NCBI GenBank assembly: GCA_040005235.1 | Contig: JBDTZG010000023.1 | Coordinates: 18,648-82,647 of the forward strand | Reading direction: 5' to 3' | Length of the DNA stretch: 64,000 bases | Source of the DNA: Acidobacteriota bacterium | GTDB taxonomy: Bacteria > Acidobacteriota > Thermoanaerobaculia > Multivoradales > UBA5704 | Translations under genes and position numbers: made by a program | Shown here: piece after piece, positions 1 to 64,000 of the stretch | How the letters are laid out: every line of letters starts with the position of its first letter | Numbering within the stretch: position 1 is the first letter of the stretch | The notes under the pieces: model-generated | What the model was told of the DNA's origin: nothing | Seen by the model: only the letters and a program-made list of their open reading frames with translations | Database searches by the model: none

Positions 1-651
1 GGCCTGGCCGTGATTGCCCTGGCGGCGGGTTTTTTCGACCAGGACGGGCTCGTTGCCGGTCACCGCTCCGCCGTCGCCGAAACCGCCGAGGTTTTTGGTC
101 GGATAAAAGCTCCAGGCGGCGATCCGCCCGAATCCGCCCACCCGCTTGCCCCGCCATTTGGCGCCGTGCGCCTGGGCGGCGTCTTCCATCAGCCAAAGGC
201 CGTGACGCCCGCAGACGCGGCAGATCGCGTCGACGTCGAACGGCCGGCCATAGAGATGGACGCCGATCATGCCGACGGTCCGGTCGGTGATCCGCGCTTT
301 GGCGTCTTCGGCCGAAATGTTGAGCGTCTCGGGATCGACGTCGACGAAGATCGGAGTTCCCCCGACCAGGGCGACCGCTTCGGCGGTGGCGAAGAAACTG
401 AAGGCGGGGACCAGCACCTCGTCGCCCGGCTTCACCCCCAGCACTCGAAGCGGCAGGATCAGCGCATCGGTTCCGTTCGCGAGGCCGGCGCACGCGTCGA
501 CTCCGAGATAATCGGCGAACCCCTGTTCGAATTCCTTCACCTCGCGACCGAGGATGAAGCTGGTGGTATCGAGAATTTCCTTCCACCGCCGGTCCAGCTC
601 GGGCTGGAGGCGAGCGACGGTTCGGGTGAGGTCGAGGAAAGGCACTTTCAT
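1..651 (-). CDS. DegT/DnrJ/EryC1/StrS family PLP-dependent sugar aminotransferase (3' end runs off window)
   Basis: Not in the ORF track. Manual translation of the minus strand from ATG 651 gives MKVPFLDL...NGTDAL...GDEVLVPAFSFFATAEAV...VHLYG...EDAAQAHGA...SFYPTKNLGGFGDGG. ATGA overlap with the upstream gene's stop (648-650). Confidence 0.93.
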   Translation of the reverse strand, partial: MKVPFLDLTRTVARLQPELDRRWKEILDTTSFILGREVKEFEQGFADYLGVDACAGLANGTDALILPLRVLGVKPGDEVLVPAFSFFATAEAVALVGGTPIFVDVDPETLNISAEDAKARITDRTVGMIGVHLYGRPFDVDAICRVCGRHGLWLMEDAAQAHGAKWRGKRVGGFGRIAAWSFYPTKNLGGFGDGGAVTGNEPVLVEKTRRQGNHGQA

Positions 652-2432
652 CGAGGGGTGGTCTCCGAGGCGGTGGGAGTCGCCGAAGGGTTGGATTCTT
701 GGGGGACCGGCGCAGGGCCGCCGATTTCGCCGCCCGGTTCGGGATCGCCCGGCAGGCGGCGGAGCGGAGCGTCGTTCCACGGCGTCGCCCAGAGGCCCAG
801 CCGGTCGTCGCCCATGGTGATGTTGTTGACGATTTCCAAAGAGGCGACCAGGCGGAAGCGCGGGTCGCGACCCACCACCGGGAACCAGGAGGGAAAGACG
901 ATCACGTAATCGGGTCGGCGGCGCTCGATCGCAAGCAGCATCGACGACTCGAAGTTGAGCCCTTTTTTCATCTCCGTCGCCGCCTCCACCCGGATTTCCG
1001 GGTTGGCGATGCCGACCAGATCGATCACGCGGTTGGGGAGGAAGAACTTGACGGCCCCGATGTCGTTGACCGCGAGCACCGCATCGGGCGGCAGGCGGGG
1101 GCCGAGCCAGCGGGCGATGCGGACGTCGCTATCCTGAACATTGGCGACGTTTTGGGCATAGAGCAGCGAGCCGCGCCAGAGGCCGGAGAGCGTCGGCCAG
1201 ACGAGCAGGGCGAGCAGGATGGCGCGCAGCGGCAGACTCGATCCCGTCGCGGAATCTCCCAGGCCGATCCGCGCGCCAAGCGCTGTGGCGGCGCGTTCGA
1301 GCCCAACCAACCCGAGGACGATCACGATCGGCATCAACGGAAAGTAATAGCGGCCGAAATTACCCGCGAGCAGGCCGCGGCCGGTCGGGCTGATCGTCGA
1401 GTAGGCGAGCGGCAGAGCGATCAGCCAGAGCGCGGGCAGCAGGCCGCGATCGCGGCGGGTTCCCAATCGCTCGACCAGGGCGAGCACGCCCGCTCCGGCG
1501 AGCAGCGTCAGCCAGGGCACCGCGCGAAAGACGATCGAGAGGATCGCAGCGGCGTATTGAGCGTCGGGGACCAGTCCGTGAAGGTCGGCGCCCTTCGCCG
1601 TGAACGTCGTGGGCAGGAAATGACCGCCGACGATCTTGTAGAAAAGGAGCGGGCCGACCAGGGCGCAGAGCGCGAGCGGCAAGCCGATCGCCACCGGCCG
1701 CCAAGGGGGCAGGCGCCAGACCAAAGCGCCATTCTCGACGGCACTCGATCCGTCGTCGAGCCGCTCTTCCGGAGCCCGACGGTCGAACCCGACCCACAGC
1801 CGATCGAGCACCGCGAGCACCAGGAGTAGGGCGCCCTCCGGCCGGGCGAGGATCGCGAGGCCGAAGATTCCCAGCGAGAGCGGCGGACGCCCCGGATCGC
1901 AGCGCTCGCGCAGGTGGAGAACCATGCCGCCGACGCTCAAGAGAATGAACAGCGGCACCTCCATCCCGGAGAGCGCCGACCAGACCAACCAAGAGGTCGC
2001 CGCGGCAAAGCCGGTCGCAACAGAGGCGCCGGCCTCCGACAGGTCGAGCTCCCGCCCGAGACTCCAGATGGCACGCAATCCCGCCAGATGGATCGCGACC
2101 CCTAGCGCCTGGGTCCACAGGACGACGTTGCCGGGAAGATAAAGCAGAAGGGACAGGAGCGCCGTCCAAAGCGGCGCCGTCGAACCGGTCACCCGCTCGG
2201 CGGCGTTGTAGGAAAGGCCGTTGCCGTGCGCCAGGTTTTTCGCGAACTGCAGATGGATCCAGCTGTCGTCGAGCGGAAATCCGAAGTCTCCCGAGAGGAC
2301 GGACGCCTCGACGCCGAAATAGAACAGGCAGATCAGAAAGCCGACGACGAGCAGCCACAAGGGCATTTTCGTTGGGCGCGGAGCGGCCTTAAGACCCTGC
2401 GGCGGCGAAGGGGACGTCTCTGGGTTCGGCAT
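648..2432 (-). CDS. Multi-pass membrane protein, GT-C-like (lipid-linked sugar) glycosyltransferase
   Basis: About 10 or more hydrophobic segments; DD motif in the first loop (FPLDDSWIHLQFAKNLAHGNG), ARPEG and GRYYFP motifs, soluble C-terminal domain. Start uncertain (2471/2432/2366). Confidence 0.65.
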   Translation of the reverse strand: MPNPETSPSPPQGLKAAPRPTKMPLWLLVVGFLICLFYFGVEASVLSGDFGFPLDDSWIHLQFAKNLAHGNGLSYNAAERVTGSTAPLWTALLSLLLYLPGNVVLWTQALGVAIHLAGLRAIWSLGRELDLSEAGASVATGFAAATSWLVWSALSGMEVPLFILLSVGGMVLHLRERCDPGRPPLSLGIFGLAILARPEGALLLVLAVLDRLWVGFDRRAPEERLDDGSSAVENGALVWRLPPWRPVAIGLPLALCALVGPLLFYKIVGGHFLPTTFTAKGADLHGLVPDAQYAAAILSIVFRAVPWLTLLAGAGVLALVERLGTRRDRGLLPALWLIALPLAYSTISPTGRGLLAGNFGRYYFPLMPIVIVLGLVGLERAATALGARIGLGDSATGSSLPLRAILLALLVWPTLSGLWRGSLLYAQNVANVQDSDVRIARWLGPRLPPDAVLAVNDIGAVKFFLPNRVIDLVGIANPEIRVEAATEMKKGLNFESSMLLAIERRRPDYVIVFPSWFPVVGRDPRFRLVASLEIVNNITMGDDRLGLWATPWNDAPLRRLPGDPEPGGEIGGPAPVPQESNPSATPTASETTPR

Positions 2433-2499
2433 CAACGATCGGCTTTCATCGAAGGCGGGAAGCATACACAAGGTCCCGGCGGCGACTATGATCCGTCGA

Positions 2500-3936
2500 A
2501 TGTCCGACCGCCCGAACCGCTATTCCCCTTTTGAGCGCAAGCGCCGGACCGTTTCGCGGATCGCGCTCTATGCCAGCGCCTTGGCCGTCGCCGGAATTGC
2601 CTTCGCGTTCGTTTCGTTGCTCGAACGCCCATTGCGACGGCTCGCCTCAGAGCGGCTCGACTCGCGTGACTATCTGAGGCTGCCCGCGGTCGAGGAACTG
2701 CGCAGCTACGTCCGGATCGACACGACCGACGCGACCGGCGACGAAGTCGCGGGGGCGCGTTTCCTGGCTGGGGAGCTGGCTGCGGCGGGCATTCCCTCTC
2801 ACATCGAGCGGATGGGGCCGAAGAAGGCGAACCTGTGGGCGGTGCTCGAAGGCGAAGACCCGCGCGCCATCGTGCTCCACCATCACATGGATGTAGAGGA
2901 CATTCACCCGGAAGAGAAATGGTTCGCGCCGCCGTTTGGCGCGGAGGTCGTCATGCCTTGGCTCTACGGCCGGGGCGCGTTCGACATGAAGAGCGTCGCG
3001 ATCGCTCAACTGCGCGCCCTGATCGCGCTCAAGAAGAGCGGCAAATCGCTCAAGCGCTCGGTGATCTTTCTCGGCACCAGCAGCGAAGAGACCGGCAGCG
3101 ACCTGGGCGTGCGCTGGCTGCTTGCCCAGCGCCCTGATCTGGCGGCCCGCTTCGGGCTGGTGCTCACGGAAGGCGGTTTTCTGGAGGCGCGGACGCGCGA
3201 CGACATCAAGTACTGGGGTATCGAGGTCGGCCAGAAACATTACGTCGATCTGGACGTCTGCGGCCCGGATCGCCAGCCCTTGGACCAGCTCCATGCTTTT
3301 CTCGCCGCGGCGCAGGGCGAAGCGATCGGGCTGCGACTTCTGCCTGAGGTGCGCGACTACATGAAACGCTACGCTCCGTCCCGCGACCACCCTTGGCTCC
3401 GCGGAGCGCTCGCCGATCCCGACGCGATCGTCAGCGACTCATCGATCTTCTCGAAGCTCCCGCGCTACCTCAAAGGATTTTTCCGCGACGAGGCGCTGCC
3501 GTTCGAAGTAAAGGCCGATCCGGGCGGCGGCTACCGAATGCGGGTGATTCTCCATCTGCTCCGGGACACGTCCGTCGACGAAGCATTTCCCCGTCTCGTC
3601 CCCGCCGGCCTGCTCCACGGTTTGGACTACAGAATCTCCGACTCGTCGGGTCCGTCCGAGCCGAGCTCTGCTGACAGCGCGGACTTCCTCACGATTCAAC
3701 AGACCTTGGCGGACAGCTATCCCAAGGCGAGGATCGGCCCCGCGCTGCTGCCGTGGACCGCGACCGACGCGCGCTTCTTCCGCGCCGCCGGAATTCCCGC
3801 CTACGGCTTCTCGCCATTCTTGATCTTGAGCACCGATACCCTCCAAGTGGACAACGCCAACGAGCGGATGGCCCTGCCGGGCTTCGTTGACGGGGTCGAG
3901 TTGTACGAAACGGTCTTACGCCGTCTCGCCCTTTGA
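2500..3936 (+). CDS. M20/M25/M40 family metallo-hydrolase with N-terminal TM anchor (copy 1)
   Basis: HHHMDV, GRGAFDMK, SSEE, TEGG, TDARFFR motifs; C-terminal His ligand replaced (QVDNANER). Start 2488 or 2500. Confidence 0.85.
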   Translation: MSDRPNRYSPFERKRRTVSRIALYASALAVAGIAFAFVSLLERPLRRLASERLDSRDYLRLPAVEELRSYVRIDTTDATGDEVAGARFLAGELAAAGIPSHIERMGPKKANLWAVLEGEDPRAIVLHHHMDVEDIHPEEKWFAPPFGAEVVMPWLYGRGAFDMKSVAIAQLRALIALKKSGKSLKRSVIFLGTSSEETGSDLGVRWLLAQRPDLAARFGLVLTEGGFLEARTRDDIKYWGIEVGQKHYVDLDVCGPDRQPLDQLHAFLAAAQGEAIGLRLLPEVRDYMKRYAPSRDHPWLRGALADPDAIVSDSSIFSKLPRYLKGFFRDEALPFEVKADPGGGYRMRVILHLLRDTSVDEAFPRLVPAGLLHGLDYRISDSSGPSEPSSADSADFLTIQQTLADSYPKARIGPALLPWTATDARFFRAAGIPAYGFSPFLILSTDTLQVDNANERMALPGFVDGVELYETVLRRLAL

Positions 3937-3971
3937 CACTTTTTGACAACGCCTCTGGTCAAAGATTGTCT
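3934..3971. promoter_or_regulatory. Candidate enhancer (UAS) for a PilR-like activator: TGAC-N6-TGAC-N10-GTCA-N6-GTCT
   Basis: Inverted array of four 4-bp half-sites 54-91 bp upstream of the sigma54 GG; a related motif lies upstream of pilin 2. Confidence 0.5.
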
Positions 3972-4023
3972 GGCGCGAAGAAGAAGCCCCTGATTCCTCA
4001 AGGGTTTGCGCGATCTAAATGCT

Positions 4024-4039
4024 TGGCACGATGCCTGCT
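4024..4039 (+). promoter_or_regulatory. Sigma54 -24/-12 promoter of pilin 1
   Basis: TGGCAC-GATGC-CTGCT; GG(4025-26)-N10-GC(4037-38). Confidence 0.8.
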
Positions 4040-4107
4040 TTCTCTCCAGACAAAACCCATGGAATTGGCCGTGGGAGCAGTCTGGTAGAAAGAATAGGGA
4101 GGAGCCA

Positions 4108-4629
4108 ATGCTCAATCGTCTTCGCAAACGTCAGAAGGGCTTCACGCTCATCGAGCTTCTCATCGTCGTCGCGATCATCGGCATCATCGCGGCTCTGCTG
4201 ATTCCGAACTTCCTGGATGCTCTCCAGAAGGCCAAGCAGAAGCGGACCGTCGCCGACATCCGCAACACCGGCACCGCGATGTTCTCGTGGCTGACCGACC
4301 AGGTCGGCGCCGCCGCCGCCGGTCAGGGCACGGCGGATCTCGGTTCGTACGTCTCGATCACCCAGGCCGATTTGAGCACGCTGCTGGTCCCGGTCTACAT
4401 GCAGGACGTCCCGAAGGTCGACGGCTGGAAGGGCGACTATGACTTCTTCCTGAAGACCGGTTCGCGGGTGCTCGAGCAGCAGGTCATGATGATCCGCAGC
4501 AAGGGCCGCGGCGGCGTGGCGGACAGCACCTCCACCTACACCATCACCTCGTTCGACCCGACCGACTACGCGCAGGACATCGTCTGGGCCGACGGCTTCT
4601 TCGTCCGGTGGCCGCAGAAGACCAACTAA
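4108..4629 (+). CDS. Prepilin 1 (class III signal peptide, GspG-like head), probable major pilin
   Basis: MLNRLRKRQKG|FTLIELLIVVAIIGIIAALLIP; DGW..Y and IRSKG..G motifs; GGAGG RBS; strongly optimal codon usage; followed by a terminator. Confidence 0.92.
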   Translation: MLNRLRKRQKGFTLIELLIVVAIIGIIAALLIPNFLDALQKAKQKRTVADIRNTGTAMFSWLTDQVGAAAAGQGTADLGSYVSITQADLSTLLVPVYMQDVPKVDGWKGDYDFFLKTGSRVLEQQVMMIRSKGRGGVADSTSTYTITSFDPTDYAQDIVWADGFFVRWPQKTN

Positions 4630-4662
4630 ATCTTCCCCCTGTCTGTTGGAGGCTCGGTCAGA

Positions 4663-4699
4663 GGGGGGTGTCGTCTTAGGCGATACCCTCCGCTTTTTT
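4663..4699 (+). terminator. Rho-independent terminator after pilin 1
   Basis: GGGGGGTGTCGTC-TTA-GGCGATACCCTCC stem (with G-U pairs) followed by GCTTTTTT. Confidence 0.75.
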
Positions 4700-4770
4700 C
4701 GAGCCTTTGTAGCCCAGCCGCCGCGACCTCCAAGTCGCGGCGGTTGTCTTTTGGAGCGAGAATTGAATTC

Positions 4771-6129
4771 ATGAGTCGCCGCCTGGCACTGCTGCCGCTC
4801 CTCCTGCTGGCCTGCTCCCCGATCGGCGGCGCCCCCCACGTCTCTGAGGGAGCCGCGTGGCTGCGCGACTACCTGAAGATCGACACCACGAATCCCCCGG
4901 GCCACGAGAGCCGAGCCGTGGACTTTCTCGCCGGAATCCTCGCTCGGGAAGGAATCCCCACCCAACGGTTTGCGGATCAGCCCGGCCGCGACAATTTATG
5001 GGCCCGGTTGCCCGCAAATTCGGGGGCGCCGGGCGCGGGGGGCGCCATCCTCCTGCTCCATCACCTCGACGTCGTTCCCGCCGGTCCCGGCTGGCAGACG
5101 CCCGCGTTTTCCGGCGAGATCCGCGAAGGCCGGCTTTGGGGGCGGGGCGCGATCGACGACAAGAGCCTTGGTATCGCATTCCTGGCGGCGATGATCGACT
5201 TGAAGCGCAGCGGCGTCAAGCGAACGCGCGACGTGATCTGGCTTGGCGTAGCCGACGAAGAGAGCGGCGGCGGAAGCGGCACGGCCTGGCTGCTCACCAA
5301 ACATCTCGAGCTGTTTGCCGGCGTCACCGCCGTGATCGGCGAGGGGGGAGCGAACCGGGTGGCGCAGGGCCGCTTGCTCTGGTGGGGCATTGAGGTCGCG
5401 CAGAAGCGCCCGCTCTGGATTGAGGTCACGGCGGAAGGGCGGGGCGGCCACGGCTCCGGACTGAACCCCTGGAGTGCGAACCATGACTTGGTCCGCGGCC
5501 TCGATCGCCTGCTGGAAGTTTCTTCCCGTTGGCGGGTCTCCGCTCCGGTCCGCACCTATTTGCACGCTCTCGCCCCGCTCCACAACCCTTACTGGCGGAA
5601 ACGTTTCCTCGACATCGACCGGGTCGTGGCGCCCGACGGGCCGCGGGAAATGCTGATGCCCGGCTTGGCGAATCTTTTTCTCGACACCGCCCAGATCACC
5701 GTGCTTTCCGGCGGCGATCGAATCAATGTCATTCCCGCGAAGGCGAGCGCTCAGATCGACATCCGCCTGCTCCCGGATACCGACGCCGCGGCATATCTGC
5801 GGGAGATCAAGACCGCGCTCGGCCCCGATCTGGAGGTGAAGGTCCTGCTCACCTCACCTCCCGCCGCGGCCTCGCCGACCACCACCCCGGCCTTCGCCGC
5901 CTTTCAAAAGACGCTCGCCGGACCGGTCGTTCCGGCCTTCATCGCCGGCTTTACCGACTCCCGCTACTTTCGCGAACGGGGCATTCCAGCCTATGGGTTC
6001 TCCCCTTTCGCCCTGGAGGGACCGGACTTGGCTGGTATTCATGCGGCCGACGAGCGCATCCCCCTCGTCGAGCTCGACCGCGGGATCGAGCGAACCAAAG
6101 ACTTCCTCCGCGCCCTGGCCTCGCCCTGA
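4771..6129 (+). CDS. M20/M25/M40 family metallo-hydrolase, lipoprotein (copy 2)
   Basis: Lipobox LLLAC; HHLDVV, GRGAIDDK, ADEE, GEGG, GHGS, TDSRYFR, IHAADER (complete ligand set). Confidence 0.9.
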   Translation: MSRRLALLPLLLLACSPIGGAPHVSEGAAWLRDYLKIDTTNPPGHESRAVDFLAGILAREGIPTQRFADQPGRDNLWARLPANSGAPGAGGAILLLHHLDVVPAGPGWQTPAFSGEIREGRLWGRGAIDDKSLGIAFLAAMIDLKRSGVKRTRDVIWLGVADEESGGGSGTAWLLTKHLELFAGVTAVIGEGGANRVAQGRLLWWGIEVAQKRPLWIEVTAEGRGGHGSGLNPWSANHDLVRGLDRLLEVSSRWRVSAPVRTYLHALAPLHNPYWRKRFLDIDRVVAPDGPREMLMPGLANLFLDTAQITVLSGGDRINVIPAKASAQIDIRLLPDTDAAAYLREIKTALGPDLEVKVLLTSPPAAASPTTTPAFAAFQKTLAGPVVPAFIAGFTDSRYFRERGIPAYGFSPFALEGPDLAGIHAADERIPLVELDRGIERTKDFLRALASP

Positions 6130-6180
6130 CAGTTTCTGCCGAGGCGGTGACGTATTTTGACCTCAGCTACCTTTTTTGCC
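6127..6180. promoter_or_regulatory. Candidate enhancer (UAS) upstream of pilin 2
   Basis: TGAC-N6-TGCC (6127-40), TGAC-N6-TGAC (6148-61), CTAC-N6-TGCC (6167-80). Confidence 0.45.
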
Positions 6181-6224
6181 TCTCAAAGCACTGACTCTAA
6201 AGGTTTTTACAGAGGCACGGCCGC

Positions 6225-6240
6225 TGGCACGCGGCTTGCG
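6225..6240 (+). promoter_or_regulatory. Sigma54 -24/-12 promoter of pilin 2
   Basis: TGGCAC-GCGGC-TTGCG, near-consensus GG-N10-GC. Confidence 0.85.
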
Positions 6241-6278
6241 ATCCCATAGAGCATCAGGAGTTAGAGGAGGGTTTGGGA

Positions 6279-6803
6279 ATGTTCTCTCAGCGACGAGACA
6301 GGGCCAAAGGTTTCACTTTGATCGAACTTTTGATCGTTATTGCGATCATTGGCATCATCGCCGCGATGTTGATTCCCAACCTGCTCGATGCGATGCAAAA
6401 GGCGAAGCAGAAGCGGACCGTCGCCGAGATCAAGATCATCGGCACCGGCATGATGTCCTGGTTGACCGACCAGACCGGCGCCGCGGCCGCGGGTTCTACG
6501 ACAACCACCAATAGCACCAAGATCGGCGACTACCTGCCCATCTCGGCGGCCGTTCTGCAAACTGTCCTCGAACCGAACTACGTCGGTCAGCTGCCGCCGC
6601 TCGACGGCTGGAAACATCCCTACGACTATTACCTCAACGTAACGGACCCGACCAACAAGCACGTGATGGCGATCCGCAGCTCGGGATTCGACGGTAACCC
6701 CTCCGGAGATACCTACGCCTTCGGTTCCTTCGACCCGACCGATTACGCTCAGGACATCGTCTGGACCGACGGTTTCTTCATTCGCTGGCCGCAAAAACCG
6801 TAG
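6279..6803 (+). CDS. Prepilin 2 (paralog of pilin 1, GspG-like head)
   Basis: AKG|FTLIELLIVIAIIGIIAAMLIP; shares QKAKQKRTVA, SWLTDQ, DGWK and SFDPTDYAQDIVW.DGFF.RWPQK with pilin 1; GAGGAGG RBS. Confidence 0.92.
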   Translation: MFSQRRDRAKGFTLIELLIVIAIIGIIAAMLIPNLLDAMQKAKQKRTVAEIKIIGTGMMSWLTDQTGAAAAGSTTTTNSTKIGDYLPISAAVLQTVLEPNYVGQLPPLDGWKHPYDYYLNVTDPTNKHVMAIRSSGFDGNPSGDTYAFGSFDPTDYAQDIVWTDGFFIRWPQKP

Positions 6804-6854
6804 GATCGGCGGCGAGACGGGAGCGGAGCTTGTTGACGTAAGATCCGCTCCGCC

Positions 6855-7631
6855 GTGCCCCTCTTTCTCCTTTACTGGATCGTTTACTTCGGACTGGTCG
6901 GCCTACTGGTCGGCAGTTATCTGAACGTCGTCATCTACCGCCTGCCGCGTCGGCTTTCGACCGTACTGCCGCGCTCGCGCTGTCCTGCCTGCGGTACGGC
7001 AATCCGCCCCTACGACAACATCCCGGTTCTCGCTTTCCTCTGGCTACGCGGTCGCTGCCGAACCTGCGGCGTTCGGATCGGCTGGCGCTATCCTGCGATC
7101 GAGGCTCTCACCGGAGCGCTGTTCATGCTCTGCGCGCTGCGCTTCGGCCTAAGTGTCGATGCGCTGGTCGCCGCCCTCTTCTGCGCCGCTATGGTGGTCC
7201 TCGCGGCGATCGACGTCGAGCATTTCCTCTTGCCGGACCGGATCACCCTGCCCGGGATCGCGATCGGGCTGGCCGTGCAGCCCTGGCTGCGCGGGCCGGG
7301 CCTGCTCTCGGCGGCGATCGGCGCGGCGGCCGGAGCGGGTATCCTGATCCTCGTCTGGGGAGTCTGGTATCTGATCCGGCGCGAGCACGGCATGGGCTTC
7401 GGCGACGTCAAAATGCTCGCGATGATCGGCGCCTTCCTCGGGCTCCGCTCGATGGGAGTGGCGCTGTTCTTGGCGGTCCTTGCGGGCGCCCTTTGCGGCC
7501 TGGCGCTCCTCGCCGCCGGCAAATTCGGGTTTCGCTCGAAGCTGCCGTTTGGGCTTTTCCTGGCACTCGGAGCGCTGGTCGGGTTGTTCTTCGGCGACGC
7601 GATCTCGACCGCCTACCTCGGCGTGTTGTAA
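6855..7631 (+). CDS. pilD: Prepilin peptidase (A24)
   Basis: GSYLNVVIYRLP, CPAC...GRCRTC Zn motif, ID..H.LLPD, GMGFGDVK, LPFG.FL. Confidence 0.95.
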   Translation: MPLFLLYWIVYFGLVGLLVGSYLNVVIYRLPRRLSTVLPRSRCPACGTAIRPYDNIPVLAFLWLRGRCRTCGVRIGWRYPAIEALTGALFMLCALRFGLSVDALVAALFCAAMVVLAAIDVEHFLLPDRITLPGIAIGLAVQPWLRGPGLLSAAIGAAAGAGILILVWGVWYLIRREHGMGFGDVKMLAMIGAFLGLRSMGVALFLAVLAGALCGLALLAAGKFGFRSKLPFGLFLALGALVGLFFGDAISTAYLGVL

Positions 7632-7640
7632 AAGAGGGAG

Positions 7641-9395
7641 ATGAGGCGACCCCAGAAGCTCGGCGCGCGACGGGAGATTTTGATCCTGCTGCCGGCGACT
7701 CTTCTCCTGCTGGTGCTGATCTCGACGTTTACCCTCTTCTCCCTGCGTAGCGCGCTCGCCCGCTGGCAGGGGGAGCGGCAGGACGAAGCCGCCGCAATCG
7801 CCGGGCGCCTGGTGCGCCAGCTCGGCGAGGCCGCCCCCCTGCCTACCGAGGCCGATCTCCCCCGGCTGGCCGAGCCCGTCCGGGCCCTGGGGGGCGCCCT
7901 CGCGATGACCGACGCGCGGGGGGCGACGATCGCCCAGATCGGACCCTACTCCGGGCTCGGCGCGACCGGCCGAGCCGGAGACTCAAGCCTCGCCTGGGGA
8001 CCGACCCTCGTCGGGGGCGATTCCGTGGCGGCCCGCGTGCCGCTGCGTGGGGCCGGACGAAGCCTCGTCGTCGAGCTCCCTGCCGCGGCGCTCGCGAGCC
8101 AGCTTCGCGCCGTTCGCTGGCTCACCCTGATCGTTCTTCCGGTCAACGCCGCCCTCCTGCTGCTCGCCCTTTTTTCGCTACAACAGATCCTCGGCCCCTG
8201 GGAACGCCTGCTCGCTCGGGCCGAGCAGGCGGGCGGCGCGCGTTCGAGCGACGAAGACGAGGTCGACTTCCTCCTCGCGACGTTTGAGCGGGCGCTCGCC
8301 GACGCTCCGGGATCGGCCGATCCGGCGGCCGGAGAGGACGACCTGGCGGCGCTCGAACGAACTCTTTCGCCCAGCCTGCAAAGCGGCCTGCTGCTCCTCG
8401 GCCGGCACGGCGAGGTCTTGGCCTTGAATGACCTCGGCGCCGCCCTGCTCGGCCTGCCGGCATTGCGTCCGGGCTCGGCGGCCGGACCTGACGTGCGCGA
8501 CCTGCTGGCCGGTCGGCCCGAGGTACTCGCCCTGATCGTCCCGGCGATCGCCTCGGAGAGCGCCGTGCAGCGCGAAGAATTGAGCATCGAAGGACCCGGA
8601 GGCGCGGGAGCGGGGAGTCGGCGCACGATCCTGGGGCTCTCCGTCCACCCGCTGCGACGGGTCGATGGCGGCGTCCGCGGTCACCTGATCCTGTTCACCG
8701 ATCTGACCGAGGTCCGCCTGCGCGGCGAGCAGGCGCGGGTCGCCGAAGGGCTTTCCCAACTCGGCGAGATGGCGGCGGGGGTTGCCCATGAGCTGCGCAA
8801 CGGACTCGCCACGCTGCGCGGGTACCTGACCTTGATCGATCGCCGGCCGGACGGGGACGCGGTGGGCGACTATCTCGCGGAGATGCGACGGGAAGCCGAT
8901 CACCTGGAGCGGGTGGCAAACGATTTTCTCGAATTCGCCCGACCCGGCTCGGCGCGCCGGGAGGCCGTGGCGCTGGATGAGCTCTTGGCGCGCGCCGCCC
9001 ACGATCCTGCCCTCGGAGGGTTCGGCGTGACGGTGACGGGCGAGCCTGGGCTGATCGCCTCGGGAGACGAGCCTCTCCTCTCCCGTGCCCTGCGAAATCT
9101 GCTCTTGAACGCCGCCGAAGCCGAGCGTCGGGCAGGAGGCGAAGGACCGCTGGAGATCGAGGCCCACAAAGGACCGGAAGGGTGTCTAAACGTCGAGATC
9201 CGCGATCGAGGACCGGGGGTGTCTCCCGAGATTCGCGAACGGCTCTTTCAACCGTTCGTGACCGGCCGGCCGGGCGGCGTGGGGCTGGGCCTCTCCCTCG
9301 CCTACCGGATCGTCAGCCTGCACGGTGGAACGCTCGATCTCGCCGACCGCGAAGGGGGCGGTACGGTTGCCACCCTCGTCCTACCCGCGGCCTGA
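7641..9395 (+). CDS. Sensor histidine kinase (PAS-HisKA-HATPase), PilS-like
   Basis: 2 TM segments; AHELRNGL H-box, NLLLNA N-box, DRGPG, LFQPF, GVGLGL. Confidence 0.9.
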   Translation: MRRPQKLGARREILILLPATLLLLVLISTFTLFSLRSALARWQGERQDEAAAIAGRLVRQLGEAAPLPTEADLPRLAEPVRALGGALAMTDARGATIAQIGPYSGLGATGRAGDSSLAWGPTLVGGDSVAARVPLRGAGRSLVVELPAAALASQLRAVRWLTLIVLPVNAALLLLALFSLQQILGPWERLLARAEQAGGARSSDEDEVDFLLATFERALADAPGSADPAAGEDDLAALERTLSPSLQSGLLLLGRHGEVLALNDLGAALLGLPALRPGSAAGPDVRDLLAGRPEVLALIVPAIASESAVQREELSIEGPGGAGAGSRRTILGLSVHPLRRVDGGVRGHLILFTDLTEVRLRGEQARVAEGLSQLGEMAAGVAHELRNGLATLRGYLTLIDRRPDGDAVGDYLAEMRREADHLERVANDFLEFARPGSARREAVALDELLARAAHDPALGGFGVTVTGEPGLIASGDEPLLSRALRNLLLNAAEAERRAGGEGPLEIEAHKGPEGCLNVEIRDRGPGVSPEIRERLFQPFVTGRPGGVGLGLSLAYRIVSLHGGTLDLADREGGGTVATLVLPAA

Positions 9396-9469
9396 AACGC
9401 GAAACCGGACGGCGCCTTGGGTAGCGCCGCCCGGTTCGAAGACTGGATCGGATGCCTGTGTCCGCCGTT

Positions 9470-10201
9470 TCAAGGAGCGGCGGGGGCGGCCGGTTTTTCC
9501 TTGTCTTCCTTCGGCTCGACCTTGAGCATCGAGGCCGTGGGAGCGAACTTGACCTTCTCGTAGTTGATGATCTGGGGGAAGGTGGTATCGAAGTCGGTCG
9601 ACTCGCCCGGCGCCAGGCTCAACTTTTGGAGCAGCGCCTGTTGCGCCCCCACCACGACCCCCTGCCTGTCGACCAGTTGGACCTCCAGCGCGACCGACGC
9701 GGCCATGTCCTTGCCGCCGTTTTGGAGCGTTCCCGAAACCCTGATCCGGTTGCGCGACGGATCGACCGACTGGCTCCAGACCACGACGTCGAGGTCCGGT
9801 TTCGGCGGCGCCGCGGCTGGCGCTCCCGCCTTGTCGCTCCCCGCGTCCGCTTTCGGCTCCTCGGCTTCGGGGCGCGCAAAGTCCTTGTCGGTCAACGACC
9901 ATTTTGCCTTAGACTTCGGCTGCTTTGGGGTCTCCGCAGCTTCCACGGCCTTGGTCTCCCGGTCGTGGGCGGCCTTCGCAGTCGCGGCAACACTCGCGTC
10001 CAAATCGACCAGGTCGGCGCGTAGGGACGAGAGCTTGCCGTCGATCGCGGTGAATACGACCTGCCGGCCCGAAACCTTCCACGGCCCTTTCACCTCAAGC
10101 CGCGAGCTGTCGTGCAGCACCAGCCAGTCGGCGCGAGACATCGTGCCGCCCGCCAGCAACGTCAGGGCCAGAATCGGCAACCACTTCTGAGCTCTTCTCA
10201 T
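9470..10201 (-). CDS. Exported protein with C-terminal FxLYD-like Ig domain
   Basis: Signal peptide, low-complexity linker, VSGTLQN...VQLVDRQG..VG...LAPGESTDF; immediately downstream of pilY1. Confidence 0.6.
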   Translation of the reverse strand: MRRAQKWLPILALTLLAGGTMSRADWLVLHDSSRLEVKGPWKVSGRQVVFTAIDGKLSSLRADLVDLDASVAATAKAAHDRETKAVEAAETPKQPKSKAKWSLTDKDFARPEAEEPKADAGSDKAGAPAAAPPKPDLDVVVWSQSVDPSRNRIRVSGTLQNGGKDMAASVALEVQLVDRQGVVVGAQQALLQKLSLAPGESTDFDTTFPQIINYEKVKFAPTASMLKVEPKEDKEKPAAPAAP

Positions 10202-10206
10202 GAGTC

Positions 10207-13200
10207 TCACTGGTCCCTCCAGTTCTGCTCGCGTACGCAAACCGGGATCGCGGCGATGCATACCAGCTCGGTGTTGACCTGGAACGTCTTGATGTCCTGG
10301 GTGTATTCCGTGAACTTACAGTCTCCCGGAAACAGCGAGCGAAGGACGTTCTTTGCCTCGGCTGAGGGCTGACAGACCGCTCCGGTCTGCGGCGGATCGG
10401 AGGTGGGGGGACGTTTGTTCTTGCTGATGTTGGTCTCTACGAAGGGGTTGGTCACGAACGACTTGATGACCCGTCGACGGTTTTCGGGGTCGGTGCCGAG
10501 CACAGGATTGGCGTTTGTCGCGAGAACGGTATAGATGTTGCTGGTTCCGTTTCGCTCGCAACGACCGCCGCCGATCGATTGAAGGGACGGCACGAACCCG
10601 GTGAACACCGAGATCCCCGACAGGGTGAGCGCTTTGGAGATCAAACGCTCGTTTGCGCTCAGCAACATCGTCCAGCCCGCTTGGCTGCCGATCGGCGGCA
10701 AGCTCAAGAAGTTCGTCCCCGCGCTTGCAACCGCGGTGTCCAGGGAGATTTGCACGAAGTCGGCGCCGGTCTTGGGCAGCGTCGTATTGACGCTCGGCAA
10801 TTCGGTGGCGCCCTGCGCGTGCCAACCGGTATCCAGCACGAAGTAGAACCGGCCTTCGATGAGCGCTTCACCCATCTTGTTTGGGTCGCTCCACAGGTCC
10901 TCGCGGTTACCGGTACCGAACCCAAGCGCAAACTGACCGCTCTTCGCATCGAAGACCACCGAAGGCGGGAAGAAGACCGGACGGATCTTTTCGGTCGCGG
11001 TGCCCCGGTCGGTCGCGGTGTCGAAGACCTTCACCGGCGCCCAGGCCGCCGAAGTAATGCGCTTCCTACCGGATCCGTCGACGACCAGCTGGACGTCTTT
11101 CGACATGTCGACTTTGTAAACCCAACCCTTGGTGGTGCCGATGTAGACGCGATCCAAATAGCCGTCGAGATCGGTGTCGATCGCCGCGGGATCGCTCGGC
11201 GCCGAGCCGTCAAGCTGGCGCTTGTAGATGACCAAGCCGGTTTCGATATCGACCATGTAAAGCCAATTTCCGCGCTTGTTCTGCCGCGAGGGATCCATCC
11301 CGCCGCCGAAGATCGCGACGTAATGATCCTCGTACACTTTGGGGGTTGCCGTACCGTCGACGAGAATCCGGATGCGGCCGGTGTTCGGCGTCGACCAGGT
11401 ATCGCCGAGGTCGCCGGTCTCATCGCTGTCGTTGTCCTCGTTGTTGTCCTCGTCCGAGGCGTCGCTGAAGCTCCAGAGCACCGAACCGAACGGCACCGGA
11501 CCGCAGTTCGAGCCGCCGTTCCAGCAGGATGGTACGTAGCCCCCGCCGAGCGGCTGGGGAACGCTGCTTGTGTTGAGCACGTCGGGCTGGGTCACGTCGA
11601 GAGTGAAGTAACCATTTCCGCCTTCGCGCAGGCTGCCTATCAACACGGTGCGCCATTCGCGATCCGTGGCGGTCGGGGTGCCGGTGTGGCTCGGATCCAT
11701 GAACACGTCATCGACTTGAATTGTGCCGTCGACGCCCCAATTCTGAGAGTAGGTACTCGCTTGACCGTAGAGATGCTTGAGCATCGGGCGCGGCACGAAC
11801 GCCATCACTTCCTTGCCCGTGCCGTTGTCGAAAGACTTGGGCGTCAGGCTCGTGCGATAGATGCCGGCATCGAAAAGGTGCATCTCGCCGTCGTTGCTGC
11901 CGACCGCGGCGACGCGGCGACGATATTGATGCTTCTGCCGGAAACACCGGTAGCCCTTGTTCGAGGTGCATGGCGTCGAGATGCCCGGCGGATTCGGCAC
12001 GTCGTTGTCGTAATACGCGATTCGATTAGGTGCGCTCAGCAGTACCGGATTCGAGTGGAAGATATCGCCGAGCACGAACGTCGCCGTTCTGGATGCGTCT
12101 ACAACGGCCTGTTTCTCCCCCAGCGTGTACTTGATCGCCCCTTCGACCAGCGAATTGGCGGTGTCCACGGCGAACGAGTCAGAAGTGTTCACGCCCAACA
12201 GTCCCATTCCTTCCCAAAGGTCCTGCTGGTCGGCAAGAGTTGTCTGTGGCAGCAGGAGCCTGCGCCCCGCGGGAACCGCCGCAGTAGAGGCGGCTTTCGC
12301 ATAAAACAGCCGCCGCTCATTATCGCCGGCACCGATCATCCAAGTCGGTGATCCGCCTTGCAGCTGGACGAACGAGGGCGCCTGTTCGAGGATCTTCACC
12401 CCGGCGTCCCAAAGGAAGCACTGGCTTCGAACGCCGACTCCCGGCGTCGCCGAGCAGAGCGTCTGGGTGCTTGGCTTGCCCGCGGCGTCGAGCGGGACCG
12501 GTTTCAAGAACGCGGACAGATGCCCGTCCCACGTAGCGCCGGCGCCCGGAGCCGGCGTGGGAAGGCGGTTCCCTAACCCATCCTCAAGGTGAGGCTCGAC
12601 GAACGAGGTAGGATTGAGCGACGTAAAGTTTGGAACGTAGACGGTGTCCTCGAAGTTCGCCTGCACGGTCGGCACCGCGGCGGACGAGAAGGAACGGCTC
12701 GTTTGGGTGACCCGCTCAAAGATGGTTTGAAGAGCTTTGGCAAGGCCCACCTGGTCCGTGGGGTTGAACGGTCTGATGGTTCCACCCGATCCCTTGTCCG
12801 CCAGGCACGAGAGCACGCTGCCGCCGATCGAGACCTGACCGAACGCCAGGACGATCGTCGTGATGCCGTACTTCTCGTACAAGACCTTCGCACCCTGACA
12901 GGCCGGCCCGAGCTCGCCATCGCCGCCACAGGTATCGAGTCCGTCGGTGAGAATGAGCAAATATTTTCCGCGACAATCGAAGAACTGGTCGTCCGCCTTG
13001 GCAACGCCCGCCCAGCCGGGGGTCGAGCAGGTAGCATTCATCGCGTCGTCGTCATGGCATCCCGCATACCAGTCCCGAAACTGGCTCATCGAGTTACCGA
13101 GCGGTGTATTGCCCTGGGCCAGCAGCGGCACCTGCAGGGGATCTACGAGCGGCGGATTGGCGACCGAGCCGAAAGGAGCGGTGGCCGTCTGGGTGAGGTA

Positions 13201-14247
13201 CTGAATGTAACGCGCCTGCCCGAAATCGGGAACCGTCTCGCTGCCCCTCAGGTTCGGCGCCAATCGACGCAGGATCTCGTCGCGGTTCGACGCACCCCAA
13301 TCGAACGGCAAGAAATCGCCGCGGTCAAATTTCGTGTTCGTGGGGTACAAAGGATTGATCGTGGTTGCCAGTTTGTACCTGTCGACCATCGAGTCGCTAT
13401 TGGCGTCCATGCCGGAACAGCTCTCCAAAACGCCGGTGCCGGGGCCCGACGCCGGTCCGAGCGGAATGTCCGCCGCGTAAGAGGTGCGCGCGTAGGTCTG
13501 GCGGACCAGGTTGAACGTGACGTCTTTGGTTTCCGTGACTGTAAACGTTGCCGGACATGACCCTACCACCGACCGGACGACGCGCACCGTGATCGTCGGG
13601 TCGCCCAGGTTCCCGGCGATCTTCTGAGTCGTGACTTTGAACCCCTTAAGAGAGGAGGGCGCGGTGGTTGGACGCAGCCAGATCGTCCAGGTGTTGGTGC
13701 CGAGATCCCCAAGACGCGGGGTGAATTGGGTTCGTGCATCAAAGCCGCCGTTGGCGATTGCGACCATGCTCGTGCATCCCCCCACGGTGGTATTCGCACC
13801 TGGGGTGTCCTCGCCGCCGAACACGTAAGGCACCCCCCTGACCGGATAGCCCAATGCCGATGGGGATGACGACCATCCTGGGTTGGCCGCCGGGGTATAG
13901 ATCCAATGTTTCCGGCGCACCAACGTCTGATCCTGGTTGAAGGTCGCGAAACCGTACTGGACGTCGGGGTTGTTGCCCAGCGCCGTGTAGAGCGCGCTCT
14001 TGGCCTGGTAGAACTTCGATTCGGGGTCGTCGCCCGAACCGATCGGCGAACTCGAGTCGGCCGGCTTCTCGTTCATCGAGCCCGAGGTATCCAAGAGGAT
14101 GAACATGTAGGGGGGCGCCGGCGACTGCCGCAGAAGCAAACGATCGTCGGCGCGACCGGAACCCAGGCCGAGGCACAATCCTTGAACCAACAGCGCCGCC
14201 GCGACCGTTCGCGACCGTCCGGAGAATCCCTGCCTTCGGTGTTTCAT
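10207..14247 (-). CDS. pilY1: PilC/PilY1 family pilus tip adhesin (vWA + beta-propeller)
   Basis: ILLDTSGSM MIDAS, LILTDG, LGDIFHSNP, GSNDGEMHLFDA, GVDG, LGDTWSTP, DTDLDGYLD Ca loop; AGGAGG RBS before ATG 14247. Confidence 0.92.
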   Translation of the reverse strand: MKHRRQGFSGRSRTVAAALLVQGLCLGLGSGRADDRLLLRQSPAPPYMFILLDTSGSMNEKPADSSSPIGSGDDPESKFYQAKSALYTALGNNPDVQYGFATFNQDQTLVRRKHWIYTPAANPGWSSSPSALGYPVRGVPYVFGGEDTPGANTTVGGCTSMVAIANGGFDARTQFTPRLGDLGTNTWTIWLRPTTAPSSLKGFKVTTQKIAGNLGDPTITVRVVRSVVGSCPATFTVTETKDVTFNLVRQTYARTSYAADIPLGPASGPGTGVLESCSGMDANSDSMVDRYKLATTINPLYPTNTKFDRGDFLPFDWGASNRDEILRRLAPNLRGSETVPDFGQARYIQYLTQTATAPFGSVANPPLVDPLQVPLLAQGNTPLGNSMSQFRDWYAGCHDDDAMNATCSTPGWAGVAKADDQFFDCRGKYLLILTDGLDTCGGDGELGPACQGAKVLYEKYGITTIVLAFGQVSIGGSVLSCLADKGSGGTIRPFNPTDQVGLAKALQTIFERVTQTSRSFSSAAVPTVQANFEDTVYVPNFTSLNPTSFVEPHLEDGLGNRLPTPAPGAGATWDGHLSAFLKPVPLDAAGKPSTQTLCSATPGVGVRSQCFLWDAGVKILEQAPSFVQLQGGSPTWMIGAGDNERRLFYAKAASTAAVPAGRRLLLPQTTLADQQDLWEGMGLLGVNTSDSFAVDTANSLVEGAIKYTLGEKQAVVDASRTATFVLGDIFHSNPVLLSAPNRIAYYDNDVPNPPGISTPCTSNKGYRCFRQKHQYRRRVAAVGSNDGEMHLFDAGIYRTSLTPKSFDNGTGKEVMAFVPRPMLKHLYGQASTYSQNWGVDGTIQVDDVFMDPSHTGTPTATDREWRTVLIGSLREGGNGYFTLDVTQPDVLNTSSVPQPLGGGYVPSCWNGGSNCGPVPFGSVLWSFSDASDEDNNEDNDSDETGDLGDTWSTPNTGRIRILVDGTATPKVYEDHYVAIFGGGMDPSRQNKRGNWLYMVDIETGLVIYKRQLDGSAPSDPAAIDTDLDGYLDRVYIGTTKGWVYKVDMSKDVQLVVDGSGRKRITSAAWAPVKVFDTATDRGTATEKIRPVFFPPSVVFDAKSGQFALGFGTGNREDLWSDPNKMGEALIEGRFYFVLDTGWHAQGATELPSVNTTLPKTGADFVQISLDTAVASAGTNFLSLPPIGSQAGWTMLLSANERLISKALTLSGISVFTGFVPSLQSIGGGRCERNGTSNIYTVLATNANPVLGTDPENRRRVIKSFVTNPFVETNISKNKRPPTSDPPQTGAVCQPSAEAKNVLRSLFPGDCKFTEYTQDIKTFQVNTELVCIAAIPVCVREQNWRDQ

Positions 14248-14312
14248 AACTCCTCCTGGCGCCACGAACCCAGCCGCCTGCGCCTCAATCGACAAATTTC
14301 TCAATCGTCAAG

Positions 14313-14840
14313 TCAGGGTGCAGGCACTACCGGAAGCTGCGGTTTGAAAGGTTGAATGTCGAGCATCGCGTTCAGCCGCTTCTCGGCGAGGGGCACGTCC
14401 GTGCCGTCGCTCGTGGTGCCCTTGCGGCTCGCGGTGATATCGACGAAGTAGGTGATCGCCCGATAGGGCTCTTCTCCCGGTTGCTGATTGACCTCGCACA
14501 GCGCGCAGTAGGGGGAATTGAGCCGGGTATACGAGTTGCGCTGGATCTTGATTCCGAGGCTCGCGGGCGAGCCGTCATCCGGCGTGAACGAGCTCCCCGC
14601 CTGGAATTCGCCCAGGATCAGCGCGCGGGCCGTCGCCTCCATCATCCCTGCGTCGGCGGCGTAGAAGACACGGTTGATCATTTTTTCGTTCGCGCCGATC
14701 TGCAGCTCGTTTTGGGTGACGAGAGACAAGGAGAGGCCGATCACCGTGAGCAGGAGAAGCAGCAGCAGAGCCACGATGTAGGCGCTCCCCTGCTCGGCCC
14801 AGAGGACGTTTCCACGACGGATGCCGCGATGGATCTTCAT
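14313..14840 (-). CDS. pilX: PilX-like minor pilin
   Basis: EQGSAYIVALLLLLLLTVIGL (no E5), ...FYAADAG; ATGA-coupled to pilW. Confidence 0.85.
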   Translation of the reverse strand: MKIHRGIRRGNVLWAEQGSAYIVALLLLLLLTVIGLSLSLVTQNELQIGANEKMINRVFYAADAGMMEATARALILGEFQAGSSFTPDDGSPASLGIKIQRNSYTRLNSPYCALCEVNQQPGEEPYRAITYFVDITASRKGTTSDGTDVPLAEKRLNAMLDIQPFKPQLPVVPAP

Positions 14841-16174
14841 GACAGATTCCTCAAGTCGACCACCGTTTGCAGCAGTCGGCGCCGATACATCCGGTCGGTG
14901 CGACCGTTGGTGCGGTCGGGCACGTCGAAGGCGTAGGCGTGGTCTTCCGAGCGATCCAGGATCGGCGCAATGTAGTCGGAATCTCGCCGTTCCGTGCGCG
15001 CGAGCGTGCTGATCCGAAGGTAGGCGAGCTTGCCTGCGATTGGGTTTTCGGGTGCGGCGTTCGCGGCCTCGGCGATCCGGACGTTTCCCAGCCACTCATC
15101 CGTCGGCTGCTGGGCGATGTCGGGGGCCTCGACCACCAGGCCGTCATTGTTGGTGTCGATGCCATAGGTCGCCTGGAGATCGACGATGCCGGACGCGATG
15201 TCGACGGTCAGGTTCGCGGGATTGTTTCCATAGGGGATTTCGGTCCCGGGATAAAATCGCGCGCGGGTAAGGACCGGTACCAGATCGCTCGCGGGATCGG
15301 TCGGGTCGGCCCGGTCTTCCCGCACGTAATAACGGTACTCTTCGAGGATCCCAACGTAGATCGCGCTGTTCAGCTGGGGCGGCATGTGGAAAGCGCCCGG
15401 AGGCTGCAAGGCGCGATACGCAACCGACAACGGCTCGTCGTTGGTCAGATATTTGATCGTTACGCCTTCCAAGGCCCCGCATTCGGTGGCGGTCTTCGTC
15501 GAGTTGACCGGATCCATCACGATCACGGTGTAAAAAGTATGATCGAGCGGCGAGGTCAAGATCAGCGCTTCGTAGCTCGGTCCCCGCGAAGGGTCGGCGG
15601 CCGCGTCGATCAAATCCTTGAACGGCGCGAGCGGCTGGTCGATCCCGGCTGGCGATAGGGCGCAGAGCTGAAACTCGCCATTGGTGGTGGTCGCGGGATC
15701 GGCATCCCCCGCGCTGCCCGGAGGGTTCGGACCATCGTCCCAGCGCCGGTACCCCAGCTTGTCGAGCGTGTTGAGCTGAAAGATCTGGGTTGAAAAGACG
15801 CCGCGCAGCGTGATCAGGTCCGTGCCGTCGAGCAGCTTGGGTGTAGCGGCGTCGCCCGGAATCAGGCGCGCAGCCGAACCCGTGACGTTGCTGCGCACGG
15901 AAATGGCGATTCCCGTCGGCAAAGGCGTACCCGGTTGGACGGAGGGCAACCCGCCGCGGCCGGCCATCCGGGCGAGTCGCACCATGTCGTACTGACCGAT
16001 GCGCAACGACTGCTGCATTTCCGAGATCCGGGTCTGGACCCGGGCGAGACGGTCGCTCAGATTGAACAGCTGGAGCATGATCAGGGTCAGGATCAACGTC
16101 ACGCCGAGCACGATCAATAGCTCTATAACCGTGAAGCCCGACGGCGTGCTGCGCAAGGAGCGGCTACTTTTCAT
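14837..16174 (-). CDS. pilW: PilW-like minor pilin
   Basis: GFTVIELLIVL, RMAG motif, DLQATYGIDTNNDG, C-terminal TVVDLRN. Confidence 0.85.
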   Translation of the reverse strand: MKSSRSLRSTPSGFTVIELLIVLGVTLILTLIMLQLFNLSDRLARVQTRISEMQQSLRIGQYDMVRLARMAGRGGLPSVQPGTPLPTGIAISVRSNVTGSAARLIPGDAATPKLLDGTDLITLRGVFSTQIFQLNTLDKLGYRRWDDGPNPPGSAGDADPATTTNGEFQLCALSPAGIDQPLAPFKDLIDAAADPSRGPSYEALILTSPLDHTFYTVIVMDPVNSTKTATECGALEGVTIKYLTNDEPLSVAYRALQPPGAFHMPPQLNSAIYVGILEEYRYYVREDRADPTDPASDLVPVLTRARFYPGTEIPYGNNPANLTVDIASGIVDLQATYGIDTNNDGLVVEAPDIAQQPTDEWLGNVRIAEAANAAPENPIAGKLAYLRISTLARTERRDSDYIAPILDRSEDHAYAFDVPDRTNGRTDRMYRRRLLQTVVDLRNLS

Positions 16175-16187
16175 CGGCCCGGATCCT

Positions 16188-16733
16188 TTAAAAAACCTTG
16201 ATCGAAGAAAGCGTGACCTTCTTGGTCAAGCCGAGGAGCGCCAAAGCGGTACTCGCCCCGGTTCGGCCCGGTGAAACCTCAATATCGATCTGGCGCAGCT
16301 GGGCGGGCGGAATGACCCCGCCCGGTTGCAGCGTGGTGCAGCGGCCGTTGGCAAAATCGGCAAGGTCGCATTGGCGGATCGATACTTTCCGGTTCCAGAC
16401 CGGATCCTGCGAGCCGAGCGTCGTCGAGTCGACCCATGACCTCGACGCCCCCGAGTAATAGGTCGTGGTCACGAGCTCGGTGGCGCCGTTCGGCACCGCG
16501 ACATCCACGTTGTCGATCGGCAGGTCGTTCAAACGCTCCAACTCCGATTTGGCCGCGTTGGTCAACTGGGTATATTGGTTGCCTGAGGAATTGCTCATCG
16601 CGGACCGGGTGAAGATCGGCAGCAGGCCGAGCAGGATGAACAGCAGGATCGCGGAGGCGATCAGCACCTCGATAACGGAAAAGCCACGCTCCTTCTGCGG
16701 TCGCTTCCCTCGGAAGCTCCAGGTCTCTGGCAC
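16188..16733 (-). CDS. pilV: PilV-like minor pilin
   Basis: RGFSVIEVLIASAIL; GTG start with GGAGG RBS; first gene of the minor pilin operon. Confidence 0.8.
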   Translation of the reverse strand: MPETWSFRGKRPQKERGFSVIEVLIASAILLFILLGLLPIFTRSAMSNSSGNQYTQLTNAAKSELERLNDLPIDNVDVAVPNGATELVTTTYYSGASRSWVDSTTLGSQDPVWNRKVSIRQCDLADFANGRCTTLQPGGVIPPAQLRQIDIEVSPGRTGASTALALLGLTKKVTLSSIKVF

Positions 16734-16781
16734 GGCGGATCCTCCCTTTTGCGGCTGCGGTCCTCTTGCGGTATCGATGAA

Positions 16782-16797
16782 AGCAAAGCCGGGGCCA
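16782..16797 (-). promoter_or_regulatory. Sigma54 promoter of the pilV-W-X-Y1 operon
   Basis: Minus strand reads TGGCCC-CGGCT-TTGCT (GG-N10-GC); AT-rich IHF-like tract at about 16810-16830. Confidence 0.75.
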
Positions 16798-16886
16798 CTG
16801 AATCACGTCGTTTGTTTTCAATGGTTTCCAAGAGATCCCTTGCCCCGACCTCAAGCCTGCGCGCTACCGACGGTAACGATTTTGCC

Positions 16887-18218
16887 TCAGTTGCGGTACT
16901 TCGGCACCCCTTGGAGATCCAGCTCCTGAATCTTTCGCTGGAGGGTGCGATAGCTCATCCCGAGCGCCTCGGCCGCCCGCAGCTTGTCCCCTTCCGCGGC
17001 GATCAAAGCGCTCTCGATGCGCTCGCGCTCCGAGCGCGGCGGGCGGACCACGGCTCGCAGGTCGGCCGCCCGTAGGGTGGAACCCGAGGCGAGGATCGCC
17101 GCCCGTTCGAGAACGTTCCCGAGCTCGCGGACGTTGCCCGGCCAGGATTCCGACGAGAGGAGATCCACCGCATCCGCCGCCAGCGTAAGCGGTGCGCTAC
17201 GGTGCCGCTCCGCGAGTCGATTCAGAAGGTGTCGGGCCAGAAGCGGAATATCGCTCGTCCGTTCGCGCAGAGCGGGCAGCTCGAGCGGAAAGACAGCCAG
17301 GCGGAAGAAAAGATCGGAGCGGAACGAGCCGGCTGCCGCCATCGCCTCCAGATCGCGGTTGGTCGCGGCGACCATTCGGACGTCGGCGTGCAACGTGGCG
17401 CCGCCTCCTACCCGCTCGAACGACCGCTCCTCCAGCACGCGCAGTACTTTGCCCTGCACCTCCGGGCGAAGCTCGCCGATCTCGTCGAGAAACAGGGTGC
17501 CGGAGGCGGCGAGCTCGAAACGGCCGACCTGGCGCCGGTCAGCGCCGGTGAACGCACCGCGCTCGTGACCGAACAGCTCGTTTTCGATCAAGGTCTCGGG
17601 GATCGCCGCGCAGTTCACTGCGACGAAGGGTCCAGAGCGCCGCGGCGAGAGCGCGTGAAGCGCCCGGGCGAACAGCTCTTTACCGGTGCCGCTTTCTCCC
17701 GTGAGCAATACCGTGCTCTCGGTCGGAGCCACGCGTTCGAGCAGGCGCAGGGCGGCGCGGAGGCGCGGATGACGGCCGACGATCGGCGGCGCTCCGGGCG
17801 GCGCGAAAACGGGCGGCGCGGCCGCCTCTTCTCCCTCGGTGCCCAAGGCGCGTTCGAGCAGGCGAGCCAGATCGTCGATCTCGACCGGCTTTTCGAGAAA
17901 ATCGTAGGCGCCCTGCTTCATCGCCTCGACGGCGGTCGCCACGGAGCCGAAACCGGTAAGCACGATCACCGGAGCCGTGGGCGCCGCCTGCCGGGCGGCG
18001 GCGAGCACGTCGAGCCCCGAGCCGTCCGGCAGCTTGAGATCGGTAAGGATCGCGGCGAACGCCCCTGCCGTGAGCTTCGCCTTGGCCTCCGCAACGTCCG
18101 CGGCGCTCGCCACCTCGTACCCTTCTTCCGAAAGCGCGGTGACCAGCAGGCGGCGAAGCGAGTCCTTATCCTCAACCACCAGGAGCCGGGCTCGCCGCCG
18201 TGCCGGGCGCTGGCTCAC
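16887..18218 (-). CDS. Sigma54-dependent response regulator (REC-AAA-Fis HTH), PilR-like
   Basis: LVVED, TDLKLPD, GESGTGKE, ELFGHERGAFTGA, FLDEIGE, WPGNVREL; GTG 18218 overlaps the selA stop. Confidence 0.93.
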   Translation of the reverse strand: MSQRPARRRARLLVVEDKDSLRRLLVTALSEEGYEVASAADVAEAKAKLTAGAFAAILTDLKLPDGSGLDVLAAARQAAPTAPVIVLTGFGSVATAVEAMKQGAYDFLEKPVEIDDLARLLERALGTEGEEAAAPPVFAPPGAPPIVGRHPRLRAALRLLERVAPTESTVLLTGESGTGKELFARALHALSPRRSGPFVAVNCAAIPETLIENELFGHERGAFTGADRRQVGRFELAASGTLFLDEIGELRPEVQGKVLRVLEERSFERVGGGATLHADVRMVAATNRDLEAMAAAGSFRSDLFFRLAVFPLELPALRERTSDIPLLARHLLNRLAERHRSAPLTLAADAVDLLSSESWPGNVRELGNVLERAAILASGSTLRAADLRAVVRPPRSERERIESALIAAEGDKLRAAEALGMSYRTLQRKIQELDLQGVPKYRN

Positions 18219-19642
18219 GGCGCCCCGCGATACGCCAGTGCCGCCGCCTCGCCGAGCGCGGCGTCGTCTTCGGGATCGACGGTGCGCAGATCGAGCAGGA
18301 GGCGCCCTTCGCGCAGGTAGCCGACCACCGCGACCGGGCCGGCGCGCAGGCGGCGCGAGATTTCGGGCTCGTCGGGCAGGGCGAGCGCCTCGCCCGGAAT
18401 CGGCGCCTCGGGCGCGGAGCCACCGCCCAGGAACGCTTCGGCGGGCACGATCTCGGACGTCACCCCCGCGGCGGCCAGCCTGGCGGCGAGCGCCGCCAAC
18501 CGGGCGCGATGAAGCGTCGGGTCGGGCCACAGGCGATCGACGGGCAAGGGTGCCCCCGCCAGGTGGAGGCGAAGAACCCCTTCGAGCGCCGCGAGCGCCG
18601 CCCGATCGGGGCGCAACGCCCGATAGAACGGATGCTTGCGGCAGCGCTCGATCAGCTCCCGCCGCCCGACCAGGAGGCCCGCCTGCGGCCCGCCCATCAA
18701 TTTGTCGCCGCTGCCGCAACAGAGGTCGCACCTAGCGGCGATCAGCTGGGCGAGGCTCGGGTGATCGCGAAGCTGCGGCTCGGAACGCGGGCGGAGGAGC
18801 CCGCTGCCCTCGTCGACCAAAATCGGCACGCCGAGCCTCCGGCCCAGCGCCGCAAGAGCGGTCGGCTCGACCGCGGCGACGAAACCCGACTGCTTGAAGT
18901 TGCTCGGAAAGACTTTGAGCAGAAGGGCGGTATCCGGTCCGACTGCCGCTTCGTAGTCGGCGAGGCGGGTGCGGTTGGTGCTCCCGACTTCGACCAGCCG
19001 AGCGCCCGCTGCAGCCATGATCTCGGGCAGCCGGAACGATCCGCCGATCTCCACCAACTCACCGCGCGAGACCACCACCTCGCGGCCCGCGGCGAGGCTG
19101 ATCAGGGCGAGCACCAGGGAGGCCGCGTTGTTGTTGACGGCGACCGCCGCCTCCGCCCCGGTCGCGCGCATCAACAAGCGCTCGACCCGGCCGTTGCGCT
19201 GTCCACGCCGGCCGGTCGCAAGATCGAACTCGAGATCGCAGGCAGCGTCGAGCAGCGCGGGGAGCGCGGCGGCGACCGGCTTGGGCAAGGGGGCGCGGCC
19301 CAGATTGGTATGCAGGAAGATGCCGGTGGCGTTGATCACCCGGACCAGCCGGGGTCCCTCTTCTTCCGCGAGAGCGGCTTCGATGGCCCCAGGCAGGCGC
19401 TCGATCTCGGCCGCGAGGGGAGTGCCCGGCCCCGATCCCTCCGCCGGGAGACCCGACCGAAGCGCCTCGACCGCGCGGCGGGCTTGGACCGCCACGGGAT
19501 CACGCCCGTATAATGCGACGAGCCCTGCAACGCGCGGATGCGCGAGCAGGCGGTCGATCGAAGGGAGCCGACGGCGAAGATCGTCTTCGAACGGGGCCGT
19601 CGATCTGATCTCAAGGTTGGTTGCGGACGTGGAATCTTCCAT
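18215..19642 (-). CDS. selA: L-seryl-tRNA(Sec) selenium transferase
   Basis: LPSIDRLL, VINATGIFLHTNLGRAPL, VNNNAA, SRGELVEIGGSFR, SGDKLMGGPQAG, LDLRTV. Confidence 0.93.
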   Translation of the reverse strand: MEDSTSATNLEIRSTAPFEDDLRRRLPSIDRLLAHPRVAGLVALYGRDPVAVQARRAVEALRSGLPAEGSGPGTPLAAEIERLPGAIEAALAEEEGPRLVRVINATGIFLHTNLGRAPLPKPVAAALPALLDAACDLEFDLATGRRGQRNGRVERLLMRATGAEAAVAVNNNAASLVLALISLAAGREVVVSRGELVEIGGSFRLPEIMAAAGARLVEVGSTNRTRLADYEAAVGPDTALLLKVFPSNFKQSGFVAAVEPTALAALGRRLGVPILVDEGSGLLRPRSEPQLRDHPSLAQLIAARCDLCCGSGDKLMGGPQAGLLVGRRELIERCRKHPFYRALRPDRAALAALEGVLRLHLAGAPLPVDRLWPDPTLHRARLAALAARLAAAGVTSEIVPAEAFLGGGSAPEAPIPGEALALPDEPEISRRLRAGPVAVVGYLREGRLLLDLRTVDPEDDAALGEAAALAYRGAP

Positions 19643-19666
19643 CCCGCCGGGCATTCTAGGAGAAGC

Positions 19667-20314
19667 GTGAACCCCAAGCGAAGCGCTCCTTCCACTGGAC
19701 CCGGCGTGGCACCGCACGCCGGCCCAGGCCCCGAGCGGGTGCGAGGGGCAAACGCAAGTCCGAAATCCGGCCCGGCCTCGCACCTGGAGGTCCTCGACCT
19801 GATCGAGCAGGAGATTCAACAACTGCGGATCGATTTCGAGCGATTCCTCTCGGGCGCACTGCCGTTCCCGCCCGAGGAACAACGCACGCGAATTCAGAAC
19901 CAGCTCAAAGGACTGCGCAATGCCACGATGCGCTCCGCCGTCGAGGGTTTCCGGCTGGGCGTCCTCGAAGCGCGCTTCAACAGCTACAACGAGCTGTTCA
20001 ACCGGCGGGTCCGGGAGCGCGAAGAGGGACGTCGCGTCGCGCGCGTCGCGGCCGCGCCGTCGGCCCCGCAATTCGATCCCCGGCGCGGGATCGTGGTCGA
20101 CGGCAAGGTCGACCGGCAGGCGGCCGAGGCGCTCTACACGGCGCTCGCCGCCGGTTCAGGCGGCGGCCCAAATTTCGATCTTGCGACTTTCCAGACCTAT
20201 CTCGAACGACAGACCGCGGCGTTGCGCGGCAAGACCGGCTGCGCTGCGGTCCAGTTCCGGCTCGCCGAAGAGGATGGCAAGCTGAAGCTCAAAGCGCGGC
20301 CGGTGGGCGACTAG
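19667..20314 (+). CDS. Hypothetical protein resembling the MXAN_5187 C-terminal domain family
   Basis: LRIDFERFLSG..PFPP...RFNSYNELFNRR and C-terminal KTGCAAVQFRLAEEDGKLKLKARP; family recalled from memory. Confidence 0.6.
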   Translation: MNPKRSAPSTGPGVAPHAGPGPERVRGANASPKSGPASHLEVLDLIEQEIQQLRIDFERFLSGALPFPPEEQRTRIQNQLKGLRNATMRSAVEGFRLGVLEARFNSYNELFNRRVREREEGRRVARVAAAPSAPQFDPRRGIVVDGKVDRQAAEALYTALAAGSGGGPNFDLATFQTYLERQTAALRGKTGCAAVQFRLAEEDGKLKLKARPVGD

Positions 20315-20402
20315 ACCGCCCGGAAGCCTCCGGATGGCCTTCCCCCGAACTACCGAAGAGCATAGATTCCGTTTTCGTCGCCTCAGGTTAAGGAGATTCA
20401 AG

Positions 20403-21419
20403 TTGCGCAAAACCCTTTGGACCGGTCTCGCCCTCATCCTCGCCGCGATTGCCACGGTCGCCGCGGGGCCGCCCAACCTCGCCACCGCGATCGACGCGCA
20501 GCGCAAGCTCGCGGCCGAGCGGCCGGACGACCCGACGGTGCAGAACGACCTCGGAAACCTCCTGCAACTCGCCAAGCACTCGGACGAGGCGGAAGCGGCC
20601 TACCGCCGCGCGATCGAGCTCGACGCCAAGCACGCCTCGTTCCATTTCAACCTCGGTCTGGTGCTCGAAAAGCGCGGCGACAACCGTGCCGCCATGAAGG
20701 AGTACAAAACGGCGGTCGAGCTGGAACCGAAACATGCCTGGGCGCATTACCAAATTGGCGCCCTGCTCGAAAAGGCAGGCCGCAAGGAACCGGCGATCCG
20801 TTCCTACGCCCGGGCCTTCGCCCTCGATCCGCAACTCGGTTTCCCCGAGGTCAATCCGAGCCTGCTCGACAGCCAGCTGACCACCTCGGCGATGCTGCGC
20901 GCCTACCGGACACAGGAGGCGCCGACCCTCACCGCGGCGCGATACGACGACCCACTGCACATCCGCGGCCTGCTGGTGCCGACGCCCCCCGCAACCCCGG
21001 CCGATGAAACGGCCGTCGATCCGGATGCGGCCGCCGCCGCCGCGCTCGCCGGAAAAACCTCCAAGACCACGCCCCCGACTGTCCTCAAACCGCAGAGTCT
21101 GCAGAACACCGGAAAGGCCGGCCAGGTACAGCCCGCGGGCGCCGCGGGCCGGGCCGGCACCAGCCGGGTCTATCCGCGAGGGGGAAACCCGGGCCTCCAG
21201 ACCTGGACCCGCCCGGAGCCGGTCGAGCCGCAGGTCTACGACGATGGCAGTGAAGAGATCCCGGCCGAGGGAGACGACCTGACCCCGCCCCCCCCGCCCT
21301 CGCCGGGCTCCGTTTACTACAATCCCGGCCTACCGAGCACCGGGCGCCTGGATCTGCGCCTGGTGCCCGGCAGGGCCGTCCATCGGACCGAAACGCAAGC
21401 CCGCGTCGGACGCGGATAG
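20403..21419 (+). CDS. Exported TPR protein with Pro-rich tail
   Basis: TTG start after AAGGAG; signal peptide; 3-4 TPRs (NDLG..L, FNLGLVL, YQIGALL). Confidence 0.8.
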   Translation: MRKTLWTGLALILAAIATVAAGPPNLATAIDAQRKLAAERPDDPTVQNDLGNLLQLAKHSDEAEAAYRRAIELDAKHASFHFNLGLVLEKRGDNRAAMKEYKTAVELEPKHAWAHYQIGALLEKAGRKEPAIRSYARAFALDPQLGFPEVNPSLLDSQLTTSAMLRAYRTQEAPTLTAARYDDPLHIRGLLVPTPPATPADETAVDPDAAAAAALAGKTSKTTPPTVLKPQSLQNTGKAGQVQPAGAAGRAGTSRVYPRGGNPGLQTWTRPEPVEPQVYDDGSEEIPAEGDDLTPPPPPSPGSVYYNPGLPSTGRLDLRLVPGRAVHRTETQARVGRG

Positions 21420-21447
21420 TCCCTCAGGCGGCGCGCAGACATTCGCC

Positions 21448-21648
21448 ATGCCGCCCCTTCGCGAATCCTCCGACCGGCCCTCTCCATCCTCTTCCGCGCC
21501 TTCTCCCGCACCCCAGCAGCGCACGGCGGCCGAAGTCCTGATGCGCACCTGCCCGAACTGCGGGCGCGAGCTGGCCGAGCGCAAGTGCAAACTTTACTGC
21601 CCCGACCCGCGCTGCGGTTACTTCCTCTCCTGCGCCGACTACTATTAG
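21448..21648 (+). CDS. Small Cys-rich zinc-finger microprotein (CPxCG type)
   Basis: CPNCG...KCKLYCPDPRCGYFLSCADYY; alternative start at 21541. Confidence 0.7.
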   Translation: MPPLRESSDRPSPSSSAPSPAPQQRTAAEVLMRTCPNCGRELAERKCKLYCPDPRCGYFLSCADYY

Positions 21649-21709
21649 CGCCGCCGCGAGTTCGTTCCCGGGATGTGGCGCTCGGAAGTTCATGGCGGTC
21701 GACACCGGG

Positions 21710-22384
21710 CTACTCCCGCCAGACCGCCACCTCGTCCAGCCCCTTCCGCTTCAAGTCCGGCACGGTCGCGTCGGCGGCGGGGTAGCCCACGGGGAAGAGG
21801 ATGAATGGCTTCTCGTTGCTCGGCCGGTCGAGGATGCGGGAGAGGAACGCCATCGGGCTCGGGGTGTGAGTGAGGGTCGAAAGCCCCATGCGTTGGAGGG
21901 CAGCGACGAACAGGCCGCAGGCGATGCCGACGCTCTCTTTCGGGTAGTAGTTCTTCCGTTTGGTGCCGTCGGGAAGGCGGCCGAAAAGCTCTTCGAAGAC
22001 CACGACGAGCCAGGGCGCGGTTTCGAGGAACGATTTTTCCCAGGATGTGCCGATCGGCGCCAGCGCTTCGAGCCATTCCGGTGGCATTCGGCCTCCGACG
22101 TAGCTTTCGTACTCCTCGGCCTCGGCGGCAGCGCGGATCTCACGCTTGATCTCGGGGTCTGAGATCGCGACGAAGGTCCACGGCTGGCGGTGCGCTCCGG
22201 AAGGGGCGGTCGAAGCGGTGCGGATCGCCAGCTCGATCGCTTCGCGCGGCACGGGCTGGTCGGAAAAGAATCGGACGCTCCGCCGCCGATCCATTTCGGC
22301 GAAAAAGTCGCGCCCACGCTCCAGCGATTCGGATTCCGGCAGAGGCTCGGCGAAGTAGGGAACATGCCGGTATTCGGTCGTCAC
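21710..22384 (-). CDS. Nitroreductase superfamily, iodotyrosine deiodinase-like
   Basis: RRRSVRFFS, TAPSGAHRQPWTFV, lid segment AAEAEEYESY...WEK.FLE.AP, LTHTPSPM. Confidence 0.8.
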   Translation of the reverse strand: MTTEYRHVPYFAEPLPESESLERGRDFFAEMDRRRSVRFFSDQPVPREAIELAIRTASTAPSGAHRQPWTFVAISDPEIKREIRAAAEAEEYESYVGGRMPPEWLEALAPIGTSWEKSFLETAPWLVVVFEELFGRLPDGTKRKNYYPKESVGIACGLFVAALQRMGLSTLTHTPSPMAFLSRILDRPSNEKPFILFPVGYPAADATVPDLKRKGLDEVAVWRE

Positions 22385-22432
22385 TCGATGCCTCCCCCTC
22401 GTGGAACCGGCCGCATACCGGCCGCAAACCAA

Positions 22433-22462
22433 GAACGCCCGGCGATCTCTCGCCGGGCGTTC
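22433..22462 (-). terminator. Terminator hairpin downstream of the DsbA-like gene
   Basis: Perfect 13-bp inverted repeat GAACGCCCGGCGA-TCTC-TCGCCGGGCGTTC, followed by TTGGTTT on the minus strand. Confidence 0.7.
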
Positions 22463-22510
22463 GGACTTGCGTTCAAAAGAGCGCTAAGCGGCTCGCGCCT
22501 TGGCTAAATC

Positions 22511-23602
22511 TTACTTGGCACCCTTGCGCTGCAGCTCGTCGTCGATCACCTTGGCGATGTCCGCATAGGGAACCGCCCCCGAGATGAAGCGGCCGTTGAT
22601 GAACAAAGCGGGCGTGCCCGAAACACCGGCTTCGGAACCCGCCTTGACGTCCTCAGCCACCTTCGGCGCGTACTTGCCACCGTCGAGGCAGGCGTTGAAT
22701 TGGTCGGCCTTGAGCCCCATACCGGCTGCCTTTTCCTTCAGCTTGTCGACGGCAAGCTCGTCCTGCTTGCTGAACATCGCGTTGTGCATTTCCCAGAACT
22801 TGCCCTGTTCGTCGGCGCAGAGTGAGGCCTCGGCGGCCTTCTGGGCGAACTGGTGGAAGTTCAAGGGGAACTGACGAAAGACGAGGTGCACCTTGTCTCC
22901 GTAGGTCGACTTGACCTGCTCGACGGTCGGGTACAGGCGCGAGCAGAACGGGCACTGGAAATCGGAGAACTCGACGATCGTGACCGGTGCGTTCTTGGGA
23001 CCGCGCTCCGGACCGGTCGCAGCGACCTCGACCCGCATCGGCTCCAGGGTGTATTTGACCGCGTATTTGGTCTCCAGCTCGGTCGTGAACTTCTCTTTCG
23101 CCTCGGTCTGGCGCTGCTGGTTGAGGTAGTTCTTGATCTGCGGCGCGATCTGCTCTTTGGTGGTACCCGGGGGGATGCGCGCCTTATTCTCTTCGTAGAA
23201 CGAGTCGACTTCGGCGTCCGAGGGATCTGTGACCGTGACCGCGCTCGCAAGGAACGCCTCTTTGGTCATGTTCTTCGCGGCGGCTTCCTTCTCAACCAGA
23301 GAATCCTGGACGAGCTTGTGAACCTGCGCGTCCATCACGTCGTGCTTGCCCTTTTCGTACTCGGACTGGCACTGCTTGAGGCGGTTCTCAAGCTGGTCGA
23401 AATCGGTCGCCGAGTTCTTGCGGACATCGCCGGCGGTCACCGACTTGTCGCCGTACTTGGCCACGACTTCACTGTCCGGAATTTCCTTGGACGCCATTTT
23501 GGCATCCGTTTTCTGGGCCGAGCACGCCGGCATCCACACGCCCGCGAGGACGAGGGCTGCCACCCAGGCGCGGCGCACGAGCTTGCGATCCGTTCCGTTC
23601 AT
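22511..23602 (-). CDS. DsbA-family thioredoxin lipoprotein with SurA-like N-terminal helical region
   Basis: MPAC lipobox; EFSDFQCPFC; GVSGTP cis-Pro loop; AAGGAG RBS. Confidence 0.9.
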   Translation of the reverse strand: MNGTDRKLVRRAWVAALVLAGVWMPACSAQKTDAKMASKEIPDSEVVAKYGDKSVTAGDVRKNSATDFDQLENRLKQCQSEYEKGKHDVMDAQVHKLVQDSLVEKEAAAKNMTKEAFLASAVTVTDPSDAEVDSFYEENKARIPPGTTKEQIAPQIKNYLNQQRQTEAKEKFTTELETKYAVKYTLEPMRVEVAATGPERGPKNAPVTIVEFSDFQCPFCSRLYPTVEQVKSTYGDKVHLVFRQFPLNFHQFAQKAAEASLCADEQGKFWEMHNAMFSKQDELAVDKLKEKAAGMGLKADQFNACLDGGKYAPKVAEDVKAGSEAGVSGTPALFINGRFISGAVPYADIAKVIDDELQRKGAK

Positions 23603-23697
23603 CGTTCTTGACTCCTTGGTCAAAGTTTCGGAAGAGCCCGAGGACGCTTCCGGAGGATTCCGCGCGACAGGGCCCACGAATGTAGCACACGCCAACA

Positions 23698-23713
23698 GGC
23701 AAGACTTGGGCCA
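23698..23713 (-). promoter_or_regulatory. Sigma54 promoter of the DsbA-like gene
   Basis: Minus strand reads TGGCCC-AAGTC-TTGCC (GG-N10-GC), about 95 bp before the ATG. Confidence 0.6.
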
Positions 23714-23873
23714 ACCCGTTCTGGCACACGCCGCGCCTGGTAGTCCTCGATTTTAAGGTGCTCGCCGAGCCTTGAGGCGGGTCACGGTACGAACGATCCG
23801 GAACCGAAGCACCAAAGAAAGACCTCACCCGGAGGGCTCGAAATCGAGGCTATGAGCGGCGCGAAGGGAATCT

Positions 23874-23902
23874 TTGACACCGACCGCCGGTTGTGAGACA
23901 CT
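23874..23902 (+). promoter_or_regulatory. Sigma70 promoter of tRNA-fMet
   Basis: TTGACA-17 bp-GACACT with a TG extension. Confidence 0.55.
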
Positions 23903-23928
23903 GCCGCTCCCCTGGAGACAGGGGGCAC

Positions 23929-24009
<81 letters not shown>

Positions 24010-24017
24010 GAAATTCT

Positions 24018-24051
24018 CAAGGCAGGCCTTACGGCCTGCCTTGTTTCTTTT
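24018..24051 (+). terminator. Rho-independent terminator after tRNA-fMet
   Basis: CAAGGCAGGCC-TTAC-GGCCTGCCTTG followed by TTTCTTTT. Confidence 0.85.
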
Positions 24052-24104
24052 GGGTCGTACCCTTTGAAGGGAGCTGACAGCGGGTATCCTCGCGGCGCCT
24101 GCTT

Positions 24105-27100
24105 ATGCCCCCGCTCTCCTGTCTGGTCGTCGGCGATTCCGCGGTCACCGTTTCGTGCCTGGAGATCCTCCGGGCGCGCGGCTTGCCGCTTGTCGGAGTA
24201 GTGACCGCGGACCCCCGTGTGGGCGGTTGGGCGGTAGAAAACGGCCTACCGACCTGCCATCTGGCCCTCTCGGCGCCTCTCACTGCCGAGCACGTGACGG
24301 ATCTGGCGGCGGGCACTCCGATCGATCTGCTCTGGAGCATCCACAACCTGCGCAGGCTGCTTCCGGACGTTCTCGCCCTTCCCCGGCGGCTGGCGATCAA
24401 CTACCACGACGCACCTCTCCCGCGCTACGCGGGACTCCACGCCACGAGTTGGGCGATCGCCAATCGAGAGAGGAGCCACGGCATCACCTGGCACCGAGCC
24501 GACGCGGAGATCGACGCAGGCGACGTCCTGATCCAGCGAACGATCGAAATCGGTCCGCACGAAACCGCCTGGACGCTCAACAATCGGTGCAGCGAGGCGG
24601 CCGCGGAATCGTTTGGAGCGTTGCTCGATGCTCTGCTCGACGGTAGTCTCGCTCCACGCCCTCAAGATCTGGCGCACCGCACGTTCTTTCCCGGCTGGCG
24701 CACGCCGCGACCCGGTTGCGTGATCCCCTGGGATCAAGCGGCAGAGCAGGCTTGCGCGTTCGTTCGCGGACTCGATTTTGGTATTGCCGACAATCCTCTA
24801 GGCTTTCCGAAGCTGCTCGCCCCGGACGGGACGTTTCTGGTGGGGAGCCTGGAGGTCCTTGCCCCTTTGGGTGCCGCAGCGGGGGAGCCGGGCAGGGTGA
24901 CGGCAGTCACGGCCGAGGGGATCGACGTGACCACCGCGACCTCACGGGTGCGGGTGACCTCGCTAGTCGACCTCTCCGGCCGCTCGGTGCGCCCAACGGA
25001 GGTCGGCCTCGCAAAGGGTACGGTTTTACCTTCTGCCGCGCCGCGCGAAGCGGACCTCGAACGATGGGAGCGCTCCAACCGTCGGCATGAGCGGTTCTGG
25101 AGCGAAATCCTTTCCGGGCTATCGCCGCTGGCGCCGCCGGGCTTCGAAAGCGAGAGCTCCGAGGCGGCCGAATTAGAGACTTCCCTGGCGCCCGAGCTGC
25201 TCGGCTCATTTGCCGAGAAAAGCCTTACCTGCGAGGAAGCCTTGCTCGTGGCAGTTTGCGCCGGGTTTGCCGCCGAGATCGACCAGCCTTTCGACCTGGC
25301 GGTTTCCGAGCCCGGGCAGCGCCGCTCGATCGATGAAATCGCCGGAAACGGCCTGCTTGCGCCGCGGCTGCCGCTCAGAGTTGGAAAGCTCGATCCGGAG
25401 GAGTTTGGTCTTTCGGCGTTCGCGTGGATCCTCGTTCGAGAGTGGCGTCGGCGGCGGGCACGCGGCGCCTACGCGATCGATCTGCCGCTCCGGATTCGTC
25501 GTTTGCGGCTCCGCGCCGAACGGGGGGAACGGATCGAGCCCGCGGTGGCGCTCGACCTGATGGCGGAAGGTGAGGACCCGCGAATGTTGCCGTGGGCCGG
25601 TGCGGTTCTCGCGATCGGAATCGATCCCTCCGGCCGGATGCTCTGGCGCGCCCGCCGGTCCGAGAGCGAGTTGAGGGCGCTCGCCGGACGTTTCCTTCTG
25701 GGGTTCGGGCCGGGACTTGCGGCGGAGCCGTGTTGTGAAACGGCGCGTCGACAGATCCTCTCAGCGCATGAGGACGCCGAAGCGGGCTCTCTCGTCGCCC
25801 GATTCCGGTCCCACGCGGCACGAGCGCCCGAGGCGCTTGCGCTCGCGGCGGGAGAGGAGGCATGGAGCTACGGTGCGCTTGCCGCCCGAATCGATCGGCT
25901 GGCCGCGGCGCTCGTGCGGCGCGGCGTCTTTCCCGAGCGGCTGGTTGCGCTGCGCCTCCAACGGCTGGCCGATCAGGTCACCGCGATCTTCGCCGTTCTC
26001 GCCGCGGGCGGCGCGTTCGTCGTCTTGGAGAGCGCCGATCCACCCGGCCGCCTCGAACGGGTTCTGGCGCAGTGCCATCCCGACTTGATTCTTAGCGACC
26101 GGTCGGAGGCTTGGCTGGCCCGCTACGCGCCGGTCCACTCGATCGGGCTCGCCGAGGCGGCGGAGGGGCCGGCGGTCGCGTGCGATGAGGAAAGCGACGG
26201 AGCGGGAGGCACTCTCGCTTACGTCGCGTTCACCTCCGGATCGGGAGGCGGGCCGAAAGGTGTTGCGGTCGAGCGGCGGGCGATCTCCAAATACATCGGA
26301 GAGGCCGGACGGTTTTTCGCCTTCGCGCCGGGCGACCGCGTGTTGCAGCTCGGGTCGGCGGCATTCGACCTGGCCTACGAACAGATCTTCGGCGCACTCT
26401 GCAACGGTGCGAGCCTGATCGGACGGGCGGACCCCGCCTGGCCGGGTACTCCGGAGCTGTTCGCGCAGCTCGATCGGTTGGCCATCACGGTACTCGATCT
26501 GCCGACCGCGGTCTGGGAACAGCTGAGCCGCGACGCGGCACGCACAGGGCTCGCCTGGCCGCGCAAGCTCCGTCTGGTCATCCTCGGCGGCGAACGGGCG
26601 ACCGCCTCGGCCGCCCGCGCCTGGAAGGCGACAGGAGGGGGATCGATCCGCCTGATCAACACCTACGGTCCGACCGAGGCGACGATCGTCGCCACTTGGT
26701 GGGAAGCGGGAGGCGGGGATTGCGAAGAGGTGCCCGAAACCGGCTTGCCGATCGGTCGGCCGATTCCGGGCACGACCGCTTGGGTGCTCGACGAAGATCA
26801 ACAGACGGTGCCCGAGGGCGATCCGGGCGAGCTGTGGATCGGCGGAACGGGGCTCGCTCGCGGTTACCACCGCCGCCCCGATCGAACCGCGGAGCGCTTC
26901 GTGTCGGTCGCCGCCGCGAAGGGCGCCCGCCTCTATCGGACGGGCGATCAGGTCCGGCGCAGAGAGGACGGCCATCTTGAATTCCTCGGCCGTCTCGACC
27001 GGCAGCTGAAGATCGCGGGACGGCGCATCGAGCCGGGGGAGATCGAGGCGACGCTCGACGAGATTCCGGGGGTGGCCATGGCTGCAGTTGCCGCGGTCGC

Positions 27101-28370
27101 TTCCCTTGAACTTCCCGACCTCGATGGCGCCCCCGTTCGCCTCGCGGCCTGGGTGGTGCTCCAGAAGGGGGCTGCACTCGCGGAGATCGAAGCGGAAGCA
27201 GCCCGCCGCTTGCCCGCGTTCGTTCACCTCGCGGGCATTTTTCCCGCGACCTCGCTGCCGCTGAGCCCCGCGGGCAAAGTGGACTTCGAGGCTCTCCGCG
27301 CGAACCTGAAGGTCGGGAGCGGCCGTCCAAGGGTTCCTCCGTCAGACCCTCCCCGTGAGGGATCGGAGCGCACGCTCGGCGAAATCTGGCGGCGAGTCTT
27401 GGGGCTCGATGCGATTCGTCGGAATGACGATTTCTTCAACCTCGGAGGCGATTCGCTTGCCGCCGCACGGCTGCTTGCGGCGATCGAAGAACAGTTCGAC
27501 CGGCGGCTGCGGATCGCGCAGCTCTTGAAGGCGCCCACGCTCTCGGCCCTCGCCGGCGAGCTCGGGGCAAATCGTTCCGACCGCAAACGCACCGCCGAGA
27601 GCTCTTGCCGGGTCGACCTGCAGCCGGAAGGAAAAGCACCCGGATTGGCTTTCGTCCACGGGCTCGGTGGCCACCTGCTGCGCTTGGTCCCGCTCGCCCG
27701 CGCGTTCGCTCCCGACCAGCCGGTTCTCGGTCTGCAGAGCCCAGGACTGGACGACGACCGGCCGATTCCGCGCACGATCGAGGAGCTGGCCGCTGTCTAT
27801 CTCGCGGCGCTGCGCGAAGCGCAGGGGCCGGGGCCGCATCGTTTGGTGGGGATGTCGTTCGGCGGTGTCGTGGCGCTCGAAATGGCGCGCCAGGCGGTGG
27901 CGGTCGGAGAGAGCGTGGCGATGTTGGCGCTTCTCGACACCGACGTCTCCGAGATCCTGCCCGCCTTTCGCCCCGCGCGGCCCGGCCCGTCGGTACGGAT
28001 CAAGGCCGCTCTTCGACGTTTCCTCGGCGATCGCCTCGGCCGCGCCCGTAGGCGATTGCGGCACGTTTTCGGAAGGAACGGCGTCGATGAGGTCGAACGG
28101 GCGAACGAATATCGCAACTTCACGGCGGTTCTCCGCGCGAACGAAGAAGCCCTTGGGCGCTACCAGGTCGGTCGCTACGCGGGGCGGGTGATCTTTTTCG
28201 AGGCCACTCCCCGCCCCCAAGGACTGTACGACGAGCTGGTCCGAGTCTGCGGCTGCGATCTTGAACGGGTGCGTGTGCCGGGCGACCACCTGAGCATGCT
28301 CGAACCCCCCCACGTCGCCGGGCTCGCCGCCGAGCTGCGGCGGCGGGTGAGCCCCTTTACCTCGGATTGA
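24105..28370 (+). CDS. Single-module NRPS-like enzyme: formyltransferase (N+C) - degenerate linker - A - T - TE
   Basis: INYHDAPLPRYAG...IDAGD; FTSGSGGGPKG, NTYGPTE, YRTGD, GRLDRQLK; FFNLGGDSL; GMSFGG and GDH. Confidence 0.9.
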   Translation: MPPLSCLVVGDSAVTVSCLEILRARGLPLVGVVTADPRVGGWAVENGLPTCHLALSAPLTAEHVTDLAAGTPIDLLWSIHNLRRLLPDVLALPRRLAINYHDAPLPRYAGLHATSWAIANRERSHGITWHRADAEIDAGDVLIQRTIEIGPHETAWTLNNRCSEAAAESFGALLDALLDGSLAPRPQDLAHRTFFPGWRTPRPGCVIPWDQAAEQACAFVRGLDFGIADNPLGFPKLLAPDGTFLVGSLEVLAPLGAAAGEPGRVTAVTAEGIDVTTATSRVRVTSLVDLSGRSVRPTEVGLAKGTVLPSAAPREADLERWERSNRRHERFWSEILSGLSPLAPPGFESESSEAAELETSLAPELLGSFAEKSLTCEEALLVAVCAGFAAEIDQPFDLAVSEPGQRRSIDEIAGNGLLAPRLPLRVGKLDPEEFGLSAFAWILVREWRRRRARGAYAIDLPLRIRRLRLRAERGERIEPAVALDLMAEGEDPRMLPWAGAVLAIGIDPSGRMLWRARRSESELRALAGRFLLGFGPGLAAEPCCETARRQILSAHEDAEAGSLVARFRSHAARAPEALALAAGEEAWSYGALAARIDRLAAALVRRGVFPERLVALRLQRLADQVTAIFAVLAAGGAFVVLESADPPGRLERVLAQCHPDLILSDRSEAWLARYAPVHSIGLAEAAEGPAVACDEESDGAGGTLAYVAFTSGSGGGPKGVAVERRAISKYIGEAGRFFAFAPGDRVLQLGSAAFDLAYEQIFGALCNGASLIGRADPAWPGTPELFAQLDRLAITVLDLPTAVWEQLSRDAARTGLAWPRKLRLVILGGERATASAARAWKATGGGSIRLINTYGPTEATIVATWWEAGGGDCEEVPETGLPIGRPIPGTTAWVLDEDQQTVPEGDPGELWIGGTGLARGYHRRPDRTAERFVSVAAAKGARLYRTGDQVRRREDGHLEFLGRLDRQLKIAGRRIEPGEIEATLDEIPGVAMAAVAAVASLELPDLDGAPVRLAAWVVLQKGAALAEIEAEAARRLPAFVHLAGIFPATSLPLSPAGKVDFEALRANLKVGSGRPRVPPSDPPREGSERTLGEIWRRVLGLDAIRRNDDFFNLGGDSLAAARLLAAIEEQFDRRLRIAQLLKAPTLSALAGELGANRSDRKRTAESSCRVDLQPEGKAPGLAFVHGLGGHLLRLVPLARAFAPDQPVLGLQSPGLDDDRPIPRTIEELAAVYLAALREAQGPGPHRLVGMSFGGVVALEMARQAVAVGESVAMLALLDTDVSEILPAFRPARPGPSVRIKAALRRFLGDRLGRARRRLRHVFGRNGVDEVERANEYRNFTAVLRANEEALGRYQVGRYAGRVIFFEATPRPQGLYDELVRVCGCDLERVRVPGDHLSMLEPPHVAGLAAELRRRVSPFTSD

Positions 28371-29637
28371 CGCTCGGGATCGGCTGGATTGCGACCGGGT
28401 CGAGCGGATCGGCAGGAACCGGAGTCGCGGGTTCCACAGCAACCGGCTTGGGAGGCGCCTTTTCCGGCTCGGTCACCCGTCGGGTCAGACCGCCCACGCC
28501 GAGCATCAAGGCCGCGGCCATCCAGAACGGCGCTTGGGGGCCGAGGACGTCGAACGCCTTGCCGGCCCAGATCGGGCCGAGCATGCGGGCAACTCCGCCG
28601 AACGCCTGCTGGACGCCCATCACCTGGCCCGTCTCTCCGTCAGGCGCGGTGCGCGAAACGAGCGCGGTGGTCGCGGGGAAAAGCAGCGCCGTGCCGACCG
28701 GCACGAACAGAACCGCCACGGCGAGCACCGGAATGCTCGGCGCAAACGGGATCGCGGCAAGGCCGACCGCGAGCGCGATCGCACCCAGTTTCATTACGCC
28801 CACCTCGCCGAAGCGGCGCACCATCGGCCCCAGCAGCAGGGCGCGCATGACCAGGGAGATGCTGCCCACATAGGTGTAGAACCAGCCGATCGACTCCTTG
28901 GTGACCCCGAATTTCTTCGCCAGGTAGAGAGCGAGGATGCCGTTCATCGCCATGAAGGCCATCATGCCCACGGCGTAGACCCAGATCAGCGAGGCGACCG
29001 GCGAGGTCGGCTCGCGCAGCACTTCCGCGATTGATTTGCGCAGCGAGCGGCGCGGCGCCGTGCTCTTGGGCACGGTGCTCCGCCGCCTCGGTTCGGGCAG
29101 CCACAAATAGGCAGAAATCGCGTTGGCAATGCACAGCGCGGCGGCGACGAAGCCGGGACCCGAAGCACCCAGCCGGGTGGCGTACGAGCCGATCAGAGGC
29201 CCGATCATGACCCCGGCGCTGGTGGCCGCGGTGATCCAGCCCAGAGCCTTTGCCCGCTCTTCCGGCGCAACCGCGTCGCTCACGTAGGCCTGGACGACGC
29301 CGACCGTTCCGCCGCCCACCCCTTGGACGAAGCGGAAGGCGAACAGCATCCAGATCGAGGTGGCAAAGCCGAACAACGCGAAAGACACCGCCGAGATGAG
29401 AAGTCCGACGATCAGCAGCGGCCGTCGGCCGTAGCGGTCGGAGAGTCGCCCCCAAAACGGCGAAGAGAGCAATTGCGCCGCGGCGAAGATCGCCACCAGC
29501 AGGCCGACCATGGTCGCCGTCGCCCCCAGACTCTCGGCGTAAAACGGCAGCAGCGGGTGGACGATCAAGAAACCCACCATGTCCACGAACACCGTGGCCA
29601 TGAGGACCGAGAGCTGGCGCAGCGCGCTTTTTTCCAT
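28357..29637 (-). CDS. MFS transporter (TetA/DHA1-like)
   Basis: GRLSDRYGRRP motif A; about 12 TM segments. Confidence 0.9.
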   Translation of the reverse strand: MEKSALRQLSVLMATVFVDMVGFLIVHPLLPFYAESLGATATMVGLLVAIFAAAQLLSSPFWGRLSDRYGRRPLLIVGLLISAVSFALFGFATSIWMLFAFRFVQGVGGGTVGVVQAYVSDAVAPEERAKALGWITAATSAGVMIGPLIGSYATRLGASGPGFVAAALCIANAISAYLWLPEPRRRSTVPKSTAPRRSLRKSIAEVLREPTSPVASLIWVYAVGMMAFMAMNGILALYLAKKFGVTKESIGWFYTYVGSISLVMRALLLGPMVRRFGEVGVMKLGAIALAVGLAAIPFAPSIPVLAVAVLFVPVGTALLFPATTALVSRTAPDGETGQVMGVQQAFGGVARMLGPIWAGKAFDVLGPQAPFWMAAALMLGVGGLTRRVTEPEKAPPKPVAVEPATPVPADPLDPVAIQPIPSVNPR

Positions 29638-29720
29638 GCAGGAGCCTCAGGCGAGGAAGGACCGGTGGCTCCGGCCCGCAATAGAGAACGCAAAACTGGG
29701 GTTGCGGGTTGCGGGGTTCG

Positions 29721-31397
29721 TCACAACGTGTCGCTCCGGCCCCAAAGGAAGAAAACCGCCGTGCTGCCGATCGCGAGCAGCACGCCGTACGCTGCGGCGA
29801 GCCCGAGATCCTGAAGGCGCAAGGCGGAAAGGATCTCGATCGAGATCGGCCGGGTGTCGTAGGTATAGAGGACGATCGAGACGACGAAGTCGCCGAACGC
29901 GGCCAAAAACGCGAGACCCGCACCCGCGGCAAGCGCCGGCCGCAGGAGCGGCAGCACCACCCGGCGGAGCGTCCGGGACGGTCCCGCGCCCAACGAGGCG
30001 GAGGCGTCCTCCAGGGCGGGATCGAGCTGGCGCATGCCCGAAAGTGCCGCCCGGCCGGCCACCGGCAGACTGCGCACCAGATAGGCGAGCGGCAGAATCC
30101 ACGGCGTGCCGATCAGCACGAATCGGAGCGTCCAGGGGGAATGGACGCTCCAGGCCGTTGCCATTGCCACCGCGAACACGGTGCCGGGAATCGCCCAGGG
30201 GAGCGCCACAAGCGCCTCGACCGCGCGGGCGGCGGGTCCTTTCCGGCGGGTCGCGATTCGCGCCGCGGCGAATCCCAGTGCAAGTGCCGCGGCAGTCGAA
30301 ACCACCGCCATCCAGAGCGAATTGACGATCGGCCGCACGCGCTCCGGGTCGAGCAGGCCGCGGTAGTTGCCGATCGACAGGGCCGGCGGGAAGGGCTCGT
30401 TGGTCCAAGTGAAGGGCGGCACAAACGAGATCAGGAACAGGACCGCGTGGGGCAGCAGAAAGAGGATCGCGAGGCCCGCGGCGGAGAGCGCTAGGGCGAT
30501 CCGAACGCCGCGCCGCGCCGGGCGCTTGCGTGCCGGAGCCGTACCCCGTACGCCGGACGAGCCGGGAATCGCCGCCGTTCGTTCCAGCCGCCGAAGCACC
30601 CAGAGGGCGACGAGCGCAACGGCCGCGAGCAATAGAGTCTCCACCTGCGCCGCAGCCAGCTCGCCGTTCAATTTAGAGGCGACGATCTGGGTCGTCATGA
30701 CCCGGAAGTTGCCGCCGAACAGGTACGGGGCGGAAAACGAGGCTAGCGCGGTCATGAAGGTCAAAAGCGAAGCGCCGAGCAAAGAAGGGCGCAGAAGCGG
30801 CAGCGTCACCCGCCACAAGGTGCGCGCGGGCGAGGCGCCGAGGCTCGCCGCCGCTTCGAGCACCGCGCCGTCCAGCCGGGCGAGACCCGCGCGGGTGAAC
30901 AGGTAGAAATAGACGTACATCGAGTAGGTATGGACCAGCAGGATCGCGCCCGGTCCGAGCAGGCGCCAGGGCGGTTGCTCCAGGCCGAGCAGCGCCTGCA
31001 CCGCCCGGGTGGCAAAACCGCTTTCGCCGTAGAGAAACAGGAACGCGATCACCCCGACCAACGGCGGCAGCGCCACGGGAAGCGCCGCGGCGGCCGACAA
31101 CAGGCGGCGACCGGGAAACTCCGAGCGCTCGAACGCGAACGCCAGCGGCACCCCCACCAAGGCGGCGAGCCCGACCGAGGCGAGCGAGGTCCAGACGCTG
31201 CGCCAGAGCGCGAGCCACTCGTCAGGGCGCGCGAGGACATCGAGAAACGCCTTCGGCTCGCGCAGCGCCTCGATCAACGTCGCGAGCAACGGGTAGCCGA
31301 CCAGCCAGCCGAGCAGTGCGGCGAGCGCGAGGGTGCCCCAGGCGGGGCTCCAACGGTTGCCCCGACTCAACGGCGCCGCGATCGAGGCCGTGGTCAA
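29721..31397 (-). CDS. ABC permease, FbpB/AfuB-type (duplicated domain)
   Basis: Two EAA loops (LEAAASLGA, LEDASASLGA). Confidence 0.9.
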   Translation of the reverse strand: MTTASIAAPLSRGNRWSPAWGTLALAALLGWLVGYPLLATLIEALREPKAFLDVLARPDEWLALWRSVWTSLASVGLAALVGVPLAFAFERSEFPGRRLLSAAAALPVALPPLVGVIAFLFLYGESGFATRAVQALLGLEQPPWRLLGPGAILLVHTYSMYVYFYLFTRAGLARLDGAVLEAAASLGASPARTLWRVTLPLLRPSLLGASLLTFMTALASFSAPYLFGGNFRVMTTQIVASKLNGELAAAQVETLLLAAVALVALWVLRRLERTAAIPGSSGVRGTAPARKRPARRGVRIALALSAAGLAILFLLPHAVLFLISFVPPFTWTNEPFPPALSIGNYRGLLDPERVRPIVNSLWMAVVSTAAALALGFAAARIATRRKGPAARAVEALVALPWAIPGTVFAVAMATAWSVHSPWTLRFVLIGTPWILPLAYLVRSLPVAGRAALSGMRQLDPALEDASASLGAGPSRTLRRVVLPLLRPALAAGAGLAFLAAFGDFVVSIVLYTYDTRPISIEILSALRLQDLGLAAAYGVLLAIGSTAVFFLWGRSDTL

Positions 31398-32476
31398 GAT
31401 TCGACCCTAGACGCCGGAAACACCCGCGGGAGCGGAGCGTGGGCCAGCGGCAGGACCCCCACGCACTCATCCTCTTCTGCGGCGTCCGCCGCGGCCAGCA
31501 CCTCGATCTCCGTACCCGGGTGACCCTCGATCTCGATCGTGAACGTGGCGGAGGGGGCGCCGTAGCGCCGCTCGGCGACCCGGCCGACGACCGCGTTCGG
31601 AGCGTCGGGTGTGGCGATCACCAGTCCCTCCGGCCGCGCGATCAGCTCGACGCGGGTGCCGGGGGCGAGAGCTTCAAGGGCAAGCCCCGGCCAGAGCGGT
31701 CCGGCGTCCAGGCGGACATGGACCTTCTCGCCTTCAATCGCCTCAACCGTGCCGGCAAGAGCGCTCGACCGGCCGATGAACCCGGCGACGAAGCGGGTCG
31801 CCGGGCGTTCGTAGAGATCCTCGGCCCGTCCGACCTGGTGAAGATGGCCGTCCGCGATCACGGCGATCCGGTCGCCGAGGTGGAACGCCTCCTCCTGCTC
31901 GTGGGTGACCAAGACGGTCGTGATGCCGACCCGACGGATCGCGCTTCGCAACTCGCGTCGGGTCCGTTCACGGAGGGAGGGATCGAGGTTCGACAGCGGC
32001 TCGTCGAGCAGCAACACGCGCGGCTCGGGGGCGAGCGCGCGGGCGACCGCCACCCTTTGCTGTTGTCCGCCTGACATCTCGCCCGGCTTTCTTCCCACCA
32101 GCTGCGGCAGCTCGACGAGCGCCAGCGCCTCGGCGACCCGGCGGGCGATCTCGGGCTTCGTGACCTTCCGGGACTCGAGGCCGAACGCGACGTTTTCCCC
32201 CGCGGTCAGATGAGGAAACAGCGCGTAGTGCTGGAACACCATGCCGAAGTTGCGCCGGGCGGGGGGCAGAGCCGTCACGTCCTCGCCCTCGACCGAAATC
32301 CGCCCGCGGTCGGGCGTCTCGAATCCCGCCAGCAGGCGGAGCGCAGTGGTCTTGCCGCTGCCGCTGGGGCCGAGCAGGGCGAGGATCTCCCCTTTCTCGA
32401 TCCCGAGCGTCAGCCCTTCGAGAACCGGTTTACCGCCGAACGCCTTGGCCAGGTTCTCGATTTCGAGGTAACTCAT
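31394..32476 (-). CDS. ABC ATPase (FbpC/PotA-type, TOBE)
   Basis: GPSGSGKT, MSGGQQQR, LLLDEP; ATGA-coupled. Confidence 0.93.
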   Translation of the reverse strand: MSYLEIENLAKAFGGKPVLEGLTLGIEKGEILALLGPSGSGKTTALRLLAGFETPDRGRISVEGEDVTALPPARRNFGMVFQHYALFPHLTAGENVAFGLESRKVTKPEIARRVAEALALVELPQLVGRKPGEMSGGQQQRVAVARALAPEPRVLLLDEPLSNLDPSLRERTRRELRSAIRRVGITTVLVTHEQEEAFHLGDRIAVIADGHLHQVGRAEDLYERPATRFVAGFIGRSSALAGTVEAIEGEKVHVRLDAGPLWPGLALEALAPGTRVELIARPEGLVIATPDAPNAVVGRVAERRYGAPSATFTIEIEGHPGTEIEVLAAADAAEEDECVGVLPLAHAPLPRVFPASRVES

Positions 32477-33522
32477 CCGGGGTGGGCTCCTTCTCCGCCG
32501 CGGCTCCTCACCGTGCGGTCCCAGGTCGCCATCCATTCTTTGCTCTTGGCCGACATTAAGTTCCAATCGACCTTCGCCGGCACCAGCCGGGCAAGCACGT
32601 CGCGCGCCCATTCGGGCAGCGCCTCAGGCGGCAGATCGGTGCGCGCCGGAAGCCGGAACGCCTGATCGGCCGCCAGCTTCTGCGCCTCGGGGCTGCCCAC
32701 CCACTCGATGAACGCCTTCGCCTCTTCGGGGTGCCGGGCTCCCACCACCAGGCCGATCGAGTCGTCGATCACGGGAGTACCGCTGGTCGGAAACGCATAA
32801 CCGAGCGGAGCGCCCCGCTTTTTCTGCCAGAGCATGTCGGTCAGCTCCCAGACGGTGACCAGGCCCTCGCGCCGGTTGAGCTTCTCCATCAGGAGCGCCG
32901 GAGTCGAGGTGTACTCCTTGGTCTGAACGTCCAGGCGGCGCAGCCACTGCCAGCCACGCACCTCCGAGCCGGTCTCGGCGATCGAGCGGGCGAGGATCGA
33001 GCCGAACAGGGTGCGCATCGTGCCGCTCGCGAGCGGATCGCGGATCAGGACCTTGCCCGCGAAGCGCGGCGCGAGCAGATCGTCCCAATCCTTGGGCGCA
33101 TCCGCCGCCGCAACCGCCTGATCGTTGTAGACCAGAACCGGCGCGGTCCGGTACAGGCCGAAATAGAGATCGTCCGCCCGGCGGCTCTCCGGAGTGATCG
33201 CGCTCACCCAGGTCGGATGAAACGGTGCGAGCAACCCGTCCGTCGCCCCCTGGGCGAACGTCGACTGCGGCCCGCCGTACCAAACGTCCGCCTGCGGATT
33301 CGCCTTCTCCGAGCGAATCCGGTCGTAGACCTCCTGCGCCCCCATGTCCAGCCAGCGCACGTCGATCTTCGGATGCAGCTGTTCGTACCGCTTCTCGATC
33401 AAAGAGAGCAAATCGCGGCCATGGGGCGAATACAGCACGAGCGGAGTGCGACCGTCGCTCGAACACGCGACCGAAAACGCGCACGCGGCGCCAAACAGGG
33501 CGAAAGACAGCTTGTGGATCAA
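32473..33522 (-). CDS. ABC substrate-binding lipoprotein (FbpA/AfuA family)
   Basis: SVAC lipobox; KANPQADVWYGG, PKDWDDLL.P, DPLASGT. Confidence 0.88.
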   Translation of the reverse strand: MIHKLSFALFGAACAFSVACSSDGRTPLVLYSPHGRDLLSLIEKRYEQLHPKIDVRWLDMGAQEVYDRIRSEKANPQADVWYGGPQSTFAQGATDGLLAPFHPTWVSAITPESRRADDLYFGLYRTAPVLVYNDQAVAAADAPKDWDDLLAPRFAGKVLIRDPLASGTMRTLFGSILARSIAETGSEVRGWQWLRRLDVQTKEYTSTPALLMEKLNRREGLVTVWELTDMLWQKKRGAPLGYAFPTSGTPVIDDSIGLVVGARHPEEAKAFIEWVGSPEAQKLAADQAFRLPARTDLPPEALPEWARDVLARLVPAKVDWNLMSAKSKEWMATWDRTVRSRGGEGAHPG

Positions 33523-33532
33523 GGGAGGCTCC

Positions 33533-33666
33533 TCAGGGCTGGACCAACCCAACGAAACGCGCCGGAGTTTATCCGGATTCCCCGGGGTGGGTGGCCGTTC
33601 ACCCTCCCGTTACCCAGGCCGTTGGCCTGGGCTTAGGTAACGCGGCCATTCAGGCCGCATCCCTGA
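33533..33666. repeat. Intergenic multi-hairpin REP/BIME-like palindrome cluster
   Basis: CCCAGGCC-GTT-GGCCTGGG, GCGGCC-ATTCA-GGCCGC, CCGGA-GTTTA-TCCGG, GGGTG...CACCC; closed by TCAGGG/CCCTGA. Confidence 0.6.
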
Positions 33667-33687
33667 CCATGTGTGCCCCTTCGCCTC

Positions 33688-35871
33688 CTACCGCAAATAC
33701 CCCAACGCCCGCAGCTCGGCGCGGCCTTCTTCGTCGAGCTCTTCGAGCCGGGTGTCTCCGGCCGGCCCCAAGTGGAAGCCGATCAGGATCTTGGCGAGCG
33801 CGGGAAGTGGCCCGAGGAACGGCGGGGCGCCTTGCGTTGCTCCCGAATCTTCTAAGCGGACCAGCTCGGGGCGCGGGTCGCCGGGATAGAAGAGGCGGAG
33901 CGAGATTTCGCCGGTTCCAGGCAGGAGCGCGAAGGAGAGGGCGTGGGGCCGGCCGGGGGTAAGAGCTGCGGGTTGGCCGGGGCGCGGGGGCTTGCGCTCG
34001 TCCAGTCCGTCCCAGACGGCGAGCGGCGCCACGCGCGAGGCGCGCGGGATCGCGAGGCTGGAGAGGTTCTCCGGCAGGCGGATGGAACGCGGGCCTCCAA
34101 ACCAGGCGAGCGCGGTTTGCAGCCGCTCGACTTGCTCGAAGTCGGCTCCTGTGGCGGTACGCGGCTTGCGCATCGCCGCATCTTGCCTTCGATCGAAAAC
34201 CTGCGCGCGGCGGCGTACGGCATCGAATAGCAGGGTGGTCTCGCCCTGGTCGAGGCGATAGCGCTGCTCGTGGGTCTGGTGGAACGAATTGAGGCCTTCG
34301 GCCACGATTTCGCGCGGGGCGGTTCGGGCTTGGGGATCGGCGGCGAGGGGGAGGAGCGAGCGGCCGGGAAGGGCTTCGAGTTCGACTTTCGGCGCTCCCG
34401 CGAGATCGAGGAACGTGGGCACGACGTCGACCCCGGAGACCGAGCTCGTGACGTTGCCACGGGTGCCGTCCGGCAGCTTCAAGATCAGCGGCACCTTGAT
34501 GTTTTCATCGTAGAGCTTGCCCATCCCGTGCTCCATGTTGCCGTGGTCCATCAGCTCCTCGCCATGGTCCGAGGTCACCAGGATCGCCGTCCGGTTGGCG
34601 AATTCCTTGCGCCCGAGCACGCGCCAGAGGGTCGCGAGGTAGCGGTCGGCGCGGCGAATCTCGCCGTCGTACAGCGCGATCACCCGGGCGAGCTTCGGAC
34701 CTTCGAGGCGTGCGGGAAAGTGGATCCAGTACGCCTCGTTCCTCGGCTTCGGTCCCGGCGGGAGGAACGCGTCGGCGAGCCCCTCCCGGTTCAGGTAGGG
34801 CTGGTGCGCCTCGTAGGTATGGACGAACAGAAAGAACGGTGCGGTGTCCCCCGCTTTGGATTCTTTGGCTCTCTCCTCCAGCCATCGAGCGGCCGGATCG
34901 ACCACCCGGCGCACGTCCTTCGGGCTCCAGGCCTGGCCGCGGGTCGAATCGTAGCGATCGAAGCCTTGGGCGAAACCCCACTGCGGATCGACGAAGCCGC
35001 CGTCGGTGAACGCCGCGGTCCGGTAGCCGAGCGCGTGGAGCCTTTCGGCAAGGGTGTCCGCGTCGGGCGGCAGCACGTCCGGCAGCCGCCGTACCCCGTG
35101 CTGGTCGGGATAGAGCCCAGTCATCAGGCTCGCGGTGGAAGGAAGCGTCCAGGTCGAGGCCGAATACGAGTTGCGGAACAGCAGTGCTCGCGACGCCAGC
35201 TGAGCCAGGTTTGGACTGGTAGGACGCCGATAGCCGTAGGCCGAAAGGTGATCGGCTCGCACGGTGTCGATGATCATGAACACCAGGTTCGGCCGCTTCG
35301 ATACCGAGACCCGGGGCGGCAGGTTGTCGAACAACTCGGCCCAGGCAATCGGCGCCGGGCCGTCGCTCGCAAAGATCAGCCGGCGCGATCCGCCCCCGGC
35401 CGGAATCGAAATTCGGCGGCCCGTCCAGCCGTCGCCGGGATGGAGAGAGGCGGCGAAGAGCGGAATGGACGTTTCTCCGTCCACCAGATCGAGGCGCGCC
35501 GCGCTCGGCTGAGGGTCGTGCGGATCGGCGACCGCGCCGAGCGAGATGGACAAGTGGCGCGCCGCGGCACCGAGCGGCAGCTCCCAGGTGACGCCCGAAC
35601 GGGTCAAGACGGCCGCCCGGTCGCTGGTCGCGAGGCGGATGCGGTGGTGTTCTGCGAGCTGGACTTTCCGGGGCGCCGCGGCCGTCCAGATTTCGATTTC
35701 GCGCGGCGCGCCCGGGGCGAAATGCACGGAGAGAGCCCCCTCGCGAACGGTCTCGTTGGGTGAGCAGCCGGTGAAACCGATCGCGATCAAAACCGCGGCG
35801 GCAAGAGCGCGGGCAGCCCTCGCTCCCGGCCCCTCCCCCAAAGGGAGAGGGGAGAACAACCCAGGGTTCAC
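33688..35871 (-). CDS. Sulfatase-like (alkaline phosphatase superfamily) lipoprotein
   Basis: IIDTVRADH, WTLPSTASLMTG (Thr at the nucleophile position), H.YEAH.PY, TSDHGEE, C-terminal LRALGY; GTGA-coupled to the upstream gene. Confidence 0.85.
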   Translation of the reverse strand: MNPGLFSPLPLGEGPGARAARALAAAVLIAIGFTGCSPNETVREGALSVHFAPGAPREIEIWTAAAPRKVQLAEHHRIRLATSDRAAVLTRSGVTWELPLGAAARHLSISLGAVADPHDPQPSAARLDLVDGETSIPLFAASLHPGDGWTGRRISIPAGGGSRRLIFASDGPAPIAWAELFDNLPPRVSVSKRPNLVFMIIDTVRADHLSAYGYRRPTSPNLAQLASRALLFRNSYSASTWTLPSTASLMTGLYPDQHGVRRLPDVLPPDADTLAERLHALGYRTAAFTDGGFVDPQWGFAQGFDRYDSTRGQAWSPKDVRRVVDPAARWLEERAKESKAGDTAPFFLFVHTYEAHQPYLNREGLADAFLPPGPKPRNEAYWIHFPARLEGPKLARVIALYDGEIRRADRYLATLWRVLGRKEFANRTAILVTSDHGEELMDHGNMEHGMGKLYDENIKVPLILKLPDGTRGNVTSSVSGVDVVPTFLDLAGAPKVELEALPGRSLLPLAADPQARTAPREIVAEGLNSFHQTHEQRYRLDQGETTLLFDAVRRRAQVFDRRQDAAMRKPRTATGADFEQVERLQTALAWFGGPRSIRLPENLSSLAIPRASRVAPLAVWDGLDERKPPRPGQPAALTPGRPHALSFALLPGTGEISLRLFYPGDPRPELVRLEDSGATQGAPPFLGPLPALAKILIGFHLGPAGDTRLEELDEEGRAELRALGYLR
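35817..35854. repeat. REP-like GC-rich palindrome inside the 5' coding region of the sulfatase-like gene
   Basis: CCCTCGCTCCCGGCCCCTCCCCC-AAA-GGGAGAGGGGAG; translated as SPLPLGEGPGARA. Confidence 0.6.
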
Positions 35872-38552
35872 TTTTCGGAGTTCGGCCGCGCGAGGCCGAG
35901 CAGGTTCGCGAACAGCCGGTAGCCTCCGGGGACGCCGGCCGGCAGCTCGCGGAAGAATGCGATGCCGGAGTAGACATAGGTACCCTTGCCGAGCTTCGCG
36001 ATCAGCAGGCCGCCCTGCTGTTCGGGCTGGTCCGGGTCGGTCATCGCGAGCAGCGGCGTGTAGGCCGGGTCCCAAGTGTGGGCGAAATAGAGGCCGCGCT
36101 CTTGAATCCACCCTTCCCAATCGGCGGGGCCGATCGCGTTCGGGGTGGTGAAGACGGGGCTCGCCGGATCGAGGATTCGAACCGGCGCGGTCTCGTCGGT
36201 GATCCGATCGTGCGGGCGCGCGATGTCGAAAGGAAACGGCGCGAACTTACCGTCGACGAACGGGTACTGCTGGTACTGGACGATCAGCAGCCCTCCTGCC
36301 CGGGCGTAGTCGAGCAGGCGCGGGTTGGCCGGACCCAGAGCCGGCTCGGACTCATAGGCGCGGCTCCCGACCACGATCGCGTCGTAGCGGGACAGATCCC
36401 CCTCGGCCAGCTCGGCGGGGCCGAGCAGCTCGATCGGCAAACCCACCTGGCGGAGGGCCTCGGGGACCCGGTCGGAGGCGCCGCGGATATAACCGATGCG
36501 GTCGAGGTGCGGCAGCGCGAGGTCGAGCGCGCGGATCTCGATCTGGGCGCGGCGCGGCATCGGCGTCGGCCGGATGTGCGGATATTCGATCGTCGGCACG
36601 GCGAGATCGACCCGCGCGCCCCCTTCGATCTGCGCCGCGAGCGCCAAAGGATAGACGCCGGCCGGCAGGCCGTTCGGCAATTCGAGCTGGAGCTCGACCA
36701 CCTTCTTTTCTCCCTCCTGGGCGAGCGAGAACGGAATCGGCGCGAGCGGTTTCCAGGGCGAGGGGAGGGTGGCTTCCAATGCGCCCGCGATCGGCTTGTC
36801 GGATCGGGAGATCAGCTCCACCCGGACGGTGCGACCGGCGGCCGGAGCCTTGGATTTGCCGGTTTCAGCTTTCGGCAGCGGCCAGACCAGGCGTTCCTGA
36901 TCGATCGCGACTTCGACCGGCGGCACCACCCGAAGGGGCCGGCGGATCTCGCCGAGCGCCTGGTCGCGGACGCGCAAGACGACCTCGCGCGTCAACGACA
37001 CATCGACCCCGGCGATCCGGAACGTTGCGCGGGCGACCAGCGGCGCGGGATCGAACGGCTCGCCGCGCACCACGGCAGGCGCATCGCTCCAGTCGTAGAG
37101 CGCACCGCGCATTGGCTTCTTGAGGAAGTAGGGGCTCGTGGGGGCGGCGAACGCCGGAACGGCGGTTGCGAGCTTCCATTCGCCGAGCATCCCGGCCGCC
37201 AGATTCTTGAATTCGCCCGCGACCTCGGGCGCTCCCCAGGCGGCGGAAGAAACGAGCGTCACGCGGGCACCGTCCAAGCTCGAGCTCCCGGCCGGCCAAA
37301 GGTTAGCGGTGACCGCGACCGGGGTGCCGGGGGTGTAGGTCTCCCGCTCGGTCCAGGCGTCGAACGCGACCCCGGCGGCGGCGGCGAGCGCCTCGTTCGC
37401 AATCCCGATCTTCTCATCGAGAAAATCTGCCGCCGCCTGCTCAGGCCCCGAGCCCGGACTACTCCCAAGCAGGCCGCGCGCCGCGGAAAGATCGGCGAGC
37501 GAGCGGGCAAGCGGAGCGACCGCGTCGCCCATCCGCGACGGGCTGAGCGTCCGCCGCAGTTGCTCGGCGGTCGCTTGGACGGCGGCCAGCTTTTCTTCGA
37601 TCCTCCGGGCTTCGGCTTGCGGCAACCCGGACGCGATCGCGGCGAGACGGGTGTCGACCCCGGCAAACAGACCGGGTCCTTCTTTTCCGGCCCCCCCGTC
37701 CACCCAGGAGACCGAAGTTTCGCGCGGCCCCAGGTCCTGCGTACGCCCCATGTCCTGCGAGCGATGCTGGCTGCGGCTCGCCGCGGCGAGCTGGAGGATC
37801 GACTTGCCGGTCACCGGATCGATCGGCGCGATCGACAGCTTGACCGTCGCGTCCTTGTCCTCGAACCAGGTGGAGCGGTAGAGCGTCGTGGGCTTCCAGG
37901 GGGCCAGATCCTCACCCGCGAGGCCGGCGAACGAGGGATCCCCCGCGGCTTGGTACGCCTGGTAGGCGGTCCAGCCGGCGACCTGATGCTGGCCGTGGTT
38001 CGGGTGCGGTACGCCGGGGAAGATCGAGACGATCACCTGCGGCCGGAAGCGGCGGATGACGCGCACCGCGTCTTCGAGCATGGCGTCTTTGGGCCAGAAG
38101 CGGAACGTCTCGTCGATCGAGCGTGTGTAGCCGAAGTCGAACGCCCGGGTGAAGAACTGCCGCGCTCCATCCACCCGGCGGGCGGCGAGCAACTCCCGCG
38201 AACGGATCAACCCGAGGCCGATCCCCAGCTCCGGCCCGATCAGGTTCTGCCCCCCCTCGCCGCGCGACAGCGCGAGGTAGGCGGACTCGCCGCCGAAGCC
38301 GCGGGCGATCAGGGTGAGAAGGGAGGTGTCCTCGTCGTCCGGATGGGCGGCGATCACCAGCACCCGCTCATGGACGGAAAGCCTCGCGAGCGCCCGGTCG
38401 AGCGCGGCGTAGCCGCCGGTCGAGGCGGATTCGAGCGGCGAAATGGACGAAGGGGGCTGGGCGGCAGCCTGGCCGGGGAGAAGCACGGCGAGCGCTACGA
38501 GGGCGGCGGGCGCGAGCCGGCCGAGCCGCGAGGCGAAGAAGGATCGATTCAT
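35868..38552 (-). CDS. PIG-L/LmbE family deacetylase with NEW3-like and C-terminal GATase-like domains, exported
   Basis: AAHPDDED, RGEGGQN, RSRELLAARR.DG, HGQHQ, SQHRSQ. Confidence 0.88.
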   Translation of the reverse strand: MNRSFFASRLGRLAPAALVALAVLLPGQAAAQPPSSISPLESASTGGYAALDRALARLSVHERVLVIAAHPDDEDTSLLTLIARGFGGESAYLALSRGEGGQNLIGPELGIGLGLIRSRELLAARRVDGARQFFTRAFDFGYTRSIDETFRFWPKDAMLEDAVRVIRRFRPQVIVSIFPGVPHPNHGQHQVAGWTAYQAYQAAGDPSFAGLAGEDLAPWKPTTLYRSTWFEDKDATVKLSIAPIDPVTGKSILQLAAASRSQHRSQDMGRTQDLGPRETSVSWVDGGAGKEGPGLFAGVDTRLAAIASGLPQAEARRIEEKLAAVQATAEQLRRTLSPSRMGDAVAPLARSLADLSAARGLLGSSPGSGPEQAAADFLDEKIGIANEALAAAAGVAFDAWTERETYTPGTPVAVTANLWPAGSSSLDGARVTLVSSAAWGAPEVAGEFKNLAAGMLGEWKLATAVPAFAAPTSPYFLKKPMRGALYDWSDAPAVVRGEPFDPAPLVARATFRIAGVDVSLTREVVLRVRDQALGEIRRPLRVVPPVEVAIDQERLVWPLPKAETGKSKAPAAGRTVRVELISRSDKPIAGALEATLPSPWKPLAPIPFSLAQEGEKKVVELQLELPNGLPAGVYPLALAAQIEGGARVDLAVPTIEYPHIRPTPMPRRAQIEIRALDLALPHLDRIGYIRGASDRVPEALRQVGLPIELLGPAELAEGDLSRYDAIVVGSRAYESEPALGPANPRLLDYARAGGLLIVQYQQYPFVDGKFAPFPFDIARPHDRITDETAPVRILDPASPVFTTPNAIGPADWEGWIQERGLYFAHTWDPAYTPLLAMTDPDQPEQQGGLLIAKLGKGTYVYSGIAFFRELPAGVPGGYRLFANLLGLARPNSEK

Positions 38553-38652
38553 TGCGGGGAGACTCCCTGACGACAAGGTCGAAGCCCGGGACCGGATCGA
38601 TCCGGACGGGCGCCAAGCCCGGTAGTTTAGCAGGGCGTCGGGAGCGCCCGCG

Positions 38653-39147
38653 CTACGAAGACGGCTTGCGTTCGGTGGCCATTTCGGCGCCGGTGCCGAA
38701 ATTTGAAAGCACCTTCCAGCTGCCGTCGTCCTGCTTCTTCCAGACCGTCACGTAGGTTCCGCCCCGGTTGACCGGCTGACCGTCCGGGCTGTTGATCCTG
38801 CGCTCGTATTGGCCGTAGGAATAGCCGAGCCGTCCGTCGGTCGAGACCTCGGCGCGAATGGGGGTCCAGTTGAGTTTGAACCCGGGGGCGGCAAACGACA
38901 GGGCGAGTGCCTTTTGGATCGCTTCGCGCCCGCGGACGGTTCCCGGGGGACCTGAAAACATGATTCCATCGGCGTCGAAAAACGCGCTCCATCCGGCCGC
39001 GCCGGTCGCCTGCGCGGCGGCGCACGAGGCCTTGTCGGCCGCGAGGATCTTCGCCATTTCGGTCGCTGTGTCTGGGGTCTTAACCGCGAAAGCGGGGAGT
39101 GCGGTGAGCAAGGCGAGGGGCAGGGCGAACAGGGCACGAAATTTCAC
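38653..39147 (-). CDS. Exported NTF2-like (DUF4440/SnoaL) protein
   Basis: Signal peptide; GREAI, LGYSYG.Y, G.YVTVWKKQ.DGSWK. Confidence 0.8.
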   Translation of the reverse strand: MKFRALFALPLALLTALPAFAVKTPDTATEMAKILAADKASCAAAQATGAAGWSAFFDADGIMFSGPPGTVRGREAIQKALALSFAAPGFKLNWTPIRAEVSTDGRLGYSYGQYERRINSPDGQPVNRGGTYVTVWKKQDDGSWKVLSNFGTGAEMATERKPSS

Positions 39148-39278
39148 GGGAGTCCTCCGGGTGAGCTTACGGAACCCTAGCCGCCGTCGCCGGGCACTGT
39201 CAACGAAGGAAACGGAAAAAGAAACGGCCGGCACGGGAGAACCCGAGCCGGCCGCGTGGCATGAAACCGCTTCTCGGC

Positions 39279-41825
<2,547 letters not shown>

Positions 41826-41940
41826 CTTAGGGTACTCCCTGACCCCTGTTCGAGGTCTGCCAAGGTGGCGCGCAACCTTCTGTGCGCCGCGTGGAGCTTG
41901 GAACCGCGAAGGACATTGCGTTATTCCGGCACAAGTCAAA

Positions 41941-41961
41941 TCTTAGTTTGTTCGACTCATA
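41941..41961. promoter_or_regulatory. HAIR-like (HspR) operator upstream of lon
   Basis: TCTTAGT-N7-ACTCATA versus consensus CTTGAGT-N7-ACTCAAG (9/14 matches), in an AT-rich patch. Confidence 0.35.
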
Positions 41962-42138
41962 CATGGACGGACGCAGGTCCCAGATGCAGACCTTGCACCT
42001 GCCTAGACCGAAAGTCAAGTCGGCGCAACCCGGGTTCGGATCGCACGTAGAGTTCTACCGTCTACGCCTCAAAACCTTGCGATTCGCCCTTCCGGATCGC
42101 CACTGCCCGGCGCGCCGCCCGCCCGAGGAGAACCCGCC

Positions 42139-43671
42139 ATGATGTGCATCCGTCCCCTGCCCCCGTTCGTCCTACTGCTCGCGTTCTCGACCTTCGGTGC
42201 CGCGGCCCAATCGGGTCCCATGGAAGAAAAGCCCAAACCGGCGGCTCCAGAGCAACCGGCGCCGGTCGAGAAGAAGTCGGTGACCACCCATTCGGTCCTG
42301 CTCGGCGGCCAGCGCCTGGCCTATACCGCGACCGCCGGCACGGTCGTGCTGCGCGACGAAGAGGGTAAGGCGAAGGCGTCGATTTTCTCCGTGTCGTACG
42401 TAAAGGACGGCGTCTCGGACCCCGGCACCCGGCCGGTCACGTTCTGCTTCAACGGCGGGCCGGGAGCCGCGTCGCTTTGGGTCCATCTGGGAGCGTTCGG
42501 CCCGCGGCGGGTCGAAGGAGACGCCGAGGGGTTGACTTATGCCAATCCGGCGCGCCTGGTCGACAACGAGTTTTCGATCCTCGATGCGACCGACCTGGTG
42601 TTCATCGATCCGGTCACCACCGGCTGGAGCCGACCGGCCCCGGGCGTCGACGCCAAGGAGTTCCACGGCTACGAAGAGGACGTCGCCTCGGTCGGCGAAT
42701 TCATCCGGCTTTGGCTCGCCCGTAATCAGCGTTGGGCCTCGCCCAAAGTGGTCGCCGGCGAAAGCTATGGCACCACCCGCGCGGCCGGGCTAGCGTTCTA
42801 CCTGCTGGATCGCTACGGGATTCAGCTGAACGGGGTGGTGTTGCTCTCCGCGGTGCTCAACTGGCAGAACCAGGAGTTCGCGACCGGTAACGACATCCCC
42901 TATCTGATCCACGTGCCGAGCTACACGGCCGCGGCTTGGTATCACCACCGGCTGGCGCCCGACCTGCAGAAAGACCTGCGCGCGGCGCTCAAGGAATCCG
43001 AAGCCTTCGTGCTCGGCGACTATGCGAGCGCGCTGCTTCAAGGCGACCGTCTGAGCGAGGCCCGGCGGCACGAGATCGCGACGCAGCTCTCCCGGTTCAC
43101 CGGTCTATCGGTCGAGTTCGTCGAGCGGGCGAACCTGCGGATTGAGCTTCAACGGTTCTTGAAGGAACTGCTCCGGAGCGAGGGAAAGACCGTCGGCCGG
43201 ATCGACGCACGGCTCACCGGCCGCGATCTCGATTCAGCGGGCGAGGAGCCTGAGTTCGATCCGTCGATCGTCGGCTTCGGCGGTCCGTACGTGGTGGCGA
43301 TCAACGACTATCTGCGCCGGGATCTAGGCTACTCAGAGGATGCGATCTACGAACACCTGACGCGGAAGGTCAATCCGTGGAGCTGGGGCGACCAGAACCG
43401 CTACCTGGACGTGGCCGAGAGCCTGCGCGAGGCGATCACACAGAATCCGGGACTCCACGTGCTGATCGCGAGCGGCTTCTACGACTTCGCGACGCCCTAT
43501 TTCGACGCCTTCTTTACCGCGGCCCACATGGGGCTGCCGCCGGAGCTGCGCGATCGGGTGAGGATTGAAAACTACGAGTCCGGGCACATGATGTACGTCA
43601 AACGCACGGAGCACCGAAAGCTCCACGAGGATCTGGTGCGCTTCTACAGGGAAGCGATCCCCGGACGCTGA
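42139..43671 (+). CDS. Peptidase S10 (serine carboxypeptidase), exported
   Basis: FNGGPG, IDPV.TG.S, GESYGT, G..DFATP, GHMMY. Confidence 0.93.
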   Translation: MMCIRPLPPFVLLLAFSTFGAAAQSGPMEEKPKPAAPEQPAPVEKKSVTTHSVLLGGQRLAYTATAGTVVLRDEEGKAKASIFSVSYVKDGVSDPGTRPVTFCFNGGPGAASLWVHLGAFGPRRVEGDAEGLTYANPARLVDNEFSILDATDLVFIDPVTTGWSRPAPGVDAKEFHGYEEDVASVGEFIRLWLARNQRWASPKVVAGESYGTTRAAGLAFYLLDRYGIQLNGVVLLSAVLNWQNQEFATGNDIPYLIHVPSYTAAAWYHHRLAPDLQKDLRAALKESEAFVLGDYASALLQGDRLSEARRHEIATQLSRFTGLSVEFVERANLRIELQRFLKELLRSEGKTVGRIDARLTGRDLDSAGEEPEFDPSIVGFGGPYVVAINDYLRRDLGYSEDAIYEHLTRKVNPWSWGDQNRYLDVAESLREAITQNPGLHVLIASGFYDFATPYFDAFFTAAHMGLPPELRDRVRIENYESGHMMYVKRTEHRKLHEDLVRFYREAIPGR

Positions 43672-43704
43672 GGCCCTTTGCTCGATACGAGTTACGTGAC
43701 CGCT

Positions 43705-44559
43705 TTACGCAATCAAACCGCGCAGCACGGCGAGGTTCTTCACGTGCCCCGCCTGGCCGTCGCCCGGTTCGGTTTCGAGCACCATCGGTACCAGGGCGAA
43801 ACGAGGATCGGCGAGCAGGCGGGCGAACGCGGAGCAGCCGATCTCGCCCTCGCCAATGTGTTCGTGGCGGTCGCGGCGGGAGGCGAACGGCTTGGCCGAG
43901 TCGTTCAGGTGAAAGGCGCCGAGGGCGGGGCCGAAACGTTCCGCCGCCTCTGCCGCGAACTCCTCGTAGCCCGCCGGTTCGTGAATCGCGTAGCCGGCCG
44001 CGAACGCGTGACAGGTATCCAGGCAGACCCCCGTACGTTCGGGGAAAGTGAGGCGGACACGGATCGCCTCCAGCTGTTCCAGGCGCCAGCCGATCGTCGA
44101 GCCCTGCCCCGCGGTGTTTTCGAGCAGGACGCGGGTGCCGCGGTCCGGCAGGCCGGCGAAGATCTCATTGAGCGACGCTGCGGCACGAGCGACACCCTCC
44201 TCGTCGCTCGTGCCGAGATGGGCGCCGGGGTGGAGCACGAGACCCTCGATCCCCAGGTCGGCGCAGCGGGTGATCTCGTCGGCGAGGGCGGCCTTCGATT
44301 TTTCCAGGATCTCGGCGTCGGTCGCGGCGAGGTTGATCAAATAGCTCGCATGGGCGATCACCGAGCCGATCACGCTCCCGGTGCGGGCGGTGCGGAACGC
44401 CGCGATCTCCTCGGCCAGAATCGATCGGCCGCGCCACTGGTTGGCGTTCTTGACGAAGACTTGGATCGCGGTGCAGGCGAGGGCGCAGCCGTTTTCGATC
44501 GATCGCGGCATGCCTCCCGCGGTCGAGACGTGGGCGCCCAGAGGAGGTAGGTTGGCCAT
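43705..44559 (-). CDS. nfo: Endonuclease IV
   Basis: GAHVS, HASYLINL, HPG, LENTAG, CLDTCH, HLNDS, DRHEHIG, LET. Confidence 0.95.
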   Translation of the reverse strand: MANLPPLGAHVSTAGGMPRSIENGCALACTAIQVFVKNANQWRGRSILAEEIAAFRTARTGSVIGSVIAHASYLINLAATDAEILEKSKAALADEITRCADLGIEGLVLHPGAHLGTSDEEGVARAAASLNEIFAGLPDRGTRVLLENTAGQGSTIGWRLEQLEAIRVRLTFPERTGVCLDTCHAFAAGYAIHEPAGYEEFAAEAAERFGPALGAFHLNDSAKPFASRRDRHEHIGEGEIGCSAFARLLADPRFALVPMVLETEPGDGQAGHVKNLAVLRGLIA

Positions 44560-44597
44560 AGAGGGGAATTGTACGCGGGCTGGTAGAGTGACGCGTC

Positions 44598-45347
44598 ATG
44601 TGGCGCAGAATCCTCCGCTCGGCGGGCCTGGTCGCCTATGCCCTCCTGGTGGGGCTGGTGTTCGTCGTCTGCGGCTACCTCGCATTTAGCGGCTTCGTTC
44701 GCAGCGGTACCACCACGGTGCCCAAGGTGGCGGGCCTGACGATCCTCGAAGCGGAAAATCTCCTGCGCGAAAAAGGGCTTCGCCCGGTGCGCGGCGCCTC
44801 CGACCGCTACGACCCCCAAGTTCCCGCCGGCCGGATCGCCGGCCAGTCTCCGGACGCCGGATCTTGGGTCAAACGCGGCAGTGCGGTCGAGCTGGCGGCG
44901 TCGCGCGGGCCGCAGCAGATCGACGTTCCCGGCCTCACCGGCCGCGCCCTGTCCGCCGCGCAGTTCACGCTCGCTGCCGTGGGGTTGGGCGTAGGCAGGG
45001 CGCTCGCCGTCTTCGGGGCGGGAAATCCGGGCGTGGTGATCGAGCAGGATCCGCCCGCAGGAGCCGCCGTACCGCCCGCCACACCGGTCGACCTGCTGGT
45101 CGCCTTGCCGAGCGCGGGCGAGCGCTATGTGATGCCGGATCTGATCTACCGCCACTATGATGACGTCCGCCCCGCGTTCGAGCGCCAGGGCTTCCGCCTG
45201 GGCAGCGTAAAATTCGAGCCCTACGAGGGTGTGGCGTCAGGTGTCATCCTGCGCCAGTTTCCGCTCGCCGGGCACCCGGTGAGCCATCTGGACGCGATCT
45301 CCCTGGTCGTCGCCACGGCCGATCGGCTGCCAGAGCCGCCACTCTGA
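44598..45347 (+). CDS. PASTA-domain membrane protein (3 repeats)
   Basis: TM segment plus VP/MP-initiated repeats with Q.P..G motifs. Confidence 0.88.
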   Translation: MWRRILRSAGLVAYALLVGLVFVVCGYLAFSGFVRSGTTTVPKVAGLTILEAENLLREKGLRPVRGASDRYDPQVPAGRIAGQSPDAGSWVKRGSAVELAASRGPQQIDVPGLTGRALSAAQFTLAAVGLGVGRALAVFGAGNPGVVIEQDPPAGAAVPPATPVDLLVALPSAGERYVMPDLIYRHYDDVRPAFERQGFRLGSVKFEPYEGVASGVILRQFPLAGHPVSHLDAISLVVATADRLPEPPL

Positions 45348-45380
45348 CTTAAAAAGACCTTTCGAGCCGAGACCTCCCCG

Positions 45381-46088
45381 ATGCGCATAGCTCCTTCGAT
45401 CCTCGCCGCCGATCTCGCCGATCTTTCCGGTGCGCTCAAGGTCTGCGAAAGCGGCGGCGCCGACTTCGTCCACGTCGACGTGATGGACGGCCACTTCGTA
45501 CCTAACCTGTCGTTCGGCATCCCGGTGCTCGCGGCCCTCCGGCGGCGGACCGCCCTGCCGCTCGATCTCCACTTGATGGTGACCAATCCGGGCGAGCTGT
45601 TGGACGACTACCTCGCCGCGGGAGCCACGAGCATCGCGGTGCATTGGGAGGTCGTGCCGCATCTCGACCGCCTGCTCGACCGCATCCGCCGCGGGGGAGC
45701 CCGGGCGGGCGTCGCGATCAACCCGGCAACTCCGGTCGAGTTGCTGATCGACAGCCTGCCGCGCCTCGACTACGTTCTCTTGATGTCGGTCAATCCGGGT
45801 TTCTCCGGCCAAGCGTTTTTGCCCCATGTGCTGGACAAGGCGCGCCGGCTGCGACGTCTGCTGGTTTCCGGCGCGGCCGCCGGGTCGGCCGGCTCATCGG
45901 GCGGCGCGCAGATCGAAATCGGGATCGACGGCGGCATCGGCCGCGATAACATTCGGGCCGCCGCCGAAGCGGGCATCGACTTTGCGGTGGTCGGTTCCGC
46001 GGTGTTCGGAGCCCCGGACCCCGCCGGAACGATCGGCGACCTGCGGCGTCTCGCCGCGGTCCCGCCGCGATCTGAAACAGCGCCATGA
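45381..46088 (+). CDS. rpe: Ribulose-phosphate 3-epimerase
   Basis: IAPSIL, HVDVMDGHFVPN, MSVNPGF, IDGGI. Confidence 0.97.
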   Translation: MRIAPSILAADLADLSGALKVCESGGADFVHVDVMDGHFVPNLSFGIPVLAALRRRTALPLDLHLMVTNPGELLDDYLAAGATSIAVHWEVVPHLDRLLDRIRRGGARAGVAINPATPVELLIDSLPRLDYVLLMSVNPGFSGQAFLPHVLDKARRLRRLLVSGAAAGSAGSSGGAQIEIGIDGGIGRDNIRAAAEAGIDFAVVGSAVFGAPDPAGTIGDLRRLAAVPPRSETAP

Positions 46089-46132
46089 TGATGCCCGCCG
46101 CGAAATCAACGTACGACCTTCGGGAAGACACC

Positions 46133-46903
46133 ATGAATCGACCGTTTGCGCTCGCCCTCGTTCTTTTCGCCGCCCTGGCTCCGCTCGGGCTTGCCGGGTG
46201 TCATTCCGGCGCGTCGCAGGATCCCATCCTCAAGCTCGCGGCGACCGAATCGCTCGCCGCGGGCAAAGAGCTTCTCGCGGCGAAGAAATACGCCAAGGCG
46301 CGGCCTTATTTCACCCACGCCTACGAGGTCGAGCCCAATTCGGCGCAAGGCCGGGAGGCTCTGCTGCTCGCCGCCGACACCTATTTTCTCGAAGGGGCCA
46401 ACACCAACTACATCCAGTCGGAGGCCAAATACCGCGACTTCCTGAACCGCTTCCCGACCAGCGATCAGGCCGCTTACGCGCAATTCCAGGTCGCCAATTC
46501 ACTTTCGGAGCGGATGGAGCGGCCGGACCGCGATCAGTCCGTGACCCGTAAGTCTCTGGAGGCCTACAAGGATCTGGTGCGGCTGTATCCGAGCAGCGAG
46601 TACGCCGGTCAGTGCGCCGAGAAAATCGTCTTGGTTCGCGCCAATCTGGCGGAACACGAGTTCGTGGTCGGCCGGTTTTACCAGCGCTACGGAATTCCGT
46701 CGGCAGCGGCCGGTCGCTTCGAGTACCTGCTCAAGGAATACCCGGAATATCCGACCAAGGACAAGGTGCTTTACTACCTAGGAATCGCGTACTCGGAAAA
46801 CGCCAAGGCGGAGGAGTCGCAGAAAGCCTTCGCCCGGCTGCGCACCGAGTATCCCGACAGCCGGTGGATCCGCGAGACCCCCAAACAGAAGGCGGCCTCA
46901 TGA
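46133..46903 (+). CDS. bamD: Outer membrane assembly lipoprotein BamD
   Basis: LAGC lipobox, TPRs, DRDQS, LAEHEF.VGRFY. Confidence 0.9.
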   Translation: MNRPFALALVLFAALAPLGLAGCHSGASQDPILKLAATESLAAGKELLAAKKYAKARPYFTHAYEVEPNSAQGREALLLAADTYFLEGANTNYIQSEAKYRDFLNRFPTSDQAAYAQFQVANSLSERMERPDRDQSVTRKSLEAYKDLVRLYPSSEYAGQCAEKIVLVRANLAEHEFVVGRFYQRYGIPSAAAGRFEYLLKEYPEYPTKDKVLYYLGIAYSENAKAEESQKAFARLRTEYPDSRWIRETPKQKAAS

Positions 46904-47850
46904 CCCGGAATAACCCTCTCCTCCTCGCCCTGCTCGCCGCCTCCCTGGTCAGTCTCGCCGGTTGCGCCTCGGCGCCCTCCCGCACCCCGGATGCCCAGCC
47001 CGACGATCTCGCCGAGCTGAAGGCGCGGATGGTCGAGTTGCAGCGGAAGGCGGCGGTTTCCGAGGTGGAGGTCGGCAGGCTCCGGCAGCAGGTGACCGAT
47101 CTCGAAGCCCGGCTCGGGGTTCGTTCGGCGAGCGGGCAAGTGGCCCCTCCCGCCCCGCCTTCCCGTCCGGCGATCGCGCCGAGCACTTCGCCACCGTCCG
47201 CCGCACCACCTTCCACGGCACCCCGAACGGCGGCGCCCAAGCCGGCGCTCCCTCGCGGCCAGGAGATCGAAGAGGTCGATATCGATGCGCCGCCGATCGC
47301 CGCCAAACCGACTCCGGCGCAAGCTTCTCCGCCGCCGTTCAGACCCGCGAACGCCACGCCCCCCGTCCCGACTTCGATCGCACCTACCGCCCCGGCAGCT
47401 CCCAAACCGGCTCCCGCCGCGCCGACTCCGCAGCCCGCGAAACCCACTCCCCTGCCCGGCACCTCCGTGCCCCAGCCGGCGACCCAGGCGCTCTACGACC
47501 GCGGCTATACCCTTTATCACCAGGGTCATTACGCCGACGCCGAAGCGAGCTTCCAGCGGTTTTTGGAAGCGAACCCGGCGAGCGAGCTGGCCGACAACGC
47601 CCAATACTGGATCGGCGAGTGCCGCTATGCGCGGGACGACCTGCGCGGCGCGCTCGAAGCGTTCCGGCGGACGGTGGAGAGCTTTCCCCAGGGCAACAAG
47701 GTGGCCGATGCGCTGCTCAAAGCCGGCCAATGCCTCGAAGGGCTCGGCCAGAGGGATGACGCTCGGTCGACCTACCGGGAGGTCCTTCGACGCTTCCCCG
47801 GCAGCGCGGCAGGTGCGGTCGCCGAGGAGCGCTTGGCCAAGCTCAAGTAG
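46900..47850 (+). CDS. cpoB: Tol-Pal associated CpoB/YbgF
   Basis: Lipobox, coiled coil, Pro-rich linker, LADNAQYWIGE, KVADALLKAG. Confidence 0.88.
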   Translation: MTRNNPLLLALLAASLVSLAGCASAPSRTPDAQPDDLAELKARMVELQRKAAVSEVEVGRLRQQVTDLEARLGVRSASGQVAPPAPPSRPAIAPSTSPPSAAPPSTAPRTAAPKPALPRGQEIEEVDIDAPPIAAKPTPAQASPPPFRPANATPPVPTSIAPTAPAAPKPAPAAPTPQPAKPTPLPGTSVPQPATQALYDRGYTLYHQGHYADAEASFQRFLEANPASELADNAQYWIGECRYARDDLRGALEAFRRTVESFPQGNKVADALLKAGQCLEGLGQRDDARSTYREVLRRFPGSAAGAVAEERLAKLK

Positions 47851-47943
47851 GGGGCTTCCGGCGTGCGCCGTTTCGCTCGGCGGGCGGTCGCATCGGGTCT
47901 TGAATGGCTCTCAACCATCGCTTGAGGGGAAGGCAGCTAAATC

Positions 47944-47973
47944 TTGACCTTGGAAAGCGGATCGGTGTAGCCT
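47944..47973 (+). promoter_or_regulatory. Sigma70-type promoter
   Basis: TTGACC-18 bp-TAGCCT. Confidence 0.4.
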
Positions 47974-48028
47974 AAGCCATAGAGATTTCACTATACGCCG
48001 GCTCTCCCTGGTCGCAGGAGGCCCCCAC

Positions 48029-49258
48029 ATGAAGCGGTTTTCTGTCTATCGAATCGGATTCGCGCTCGGGCTTTGTGCGCTTTCCGGTGCTTTCGCGGCC
48101 GATCGGCCGCCGCGCGATCTGCATCTGGTCGGCGATCACTGGACGGCGTGGAATCCGCCGGTGCCGGCCGAAGGGGTGCAGGTCTATACGATCGTCCGCG
48201 GCGACACCCTTTGGGATCTCGCGAATCGCTTCCTGGGCAATCCTTACCTTTGGCCGCAGATTTGGGAGCTCAATCAGTACATCCTGGATGCCCATTGGAT
48301 CTACCCGGGCGACCCGCTGCTGATTGGTCCTTCGGCGACCGCCGGGACGAGTGCTTACGTGGGGCCCGAGGGCGATATCACCGCGGACTCCGGAGCACCG
48401 GGAGAAGACGGCGAGCCCCAGGACACGACGCCGGTCGAAGGGGTGCAAACCTCCGCTGCCGCGTCGAGCCCGCCGCAGGCGCTCGGCTCCGAAAGCGACA
48501 TCTACTGCACCGGTTACATCGGCGAGATGGAAGAGACGTTCCCGTTCCAGGTCGTCGGCTCGGAATTCGAAAATCTCACGCCGCATAGCACCGGACGGGC
48601 CAGAGAGCCCGAGGAAGTCCGCGCCCCGGTCGTCACCTCGTTCGGCATCGTCCCGGGCGAAACGGCGAAATACGGTCTCGCGGCCGGGGACATCATCTAC
48701 CTGGACGGCGGGCGCGCGAAAGGGCTCGCCCCAGGCGCGCTGTTCATGGCGGTCCAGCCGGGCGATCGCGTGCGGCATCCGCTGTTCGGCGATGTGCTCG
48801 GCCGCTACTATCGCTATCTCGGCCGGATTCGGGTCCTCTCGGTGCAGGACGACTCGGCGATCGGCGAGGTGGTTCAATCGTGCGACCCGATCGAGGTCGG
48901 TACGACCTTGAAGCCGTTCGAGGAGGAGCCCGTTCCGCTCGGCCGGCGCTCCGGATTGCGTCCGGTAAACTTCCCCGCCTCGACCAAGGAGTTGGAAGGC
49001 GCGCCGTCGATCGTGTTCGCCAAAGACGGCATCGTCACGCTGGGGCAGGATCACGTGGTGTTCATCGATCGCGGCGCGGAAGAAAACGTCACGCCGGGCG
49101 ACGTCTACACCATCTACCGCCTGAACCGGCCGGGCATTCCGCCGCTCGTGATCGGCGAGCTCGCGGTGCTTTCGGTCCAGCGGCGGACCTCGCTCTGCAA
49201 GATCGTCGAGTCGCGCGGCTCGATCTTTCTCGGGGATCGTCTCCAGCTGAAGAAGTAG
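48029..49258 (+). CDS. LysM-domain exported protein, TsaP-like
   Basis: YTIVRGDTLWDLA..FLGNPYLWPQIWELNQYI..AHWIYPGD; two beta-rich C-terminal domains (YLDGG, FIDRG). Confidence 0.8.
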   Translation: MKRFSVYRIGFALGLCALSGAFAADRPPRDLHLVGDHWTAWNPPVPAEGVQVYTIVRGDTLWDLANRFLGNPYLWPQIWELNQYILDAHWIYPGDPLLIGPSATAGTSAYVGPEGDITADSGAPGEDGEPQDTTPVEGVQTSAAASSPPQALGSESDIYCTGYIGEMEETFPFQVVGSEFENLTPHSTGRAREPEEVRAPVVTSFGIVPGETAKYGLAAGDIIYLDGGRAKGLAPGALFMAVQPGDRVRHPLFGDVLGRYYRYLGRIRVLSVQDDSAIGEVVQSCDPIEVGTTLKPFEEEPVPLGRRSGLRPVNFPASTKELEGAPSIVFAKDGIVTLGQDHVVFIDRGAEENVTPGDVYTIYRLNRPGIPPLVIGELAVLSVQRRTSLCKIVESRGSIFLGDRLQLKK

Positions 49259-49328
49259 AGACATCGAACCACCGTCCAGGCCCCGAACGCGGACGACGCG
49301 CGCGGCACATGGTAACGTGCCGCGCCGT

Positions 49329-49991
49329 ATGTCCGACCTCCTCTCCGGCAAGACTTCCCGCGGTTTGTTCGTCACCTTCGAGGGCATCGACGGCAGCGGC
49401 AAATCGACCGCATTGCGTCGGGCGGGCGAATGGCTCGCGGCCCGGGGTCTCCCCGTGCGGACCACCCACGAGCCGGGCGGCACGCCGCTGGGCGACGCGA
49501 TCCGGGGCATTTTCCTCGACCCCCGGTGGGGCCATGTGGACGGCACGGTCGAGCTTCTGCTGGTCTTTGCCAGCCGCCGCCAACACCTCCAAGAAGTGAT
49601 CGAGCCGGCGCTCGCCGCGGGCGAAGTCGTGCTCTGTGACCGATTTACCGATTCGACCCTTGCCTACCAAGGGGCCGGGCGCGGCGTTCCGCGCGGGCGC
49701 ATCGACGAGATCGACCAGATCGCGACCGCGGGCCGGCGTCCCGATCTGACGCTCTATTTCGACCTGCCGCTCGATGAGGCGGCGCGGCGGATGGGCGCCG
49801 CCGAACGGGGGGGCCACGATCGGCTGGACGGCGAAACCCGCGCGTTCGCGACCCGCGTCCGGGACGGATACCGAGCTCTCGCCGCCGCGGAGCCCGAACG
49901 ATTCCGAGTGATCGACGCCGCCGGGCCTCAGCCGGAGACCGAAGCCGCCGTGCGCGCGGCGCTCGCCGCCACCCTGAGGCTTGCGCCATGA
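49329..49991 (+). CDS. tmk: Thymidylate kinase
   Basis: FEGIDGSGKST, EPGG, CDRFTDST.AYQG. Confidence 0.96.
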   Translation: MSDLLSGKTSRGLFVTFEGIDGSGKSTALRRAGEWLAARGLPVRTTHEPGGTPLGDAIRGIFLDPRWGHVDGTVELLLVFASRRQHLQEVIEPALAAGEVVLCDRFTDSTLAYQGAGRGVPRGRIDEIDQIATAGRRPDLTLYFDLPLDEAARRMGAAERGGHDRLDGETRAFATRVRDGYRALAAAEPERFRVIDAAGPQPETEAAVRAALAATLRLAP

Positions 49992-50857
49992 CCCCCGAAG
50001 CGTTGCTCGCCGCCGCTCGTTCCGGCCAGCTCTATCCGGCGGTCATCCTTCACGGCTCGACCGCGGAAGGGCGCCGCGAAATCGCCTACCAGCTCGCCCG
50101 CACCCTCCTGTGCGACGCCGACCCCGCCGCCCGTCCGTGCGGAGTGTGCCGTCATTGCCGGCGGATCGTCCCAGGCGATGCCGGCCTGCCCGGGGACAAC
50201 GCGGCGTTCCATCCCGATTTTCAGCTCCTGGAACGCGACACCAAGACTTCGACCTCGGTCGACGCCACCCGCGAGCTTTTGAAGGCCGCCCAATTCTCGC
50301 CGTTCGAGGCGCGCGGCCAGGTGTTCGCCATCGCGAGCGCGGAGAGCCTCACCGGCGAGGCGGCCAACGCCCTGCTCAAAGCGCTCGAAGAACCGCACGC
50401 GACTTCGCCGCGCCATTTCTTCCTGCTGGCGCCGTCGCGCCTCGACCTGCTCGCCACCCTGCGCAGCCGTTCGCTCTCGGTCTACCTCGGCCCCGCCGCG
50501 GCGCCCGATCGCGAGGCGTTGGCCCGCACGGCGGCGTCTTTCGCGTCCGCGGTAGCCGCTTGGGAGAGCAGCCGCGCACCGATCCACCTACTAGCAGCGG
50601 CGAGCATTCTGGGTGGAGCCGGCGATTTCGACGACCCGCGGTCGAACGCGCCTTGGGCCGCCGCAGCCGGCGCAATCCTCGCGAGCCTCGAGGTCGAAAA
50701 CCTCCCCTGCCGTCCCCTCCTCGCCCTCGCCGAGGCGCTGCTCGAAGCGCCGGCTTGGCGCCTCCGGGGAATCCCCGCCGACCGGATTCTCGAAGGCCTG
50801 GTCGCGAGGCACCTGGCCCCGGCGTTCTTCGTCGGAGGGGGAAGCGGCGGGAGGTAA
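49988..50857 (+). CDS. holB: DNA polymerase III delta' subunit
   Basis: CGVCRHC, HPDF, ANALLKALEEP, TLRSR; follows tmk. Confidence 0.88.
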   Translation: MTPEALLAAARSGQLYPAVILHGSTAEGRREIAYQLARTLLCDADPAARPCGVCRHCRRIVPGDAGLPGDNAAFHPDFQLLERDTKTSTSVDATRELLKAAQFSPFEARGQVFAIASAESLTGEAANALLKALEEPHATSPRHFFLLAPSRLDLLATLRSRSLSVYLGPAAAPDREALARTAASFASAVAAWESSRAPIHLLAAASILGGAGDFDDPRSNAPWAAAAGAILASLEVENLPCRPLLALAEALLEAPAWRLRGIPADRILEGLVARHLAPAFFVGGGSGGR

Positions 50858-50916
50858 GTAAGCACCGGGCGCGCTTTCCGGGCGCCGCAAGGAGACCGAA
50901 ACGGTCCCCGCTCCGC

Positions 50917-51753
50917 TCAGTTCGAGGGGGACTCCGGGGCCGGTGCGGACGGAGGCGGCACGGCTGGGGCGCCCACCGGTTCGCCAGGGCGGGGCTCGCC
51001 TTCGGGCTGAATGGCCGAGAAATCGGTGCGATAGACGCTCGGGGTGCCGCGTTCCTTGGTGAACCAGACCCCCGCGGCGGCGCCCCGTTCGTCTTTCGGG
51101 TAGAACCAGCCGATCACCCCGCGACCGGGGCCGCGCTCCAGGTATTCGCGGACGTTGTGCGGATTCGGCGCTCCGAGGACCGAGCGCACCTCGTCAGGGA
51201 TCATGCCGCTCTTCACCTTCGCGAAGCGCTCGGGCGCCACGAAACGGGCCGCGCGGGTCCGAACCAACTCTGCACGCAGCTCGGCATAACCGGGATCGAG
51301 CGCGAGGGCGGCTTCCAGGATGTCGATCGCCCGGCGAAAATCGCCCGCCCGCTCGACGTAGCCGCGGGCGAGGTAGACGTCCTCTTCGCTTTTCCAGCGG
51401 ATCGCTTGAGCCTGGCGGGAGGAGAGCGCTTCTCGCTCGCGCGGCGGATCGTCGTTCAGGAACGCCACCAGGCGGCGCGAAAGATCGTCGGCGCCTCGAT
51501 CGACCTCGCGCTTCAGGACGGCCGTTGCCGGCGCCTCGGGCGCCTGGATGACGCCCGTGGCAAGTCTCTTCCTCCGGTCCAGGAGGTCGCCGCGTTCCTT
51601 CTCGATGCGCCGCCAATCGGATTCGGCGACCAGACGGGACGGCTCCGGCCCTTCCGCCGAAGGAGAACAAGACTGCACGCAGGAGAGGACGATCAGACCC
51701 GCCAGGGTTCGTGCGAGCGAGCGGGAGGGGAAAAAGGGGGCGAAAGTCGTCAT
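50917..51753 (-). CDS. Exported TPR + SmpA/BamE-like domain protein
   Basis: Signal peptide/lipobox, TPR, VKSGM..DEVRSVLGAP. Confidence 0.6.
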   Translation of the reverse strand: MTTFAPFFPSRSLARTLAGLIVLSCVQSCSPSAEGPEPSRLVAESDWRRIEKERGDLLDRRKRLATGVIQAPEAPATAVLKREVDRGADDLSRRLVAFLNDDPPREREALSSRQAQAIRWKSEEDVYLARGYVERAGDFRRAIDILEAALALDPGYAELRAELVRTRAARFVAPERFAKVKSGMIPDEVRSVLGAPNPHNVREYLERGPGRGVIGWFYPKDERGAAAGVWFTKERGTPSVYRTDFSAIQPEGEPRPGEPVGAPAVPPPSAPAPESPSN

Positions 51754-51888
51754 GTAACGGGAGTGCGGCAAGGTCGAACCTCGCCTGCAGGCAAGGTAGC
51801 ACGGGCCGGAAGCGGCCGGCAAGGCACCGGGCGAATCGGTTCTCCCGCCAAAGCCTCATGAATGCTAGAGTTTCGGGGTTTCCTCGGC

Positions 51889-51917
51889 TTGACACGACCG
51901 AGGCCGATTTCCATAAT
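51889..51917 (+). promoter_or_regulatory. Sigma70 promoter
   Basis: TTGACA-17 bp-CATAAT. Confidence 0.75.
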
Positions 51918-51950
51918 CTTTCTTCGACCGAATTCGGGGGCTCCAAGAGC

Positions 51951-53666
51951 ATGTCTTTCGTTGAACGACTCGAGAAGCTGGATCGGGAGATCGCCGTCGC
52001 CGTCGAAGCCGGCCTTGCCAAGCTGCGCACCGAGATCGAAGGGCGACTTCAAGCGGGCCACGACGAGACGCTGCGCCAAGTGCGCGAGCTGCATGCCGAA
52101 TTGCCCGGCGCCTACGTTTCGGGGGCGGAGATCGCCGAGATCGCCGAGATCGCCGAACGGGAACGGCCGGCGCCACCCGCGGTCGAGCCGATCGACGAGA
52201 GCGCGCTCGCCGCCGAGGGGAGAGGGGCGGGCCATTCGGATTTCCATGCGGCGGCGGTCGCGATCGATCGGGCGCGGAGCCAGGGCGACGTCCTCTCCGC
52301 CCTACTCTCCGAGACCCCGCGGTTCGCTTCGCGGGCGGCGCTCCTTCTGGTCCGGCCCGACGGCCTCTCCGGCTGGGGCGCTCAGGGATTCCCCCGGGAA
52401 CGGATCATCGCCCTCCACCTGCCCCGCCACCATGCCTTGACGGCGAAAATGATCGACGGCTCGGGGACCGTCTCCCTCACTTCGGCAGATTGCGCCGAGC
52501 TGGCCTCGCAGCTCGATGGTCCTGCGGCGCGCGAGGGGGTTTTGATTCCGATCGTCCTGCGCGACCGGGTGACGGCGGCGCTCTACGCCGACGCGCTCGA
52601 CGGCCAGGCGCTCGAAACGGCGGCACTCCAGACGCTCGCGCATCTCGTCGCACTCTCGATCGAAACGCTGCCGTTCCGGGAGCGGCAGGCGACGGCAACG
52701 CTTCGCTCCGCCGATTCCCTGCCTCGGGAGACCCCGCCGACGGCCCTGACGCCTCCGCCTCCGGCCCCTCCGGCGGAAGCCGTGGAACCGGAGCCGGGCG
52801 CGACCCAGGCCCTGTGGGTTCCGGAACCCGAGCCCGAGCCCGAGCCGCCGACCGTCGAGGCCTCCTGGGCGGTCGAACCCGACGCGATCGAGCCGGAGAG
52901 CACCCCTGAGGTCAATGAGGTCCACGAGGTCCACGAGGTCGAAGCGGTAGGAGTCGAAGCGCTCAGCACCGGAGCCCTGGAAATCGACCTCGAACCGGTG
53001 CTGCCGCCGATCGACCTCGATGCGACATCAATCCCCGAGCTGCTGGAACCCGAGCCGGTCGCCTGGCAGGCCGCCCCGCCGGCTCCGGTCGCGATTGAGA
53101 ACGTGCCAGAGCTGCCCGCCGATCCGTACATCGACCGGCCCGCCGCGAGCGACGCCCACGAGACGGTCCTGCTGCGGACCCTGCCTTCGTCCGCGCCTCC
53201 GAGCGGCGCAGGCACCTCCGCGTTCGCCGATCTTCCGGCCGATCTGCCCGACGAGCCGGCGCTTCCCGAACCGCAGGACGATTCGACCCACGCCGAACCG
53301 CTGCGCGCCGTCCCCGACGCACCGCGCACGGCGGAGGTTCGGCCGCCGAGCGGCGTCCAGGGACCCGGCTGGGCGTTCTCGACCGGGCGCATGCCGGCGA
53401 TCTCTTTGGATGACGAACCCGTGCATGAAGAAGCGCGCCGCCTGGCCCGGCTACTGGTCAGCGAGATCAAGCTCTATAACGAAGAGCAGGTCGAAGAAGG
53501 GCGCCGGAACCGCGACATCTACGAGCGCCTGAAGGAAGACATCGACCGGTCCCGGCAAATGTACGAGGACCGGGTTGACCCCAAGGTGGTCGCGACGACC
53601 GATTACTTCTACCAGGAGCTGGTGCGAATCCTCGCGGCCGGCGACTCGCGCGCGCTGGGGATTTGA
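51951..53666 (+). CDS. Hypothetical protein: coiled coil, GAF-like domain, acidic Pro-rich linker, conserved C-terminal RRLARLLVSEIKLYN domain
   Basis: LIPIVLRDRVTAALYAD (GAF-like); EEARRLARLLVSEIKLYNE...DIDRSRQMY. Confidence 0.75.
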   Translation: MSFVERLEKLDREIAVAVEAGLAKLRTEIEGRLQAGHDETLRQVRELHAELPGAYVSGAEIAEIAEIAERERPAPPAVEPIDESALAAEGRGAGHSDFHAAAVAIDRARSQGDVLSALLSETPRFASRAALLLVRPDGLSGWGAQGFPRERIIALHLPRHHALTAKMIDGSGTVSLTSADCAELASQLDGPAAREGVLIPIVLRDRVTAALYADALDGQALETAALQTLAHLVALSIETLPFRERQATATLRSADSLPRETPPTALTPPPPAPPAEAVEPEPGATQALWVPEPEPEPEPPTVEASWAVEPDAIEPESTPEVNEVHEVHEVEAVGVEALSTGALEIDLEPVLPPIDLDATSIPELLEPEPVAWQAAPPAPVAIENVPELPADPYIDRPAASDAHETVLLRTLPSSAPPSGAGTSAFADLPADLPDEPALPEPQDDSTHAEPLRAVPDAPRTAEVRPPSGVQGPGWAFSTGRMPAISLDDEPVHEEARRLARLLVSEIKLYNEEQVEEGRRNRDIYERLKEDIDRSRQMYEDRVDPKVVATTDYFYQELVRILAAGDSRALGI

Positions 53667-53737
53667 CCACCGCCCGAGGCGCCCTTCCCGGTACCGGCGA
53701 AGGGTGTGGGACAAGATCCGAAGGAGCGAATGACCCC

Positions 53738-56047
53738 ATGAGACCGCCTGCCAGAGCCCGCCGCTCGAGATTGGCCCTCGGGAGCCTCCTGGTCGTCATC
53801 CTGCCTCTTTTGCTCGGTGCCGCCTGGCGCCTGTCGGATTCCGGAACGATCGTCTCCCGGCCCCGCGCCTGGGAAAAAGCCGCCGGCCTGCTCCGGAACC
53901 GCAATTGCCCCGGGGCTCTCTCGGCCGTGGATGCGCTCGCCGCGGAGGCCGCCGGGCAGGACGCGGTGCTCGCGCGCCTGGCCGGTGGGTTCTACGCCCG
54001 GGCCTGCGGCCGGGCAGATCTCGCGGAAACGCGCTTGCGGTCGATCGCAACGCCGGGGGGCCTGCTGGAGGACTGGCGTCTCTGGGAGCTTGCGCAAGCG
54101 GCCACCCAAGTCGGCCACCCTGCCGCCGCCGAGGTTTCGCTCGCCCATCTGATCGGCGATTATCCCGCCTCTCCCCTGCGCCCGCGCGCGCTGCTCGCGG
54201 CGGCGCAGCTCGCCCGCGATCGAGGCGATGTCCGAAGCGCTCTCGCGCTCGCGGATCTTGGTCGGCGCCCGGTGATTGGAGCCAGCGGAGCCAACGGAGC
54301 CAGCGGAGCCAGCGGATCACCCGTCGGCACGGCCCCCTCGAACGGCCCCATCAAGGCAGATGCCGTGGCGACCGCCGATCTCGAAGCGCTCGCGTGGCAG
54401 GCTGCGACAACCGCAGGAGATGCCGCAGAGAAGGCGCGTTCGGCACGCCGGCTGTTGGTCGAGTTTCCGCTCAAAGCGGCCGAACTTTCGGTCATCGAGA
54501 GCTTCCGCGCACCCGACGGGCAGGTCGATTGGGCGGGCATTTTGACCGGCGCCGAGCTGACCCGACGGGCGCGGACGCTCCTCGGCCTCGGCTTGCTCGA
54601 AGGTGCGGCAACCGCGCTCGCCGCGGTGCCCGCCGGGGAGCGCGATTTCGCCTGGAGCCTGCTCGACGCCGAGGCGGCCACCCGCGCCCTGCACGGAGCG
54701 GAAGCTTACGCCGAGCTCGCGCCGCTCACGTTCCATACCCCGGCCGAAGAAGCCGCCCTCGCCTGGGCGCGCGCCCAGGCGGCGGACGAGGCGGCGACGG
54801 CGCGGCGCGGACGATCTGGACCGACCTCCGTCGAACGGACCGAGCTGCGCCAGAACCAGCGCCGTGATCTTCTGCGCGTGGTTCAGCTGAAGGCCGACAA
54901 GGTCCTGTCGCAAAGGGCGCTCAAGATCTTGTTCGAGCAGTTCGTCGGCGAAGAGGCTTCGGACAGGGCGCTCGCCTGCCTGCGCGAGCTGCGCCTGCTC
55001 GATCCGAGCGACACGACCGGCGCGACGCTTCTTTGGGGCCGCGGCTGGTTGGAGTACGCCCGCGCCAACTACACCGGAGCGATCGGCTGGTGGACCGAGC
55101 TGGTTTCGATCTATCCGAACGAAACTTCGGCCCGCTCCGCCCGTTATTGGACCGCCCGCTCGTTCGAACGGCTCGGAGAAACCGAGCGCAGCCGCCAGAT
55201 CTACCGCGAGGTGGCCGCCGCGGATACCGCCGATTTCTACCGCCGGAACGCGCTTTCCCGCCTGGGAGAAAAGGGCCCGCCGAAAGAGCAGGCCGCCGCG
55301 CCCGGGGCGAGCGATGCCGCGAGCCTTTGGCCCACCGATCCCGCCCTCTCTCGCGCCCGCCTGCTCTCGGACTATGGACTCGACGACCTGGCTTCGATCG
55401 AGCTCGACCTGGTGGGCGATCGCGCCCCGAAGCGCCCGGTCTCAGCACTTCGGGCGGTCATCCTCGCCCGGCAAGGCGACCGGCGAAAGAGCGTGCTCGC
55501 GATCCGCGACGCTTTTCCAGCGCTCGGCGGACCGTTCCAGGCCTCGGTCCCGCTGGAGGCGCAGCAGCTCTATTACCCGGTTGCGTTCCAGCCGCAGATC
55601 GAAGCCTGGGCTCTCACCCATCGCCTGCCGGTCGCCGTGGTCTACGGCATGATCCGGCAGGAAAGCTCGTTCGATCTTTCGGCGCAAAGCCACGTCGGCG
55701 CCCGGGGCCTGATGCAGCTGATGCCGGCGACGGCGCGCGAGATCTCGCGCCGGTTCGGCATTCCCTTCTCGGCCGCGGGGCTCGACGAGCCGGACCTGAA
55801 CGTCCGCTTGGGCACGGCCTATTTCCGCCAGATGCTCGACACCTTCGGCGGCAATCTGGAGCTTGCGCTCGCCGGCTACAACGCCGGGCCGAACCGCATC
55901 CGCCGGCTCTGGCAAAACTCGCCCGCCCAGGAGACGGACGCATTCGTCGAGGGGCTCGCTCTCTCCGAGCCGAGGATCTACGTCAAGCGAATCTTGATCC
56001 TCTCGGACAGCTACCGGCGGCTCTATTCGAGCGCGAACGCAGGCTGA
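53738..56047 (+). CDS. Soluble lytic transglycosylase (SLT) with TPR repeats
   Basis: IRQESSF, GARGLMQLMPATA, AGYNAG, YVKRI. Confidence 0.9.
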   Translation: MRPPARARRSRLALGSLLVVILPLLLGAAWRLSDSGTIVSRPRAWEKAAGLLRNRNCPGALSAVDALAAEAAGQDAVLARLAGGFYARACGRADLAETRLRSIATPGGLLEDWRLWELAQAATQVGHPAAAEVSLAHLIGDYPASPLRPRALLAAAQLARDRGDVRSALALADLGRRPVIGASGANGASGASGSPVGTAPSNGPIKADAVATADLEALAWQAATTAGDAAEKARSARRLLVEFPLKAAELSVIESFRAPDGQVDWAGILTGAELTRRARTLLGLGLLEGAATALAAVPAGERDFAWSLLDAEAATRALHGAEAYAELAPLTFHTPAEEAALAWARAQAADEAATARRGRSGPTSVERTELRQNQRRDLLRVVQLKADKVLSQRALKILFEQFVGEEASDRALACLRELRLLDPSDTTGATLLWGRGWLEYARANYTGAIGWWTELVSIYPNETSARSARYWTARSFERLGETERSRQIYREVAAADTADFYRRNALSRLGEKGPPKEQAAAPGASDAASLWPTDPALSRARLLSDYGLDDLASIELDLVGDRAPKRPVSALRAVILARQGDRRKSVLAIRDAFPALGGPFQASVPLEAQQLYYPVAFQPQIEAWALTHRLPVAVVYGMIRQESSFDLSAQSHVGARGLMQLMPATAREISRRFGIPFSAAGLDEPDLNVRLGTAYFRQMLDTFGGNLELALAGYNAGPNRIRRLWQNSPAQETDAFVEGLALSEPRIYVKRILILSDSYRRLYSSANAG
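54278..54316 (+). repeat. 9-bp tandem repeat (GGAGCCARC x4)
   Basis: Encodes GASGANGASGASG within Slt. Confidence 0.85.
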
Positions 56048-56060
56048 TCCCGACGTCTCG

Positions 56061-57488
56061 ATGTTCCGAAGTCGGTCCCCGGTGGCCACGGCCGGATGGC
56101 TTTTCGGCGTTCTGGGGCTCTTTTGCCTTCAGACTTTGGGCTGCCGGGCCCAGGGCCCCGCCCGGCCGAAAAAGCACACCGGCCCGATCGTCTTGATCAC
56201 CTTCGAAGGGCTGCGCGACGACGCGGTGACCGGGCTGGGTGGCGAGCCGGGGCTCACGCCGCGATTTTCCGCCTTGCTTGCCCGCTCCTGGAGCGGCCGG
56301 GGAATCGCCGCCTCCGGCTGGGCCGAAGCTTCGATCGCGAGCGTCGTCACCGGCCTGTCGCCCTGGCAGCACCAAGTCCTCACCCCCGGGACGGGCGAGC
56401 TGGCGGCCGGGGTTCTTCCTCTCGCCGAGGCGCTCCACAGTGCGGGGTACCGGACCTACGGCTTCGGTTCCGCCCGCGAAGTGCGGCTTGGCCTTTCGCG
56501 CGGATTCGACGAGTTCGGCGATCTCGGCAAAGGGCACGCGGCGATGGCCCGGCTCTCCCGCCTTTCCGGCGGGCGCGAGCTGGTCTGGATCCACCTCTCC
56601 GAGCCGCGGCCGCCGTTCGTGCGCCGCGATTGGCTGCTCGCCCGGCTGGCCGACGCGCCGACCCACCTGCCCCGCCGCTTGAGCGCTGCACAGGTGGACC
56701 AGCTGCTCGCCCAAGGTTCGGGCGATCCTGAGGTGCTGCGGAAGCTCGGCGCGATGTACCGATCGAACGTCGCCTGGGCCGACGAGCGGCTCGGCCGCCT
56801 GCTCGACGCGCTCGATGCGAGCGGCATGCGCGACCGGACCCTGCTGCTGGTCACCTCGGTGATCGGCGAAGATTTCGGTCCGGGGCGCCTCGAAGGCCGA
56901 GACCGCGGTCTCGGACGCCAGGTCCTCGAAGTGCCGCTGGTCGTGGAGTTGCCGAGCCAGAGCCCAAGGCGGATCGCGACGGCTCTTAAAAGTCCGGTCG
57001 CCCTCACCCGCCTCTGGGCGACGGTCGCCGAAGCGACCGGGTTGCCGGTGCCGCCCGCCGTGGCGCCGAGCCTGTTTCGCCAAACGTCCGCGCCGATTCT
57101 CTCCGACCTCTATGGCGGGCCGGACGGAAGCAACCACTTCTCGCTGCTCGCCGGGTCGGATCAGCTGCTCTGGCAGGTCGCGTTCGCCCCTCCCGGTGAT
57201 CCCGGCCCTCCCGGCGCTCCCGCCCCTCCCGATACCGCGCGGGAAGCGGCGTTTTTAGCCACCCCGCCGCTCCACGGTGACGGGGGTCCGGGCAGCACGC
57301 CGGTCCTCCACCTGCTGCGCTGGGGGCCGGGCGGAAGCCGACCGATCGCCGATCCGGCACGAGAAAAAGCGCTCGCCTTGGCGCTCGAACGAGCGTGGAT
57401 GCGGTTCGTACCCGAGGAGCTCTCGCCCTCGGCGGAGGTCCGAACGCGAGGCGGGGCGCCGACGGCACCCGAGCGCGCGAATCGGTAA
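56061..57488 (+). CDS. Sulfatase-fold lipoprotein, catalytically degenerate
   Basis: LITFEGLRDD, WAEASIASVVTG.P..H, TSVIGE in place of TSDHGE. Confidence 0.7.
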   Translation: MFRSRSPVATAGWLFGVLGLFCLQTLGCRAQGPARPKKHTGPIVLITFEGLRDDAVTGLGGEPGLTPRFSALLARSWSGRGIAASGWAEASIASVVTGLSPWQHQVLTPGTGELAAGVLPLAEALHSAGYRTYGFGSAREVRLGLSRGFDEFGDLGKGHAAMARLSRLSGGRELVWIHLSEPRPPFVRRDWLLARLADAPTHLPRRLSAAQVDQLLAQGSGDPEVLRKLGAMYRSNVAWADERLGRLLDALDASGMRDRTLLLVTSVIGEDFGPGRLEGRDRGLGRQVLEVPLVVELPSQSPRRIATALKSPVALTRLWATVAEATGLPVPPAVAPSLFRQTSAPILSDLYGGPDGSNHFSLLAGSDQLLWQVAFAPPGDPGPPGAPAPPDTAREAAFLATPPLHGDGGPGSTPVLHLLRWGPGGSRPIADPAREKALALALERAWMRFVPEELSPSAEVRTRGGAPTAPERANR

Positions 57489-57512
57489 ACCGAGCCGCGA
57501 CCCGGAGCCAGG

Positions 57513-57521
57513 TGCTATACT
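57513..57521 (+). promoter_or_regulatory. Extended -10 promoter of the tRNA
   Basis: TG-C-TATACT. Confidence 0.55.
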
Positions 57522-57547
57522 CAATCTCCGCCCCGCCGGGGTCTCCC

Positions 57548-57620
57548 GGGTCCATAGCTCAGCGGTTAGAGCAACCGGCTCATAACCGGCAGGTCCCTGG
57601 TTCAAATCCAGGTGGACCCA
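57548..57620 (+). tRNA. tRNA with CAT anticodon, probably tRNA-Ile2 (lysidine); CCA not encoded
   Basis: GGGTCCA/TGGACCC acceptor stem, CCGG-CTCATAA-CCGG anticodon arm, TTCAAAT T-loop; lacks initiator features. Confidence 0.9.
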
Positions 57621-57664
57621 CACCGCGAGCAGCGGGGCTATCGAGGAGAGCGCATCCGCCACTC

Positions 57665-58408
57665 ATGACGCCCCAACTGACGACCATCGTCGAGCTCCAG
57701 CGCGCCCTGGATCAGCTCCAGGACGCCGAACGCCGAATCAACGAAGTTCCAGAATGGATGCGCGAGTTGCACGAGCAGCACGGCGTGCGCTCCGCCGAGA
57801 TTCTCGCTTCCGAAACCGCTGCCGAAGAAGCAAGCCGCGAACGAACCGCCGCGGACGAGGCGATCCAAGAAGCGCAAGAGAAGTTGAAACGGTACCAGCA
57901 GCAGATCAACCGGGTCACCAATCAGCGCGAATACGGCGCCCTCCTGCAAGAGATCGATACCGTAAAACGCGAGATCACCAGCCTGGAAGAGCAGGGACTG
58001 GCCGCGATCGAACGGATTGAGGACGCGAACAAGGCGCTCGCCGAGCTACGCGAAAGTTTTCGCGAGATCGACGCGCAGTACGCCGCCGAAGCCGCGAAGT
58101 GGGAACGCGAAAAGCCGGGTGTCGCCCGCGAAGCCACGGAAATTCGCAAGCGGATCGTCGAGCTGCGCGGTCAACTGCCCAAGGGCGTGCTCGCCCTGTT
58201 CGAGCGCATCCGCGAGCGCTACGCGGGCTCCGGCATCACCGAGGTCCTCAAGTTCGAGCGAATCGGCAGCAGCCAATTCGAATGGCATTGCAGCGCCTGC
58301 AACTTCCGCGTCCGCCCGCAGGTCGTGGTCGAGATCCGCACCCAGGGAACCCTCGTCCAATGCGACTCCTGCAAGCGGATCCTGGTGGTTCAGGAAACTG
58401 CCGCCTGA
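57665..58408 (+). CDS. Coiled-coil + C4 zinc-ribbon protein (DUF164; HP0958/CdsZ-like)
   Basis: Long coiled coil, N.REY.AL..EI, CSAC...CDSCKRIL. Confidence 0.88.
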   Translation: MTPQLTTIVELQRALDQLQDAERRINEVPEWMRELHEQHGVRSAEILASETAAEEASRERTAADEAIQEAQEKLKRYQQQINRVTNQREYGALLQEIDTVKREITSLEEQGLAAIERIEDANKALAELRESFREIDAQYAAEAAKWEREKPGVAREATEIRKRIVELRGQLPKGVLALFERIRERYAGSGITEVLKFERIGSSQFEWHCSACNFRVRPQVVVEIRTQGTLVQCDSCKRILVVQETAA

Positions 58409-58415
58409 GGTTGCG

Positions 58416-59210
58416 TTGACCGGCCCCGCTGAGACTCCGAGGCTCCCCGCGACGACCGGAGCCGTCGGAGCCATCGGAGCCACCGGAGCCACCGGAGCCA
58501 CCGGAGCCATCGGTGCCGTCGAAGCCACCGAGCTGTCCGCCGCGATCACCGCGGTCGAAGAACGCATCGCGGCGGCCTGTCAACGCGCCGGCCGCGAGCG
58601 CTCCTCGGTCACGCTGGTCGCGGTGACCAAAACCCATCCGCCCGAGACCCTGCGGGCGGCATGGGATCTGGGCCTCCGCCTATTCGGCGAAAACCGGGTC
58701 CAAGAGGCGGCGACCAAAATCCCCGTCCTGCCCGCCGAGATCGAGTGGCACCTGATCGGCCCCCTTCAGTCCAACAAAGTCCGGCAGGCGCTCGATCTCT
58801 TCCGCACCATCCACTCGATCGACCGGGAAAAGATCGCCTTGGCCGTGGACGCCGAAGCCGCCCGTCGCGGCATCGTCCTCGACGCCTTCCTCGAAGTGAA
58901 CTCCGGCAACGAAGTCACCAAGCACGGCTTCCCCCCTGAAACCTTCCTGGCCGAAGCCCCACAATTTCTCCGCCTCAAAAACCTCCGCATCCGCGGCCTG
59001 ATGGCCATCCCCCCCTTCGGCCGAGCCGCCGAGGAATCCCGCCCCCACTTCCGCCGCCTCCGCGAGTTCCGCGATCAGCTCGCCCAACACCCCGACGCCA
59101 CGAACTTTTCCGGCTGGCTCTCAATGGGCATGACCGACGACTTCGAGGTCGCGATCGAGGAGGGGGCAACGCACGTGAGGATTGGCACGGCGATTTTTGG
59201 CCGGCGGTGA
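58416..59210 (+). CDS. yggS: PLP homeostasis protein YggS
   Basis: LVAVTKT, FGENRVQE, WHLIGPLQSNK, LSMGMTDD, VRIGTAIFG; start uncertain. Confidence 0.93.
   Translation: MTGPAETPRLPATTGAVGAIGATGATGATGAIGAVEATELSAAITAVEERIAAACQRAGRERSSVTLVAVTKTHPPETLRAAWDLGLRLFGENRVQEAATKIPVLPAEIEWHLIGPLQSNKVRQALDLFRTIHSIDREKIALAVDAEAARRGIVLDAFLEVNSGNEVTKHGFPPETFLAEAPQFLRLKNLRIRGLMAIPPFGRAAEESRPHFRRLREFRDQLAQHPDATNFSGWLSMGMTDDFEVAIEEGATHVRIGTAIFGRR
58458..58529 (+). repeat. 9-bp tandem repeat (GGAGCCRYC-type x8)
   Basis: Encodes GAVGAIGATGATGATGAIGAVEAT at the N-terminus of YggS. Confidence 0.9.
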
Positions 59211-59274
59211 GAGCGAAAAAAGTCAATTCCCATGCTAAGATCCGCCGCCCTTAAGTTTTCGAGCGGAGGACGCC

Positions 59275-59787
59275 ATGGCCATTTCCCCTCTCACCCCGCT
59301 GGATGTGCAGCGGATGAAGTTTGCGACCAAGATGCGGGGGTACGACCCTCGGGAGGTCGAGGACTTCCTGGCTTTGGTGGCCGAGGAGCTGGCGCAGCGG
59401 GTCGGCCAGGTCGAGAAGCTGGAGCGGGAGAATAAGTATTACCGCCAGCGGATCGAAGAGGCTGGGGAGCGCGAGCATCAGCTGCAGCAGACGCTGCTGC
59501 GGGCGCAGAAGGTGGCCGACGAGATCACCGCGAACGCCCGGCGCGAGGCGGAGCTGATGGTACGCGAGGCCGAGGGTGTTGCCGATCGCGTAGTCCATCA
59601 GGCGGTCGAGCAGACGACCCGAATCGAGGCGCGCATTCAAGAGCTGCGCACGATGAGGAAGGAGCTGCAGCACAAGTTCCGCAACACGATCGATCTGTTC
59701 CAGCGCATCCTCGAAGCCGAGATGGAAGAGGAGCGCGTCCCCGGCGGCACGGTCATCCAATTGCCGCGCAAGAAGCGCGAGGCGTAG
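59275..59787 (+). CDS. divIVA: DivIVA domain protein
   Basis: LTPLDV....F...MRGYD..EVEDFL plus coiled coil; follows yggS. Confidence 0.88.
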   Translation: MAISPLTPLDVQRMKFATKMRGYDPREVEDFLALVAEELAQRVGQVEKLERENKYYRQRIEEAGEREHQLQQTLLRAQKVADEITANARREAELMVREAEGVADRVVHQAVEQTTRIEARIQELRTMRKELQHKFRNTIDLFQRILEAEMEEERVPGGTVIQLPRKKREA

Positions 59788-59792
59788 GCGCG

Positions 59793-60122
59793 ATGTCCGG
59801 GCCGAGCCCGGCAGGCGTGCTCCCCGAAATTCCGACCACGCTTAGCGAGCGGCTGTTTCCCGACGTGGCGCGCGAAGATTTGAATCTCGACTCGTTCCCG
59901 GCCGGCTCCCGCTCTCTCGTGATCGCCCGGCTGCTCGAAGACGGCGACCGCAATGATCTCGCCTGGCTATTCGGCGTTCTGCCGGAAAGCGAAATCGCGG
60001 CTTGGCTCGGTGCCCTCGGCGGGCGCAAGCTTTCGCGCCGGAGCGCCGCTTATTGGCAGACCGTTTTGGGAGTCGCCGCGGGCAAGCCGGCCGCGGGGCG
60101 CGCGGATCTTTGGCCGCTGTGA
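59793..60122 (+). CDS. Small DUF6922-like protein (putative antitoxin partner)
   Basis: LFPDV....L...VIARLLEDGD..DL.WL...LSRRS..YW. Confidence 0.6.
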   Translation: MSGPSPAGVLPEIPTTLSERLFPDVAREDLNLDSFPAGSRSLVIARLLEDGDRNDLAWLFGVLPESEIAAWLGALGGRKLSRRSAAYWQTVLGVAAGKPAAGRADLWPL

Positions 60123-60138
60123 AATCCTTCCCTCCGTA

Positions 60139-60879
60139 ATGACATCGATCTCTGCCACCCCGGCCGAAGCCGGTCTCCTCGCTCTCGATTTCCGGGAGTC
60201 TCTAGCACCGGCGAGCGCCGCCCTCGCCGCCCGGTTCGGCGCGGCGGAGTGGGGGCCGGACTTCTACCTTGCCGGATCAGCGGCGCTCGCGCTCTATCTC
60301 GGCCACCGGCCGGTGCGCGATCTCGACCTGATGAGCAACGCGAACCGGCTGACACCTCCGGATCGCCGCGACCTGCTGGGCGCTCTGCTCGAAATCGAGC
60401 CCGGCGCGGAGGTCGAGACCGCGCGGGACGGATATTTGTTCGTCCGCATGCCCGGGGCTTCATCCGGAGCTGCCGGAGTGGGCGTCCGGTTTTTCTACTA
60501 CCCCTATCCGCTCGCCGATGCGTTCGAGGAGATCGACGGTTTGTCAGTCGCCTCCGCGGTCGATCTGGGTCTCATGAAGCTCGGCGCGATCATCAGCCGG
60601 GGCACGCGGCGCGATTTCGTCGATCTCTATCTGCTCTGCCGCCGCCTGCCGCTCCCCGCCCTCCTTGCCCGCGCTGAGGACAAGTTCGGCCACGTGCGCG
60701 ACTTTCCGCTCCAGGCGCTCAAAGGGCTCGCCGACTTCTCCGCTGCGGTGGACGAACCGCTGCCGAAGCTGTCGGAGCCTTTGGATTGGAGCGCGGTCGA
60801 GAGCTGGTTCGGCGAGCAGGTGCGCACCCTCGGCAGGGAGCATGCCGGCCTGGGAGAGCCAAAAGGAGAGGCGAAATGA
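60139..60879 (+). CDS. AbiEii/AbiGii-family nucleotidyltransferase
   Basis: FYLAGSAALALYLGHR..RDLDL; MKLGAIISRG.RRDFVDLY. Confidence 0.8.
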   Translation: MTSISATPAEAGLLALDFRESLAPASAALAARFGAAEWGPDFYLAGSAALALYLGHRPVRDLDLMSNANRLTPPDRRDLLGALLEIEPGAEVETARDGYLFVRMPGASSGAAGVGVRFFYYPYPLADAFEEIDGLSVASAVDLGLMKLGAIISRGTRRDFVDLYLLCRRLPLPALLARAEDKFGHVRDFPLQALKGLADFSAAVDEPLPKLSEPLDWSAVESWFGEQVRTLGREHAGLGEPKGEAK

Positions 60880-62183
60880 CCGGCGATCTGCTGATCGCAA
60901 ACCTCGCCGAGGTGGCGACTCCCGAAGGCTCCGCTCCGCTCCGAGGCGCCGAGCAGGGGCGCGTGCTGCGCACCCGGTGTTCGGAGGGGGCCGGCAGCGA
61001 GGAAGGCGTCGAGGTGCTCTGCAGGGCCGGCCGGATCGAGTTCGTCGGCGTCCCCGAGCTGCGCCGCGAGCGGTTCGGCGAGCTGCCCGGCGTTCCTCGT
61101 CTCGACGGCAAACGCGGCACGCTGATCCCCGGCTTCGTCGATCCGCATACCCACATTCCCTGGGCCGGCACGCGCGAGACCGAGCTGTTCGAGCGATTGG
61201 CCGGCAAGACCTACCAGGCGATCGCGGCCGAAGGGGGCGGAATCCTAAGAACCGTCGCCTCGACCCGCAGGGCCTCCGAAGACGAGATTACCGGCAATGT
61301 CCTTCGCCACCTCGATTGGATGCTCGCGGGAGGCACGACGACGATCGAAGCGAAGAGCGGCTACGGGCTCAACCTTGCCGACGAGCTGAAGCAGCTGGTG
61401 GCGTTGAACCGCGCGGCGGCCGAGCACCCGGTGCGGATTCTGCCGACCCTGCTCGCCGCCCACGAGGTGCCGCCCGAGCATCGAGCCGACTTAGGCGGCC
61501 GCGCGCGCTACGTCGACCTGATCTGCGACGAGATCGTTCCGGCGGTCGCGGCCCGCGGCCTCGCCCGATTTTGCGATGTCTTTTGCGAGGCGGGGGTGTT
61601 TTCCGCCGCGGAATCGCGCCGGGTGCTCGAAGCGGGCATCCGCCATGGGCTCGCGCCGCGCCTGCACGCTGACGAGTTTGCCGATTCGGGCGGCGCGGAG
61701 CTTGCGGCCGAGCTGGGCGCGCTGTCGGCCGACCACCTGATGGCGGTCTCCGACCGCGGGATCGAGGCGCTTGCGGGGAGCGGCGTCACCGCGGTTCTGC
61801 TGCCCGGCACCAGCTTCTTCTTGAAGAAGGAGCGCTACGCTCCGGCCCGGCGGATGATCGAAGCGGGCATTCCCGTGGCGCTCGCGACCGACTGCAATCC
61901 CGGATCGTCCTTTACCGAGTCGATGCCGATGATCGTGACCCTCGCCGTGTTCCAGCTCGGCTTGTCGGTCGAGGAGAGTTTGACCGCCGCGACGCTCAAC
62001 GCCGCCTGCTGCCTGGGAGTGGGCAACGAGGTGGGCACGATCGAGGTAGGTAAGCGCGCGGACTTCGCGCTGCTCGATGCGCCAAACCTGCTCCATCTCG
62101 CCTATCACTACGGCGTGAACCCGATCGCAGCGGTCGTCCGGGAGGGGCGCTTGGTATATCGGGCCGGTGGTCGTATCGTCTGA
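60876..62183 (+). CDS. hutI: Imidazolonepropionase
   Basis: [45 protein letters not shown]. Confidence 0.95.
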
Positions 62184-62239
62184 TCCCGCGAAGCCCGCGT
62201 CGATCCCGCCCGAGAAGCTCGATTCCAGGAGAGACACCC

Positions 62240-62701
62240 ATGTTCCGAAAGAGAATTCCAATCGCCCCAGCCTTCGCCGCAGCGGCTCTGCTCGCCCTCG
62301 CCTGCGTCGGCCCCGCGCTCGCCGACGGCAAGGAGAAACCGATGACCTCAGAAGCGAAGGAAGTGACCACCGCCTCGGGCCTCAAGTACACCGACCTCAC
62401 AGTGGGCGACGGCGCGGAAGCCAAGGCCGGCGACAAGGTCCAGGTCCATTACACGGGAACGCTCGAGAACGGCAAGAAGTTCGATTCGAGCCGAGACAGG
62501 GGTATTCCGTTCGTGTTCCAGGTTGGCGTCGGCCAGGTGATCAAAGGCTGGGACGAAGGGATCGTCGGCATGAAGGTCGGCGGCAAGCGCAAGCTCGTCA
62601 TTCCCTCGACCCTCGGGTACGGCGCGGCCGGAGCGGCCGGCGTGATCCCGCCGAATGCCACGCTGATCTTCGACGTCGAGCTGATCGGCATCAAGCCGTA
62701 G
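62240..62701 (+). CDS. FKBP-type peptidyl-prolyl isomerase, exported
   Basis: [36 protein letters not shown]. Confidence 0.95.
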
Positions 62702-62791
62702 CGCCGGCTGGCTCTGCCCTTGCAGGTACGGCGAGGTATTGGCGGGGCATGCGTGGCACTCACGCGTGCCTCGTTGACCTCGCCTGTTAGG

Positions 62792-63403
62792 ATGACTCCC
62801 ATGGGCGCCCACCCTCTCGACTCCCGTTCGCTCTACCTGTCGCTGATCGTGCTCGTCGCGATCCAGCGGCTCGCCGAGCTGGCGATCTCGAAGCGGAATC
62901 TGGCGCGGGCGCTCGCCGCGGGGGGCCGCGAAGTGGCGCCCGGCCACTATCCGGTGATGGTGGCGCTTCACACCGCGTTCCTGATCGCCTGTCCGGTCGA
63001 GGTGTATCTGCTCGACCGGCCGTTCGTTCCAGCTCTCGGCATCCTTTGCGGCATCGTTCTCGCGCTCGCCACCGCCCTGCGCTATTGGGCGATCGGCACC
63101 CTGGGTGCCCGCTGGAACACGCGGATCGTGGTCCTGCCGGGCGCACCGCCGGTCGTGGGCGGACCGTTTCGTTTCCTGCGCCACCCGAACTATCTGGCGG
63201 TGATCCTGGAGATCGCGTTCCTGCCGCTCCTGCACTGCGCTTGGGCGACCGCGCTCCTCTTCACGATCGCGAACGCCGCCCTGTTGCGCGTACGGATCGC
63301 GGCGGAGGAACACGCTCTCTCGGAGGCCTCGGGCTATGAACGCGCGTTCGCCGGCCGGCCGCGGCTGATTCCTTCCGGCGCCTCGGAGACCTCCCCTCAA
63401 TGA
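62792..63403 (+). CDS. ICMT-family membrane methyltransferase (SrsB-like)
   Basis: QRLAEL.IS.RN, HY..MV.LH, LG.RWNTR, GPFRFLRHPNY, RI..EE.AL. Confidence 0.88.
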   Translation: MTPMGAHPLDSRSLYLSLIVLVAIQRLAELAISKRNLARALAAGGREVAPGHYPVMVALHTAFLIACPVEVYLLDRPFVPALGILCGIVLALATALRYWAIGTLGARWNTRIVVLPGAPPVVGGPFRFLRHPNYLAVILEIAFLPLLHCAWATALLFTIANAALLRVRIAAEEHALSEASGYERAFAGRPRLIPSGASETSPQ

Positions 63404-63651
63404 CCACGATTTCCGCGGATGCGATCCTCTTCGGCGTGACCGACATCGCGCAGCGCCACCTGGGGTGGCAAGGCCCGCTCGCGCTCGACATGCGTCTGGT
63501 CGAAGATCTGGCGCTCGATTCGGTGCGCCTGCTGACTCTGGCCGCCGAGGTTGAAAACCGCTTTCGCGTGATGCTCGACGAGCGGGACGAGGCCGCGCTC
63601 GAAACCGTCGGCAATCTGGTCGACATCGTGCGGCGGAAGCTCGAAGTTTGA
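63400..63651 (+). CDS. Acyl carrier protein
   Basis: DLALDSVRLL phosphopantetheine site; ATGA-coupled. Confidence 0.88.
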   Translation: MTTISADAILFGVTDIAQRHLGWQGPLALDMRLVEDLALDSVRLLTLAAEVENRFRVMLDERDEAALETVGNLVDIVRRKLEV

Positions 63652-63660
63652 AAGGGCGAA

Positions 63661-64000
63661 ATGACCGAAACCGTCCTAACCCTGCTCGATGTGCTCGCGC
63701 GAGCGAAGGACCCCTCGGAAGGCGGGCTCCGTTTCGTCGCCCGCGACGAGAGCGCGACGGAGCACGGTTGGGGCGACGTGAGAAATCGCGCCCAGGTCGT
63801 GGCGGCGAGCCTTGCCGCCGCGGGCGTCGTGCCGGGAGATCGCATCGCGCTGGTCTATCCGACCGGCATCGAATTCTTCGCCGCCCTGTTCGGCACCCTG
63901 CTCGCCGGGGCGGTGCCCGTGCCGCTTTATCCTCCCGTGCGGCTTGGCCGGCTCGACGAATACTTTCGCCGCACCGCCCGCATGCTGGAGCTGGTGCGCG
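63661..64000 (+). CDS. Fatty acyl-AMP ligase (5' part; runs off window)
   Basis: Not in the ORF track. Manual translation: MTETVLTLLD...PGDRIALVYPTGIEFFAALFGTLLAGAVPVPLYPP.RLGRLDEY. Confidence 0.8.
   Translation, partial: MTETVLTLLDVLARAKDPSEGGLRFVARDESATEHGWGDVRNRAQVVAASLAAAGVVPGDRIALVYPTGIEFFAALFGTLLAGAVPVPLYPPVRLGRLDEYFRRTARMLELVR

Follow-up and report, generated by a model that had tools for sequence, protein, structure and literature searches.

Envelope-targeted M20 metallohydrolases encoded beside sigma54-type pilin genes in Thermoanaerobaculia are candidate pilin accessory enzymes

Gene organization of the pilin island

The stretch of DNA analysed here (64 kb, referred to as the window) carries a pilin island in the order GT-C glycosyltransferase (minus strand), M20-1, pilin A, M20-2, pilin B, PilD and PilS-like kinase. 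Pfam domains and coordinates bear out the order M20-pilin-M20-pilin-pilD-pilS that had been claimed in a preliminary description of this DNA. The GT-C gene (648..2471, minus strand) is divergent from M20-1 (2488..3936, plus strand). Its product has no Pfam match and only weak NCBIfam matches, to a putative glycosyltransferase family and to AftB; the assignment comes from an AF2 model (pLDDT 83), whose best Foldseek matches in the PDB are the STT3/AglB/PglB oligosaccharyltransferases, AftB and ArnT (E 4e-8 to 6e-6, TM about 0.5). PilY1, PilW and PilV-type minor pilins are also present in the cluster.

Pilin A (4108..4629, plus strand; 173 aa) has a 10-residue leader, the processing motif G|FTLIELL (N_methyl, E 9e-11) and a GspG-like globular part, and it ends in RWPQKTN. 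Pilin B (6279..6803, plus strand; 174 aa from ATG 6279) matches Pfam N_methyl and, weakly, T2SSG, and it ends in RWPQKP. The two are 56% identical, and the common ending that had been reported, RWPQK-x, is indeed found in both as RWPQK plus one or two residues. Both pilins match the NCBIfam GspG model (E about 4e-14) below its cut-off, and pilin A matches the NCBIfam model for the N-terminus of Myxococcus PilA below the equivalog cut-off. Downstream lie the prepilin peptidase gene PilD (6855..7631, plus strand; Pfam A24_N_bact, E 4e-34, and Peptidase_A24) and the gene for the PilS-like sensor kinase (7641..9395, plus strand), which has two TM segments and PAS, HisKA and HATPase domains (Pfam) and follows PilD in relatives too. 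The nearest NCBIfam models to this kinase are AtoS and ZraS, which are kinases paired with sigma54 activators.

Promoters, repeats and terminators

A sigma54-type -24/-12 promoter precedes each pilin gene: TGGCACGATGCCTGC at 4024-4038 for pilin A (4024..4039, plus strand; TGGCAC-N5-CTGCT) and TGGCACGCGGCTTGC at 6225-6239 for pilin B (6225..6240, plus strand; TGGCAC-N5-TTGCG). Neither strand of the window has a match to TGGCAC-N5-YTGC besides these two, against an expectation of 0.15 and with 2 of 100 shuffles reaching two; a relaxed pattern lies upstream of 119 of the 131 pilin genes in the window and the related loci. The promoters lie 90 and 98 nt after the M20 stop codons, in keeping with the roughly 90-97 bp given previously. 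The further claim that each M20 stop codon is itself the first TGAC half-site of a repeat array was confirmed from the sequence in both units. The TGA of M20-1 (3934-3936) opens TGACACTTTTTGAC, and the activator-like repeats of pilin A (3934..3970, plus strand) consist of TGACACTTTTTGACA (3934-3948), which begins within this stop codon, and GGTCAAAGATTGTC (3957-3970). Those of pilin B (6127..6161, plus strand) consist of TGACAGTTTCTGCC, starting from the M20-2 stop TGA (6127-6129), and TGACGTATTTTGAC at 6148-6161. The number of TGAC-N6-TGMC matches in the window (4 found, 2.4 expected) is not significant by itself, but three of the four fall at the two M20-stop positions and the motif is conserved in relatives, where repeats of the type TG(A/T)CA-N5-6-TGTC follow the M20-1 stop.

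The TGAC repeats and sigma54 promoters track the pilin and not the M20 genes. Of 73 M20-1 genes that have a pilin next, 55 carry TGAC[AG] at the stop codon or overlapping it; so do 39 of 48 such M20-2 genes, versus 1 of 14 M20-2 genes with no pilin next. When all M20 genes lacking a following pilin are considered, the motif is missing in 18 of 21, and two of the other three are on truncated contigs. In loci with no gene between M20-1 and M20-2, the enhancer is placed after M20-2.

Between pilin A and M20-2 there are two terminator-like hairpins (4663..4755, plus strand; stems 4663-4691 and 4715-4746). Both stems have 13 pairs and end in a T-rich tail. Counting the window, 57 of 64 loci have a hairpin plus T-run between these two genes, versus 45 of 320 shuffled gaps. 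With its own sigma54 promoter and strong terminators, pilin A does not form one simple operon with the M20 genes. Neither this terminator nor the flanking GT-C gene had been included in the earlier reading of the locus; because of them, the natural unit may be promoter, pilin, terminator and accessory gene.

The two M20 proteins

M20-1 (Pfam Peptidase_M20, E 1e-23) is predicted to have an N-terminal membrane anchor and a periplasmic M20 domain with an atypical metal site, and has no M20_dimer match in Pfam. The TM anchor proposed for it previously corresponds to a conserved helix with invariant R20, R24, Y28 and S30, and this helix looks uncleaved. In the AF2 model (pLDDT 82.7) a long helix (residues 14-58) leads into a two-domain M20 fold, for which Foldseek matches DapE, 2pok, Sso-CP2, carnosinase and CPG2. 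Among 23 orthologues at least 100 columns are invariant, including H131/H133/D135, D166, E200, E201 and E228, as well as D455, which occupies the position of the last zinc-binding His (a His in M20-2). M20-1 has neither the lid His nor the C-terminal His ligand typical of M20 enzymes, and it may not be a hydrolase at all.

M20-2 (4744..6129, plus strand; likely start ATG 4771) is just 34% identical to M20-1. It is predicted to be exported, matches both Pfam Peptidase_M20 and M20_dimer, and has a canonical active site. Across the aligned orthologues (59 of 59) there is no change in the His and Asp of HxD, the bridging Asp, the EE pair, the Glu ligand, the lid His or the C-terminal His. The assignment of M20-2 as a lipoprotein stands for part of the family: an LLLAC lipobox is found in the clade of the window and in loci L072 and L073 (about 8 of 59 orthologues), and most others have plain signal peptides. 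Judged by these patterns of conservation, both M20-1 and M20-2 are under constraint.

A complex of the periplasmic part of M20-1 with the globular part of pilin A was predicted with a median ipSAE of 0.48 (runs of 0.12, 0.48 and 0.50; at least 76% of contacts agreeing; partner pLDDT at least 73), versus 0.00 for the best of three controls. When the tool was calibrated, 116 of 157 solved complexes and 2 of 215 mismatches passed, but scores up to 0.60 comprised only 18 of the 157 solved complexes together with both passing mismatches, so that a pass at or below 0.60 is likelier wrong than right unless the pairing is likely beforehand. The prediction gives weak support to a pairing of M20-1 with pilin A.

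Conservation of the M20/pilin linkage

The pilin island of the window is conserved across the Thermoanaerobaculia (Acidobacteriota). From 129 relatives of M20-1, 80 loci (42-97% identity, Thermoanaerobaculia genomes) were kept and 49 weaker ones left out; all compared loci were thus picked through M20-1 and come from one class. In all of the loci that extend 400 nt or more downstream (78 of 78; the remaining two extend just 214 and 95 nt), a pilin gene starts less than 450 nt 3' of an M20 gene, a result strongly favourable to an M20-pilin link in relatives. Linkage to PilD is looser, with 47 of 56 loci having it at a distance of up to 8-10 kb, and the core of M20, pilin and GT-C genes is intact in nine loci with no PilD nearby. 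A far upstream ORF is retained in 31 of 56 loci, and PilY1 is found in both orientations (7 minus, 8 plus). Among the 71 loci with 1500 nt or more of sequence 5' of M20-1, 70 have the GT-C gene there on the minus strand. Many relatives have a YfhO-type GT-C gene between pilin B and PilD; these YfhO-family genes 3' of pilin B exceed the Pfam cut-off in three of the six relatives scanned.

Within the core, the arrangement varies. Of the 62 loci that extend 4.5 kb or more downstream, 59 have M20-2 and three lack it, and 11 loci keep M20-2 but have no pilin B, so the pairing of M20 with pilin is not strictly one-to-one. The order is M20-1, M20-2, pilin in five loci, with an M20 gene adjoining the pilin regardless, and one to three tandem copies of pilin A orthologues follow M20-1. 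Position-B pilins largely group apart from position-A pilins (a quick tree has 5 label changes, versus about 39 when shuffled). The view that the unit was duplicated and retained is consistent with both the M20 and the pilin paralogue pairs being older than the sampled radiation. Correlations between distance matrices range from 0.81 to 0.93 (GT-C/M20-1 0.93, GT-C/M20-2 0.91, those with pilin 0.81-0.85), values that fit co-function and shared descent alike and cannot tell them apart.

Comparison with known systems

Control of the window pilins resembles that of pilA by PilS-PilR and sigma54 in Pseudomonas, Geobacter and Myxococcus in its -24/-12 promoter, repeats about 90 nt upstream and clustered sensor kinase. 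Unlike those systems, no PilR-type activator gene or sigma54 activator domain was found among the scanned proteins of the 64-kb window, and the kinase, unlike classical PilS, has a periplasmic loop and is closer to AtoS/ZraS. We infer that the repeat TG(A/T)CA-N5-6-TG(T/A)C binds PilR; hallmarks of PilR sites given in the accessible text of PMC6058289 are GTCT elements and TGT-N11-AGA.

The locus is also like the Pseudomonas aeruginosa cassettes of pilA with tfpO, tfpW/tfpX, tfpY or tfpZ, which likewise have a major pilin of the PilS/PilR-sigma54 type (PMC11841053; bioRxiv 10.1101/2020.04.19.049825, both as far as their accessible portions go). In the portion of PMC11841053 consulted, pilin, terminator and accessory gene make up the common cassette form, and TfpO and TfpW are named as pilin glycosyltransferases; a Rho-independent terminator after the pilin followed by an envelope accessory gene, and a GT-C-type glycosyltransferase adjoining the pilin, are common to those cassettes and the window. 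In contrast, the accessory genes of the window encode M20 metallohydrolases, a class that is not among the pilin accessory proteins in that portion of the text (which has no occurrence of 'peptidase'); there are two of them, one on each side of the pilin, and a second pilin paralogue makes the cassette a double one.

With known M20 metallohydrolases (the deacylases DapE/ArgE, aminoacylase-1, carboxypeptidase G2, Sso-CP2 and the uncharacterised NCBIfam families PRK07906 and PRK09133) the window proteins share the two-domain fold, and M20-2 shares the full metal ligands, catalytic Glu and lid His. They differ from the known families in falling below every curated NCBIfam cut-off (best scores of 248 bits against 382 for M20-2, with PRK07906, and 129 against 349 for M20-1) and in being exported or envelope-anchored; M20-1 differs further in its Asp for the last His ligand and its missing M20_dimer match.

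Proposed function and alternatives

Taken together, the conserved synteny, the export signals, the layout of the cassette and a single weak complex prediction point to M20-1 and M20-2 as accessory enzymes dedicated to the pilin or its glycan, a reading to which we give a probability of roughly 0.45. The earlier proposal that the two enzymes may trim, deacylate or acylate the pilins or their glycans is thereby supported in part, through the linkage of M20 genes to pilins in relatives. A PilR-type enhancer and sigma54 promoter would drive the major pilin A, and a second set pilin B. Both M20 proteins would face the periplasm, with M20-1 tethered at the inner membrane, where processed pilins would await assembly, and M20-2, encoded just past the pilin A terminator, would occupy the accessory-gene position of the Pseudomonas pilin cassettes. 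M20 enzymes cleave an amide whose nitrogen is on a carbon with a free carboxylate. Given this specificity, the most likely reactions would be trimming of the pilin at its variable C-terminal tail, or release of an amino-acid or acyl group from a pilin glycan that the neighbouring GT-C enzymes would build. The tail extends 0-13 residues past the conserved DIVWADGFFVRWP(QK) block and is frequently Thr-rich. Specific trimming of the pilin C-terminus is nevertheless improbable. Many pilin B copies stop exactly at RWPQK and so have no tail to trim, and distant relatives do not have the QK. It also speaks against the pilin reading as a whole that M20 enzymes with solved structures act mostly on small substrates (those of DapE, aminoacylase, dipeptidase and CPG2).

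The M20 proteins could instead be ordinary periplasmic peptidases that serve peptide turnover or scavenging and have nothing to do with the pilus. Since the TGAC repeats belong to the pilin promoter, regulatory entanglement could keep the genes together without shared function: with an enhancer half-site over the stop or last codons of 94 of the 121 M20 genes that have a pilin next, separation would silence the pilin, and shared descent among loci all from one class would likewise keep the genes adjacent. That the pilins are separate sigma54 transcription units and that the closest relatives in NCBIfam and the PDB belong to generic M20 enzymes would also fit. However, neighbours that are not entangled in this way decay (31/56 and 47/56 retained) and the minor-pilin block is inverted. 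The varying order, copy number of pilin A and loss of pilin B indicate that the region does rearrange, yet an M20 gene still adjoins the pilin; the enhancer can move, as its position after M20-2 in the loci with M20-1 directly before M20-2 indicates; and M20-1, with its conserved anchor and its invariance, is a specialised form rather than a generic peptidase. We regard this explanation as unlikely, though the strongest of the alternatives. Somewhat less likely still, the M20 and GT-C proteins would act on another envelope target or a lipid-linked donor, such as an amino-acid-bearing sugar precursor or a cell-surface glycan, and the island would be a general surface-modification cluster that also holds pilin genes. 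The divergent GT-C/M20-1 pair, the YfhO-type GT-C genes that border the far end of the core in relatives, and the higher distance correlations of the GT-C with both M20 proteins than with pilin agree with this, but the last may only mean that pilins evolve less regularly. The tightest tie is between M20 and pilin, none of the core genes was noticed to encode a sugar-nucleotide or polyprenyl-phosphate sugar synthase, and pilin modifiers are known among the GT-C enzymes encoded next to pilins (TfpW, in the accessible text of PMC11841053).

It is very improbable that the GspG-like pilins serve a type II secretion-like machine as pseudopilins, with the M20 hydrolases as its cargo. Such cargo can be encoded next to its machine, as pullulanase is beside the pul genes, and it can be a lipoprotein, as M20-2 is in the lineage of the window; the sub-threshold GspG matches of both pilins and the weak T2SSG match of pilin B point the same way. 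Against this, the PilY1, PilW and PilV-type minor pilins of the cluster belong to type IVa pili, the M20-1 anchor does not look like a cleavable signal, and the majority of M20-2 orthologues are not lipoproteins.

A role for the M20 proteins as pilin accessory enzymes remains the preferred reading. A literature search returned no paper connecting M20 enzymes with pilins, and the occurrence of exported M20 proteins beside pilins suggests, at the level of sequence, that they may represent an undescribed kind of pilin accessory enzyme.

Organization of the pilin island

All of the elements that the preliminary description had listed, two tandem units of an M20 gene and a pilin gene ahead of pilD, were found where it had placed them in the window (67% G+C). 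A polytopic membrane protein of 607 aa (GT-C) is encoded on the minus strand (648-2471). Divergent from it, on the plus strand, lie the first M20 metallohydrolase gene, M20-1 (2488-3936), pilin A (4108-4629), the second metallohydrolase gene, M20-2 (from 4744, or more likely the ATG at 4771, to 6129), pilin B (6279-6803), the prepilin peptidase gene pilD (6855-7631), and a gene for a PilS-like PAS-HisKA-HATPase sensor kinase (7641-9395), which has no adjoining response regulator. Beyond the kinase, the minus strand encodes an FxLYD-domain protein, PilY1 (1365 aa), PilW, and another N-methyl pilin; given PilY1, PilW, and this further pilin alongside, the cluster is a type IVa pilus cluster.

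The GT-C ORF converges with a plus-strand ORF (10-909), the 3' ends overlapping by ~260 nt. Homologues of both are found in relatives, and one end of the pair may be over-called; GT-C residues 587-607 are of low complexity and poorly modelled. Elsewhere the window encodes a 1421-aa single-module NRPS-like protein with formyltransferase, adenylation, carrier, and thioesterase domains (24105-28370), adjoined by a minus-strand MFS transporter gene (28357-29637), as well as a selenocysteine synthase, SelA, extended by ~160 residues at its N terminus (18215-20071), a 902-aa protein with a PIG-L deacetylase domain (35868-38576), and an S10 serine carboxypeptidase (42139-43671).

Conservation of the M20-pilin linkage

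A profile of 23 M20-1 orthologues was used to scan a collection of species-representative genomes, and the best 80 of 129 relatives (42-97% identity) were kept with up to 10 kb on each side. The 49 weaker relatives lie outside this set, in which every locus was picked via M20-1 and comes from one class; all named relatives are metagenome-assembled Thermoanaerobaculia/Acidobacteriota genomes. Loci were annotated by tblastn with the window proteins and by a pilin-motif search. With M1 for M20-1, p for a pilin, M2 for M20-2, and D for PilD, the architectures among these best 80 of 129 relatives are M1-p-M2-p-D (27 loci), M1-p-M2-D (11), M1-p-M2-p (9), M1-p-p-M2-p-D (8), M1-p (6), M1-p-M2 (4), M1-M2-p (3), M1-p-D (3), M1-M2-p-D (2), and M1 alone (2, where the sequence stops 214 and 95 nt past M20-1), with five further architectures seen in 1 locus each.

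A pilin start lies less than 450 nt after an M20 gene in 78 of the 78 loci that have at least 400 nt downstream, so that the linkage first noticed in a single genome extends to every informative relative. M20-2 is present in 59 of 62 loci with at least 4.5 kb downstream, and the minus-strand GT-C protein is found upstream in 70 of 71 with enough upstream sequence. PilD lies within 8-10 kb in 47/56 loci, the ORF upstream of the GT-C gene is still in place in 31/56, and the PilY1 block occurs in both orientations (7 minus, 8 plus). The region rearranges, yet the GT-C/M20/pilin core stays whole, also in 9 loci that have no PilD nearby; those of the latter that were inspected carry one or two YfhO-family membrane proteins after the core. 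Across ~80 species, the M20-pilin linkage is thus tighter than the linkage of PilD itself. It should be noted that in six of the fetched loci (L024, L036, L041, L044, L053, L069), mostly from long-read assemblies, M20, pilin, PilD, or GT-C matches are broken up across frames into neighbouring fragments, which suggests frameshift errors or pseudogenes; where no intact ORF remained, the gene was excluded from the protein alignments.

The two M20 proteins of the window are 34% identical, whereas the orthologues of M20-1 are 42-97% and those of M20-2 48-97% identical to the window copies; the M20 split therefore predates the sampled radiation. Pilins A and B share 56% identity. On a quick tree, most pilins that follow M20-1 group apart from those that follow M20-2: the label for position changes 5 times, compared with about 39 times in shuffles. 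Exchanges between pilins A and B within a genome are few (L050, L051, L065, L075). These patterns would fit an ancient duplication of a unit made up of M20 gene, enhancer, promoter, and pilin gene.

Predicted promoters, repeats, and terminators

A sigma54-type promoter was taken to be a GG and a GC 10 nt apart within TGGCAC-N5-TTGC, upstream of a gene. Such elements lie 90 nt after the M20-1 stop (TGGCACGATGCCTGC, at 4024) and 98 nt after the M20-2 stop (TGGCACGCGGCTTGC, at 6225). They are the only 2 matches to TGGCAC-N5-YTGC on both strands of the window, where 0.15 would be expected, and both pilins are accordingly preceded by a predicted sigma54 promoter. Among the 131 pilin genes of the window and the loci, a relaxed -24/-12 pattern is found no more than 260 nt upstream of 119, with 156 matches in total on both strands of all the loci; the strict pattern precedes 65, and the others have variants such as TGGCATCGACCCTGCT.

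Upstream of these elements, TGACACTTTTTGACA begins at the stop codon of M20-1 (3934-3936) and is followed by GGTCAAAGATTGTC at 3957-3970; TGACAGTTTCTGCC likewise begins at the stop codon of M20-2 (6127-6129), with TGACGTATTTTGAC at 6148-6161. The TGAC-N6-TGMC array of the preliminary description is therefore real, but its count in the window (4 against 2.4 expected) is not above chance; 3 of the 4 matches fall within the two stretches that follow the M20 genes. In relatives, M20 stops are followed by TG(A/T)CA-N5-6-TGYC and, ~10 nt later, by TGAC/TGTC, five A/T-rich positions, and TGTC. The sequence TGAC[AG] is present at or over the stop of 94 of 121 M20 genes that have a pilin next, compared with 3 of 21 that do not, and 2 of these 3 lie on truncated contigs. 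When M20-1 is directly followed by M20-2, the repeats are found after M20-2 instead. Since the repeats track the pilin, and shift to the end of M20-2 where that gene precedes it, they belong to the pilin promoters, and that they overlap the M20 stop is a consequence of how tightly the region is packed. PMC6058289 gives GTCT elements and the sequence TGT-N11-AGA as hallmarks of PilR sites, and we infer a PilR-type activator as the protein that binds the window repeats. None of the proteins of the window that were scanned has a sigma54 activator domain, and the gene for the activator of both pilin promoters would thus lie elsewhere.

Between pilin A and M20-2 the window has two hairpins that resemble strong terminators (4663-4691 and 4715-4746), and a hairpin of this kind is found in the gap in 57 of 64 loci compared with 45 of 320 shuffles.

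The pilins

Both pilins contain ...KG/FTLIELLIV, with a short basic leader, Gly(-1), Phe(+1), Glu(+5), and a hydrophobic N-terminal helix, and both score above the cut-offs of Pfam N_methyl and TIGR02532; they are type IV pilins or pseudopilins. Identity as GspG of type II secretion was rejected, the scores being 52.8 and 52.5 bits against a TIGR01710 cut-off of 88.85. Their C-termini share DIVWADGFFVRWP(QK), after which comes a tail of 0-13 residues that is often Thr-rich (TN, TTTN, PGTTTTTTP). Many copies of pilin B end exactly at RWPQK, and the pilins of distant relatives have RYPAGAK.. in its place. Among the loci, tail type showed no pattern according to whether M20-2 or pilin B was present. 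In some loci pilin A occurs as 2-3 near-identical tandem copies, each with its own upstream region (L008, 11106-13252; L020, 2511-4714; also L004, L015, L016, L017, L021, L023, L028, L038, and L053), and their near identity marks them as recent local duplicates.

The M20 proteins

Both M20 proteins match Pfam PF01546 (Peptidase_M20) well above its cut-off of 24.6 (M20-1, 84.7 bits; M20-2, 92.9 bits), and M20-2 also matches M20_dimer. The two-metal site of family M20 consists of the HxD residues His and Asp, a bridging Asp, a Glu-Glu pair, a Glu/Asp ligand, and a C-terminal His. All of these positions (with Glu as the ligand), and the lid His as well, are invariant in 59/59 aligned orthologues of M20-2; the other 4 of 63, in which the anchoring motif could not be located, were set aside. 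M20-2 is thus a full member of the family. Its description as a lipoprotein holds for the window lineage, which has a lipobox, but only about 8 of the 59 orthologues share this and most of the others have plain signal peptides.

M20-1 retains H131/H133/D135, D166, E200/E201, and E228. However, where M20-2 has its last His ligand M20-1 has Asp455, which is invariant in M20-1 and all 22 aligned orthologues and lies in the invariant loop PFLI-x-x-TDTLQVD-x-ANER; there is also no His at the lid position and no Pfam match to M20_dimer. M20-1 has the M20 fold but lacks two active-site features, and it represents either an M20 subfamily of its own, in which metal binding has changed, or a form without catalytic activity. 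Its AlphaFold model (pLDDT 82.7) starts with a single long helix (14-58) and continues into an M20 fold of two domains, in which the invariant 446-458 loop is of low confidence; the nearest solved folds are DapE, 2pok, Sso-CP2, carnosinases, and CPG2 (TM 0.5-0.6). Residues R20, R24, Y28, S30, and P48 of the anchor region are invariant, a degree of conservation beyond what a passive anchor needs.

Neither protein reaches a curated cut-off in NCBIfam, and DapE, ArgE, PepV, aminoacylase, the PM20D1-like PRK08262, PRK07906, and PRK09133 all remain below cut-off for both. The highest-scoring models, PRK07906 and PRK09133, are both uncharacterised, and the nearest solved structure by sequence is Enterococcus DapE (E about 1e-20).

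Membrane glycosyltransferases at the edges of the core

The GT-C protein has no Pfam match, and in 24 orthologues the matches, to PMT_2 and DUF2142, all stayed below threshold. It was placed instead by a fold search, using a model built from 44 orthologues (pLDDT 83.3). Foldseek matched this model with a probability of 1.00 to the oligosaccharyltransferases STT3, AglB, and PglB, and to AftB and ArnT (TM about 0.5), which identifies the minus-strand neighbour, as modelled, as a GT-C glycosyltransferase. Its first loop contains an invariant DD (D68, D69) in the 44-sequence alignment, which we take to be the catalytic motif.

In many relatives, one or two genes for proteins of ~800 aa lie between pilin B and PilD (L013, 14289-16673; L072, 14246-16639; L025, 14352-19103; L052, 14284-19076), and 3 of the 6 scanned match Pfam YfhO (GT-C) above its cut-off. 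In L072, a gene for a SAM methyltransferase (13645-14235) lies in this interval as well. The window lineage is without a YfhO-family gene, and PilD directly follows pilin B.

Possible roles of the M20 proteins

Type IV pilins mature through leader cleavage and N-methylation by PilD, with glycosylation or the addition of phospho-forms in some species; we know of no metallohydrolase step in this process. M20 chemistry would fit two kinds of bond in a pilin, those of the C-terminal tail and that of an amide-linked glycan substituent. Because the M20 proteins are exported or anchored, at least one has a complete active site, the pilins have sigma54-type promoters, a terminator sets off the second gene, GT-C proteins lie at the edges, and the linkage is conserved, we favor a reading in which both are periplasmic accessory hydrolases dedicated to the pilin or its glycan (probability roughly 0.45), acting on a free C-terminal tail or an amide-linked glycan substituent. 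That the activity is specifically C-terminal trimming seems unlikely. In a bolder version, which we likewise think unlikely, the two would be the first carboxy-terminal pilin-processing enzymes: once PilD has cut the leader, membrane-tethered M20-1 would bind the pilin in the inner membrane and, with its altered metal site, may serve as a receptor or as a partner subunit. M20-2, whose active site is complete, would then trim the variable tail to the conserved ...RWP(QK) end, or strip an amino-acid cap from the glycan. Such an added maturation step would decide which pilins become available for assembly or glycosylation.

A complex of M20 and pilin, whose modelling the preliminary description had proposed as a check, gained weak support. 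The periplasmic part of M20-1 folded with the globular part of pilin A scored a median of 0.48 (runs 0.12, 0.48, and 0.50; best control 0.00), a level at which passes (0.60 or less) are more often wrong than right unless the complex is likely beforehand. The runs agreed on at least 76% of contacts with a partner pLDDT of at least 73, but the tool reported no interface.

Other explanations would keep the M20 genes beside the pilins for different reasons. They may encode periplasmic peptidases of an ordinary kind and stay where they are through shared descent and through the pilin enhancers overlapping their ends, which we regard as improbable, if the strongest of the alternatives. Pairwise distances (mirror-tree) in the 31 loci that contain all six of GT-C, M20-1, M20-2, pilin A, PilD, and the kinase correlate for these proteins (r 0.55-0.93; partial 0.56-0.66), and as the correlations are high for every pair they are compatible both with co-function and with shared descent and do not tell the various readings apart. 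Somewhat less probable still, the M20 proteins would assist the GT-C enzymes in acting on a different envelope target. Finally, they could be cargo of a secretion-type pseudopilus; the presence of PilY1/PilW/PilV alongside and the anchor of M20-1 both argue against this, and we consider it very improbable.

Relation to pilin-accessory cassettes

The principle of the pilin-accessory cassette has been worked out mainly in Pseudomonas. As described in PMC11841053, the cassette consists of a pilin gene, a Rho-independent terminator, and an accessory gene, with the pilin glycosyltransferases TfpO and TfpW among the accessory proteins. The window has the same layout (pilin A, hairpins at 4663-4746, M20-2) but different enzymes, and an accessory gene lies directly 3' of the major pilin, past the terminator, in 57/64 loci. 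By analogy, the locus may work like a sigma54-controlled pilin-accessory cassette, with the accessory protein a candidate for modifying the pilin or promoting its assembly; it lies outside all described accessory families. Of 149 papers matched in full text to M20 and pilin, with subscription journals outside the coverage, the 15 listed all use 'M20' in other senses, as judged by title and start of abstract, and within the same coverage none of 5 papers on Thermoanaerobaculia and type IV pili deals, by its title, with this locus.

Since it is linked to pilins more tightly than PilD in ~80 species, the M20 pair is a concrete, testable candidate for a new step of pilin modification or quality control. 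The association of M20 proteins with pilins appears robust and previously unremarked, and the possible new maturation step is open to direct test. The cassette principle would thereby extend to Acidobacteriota with different enzymes. Thermoanaerobaculia are a widespread class in soil and sediment, and if pilin tails or glycans are edited in this way, the editing could matter for how these little-studied bacteria adhere and evade phages.
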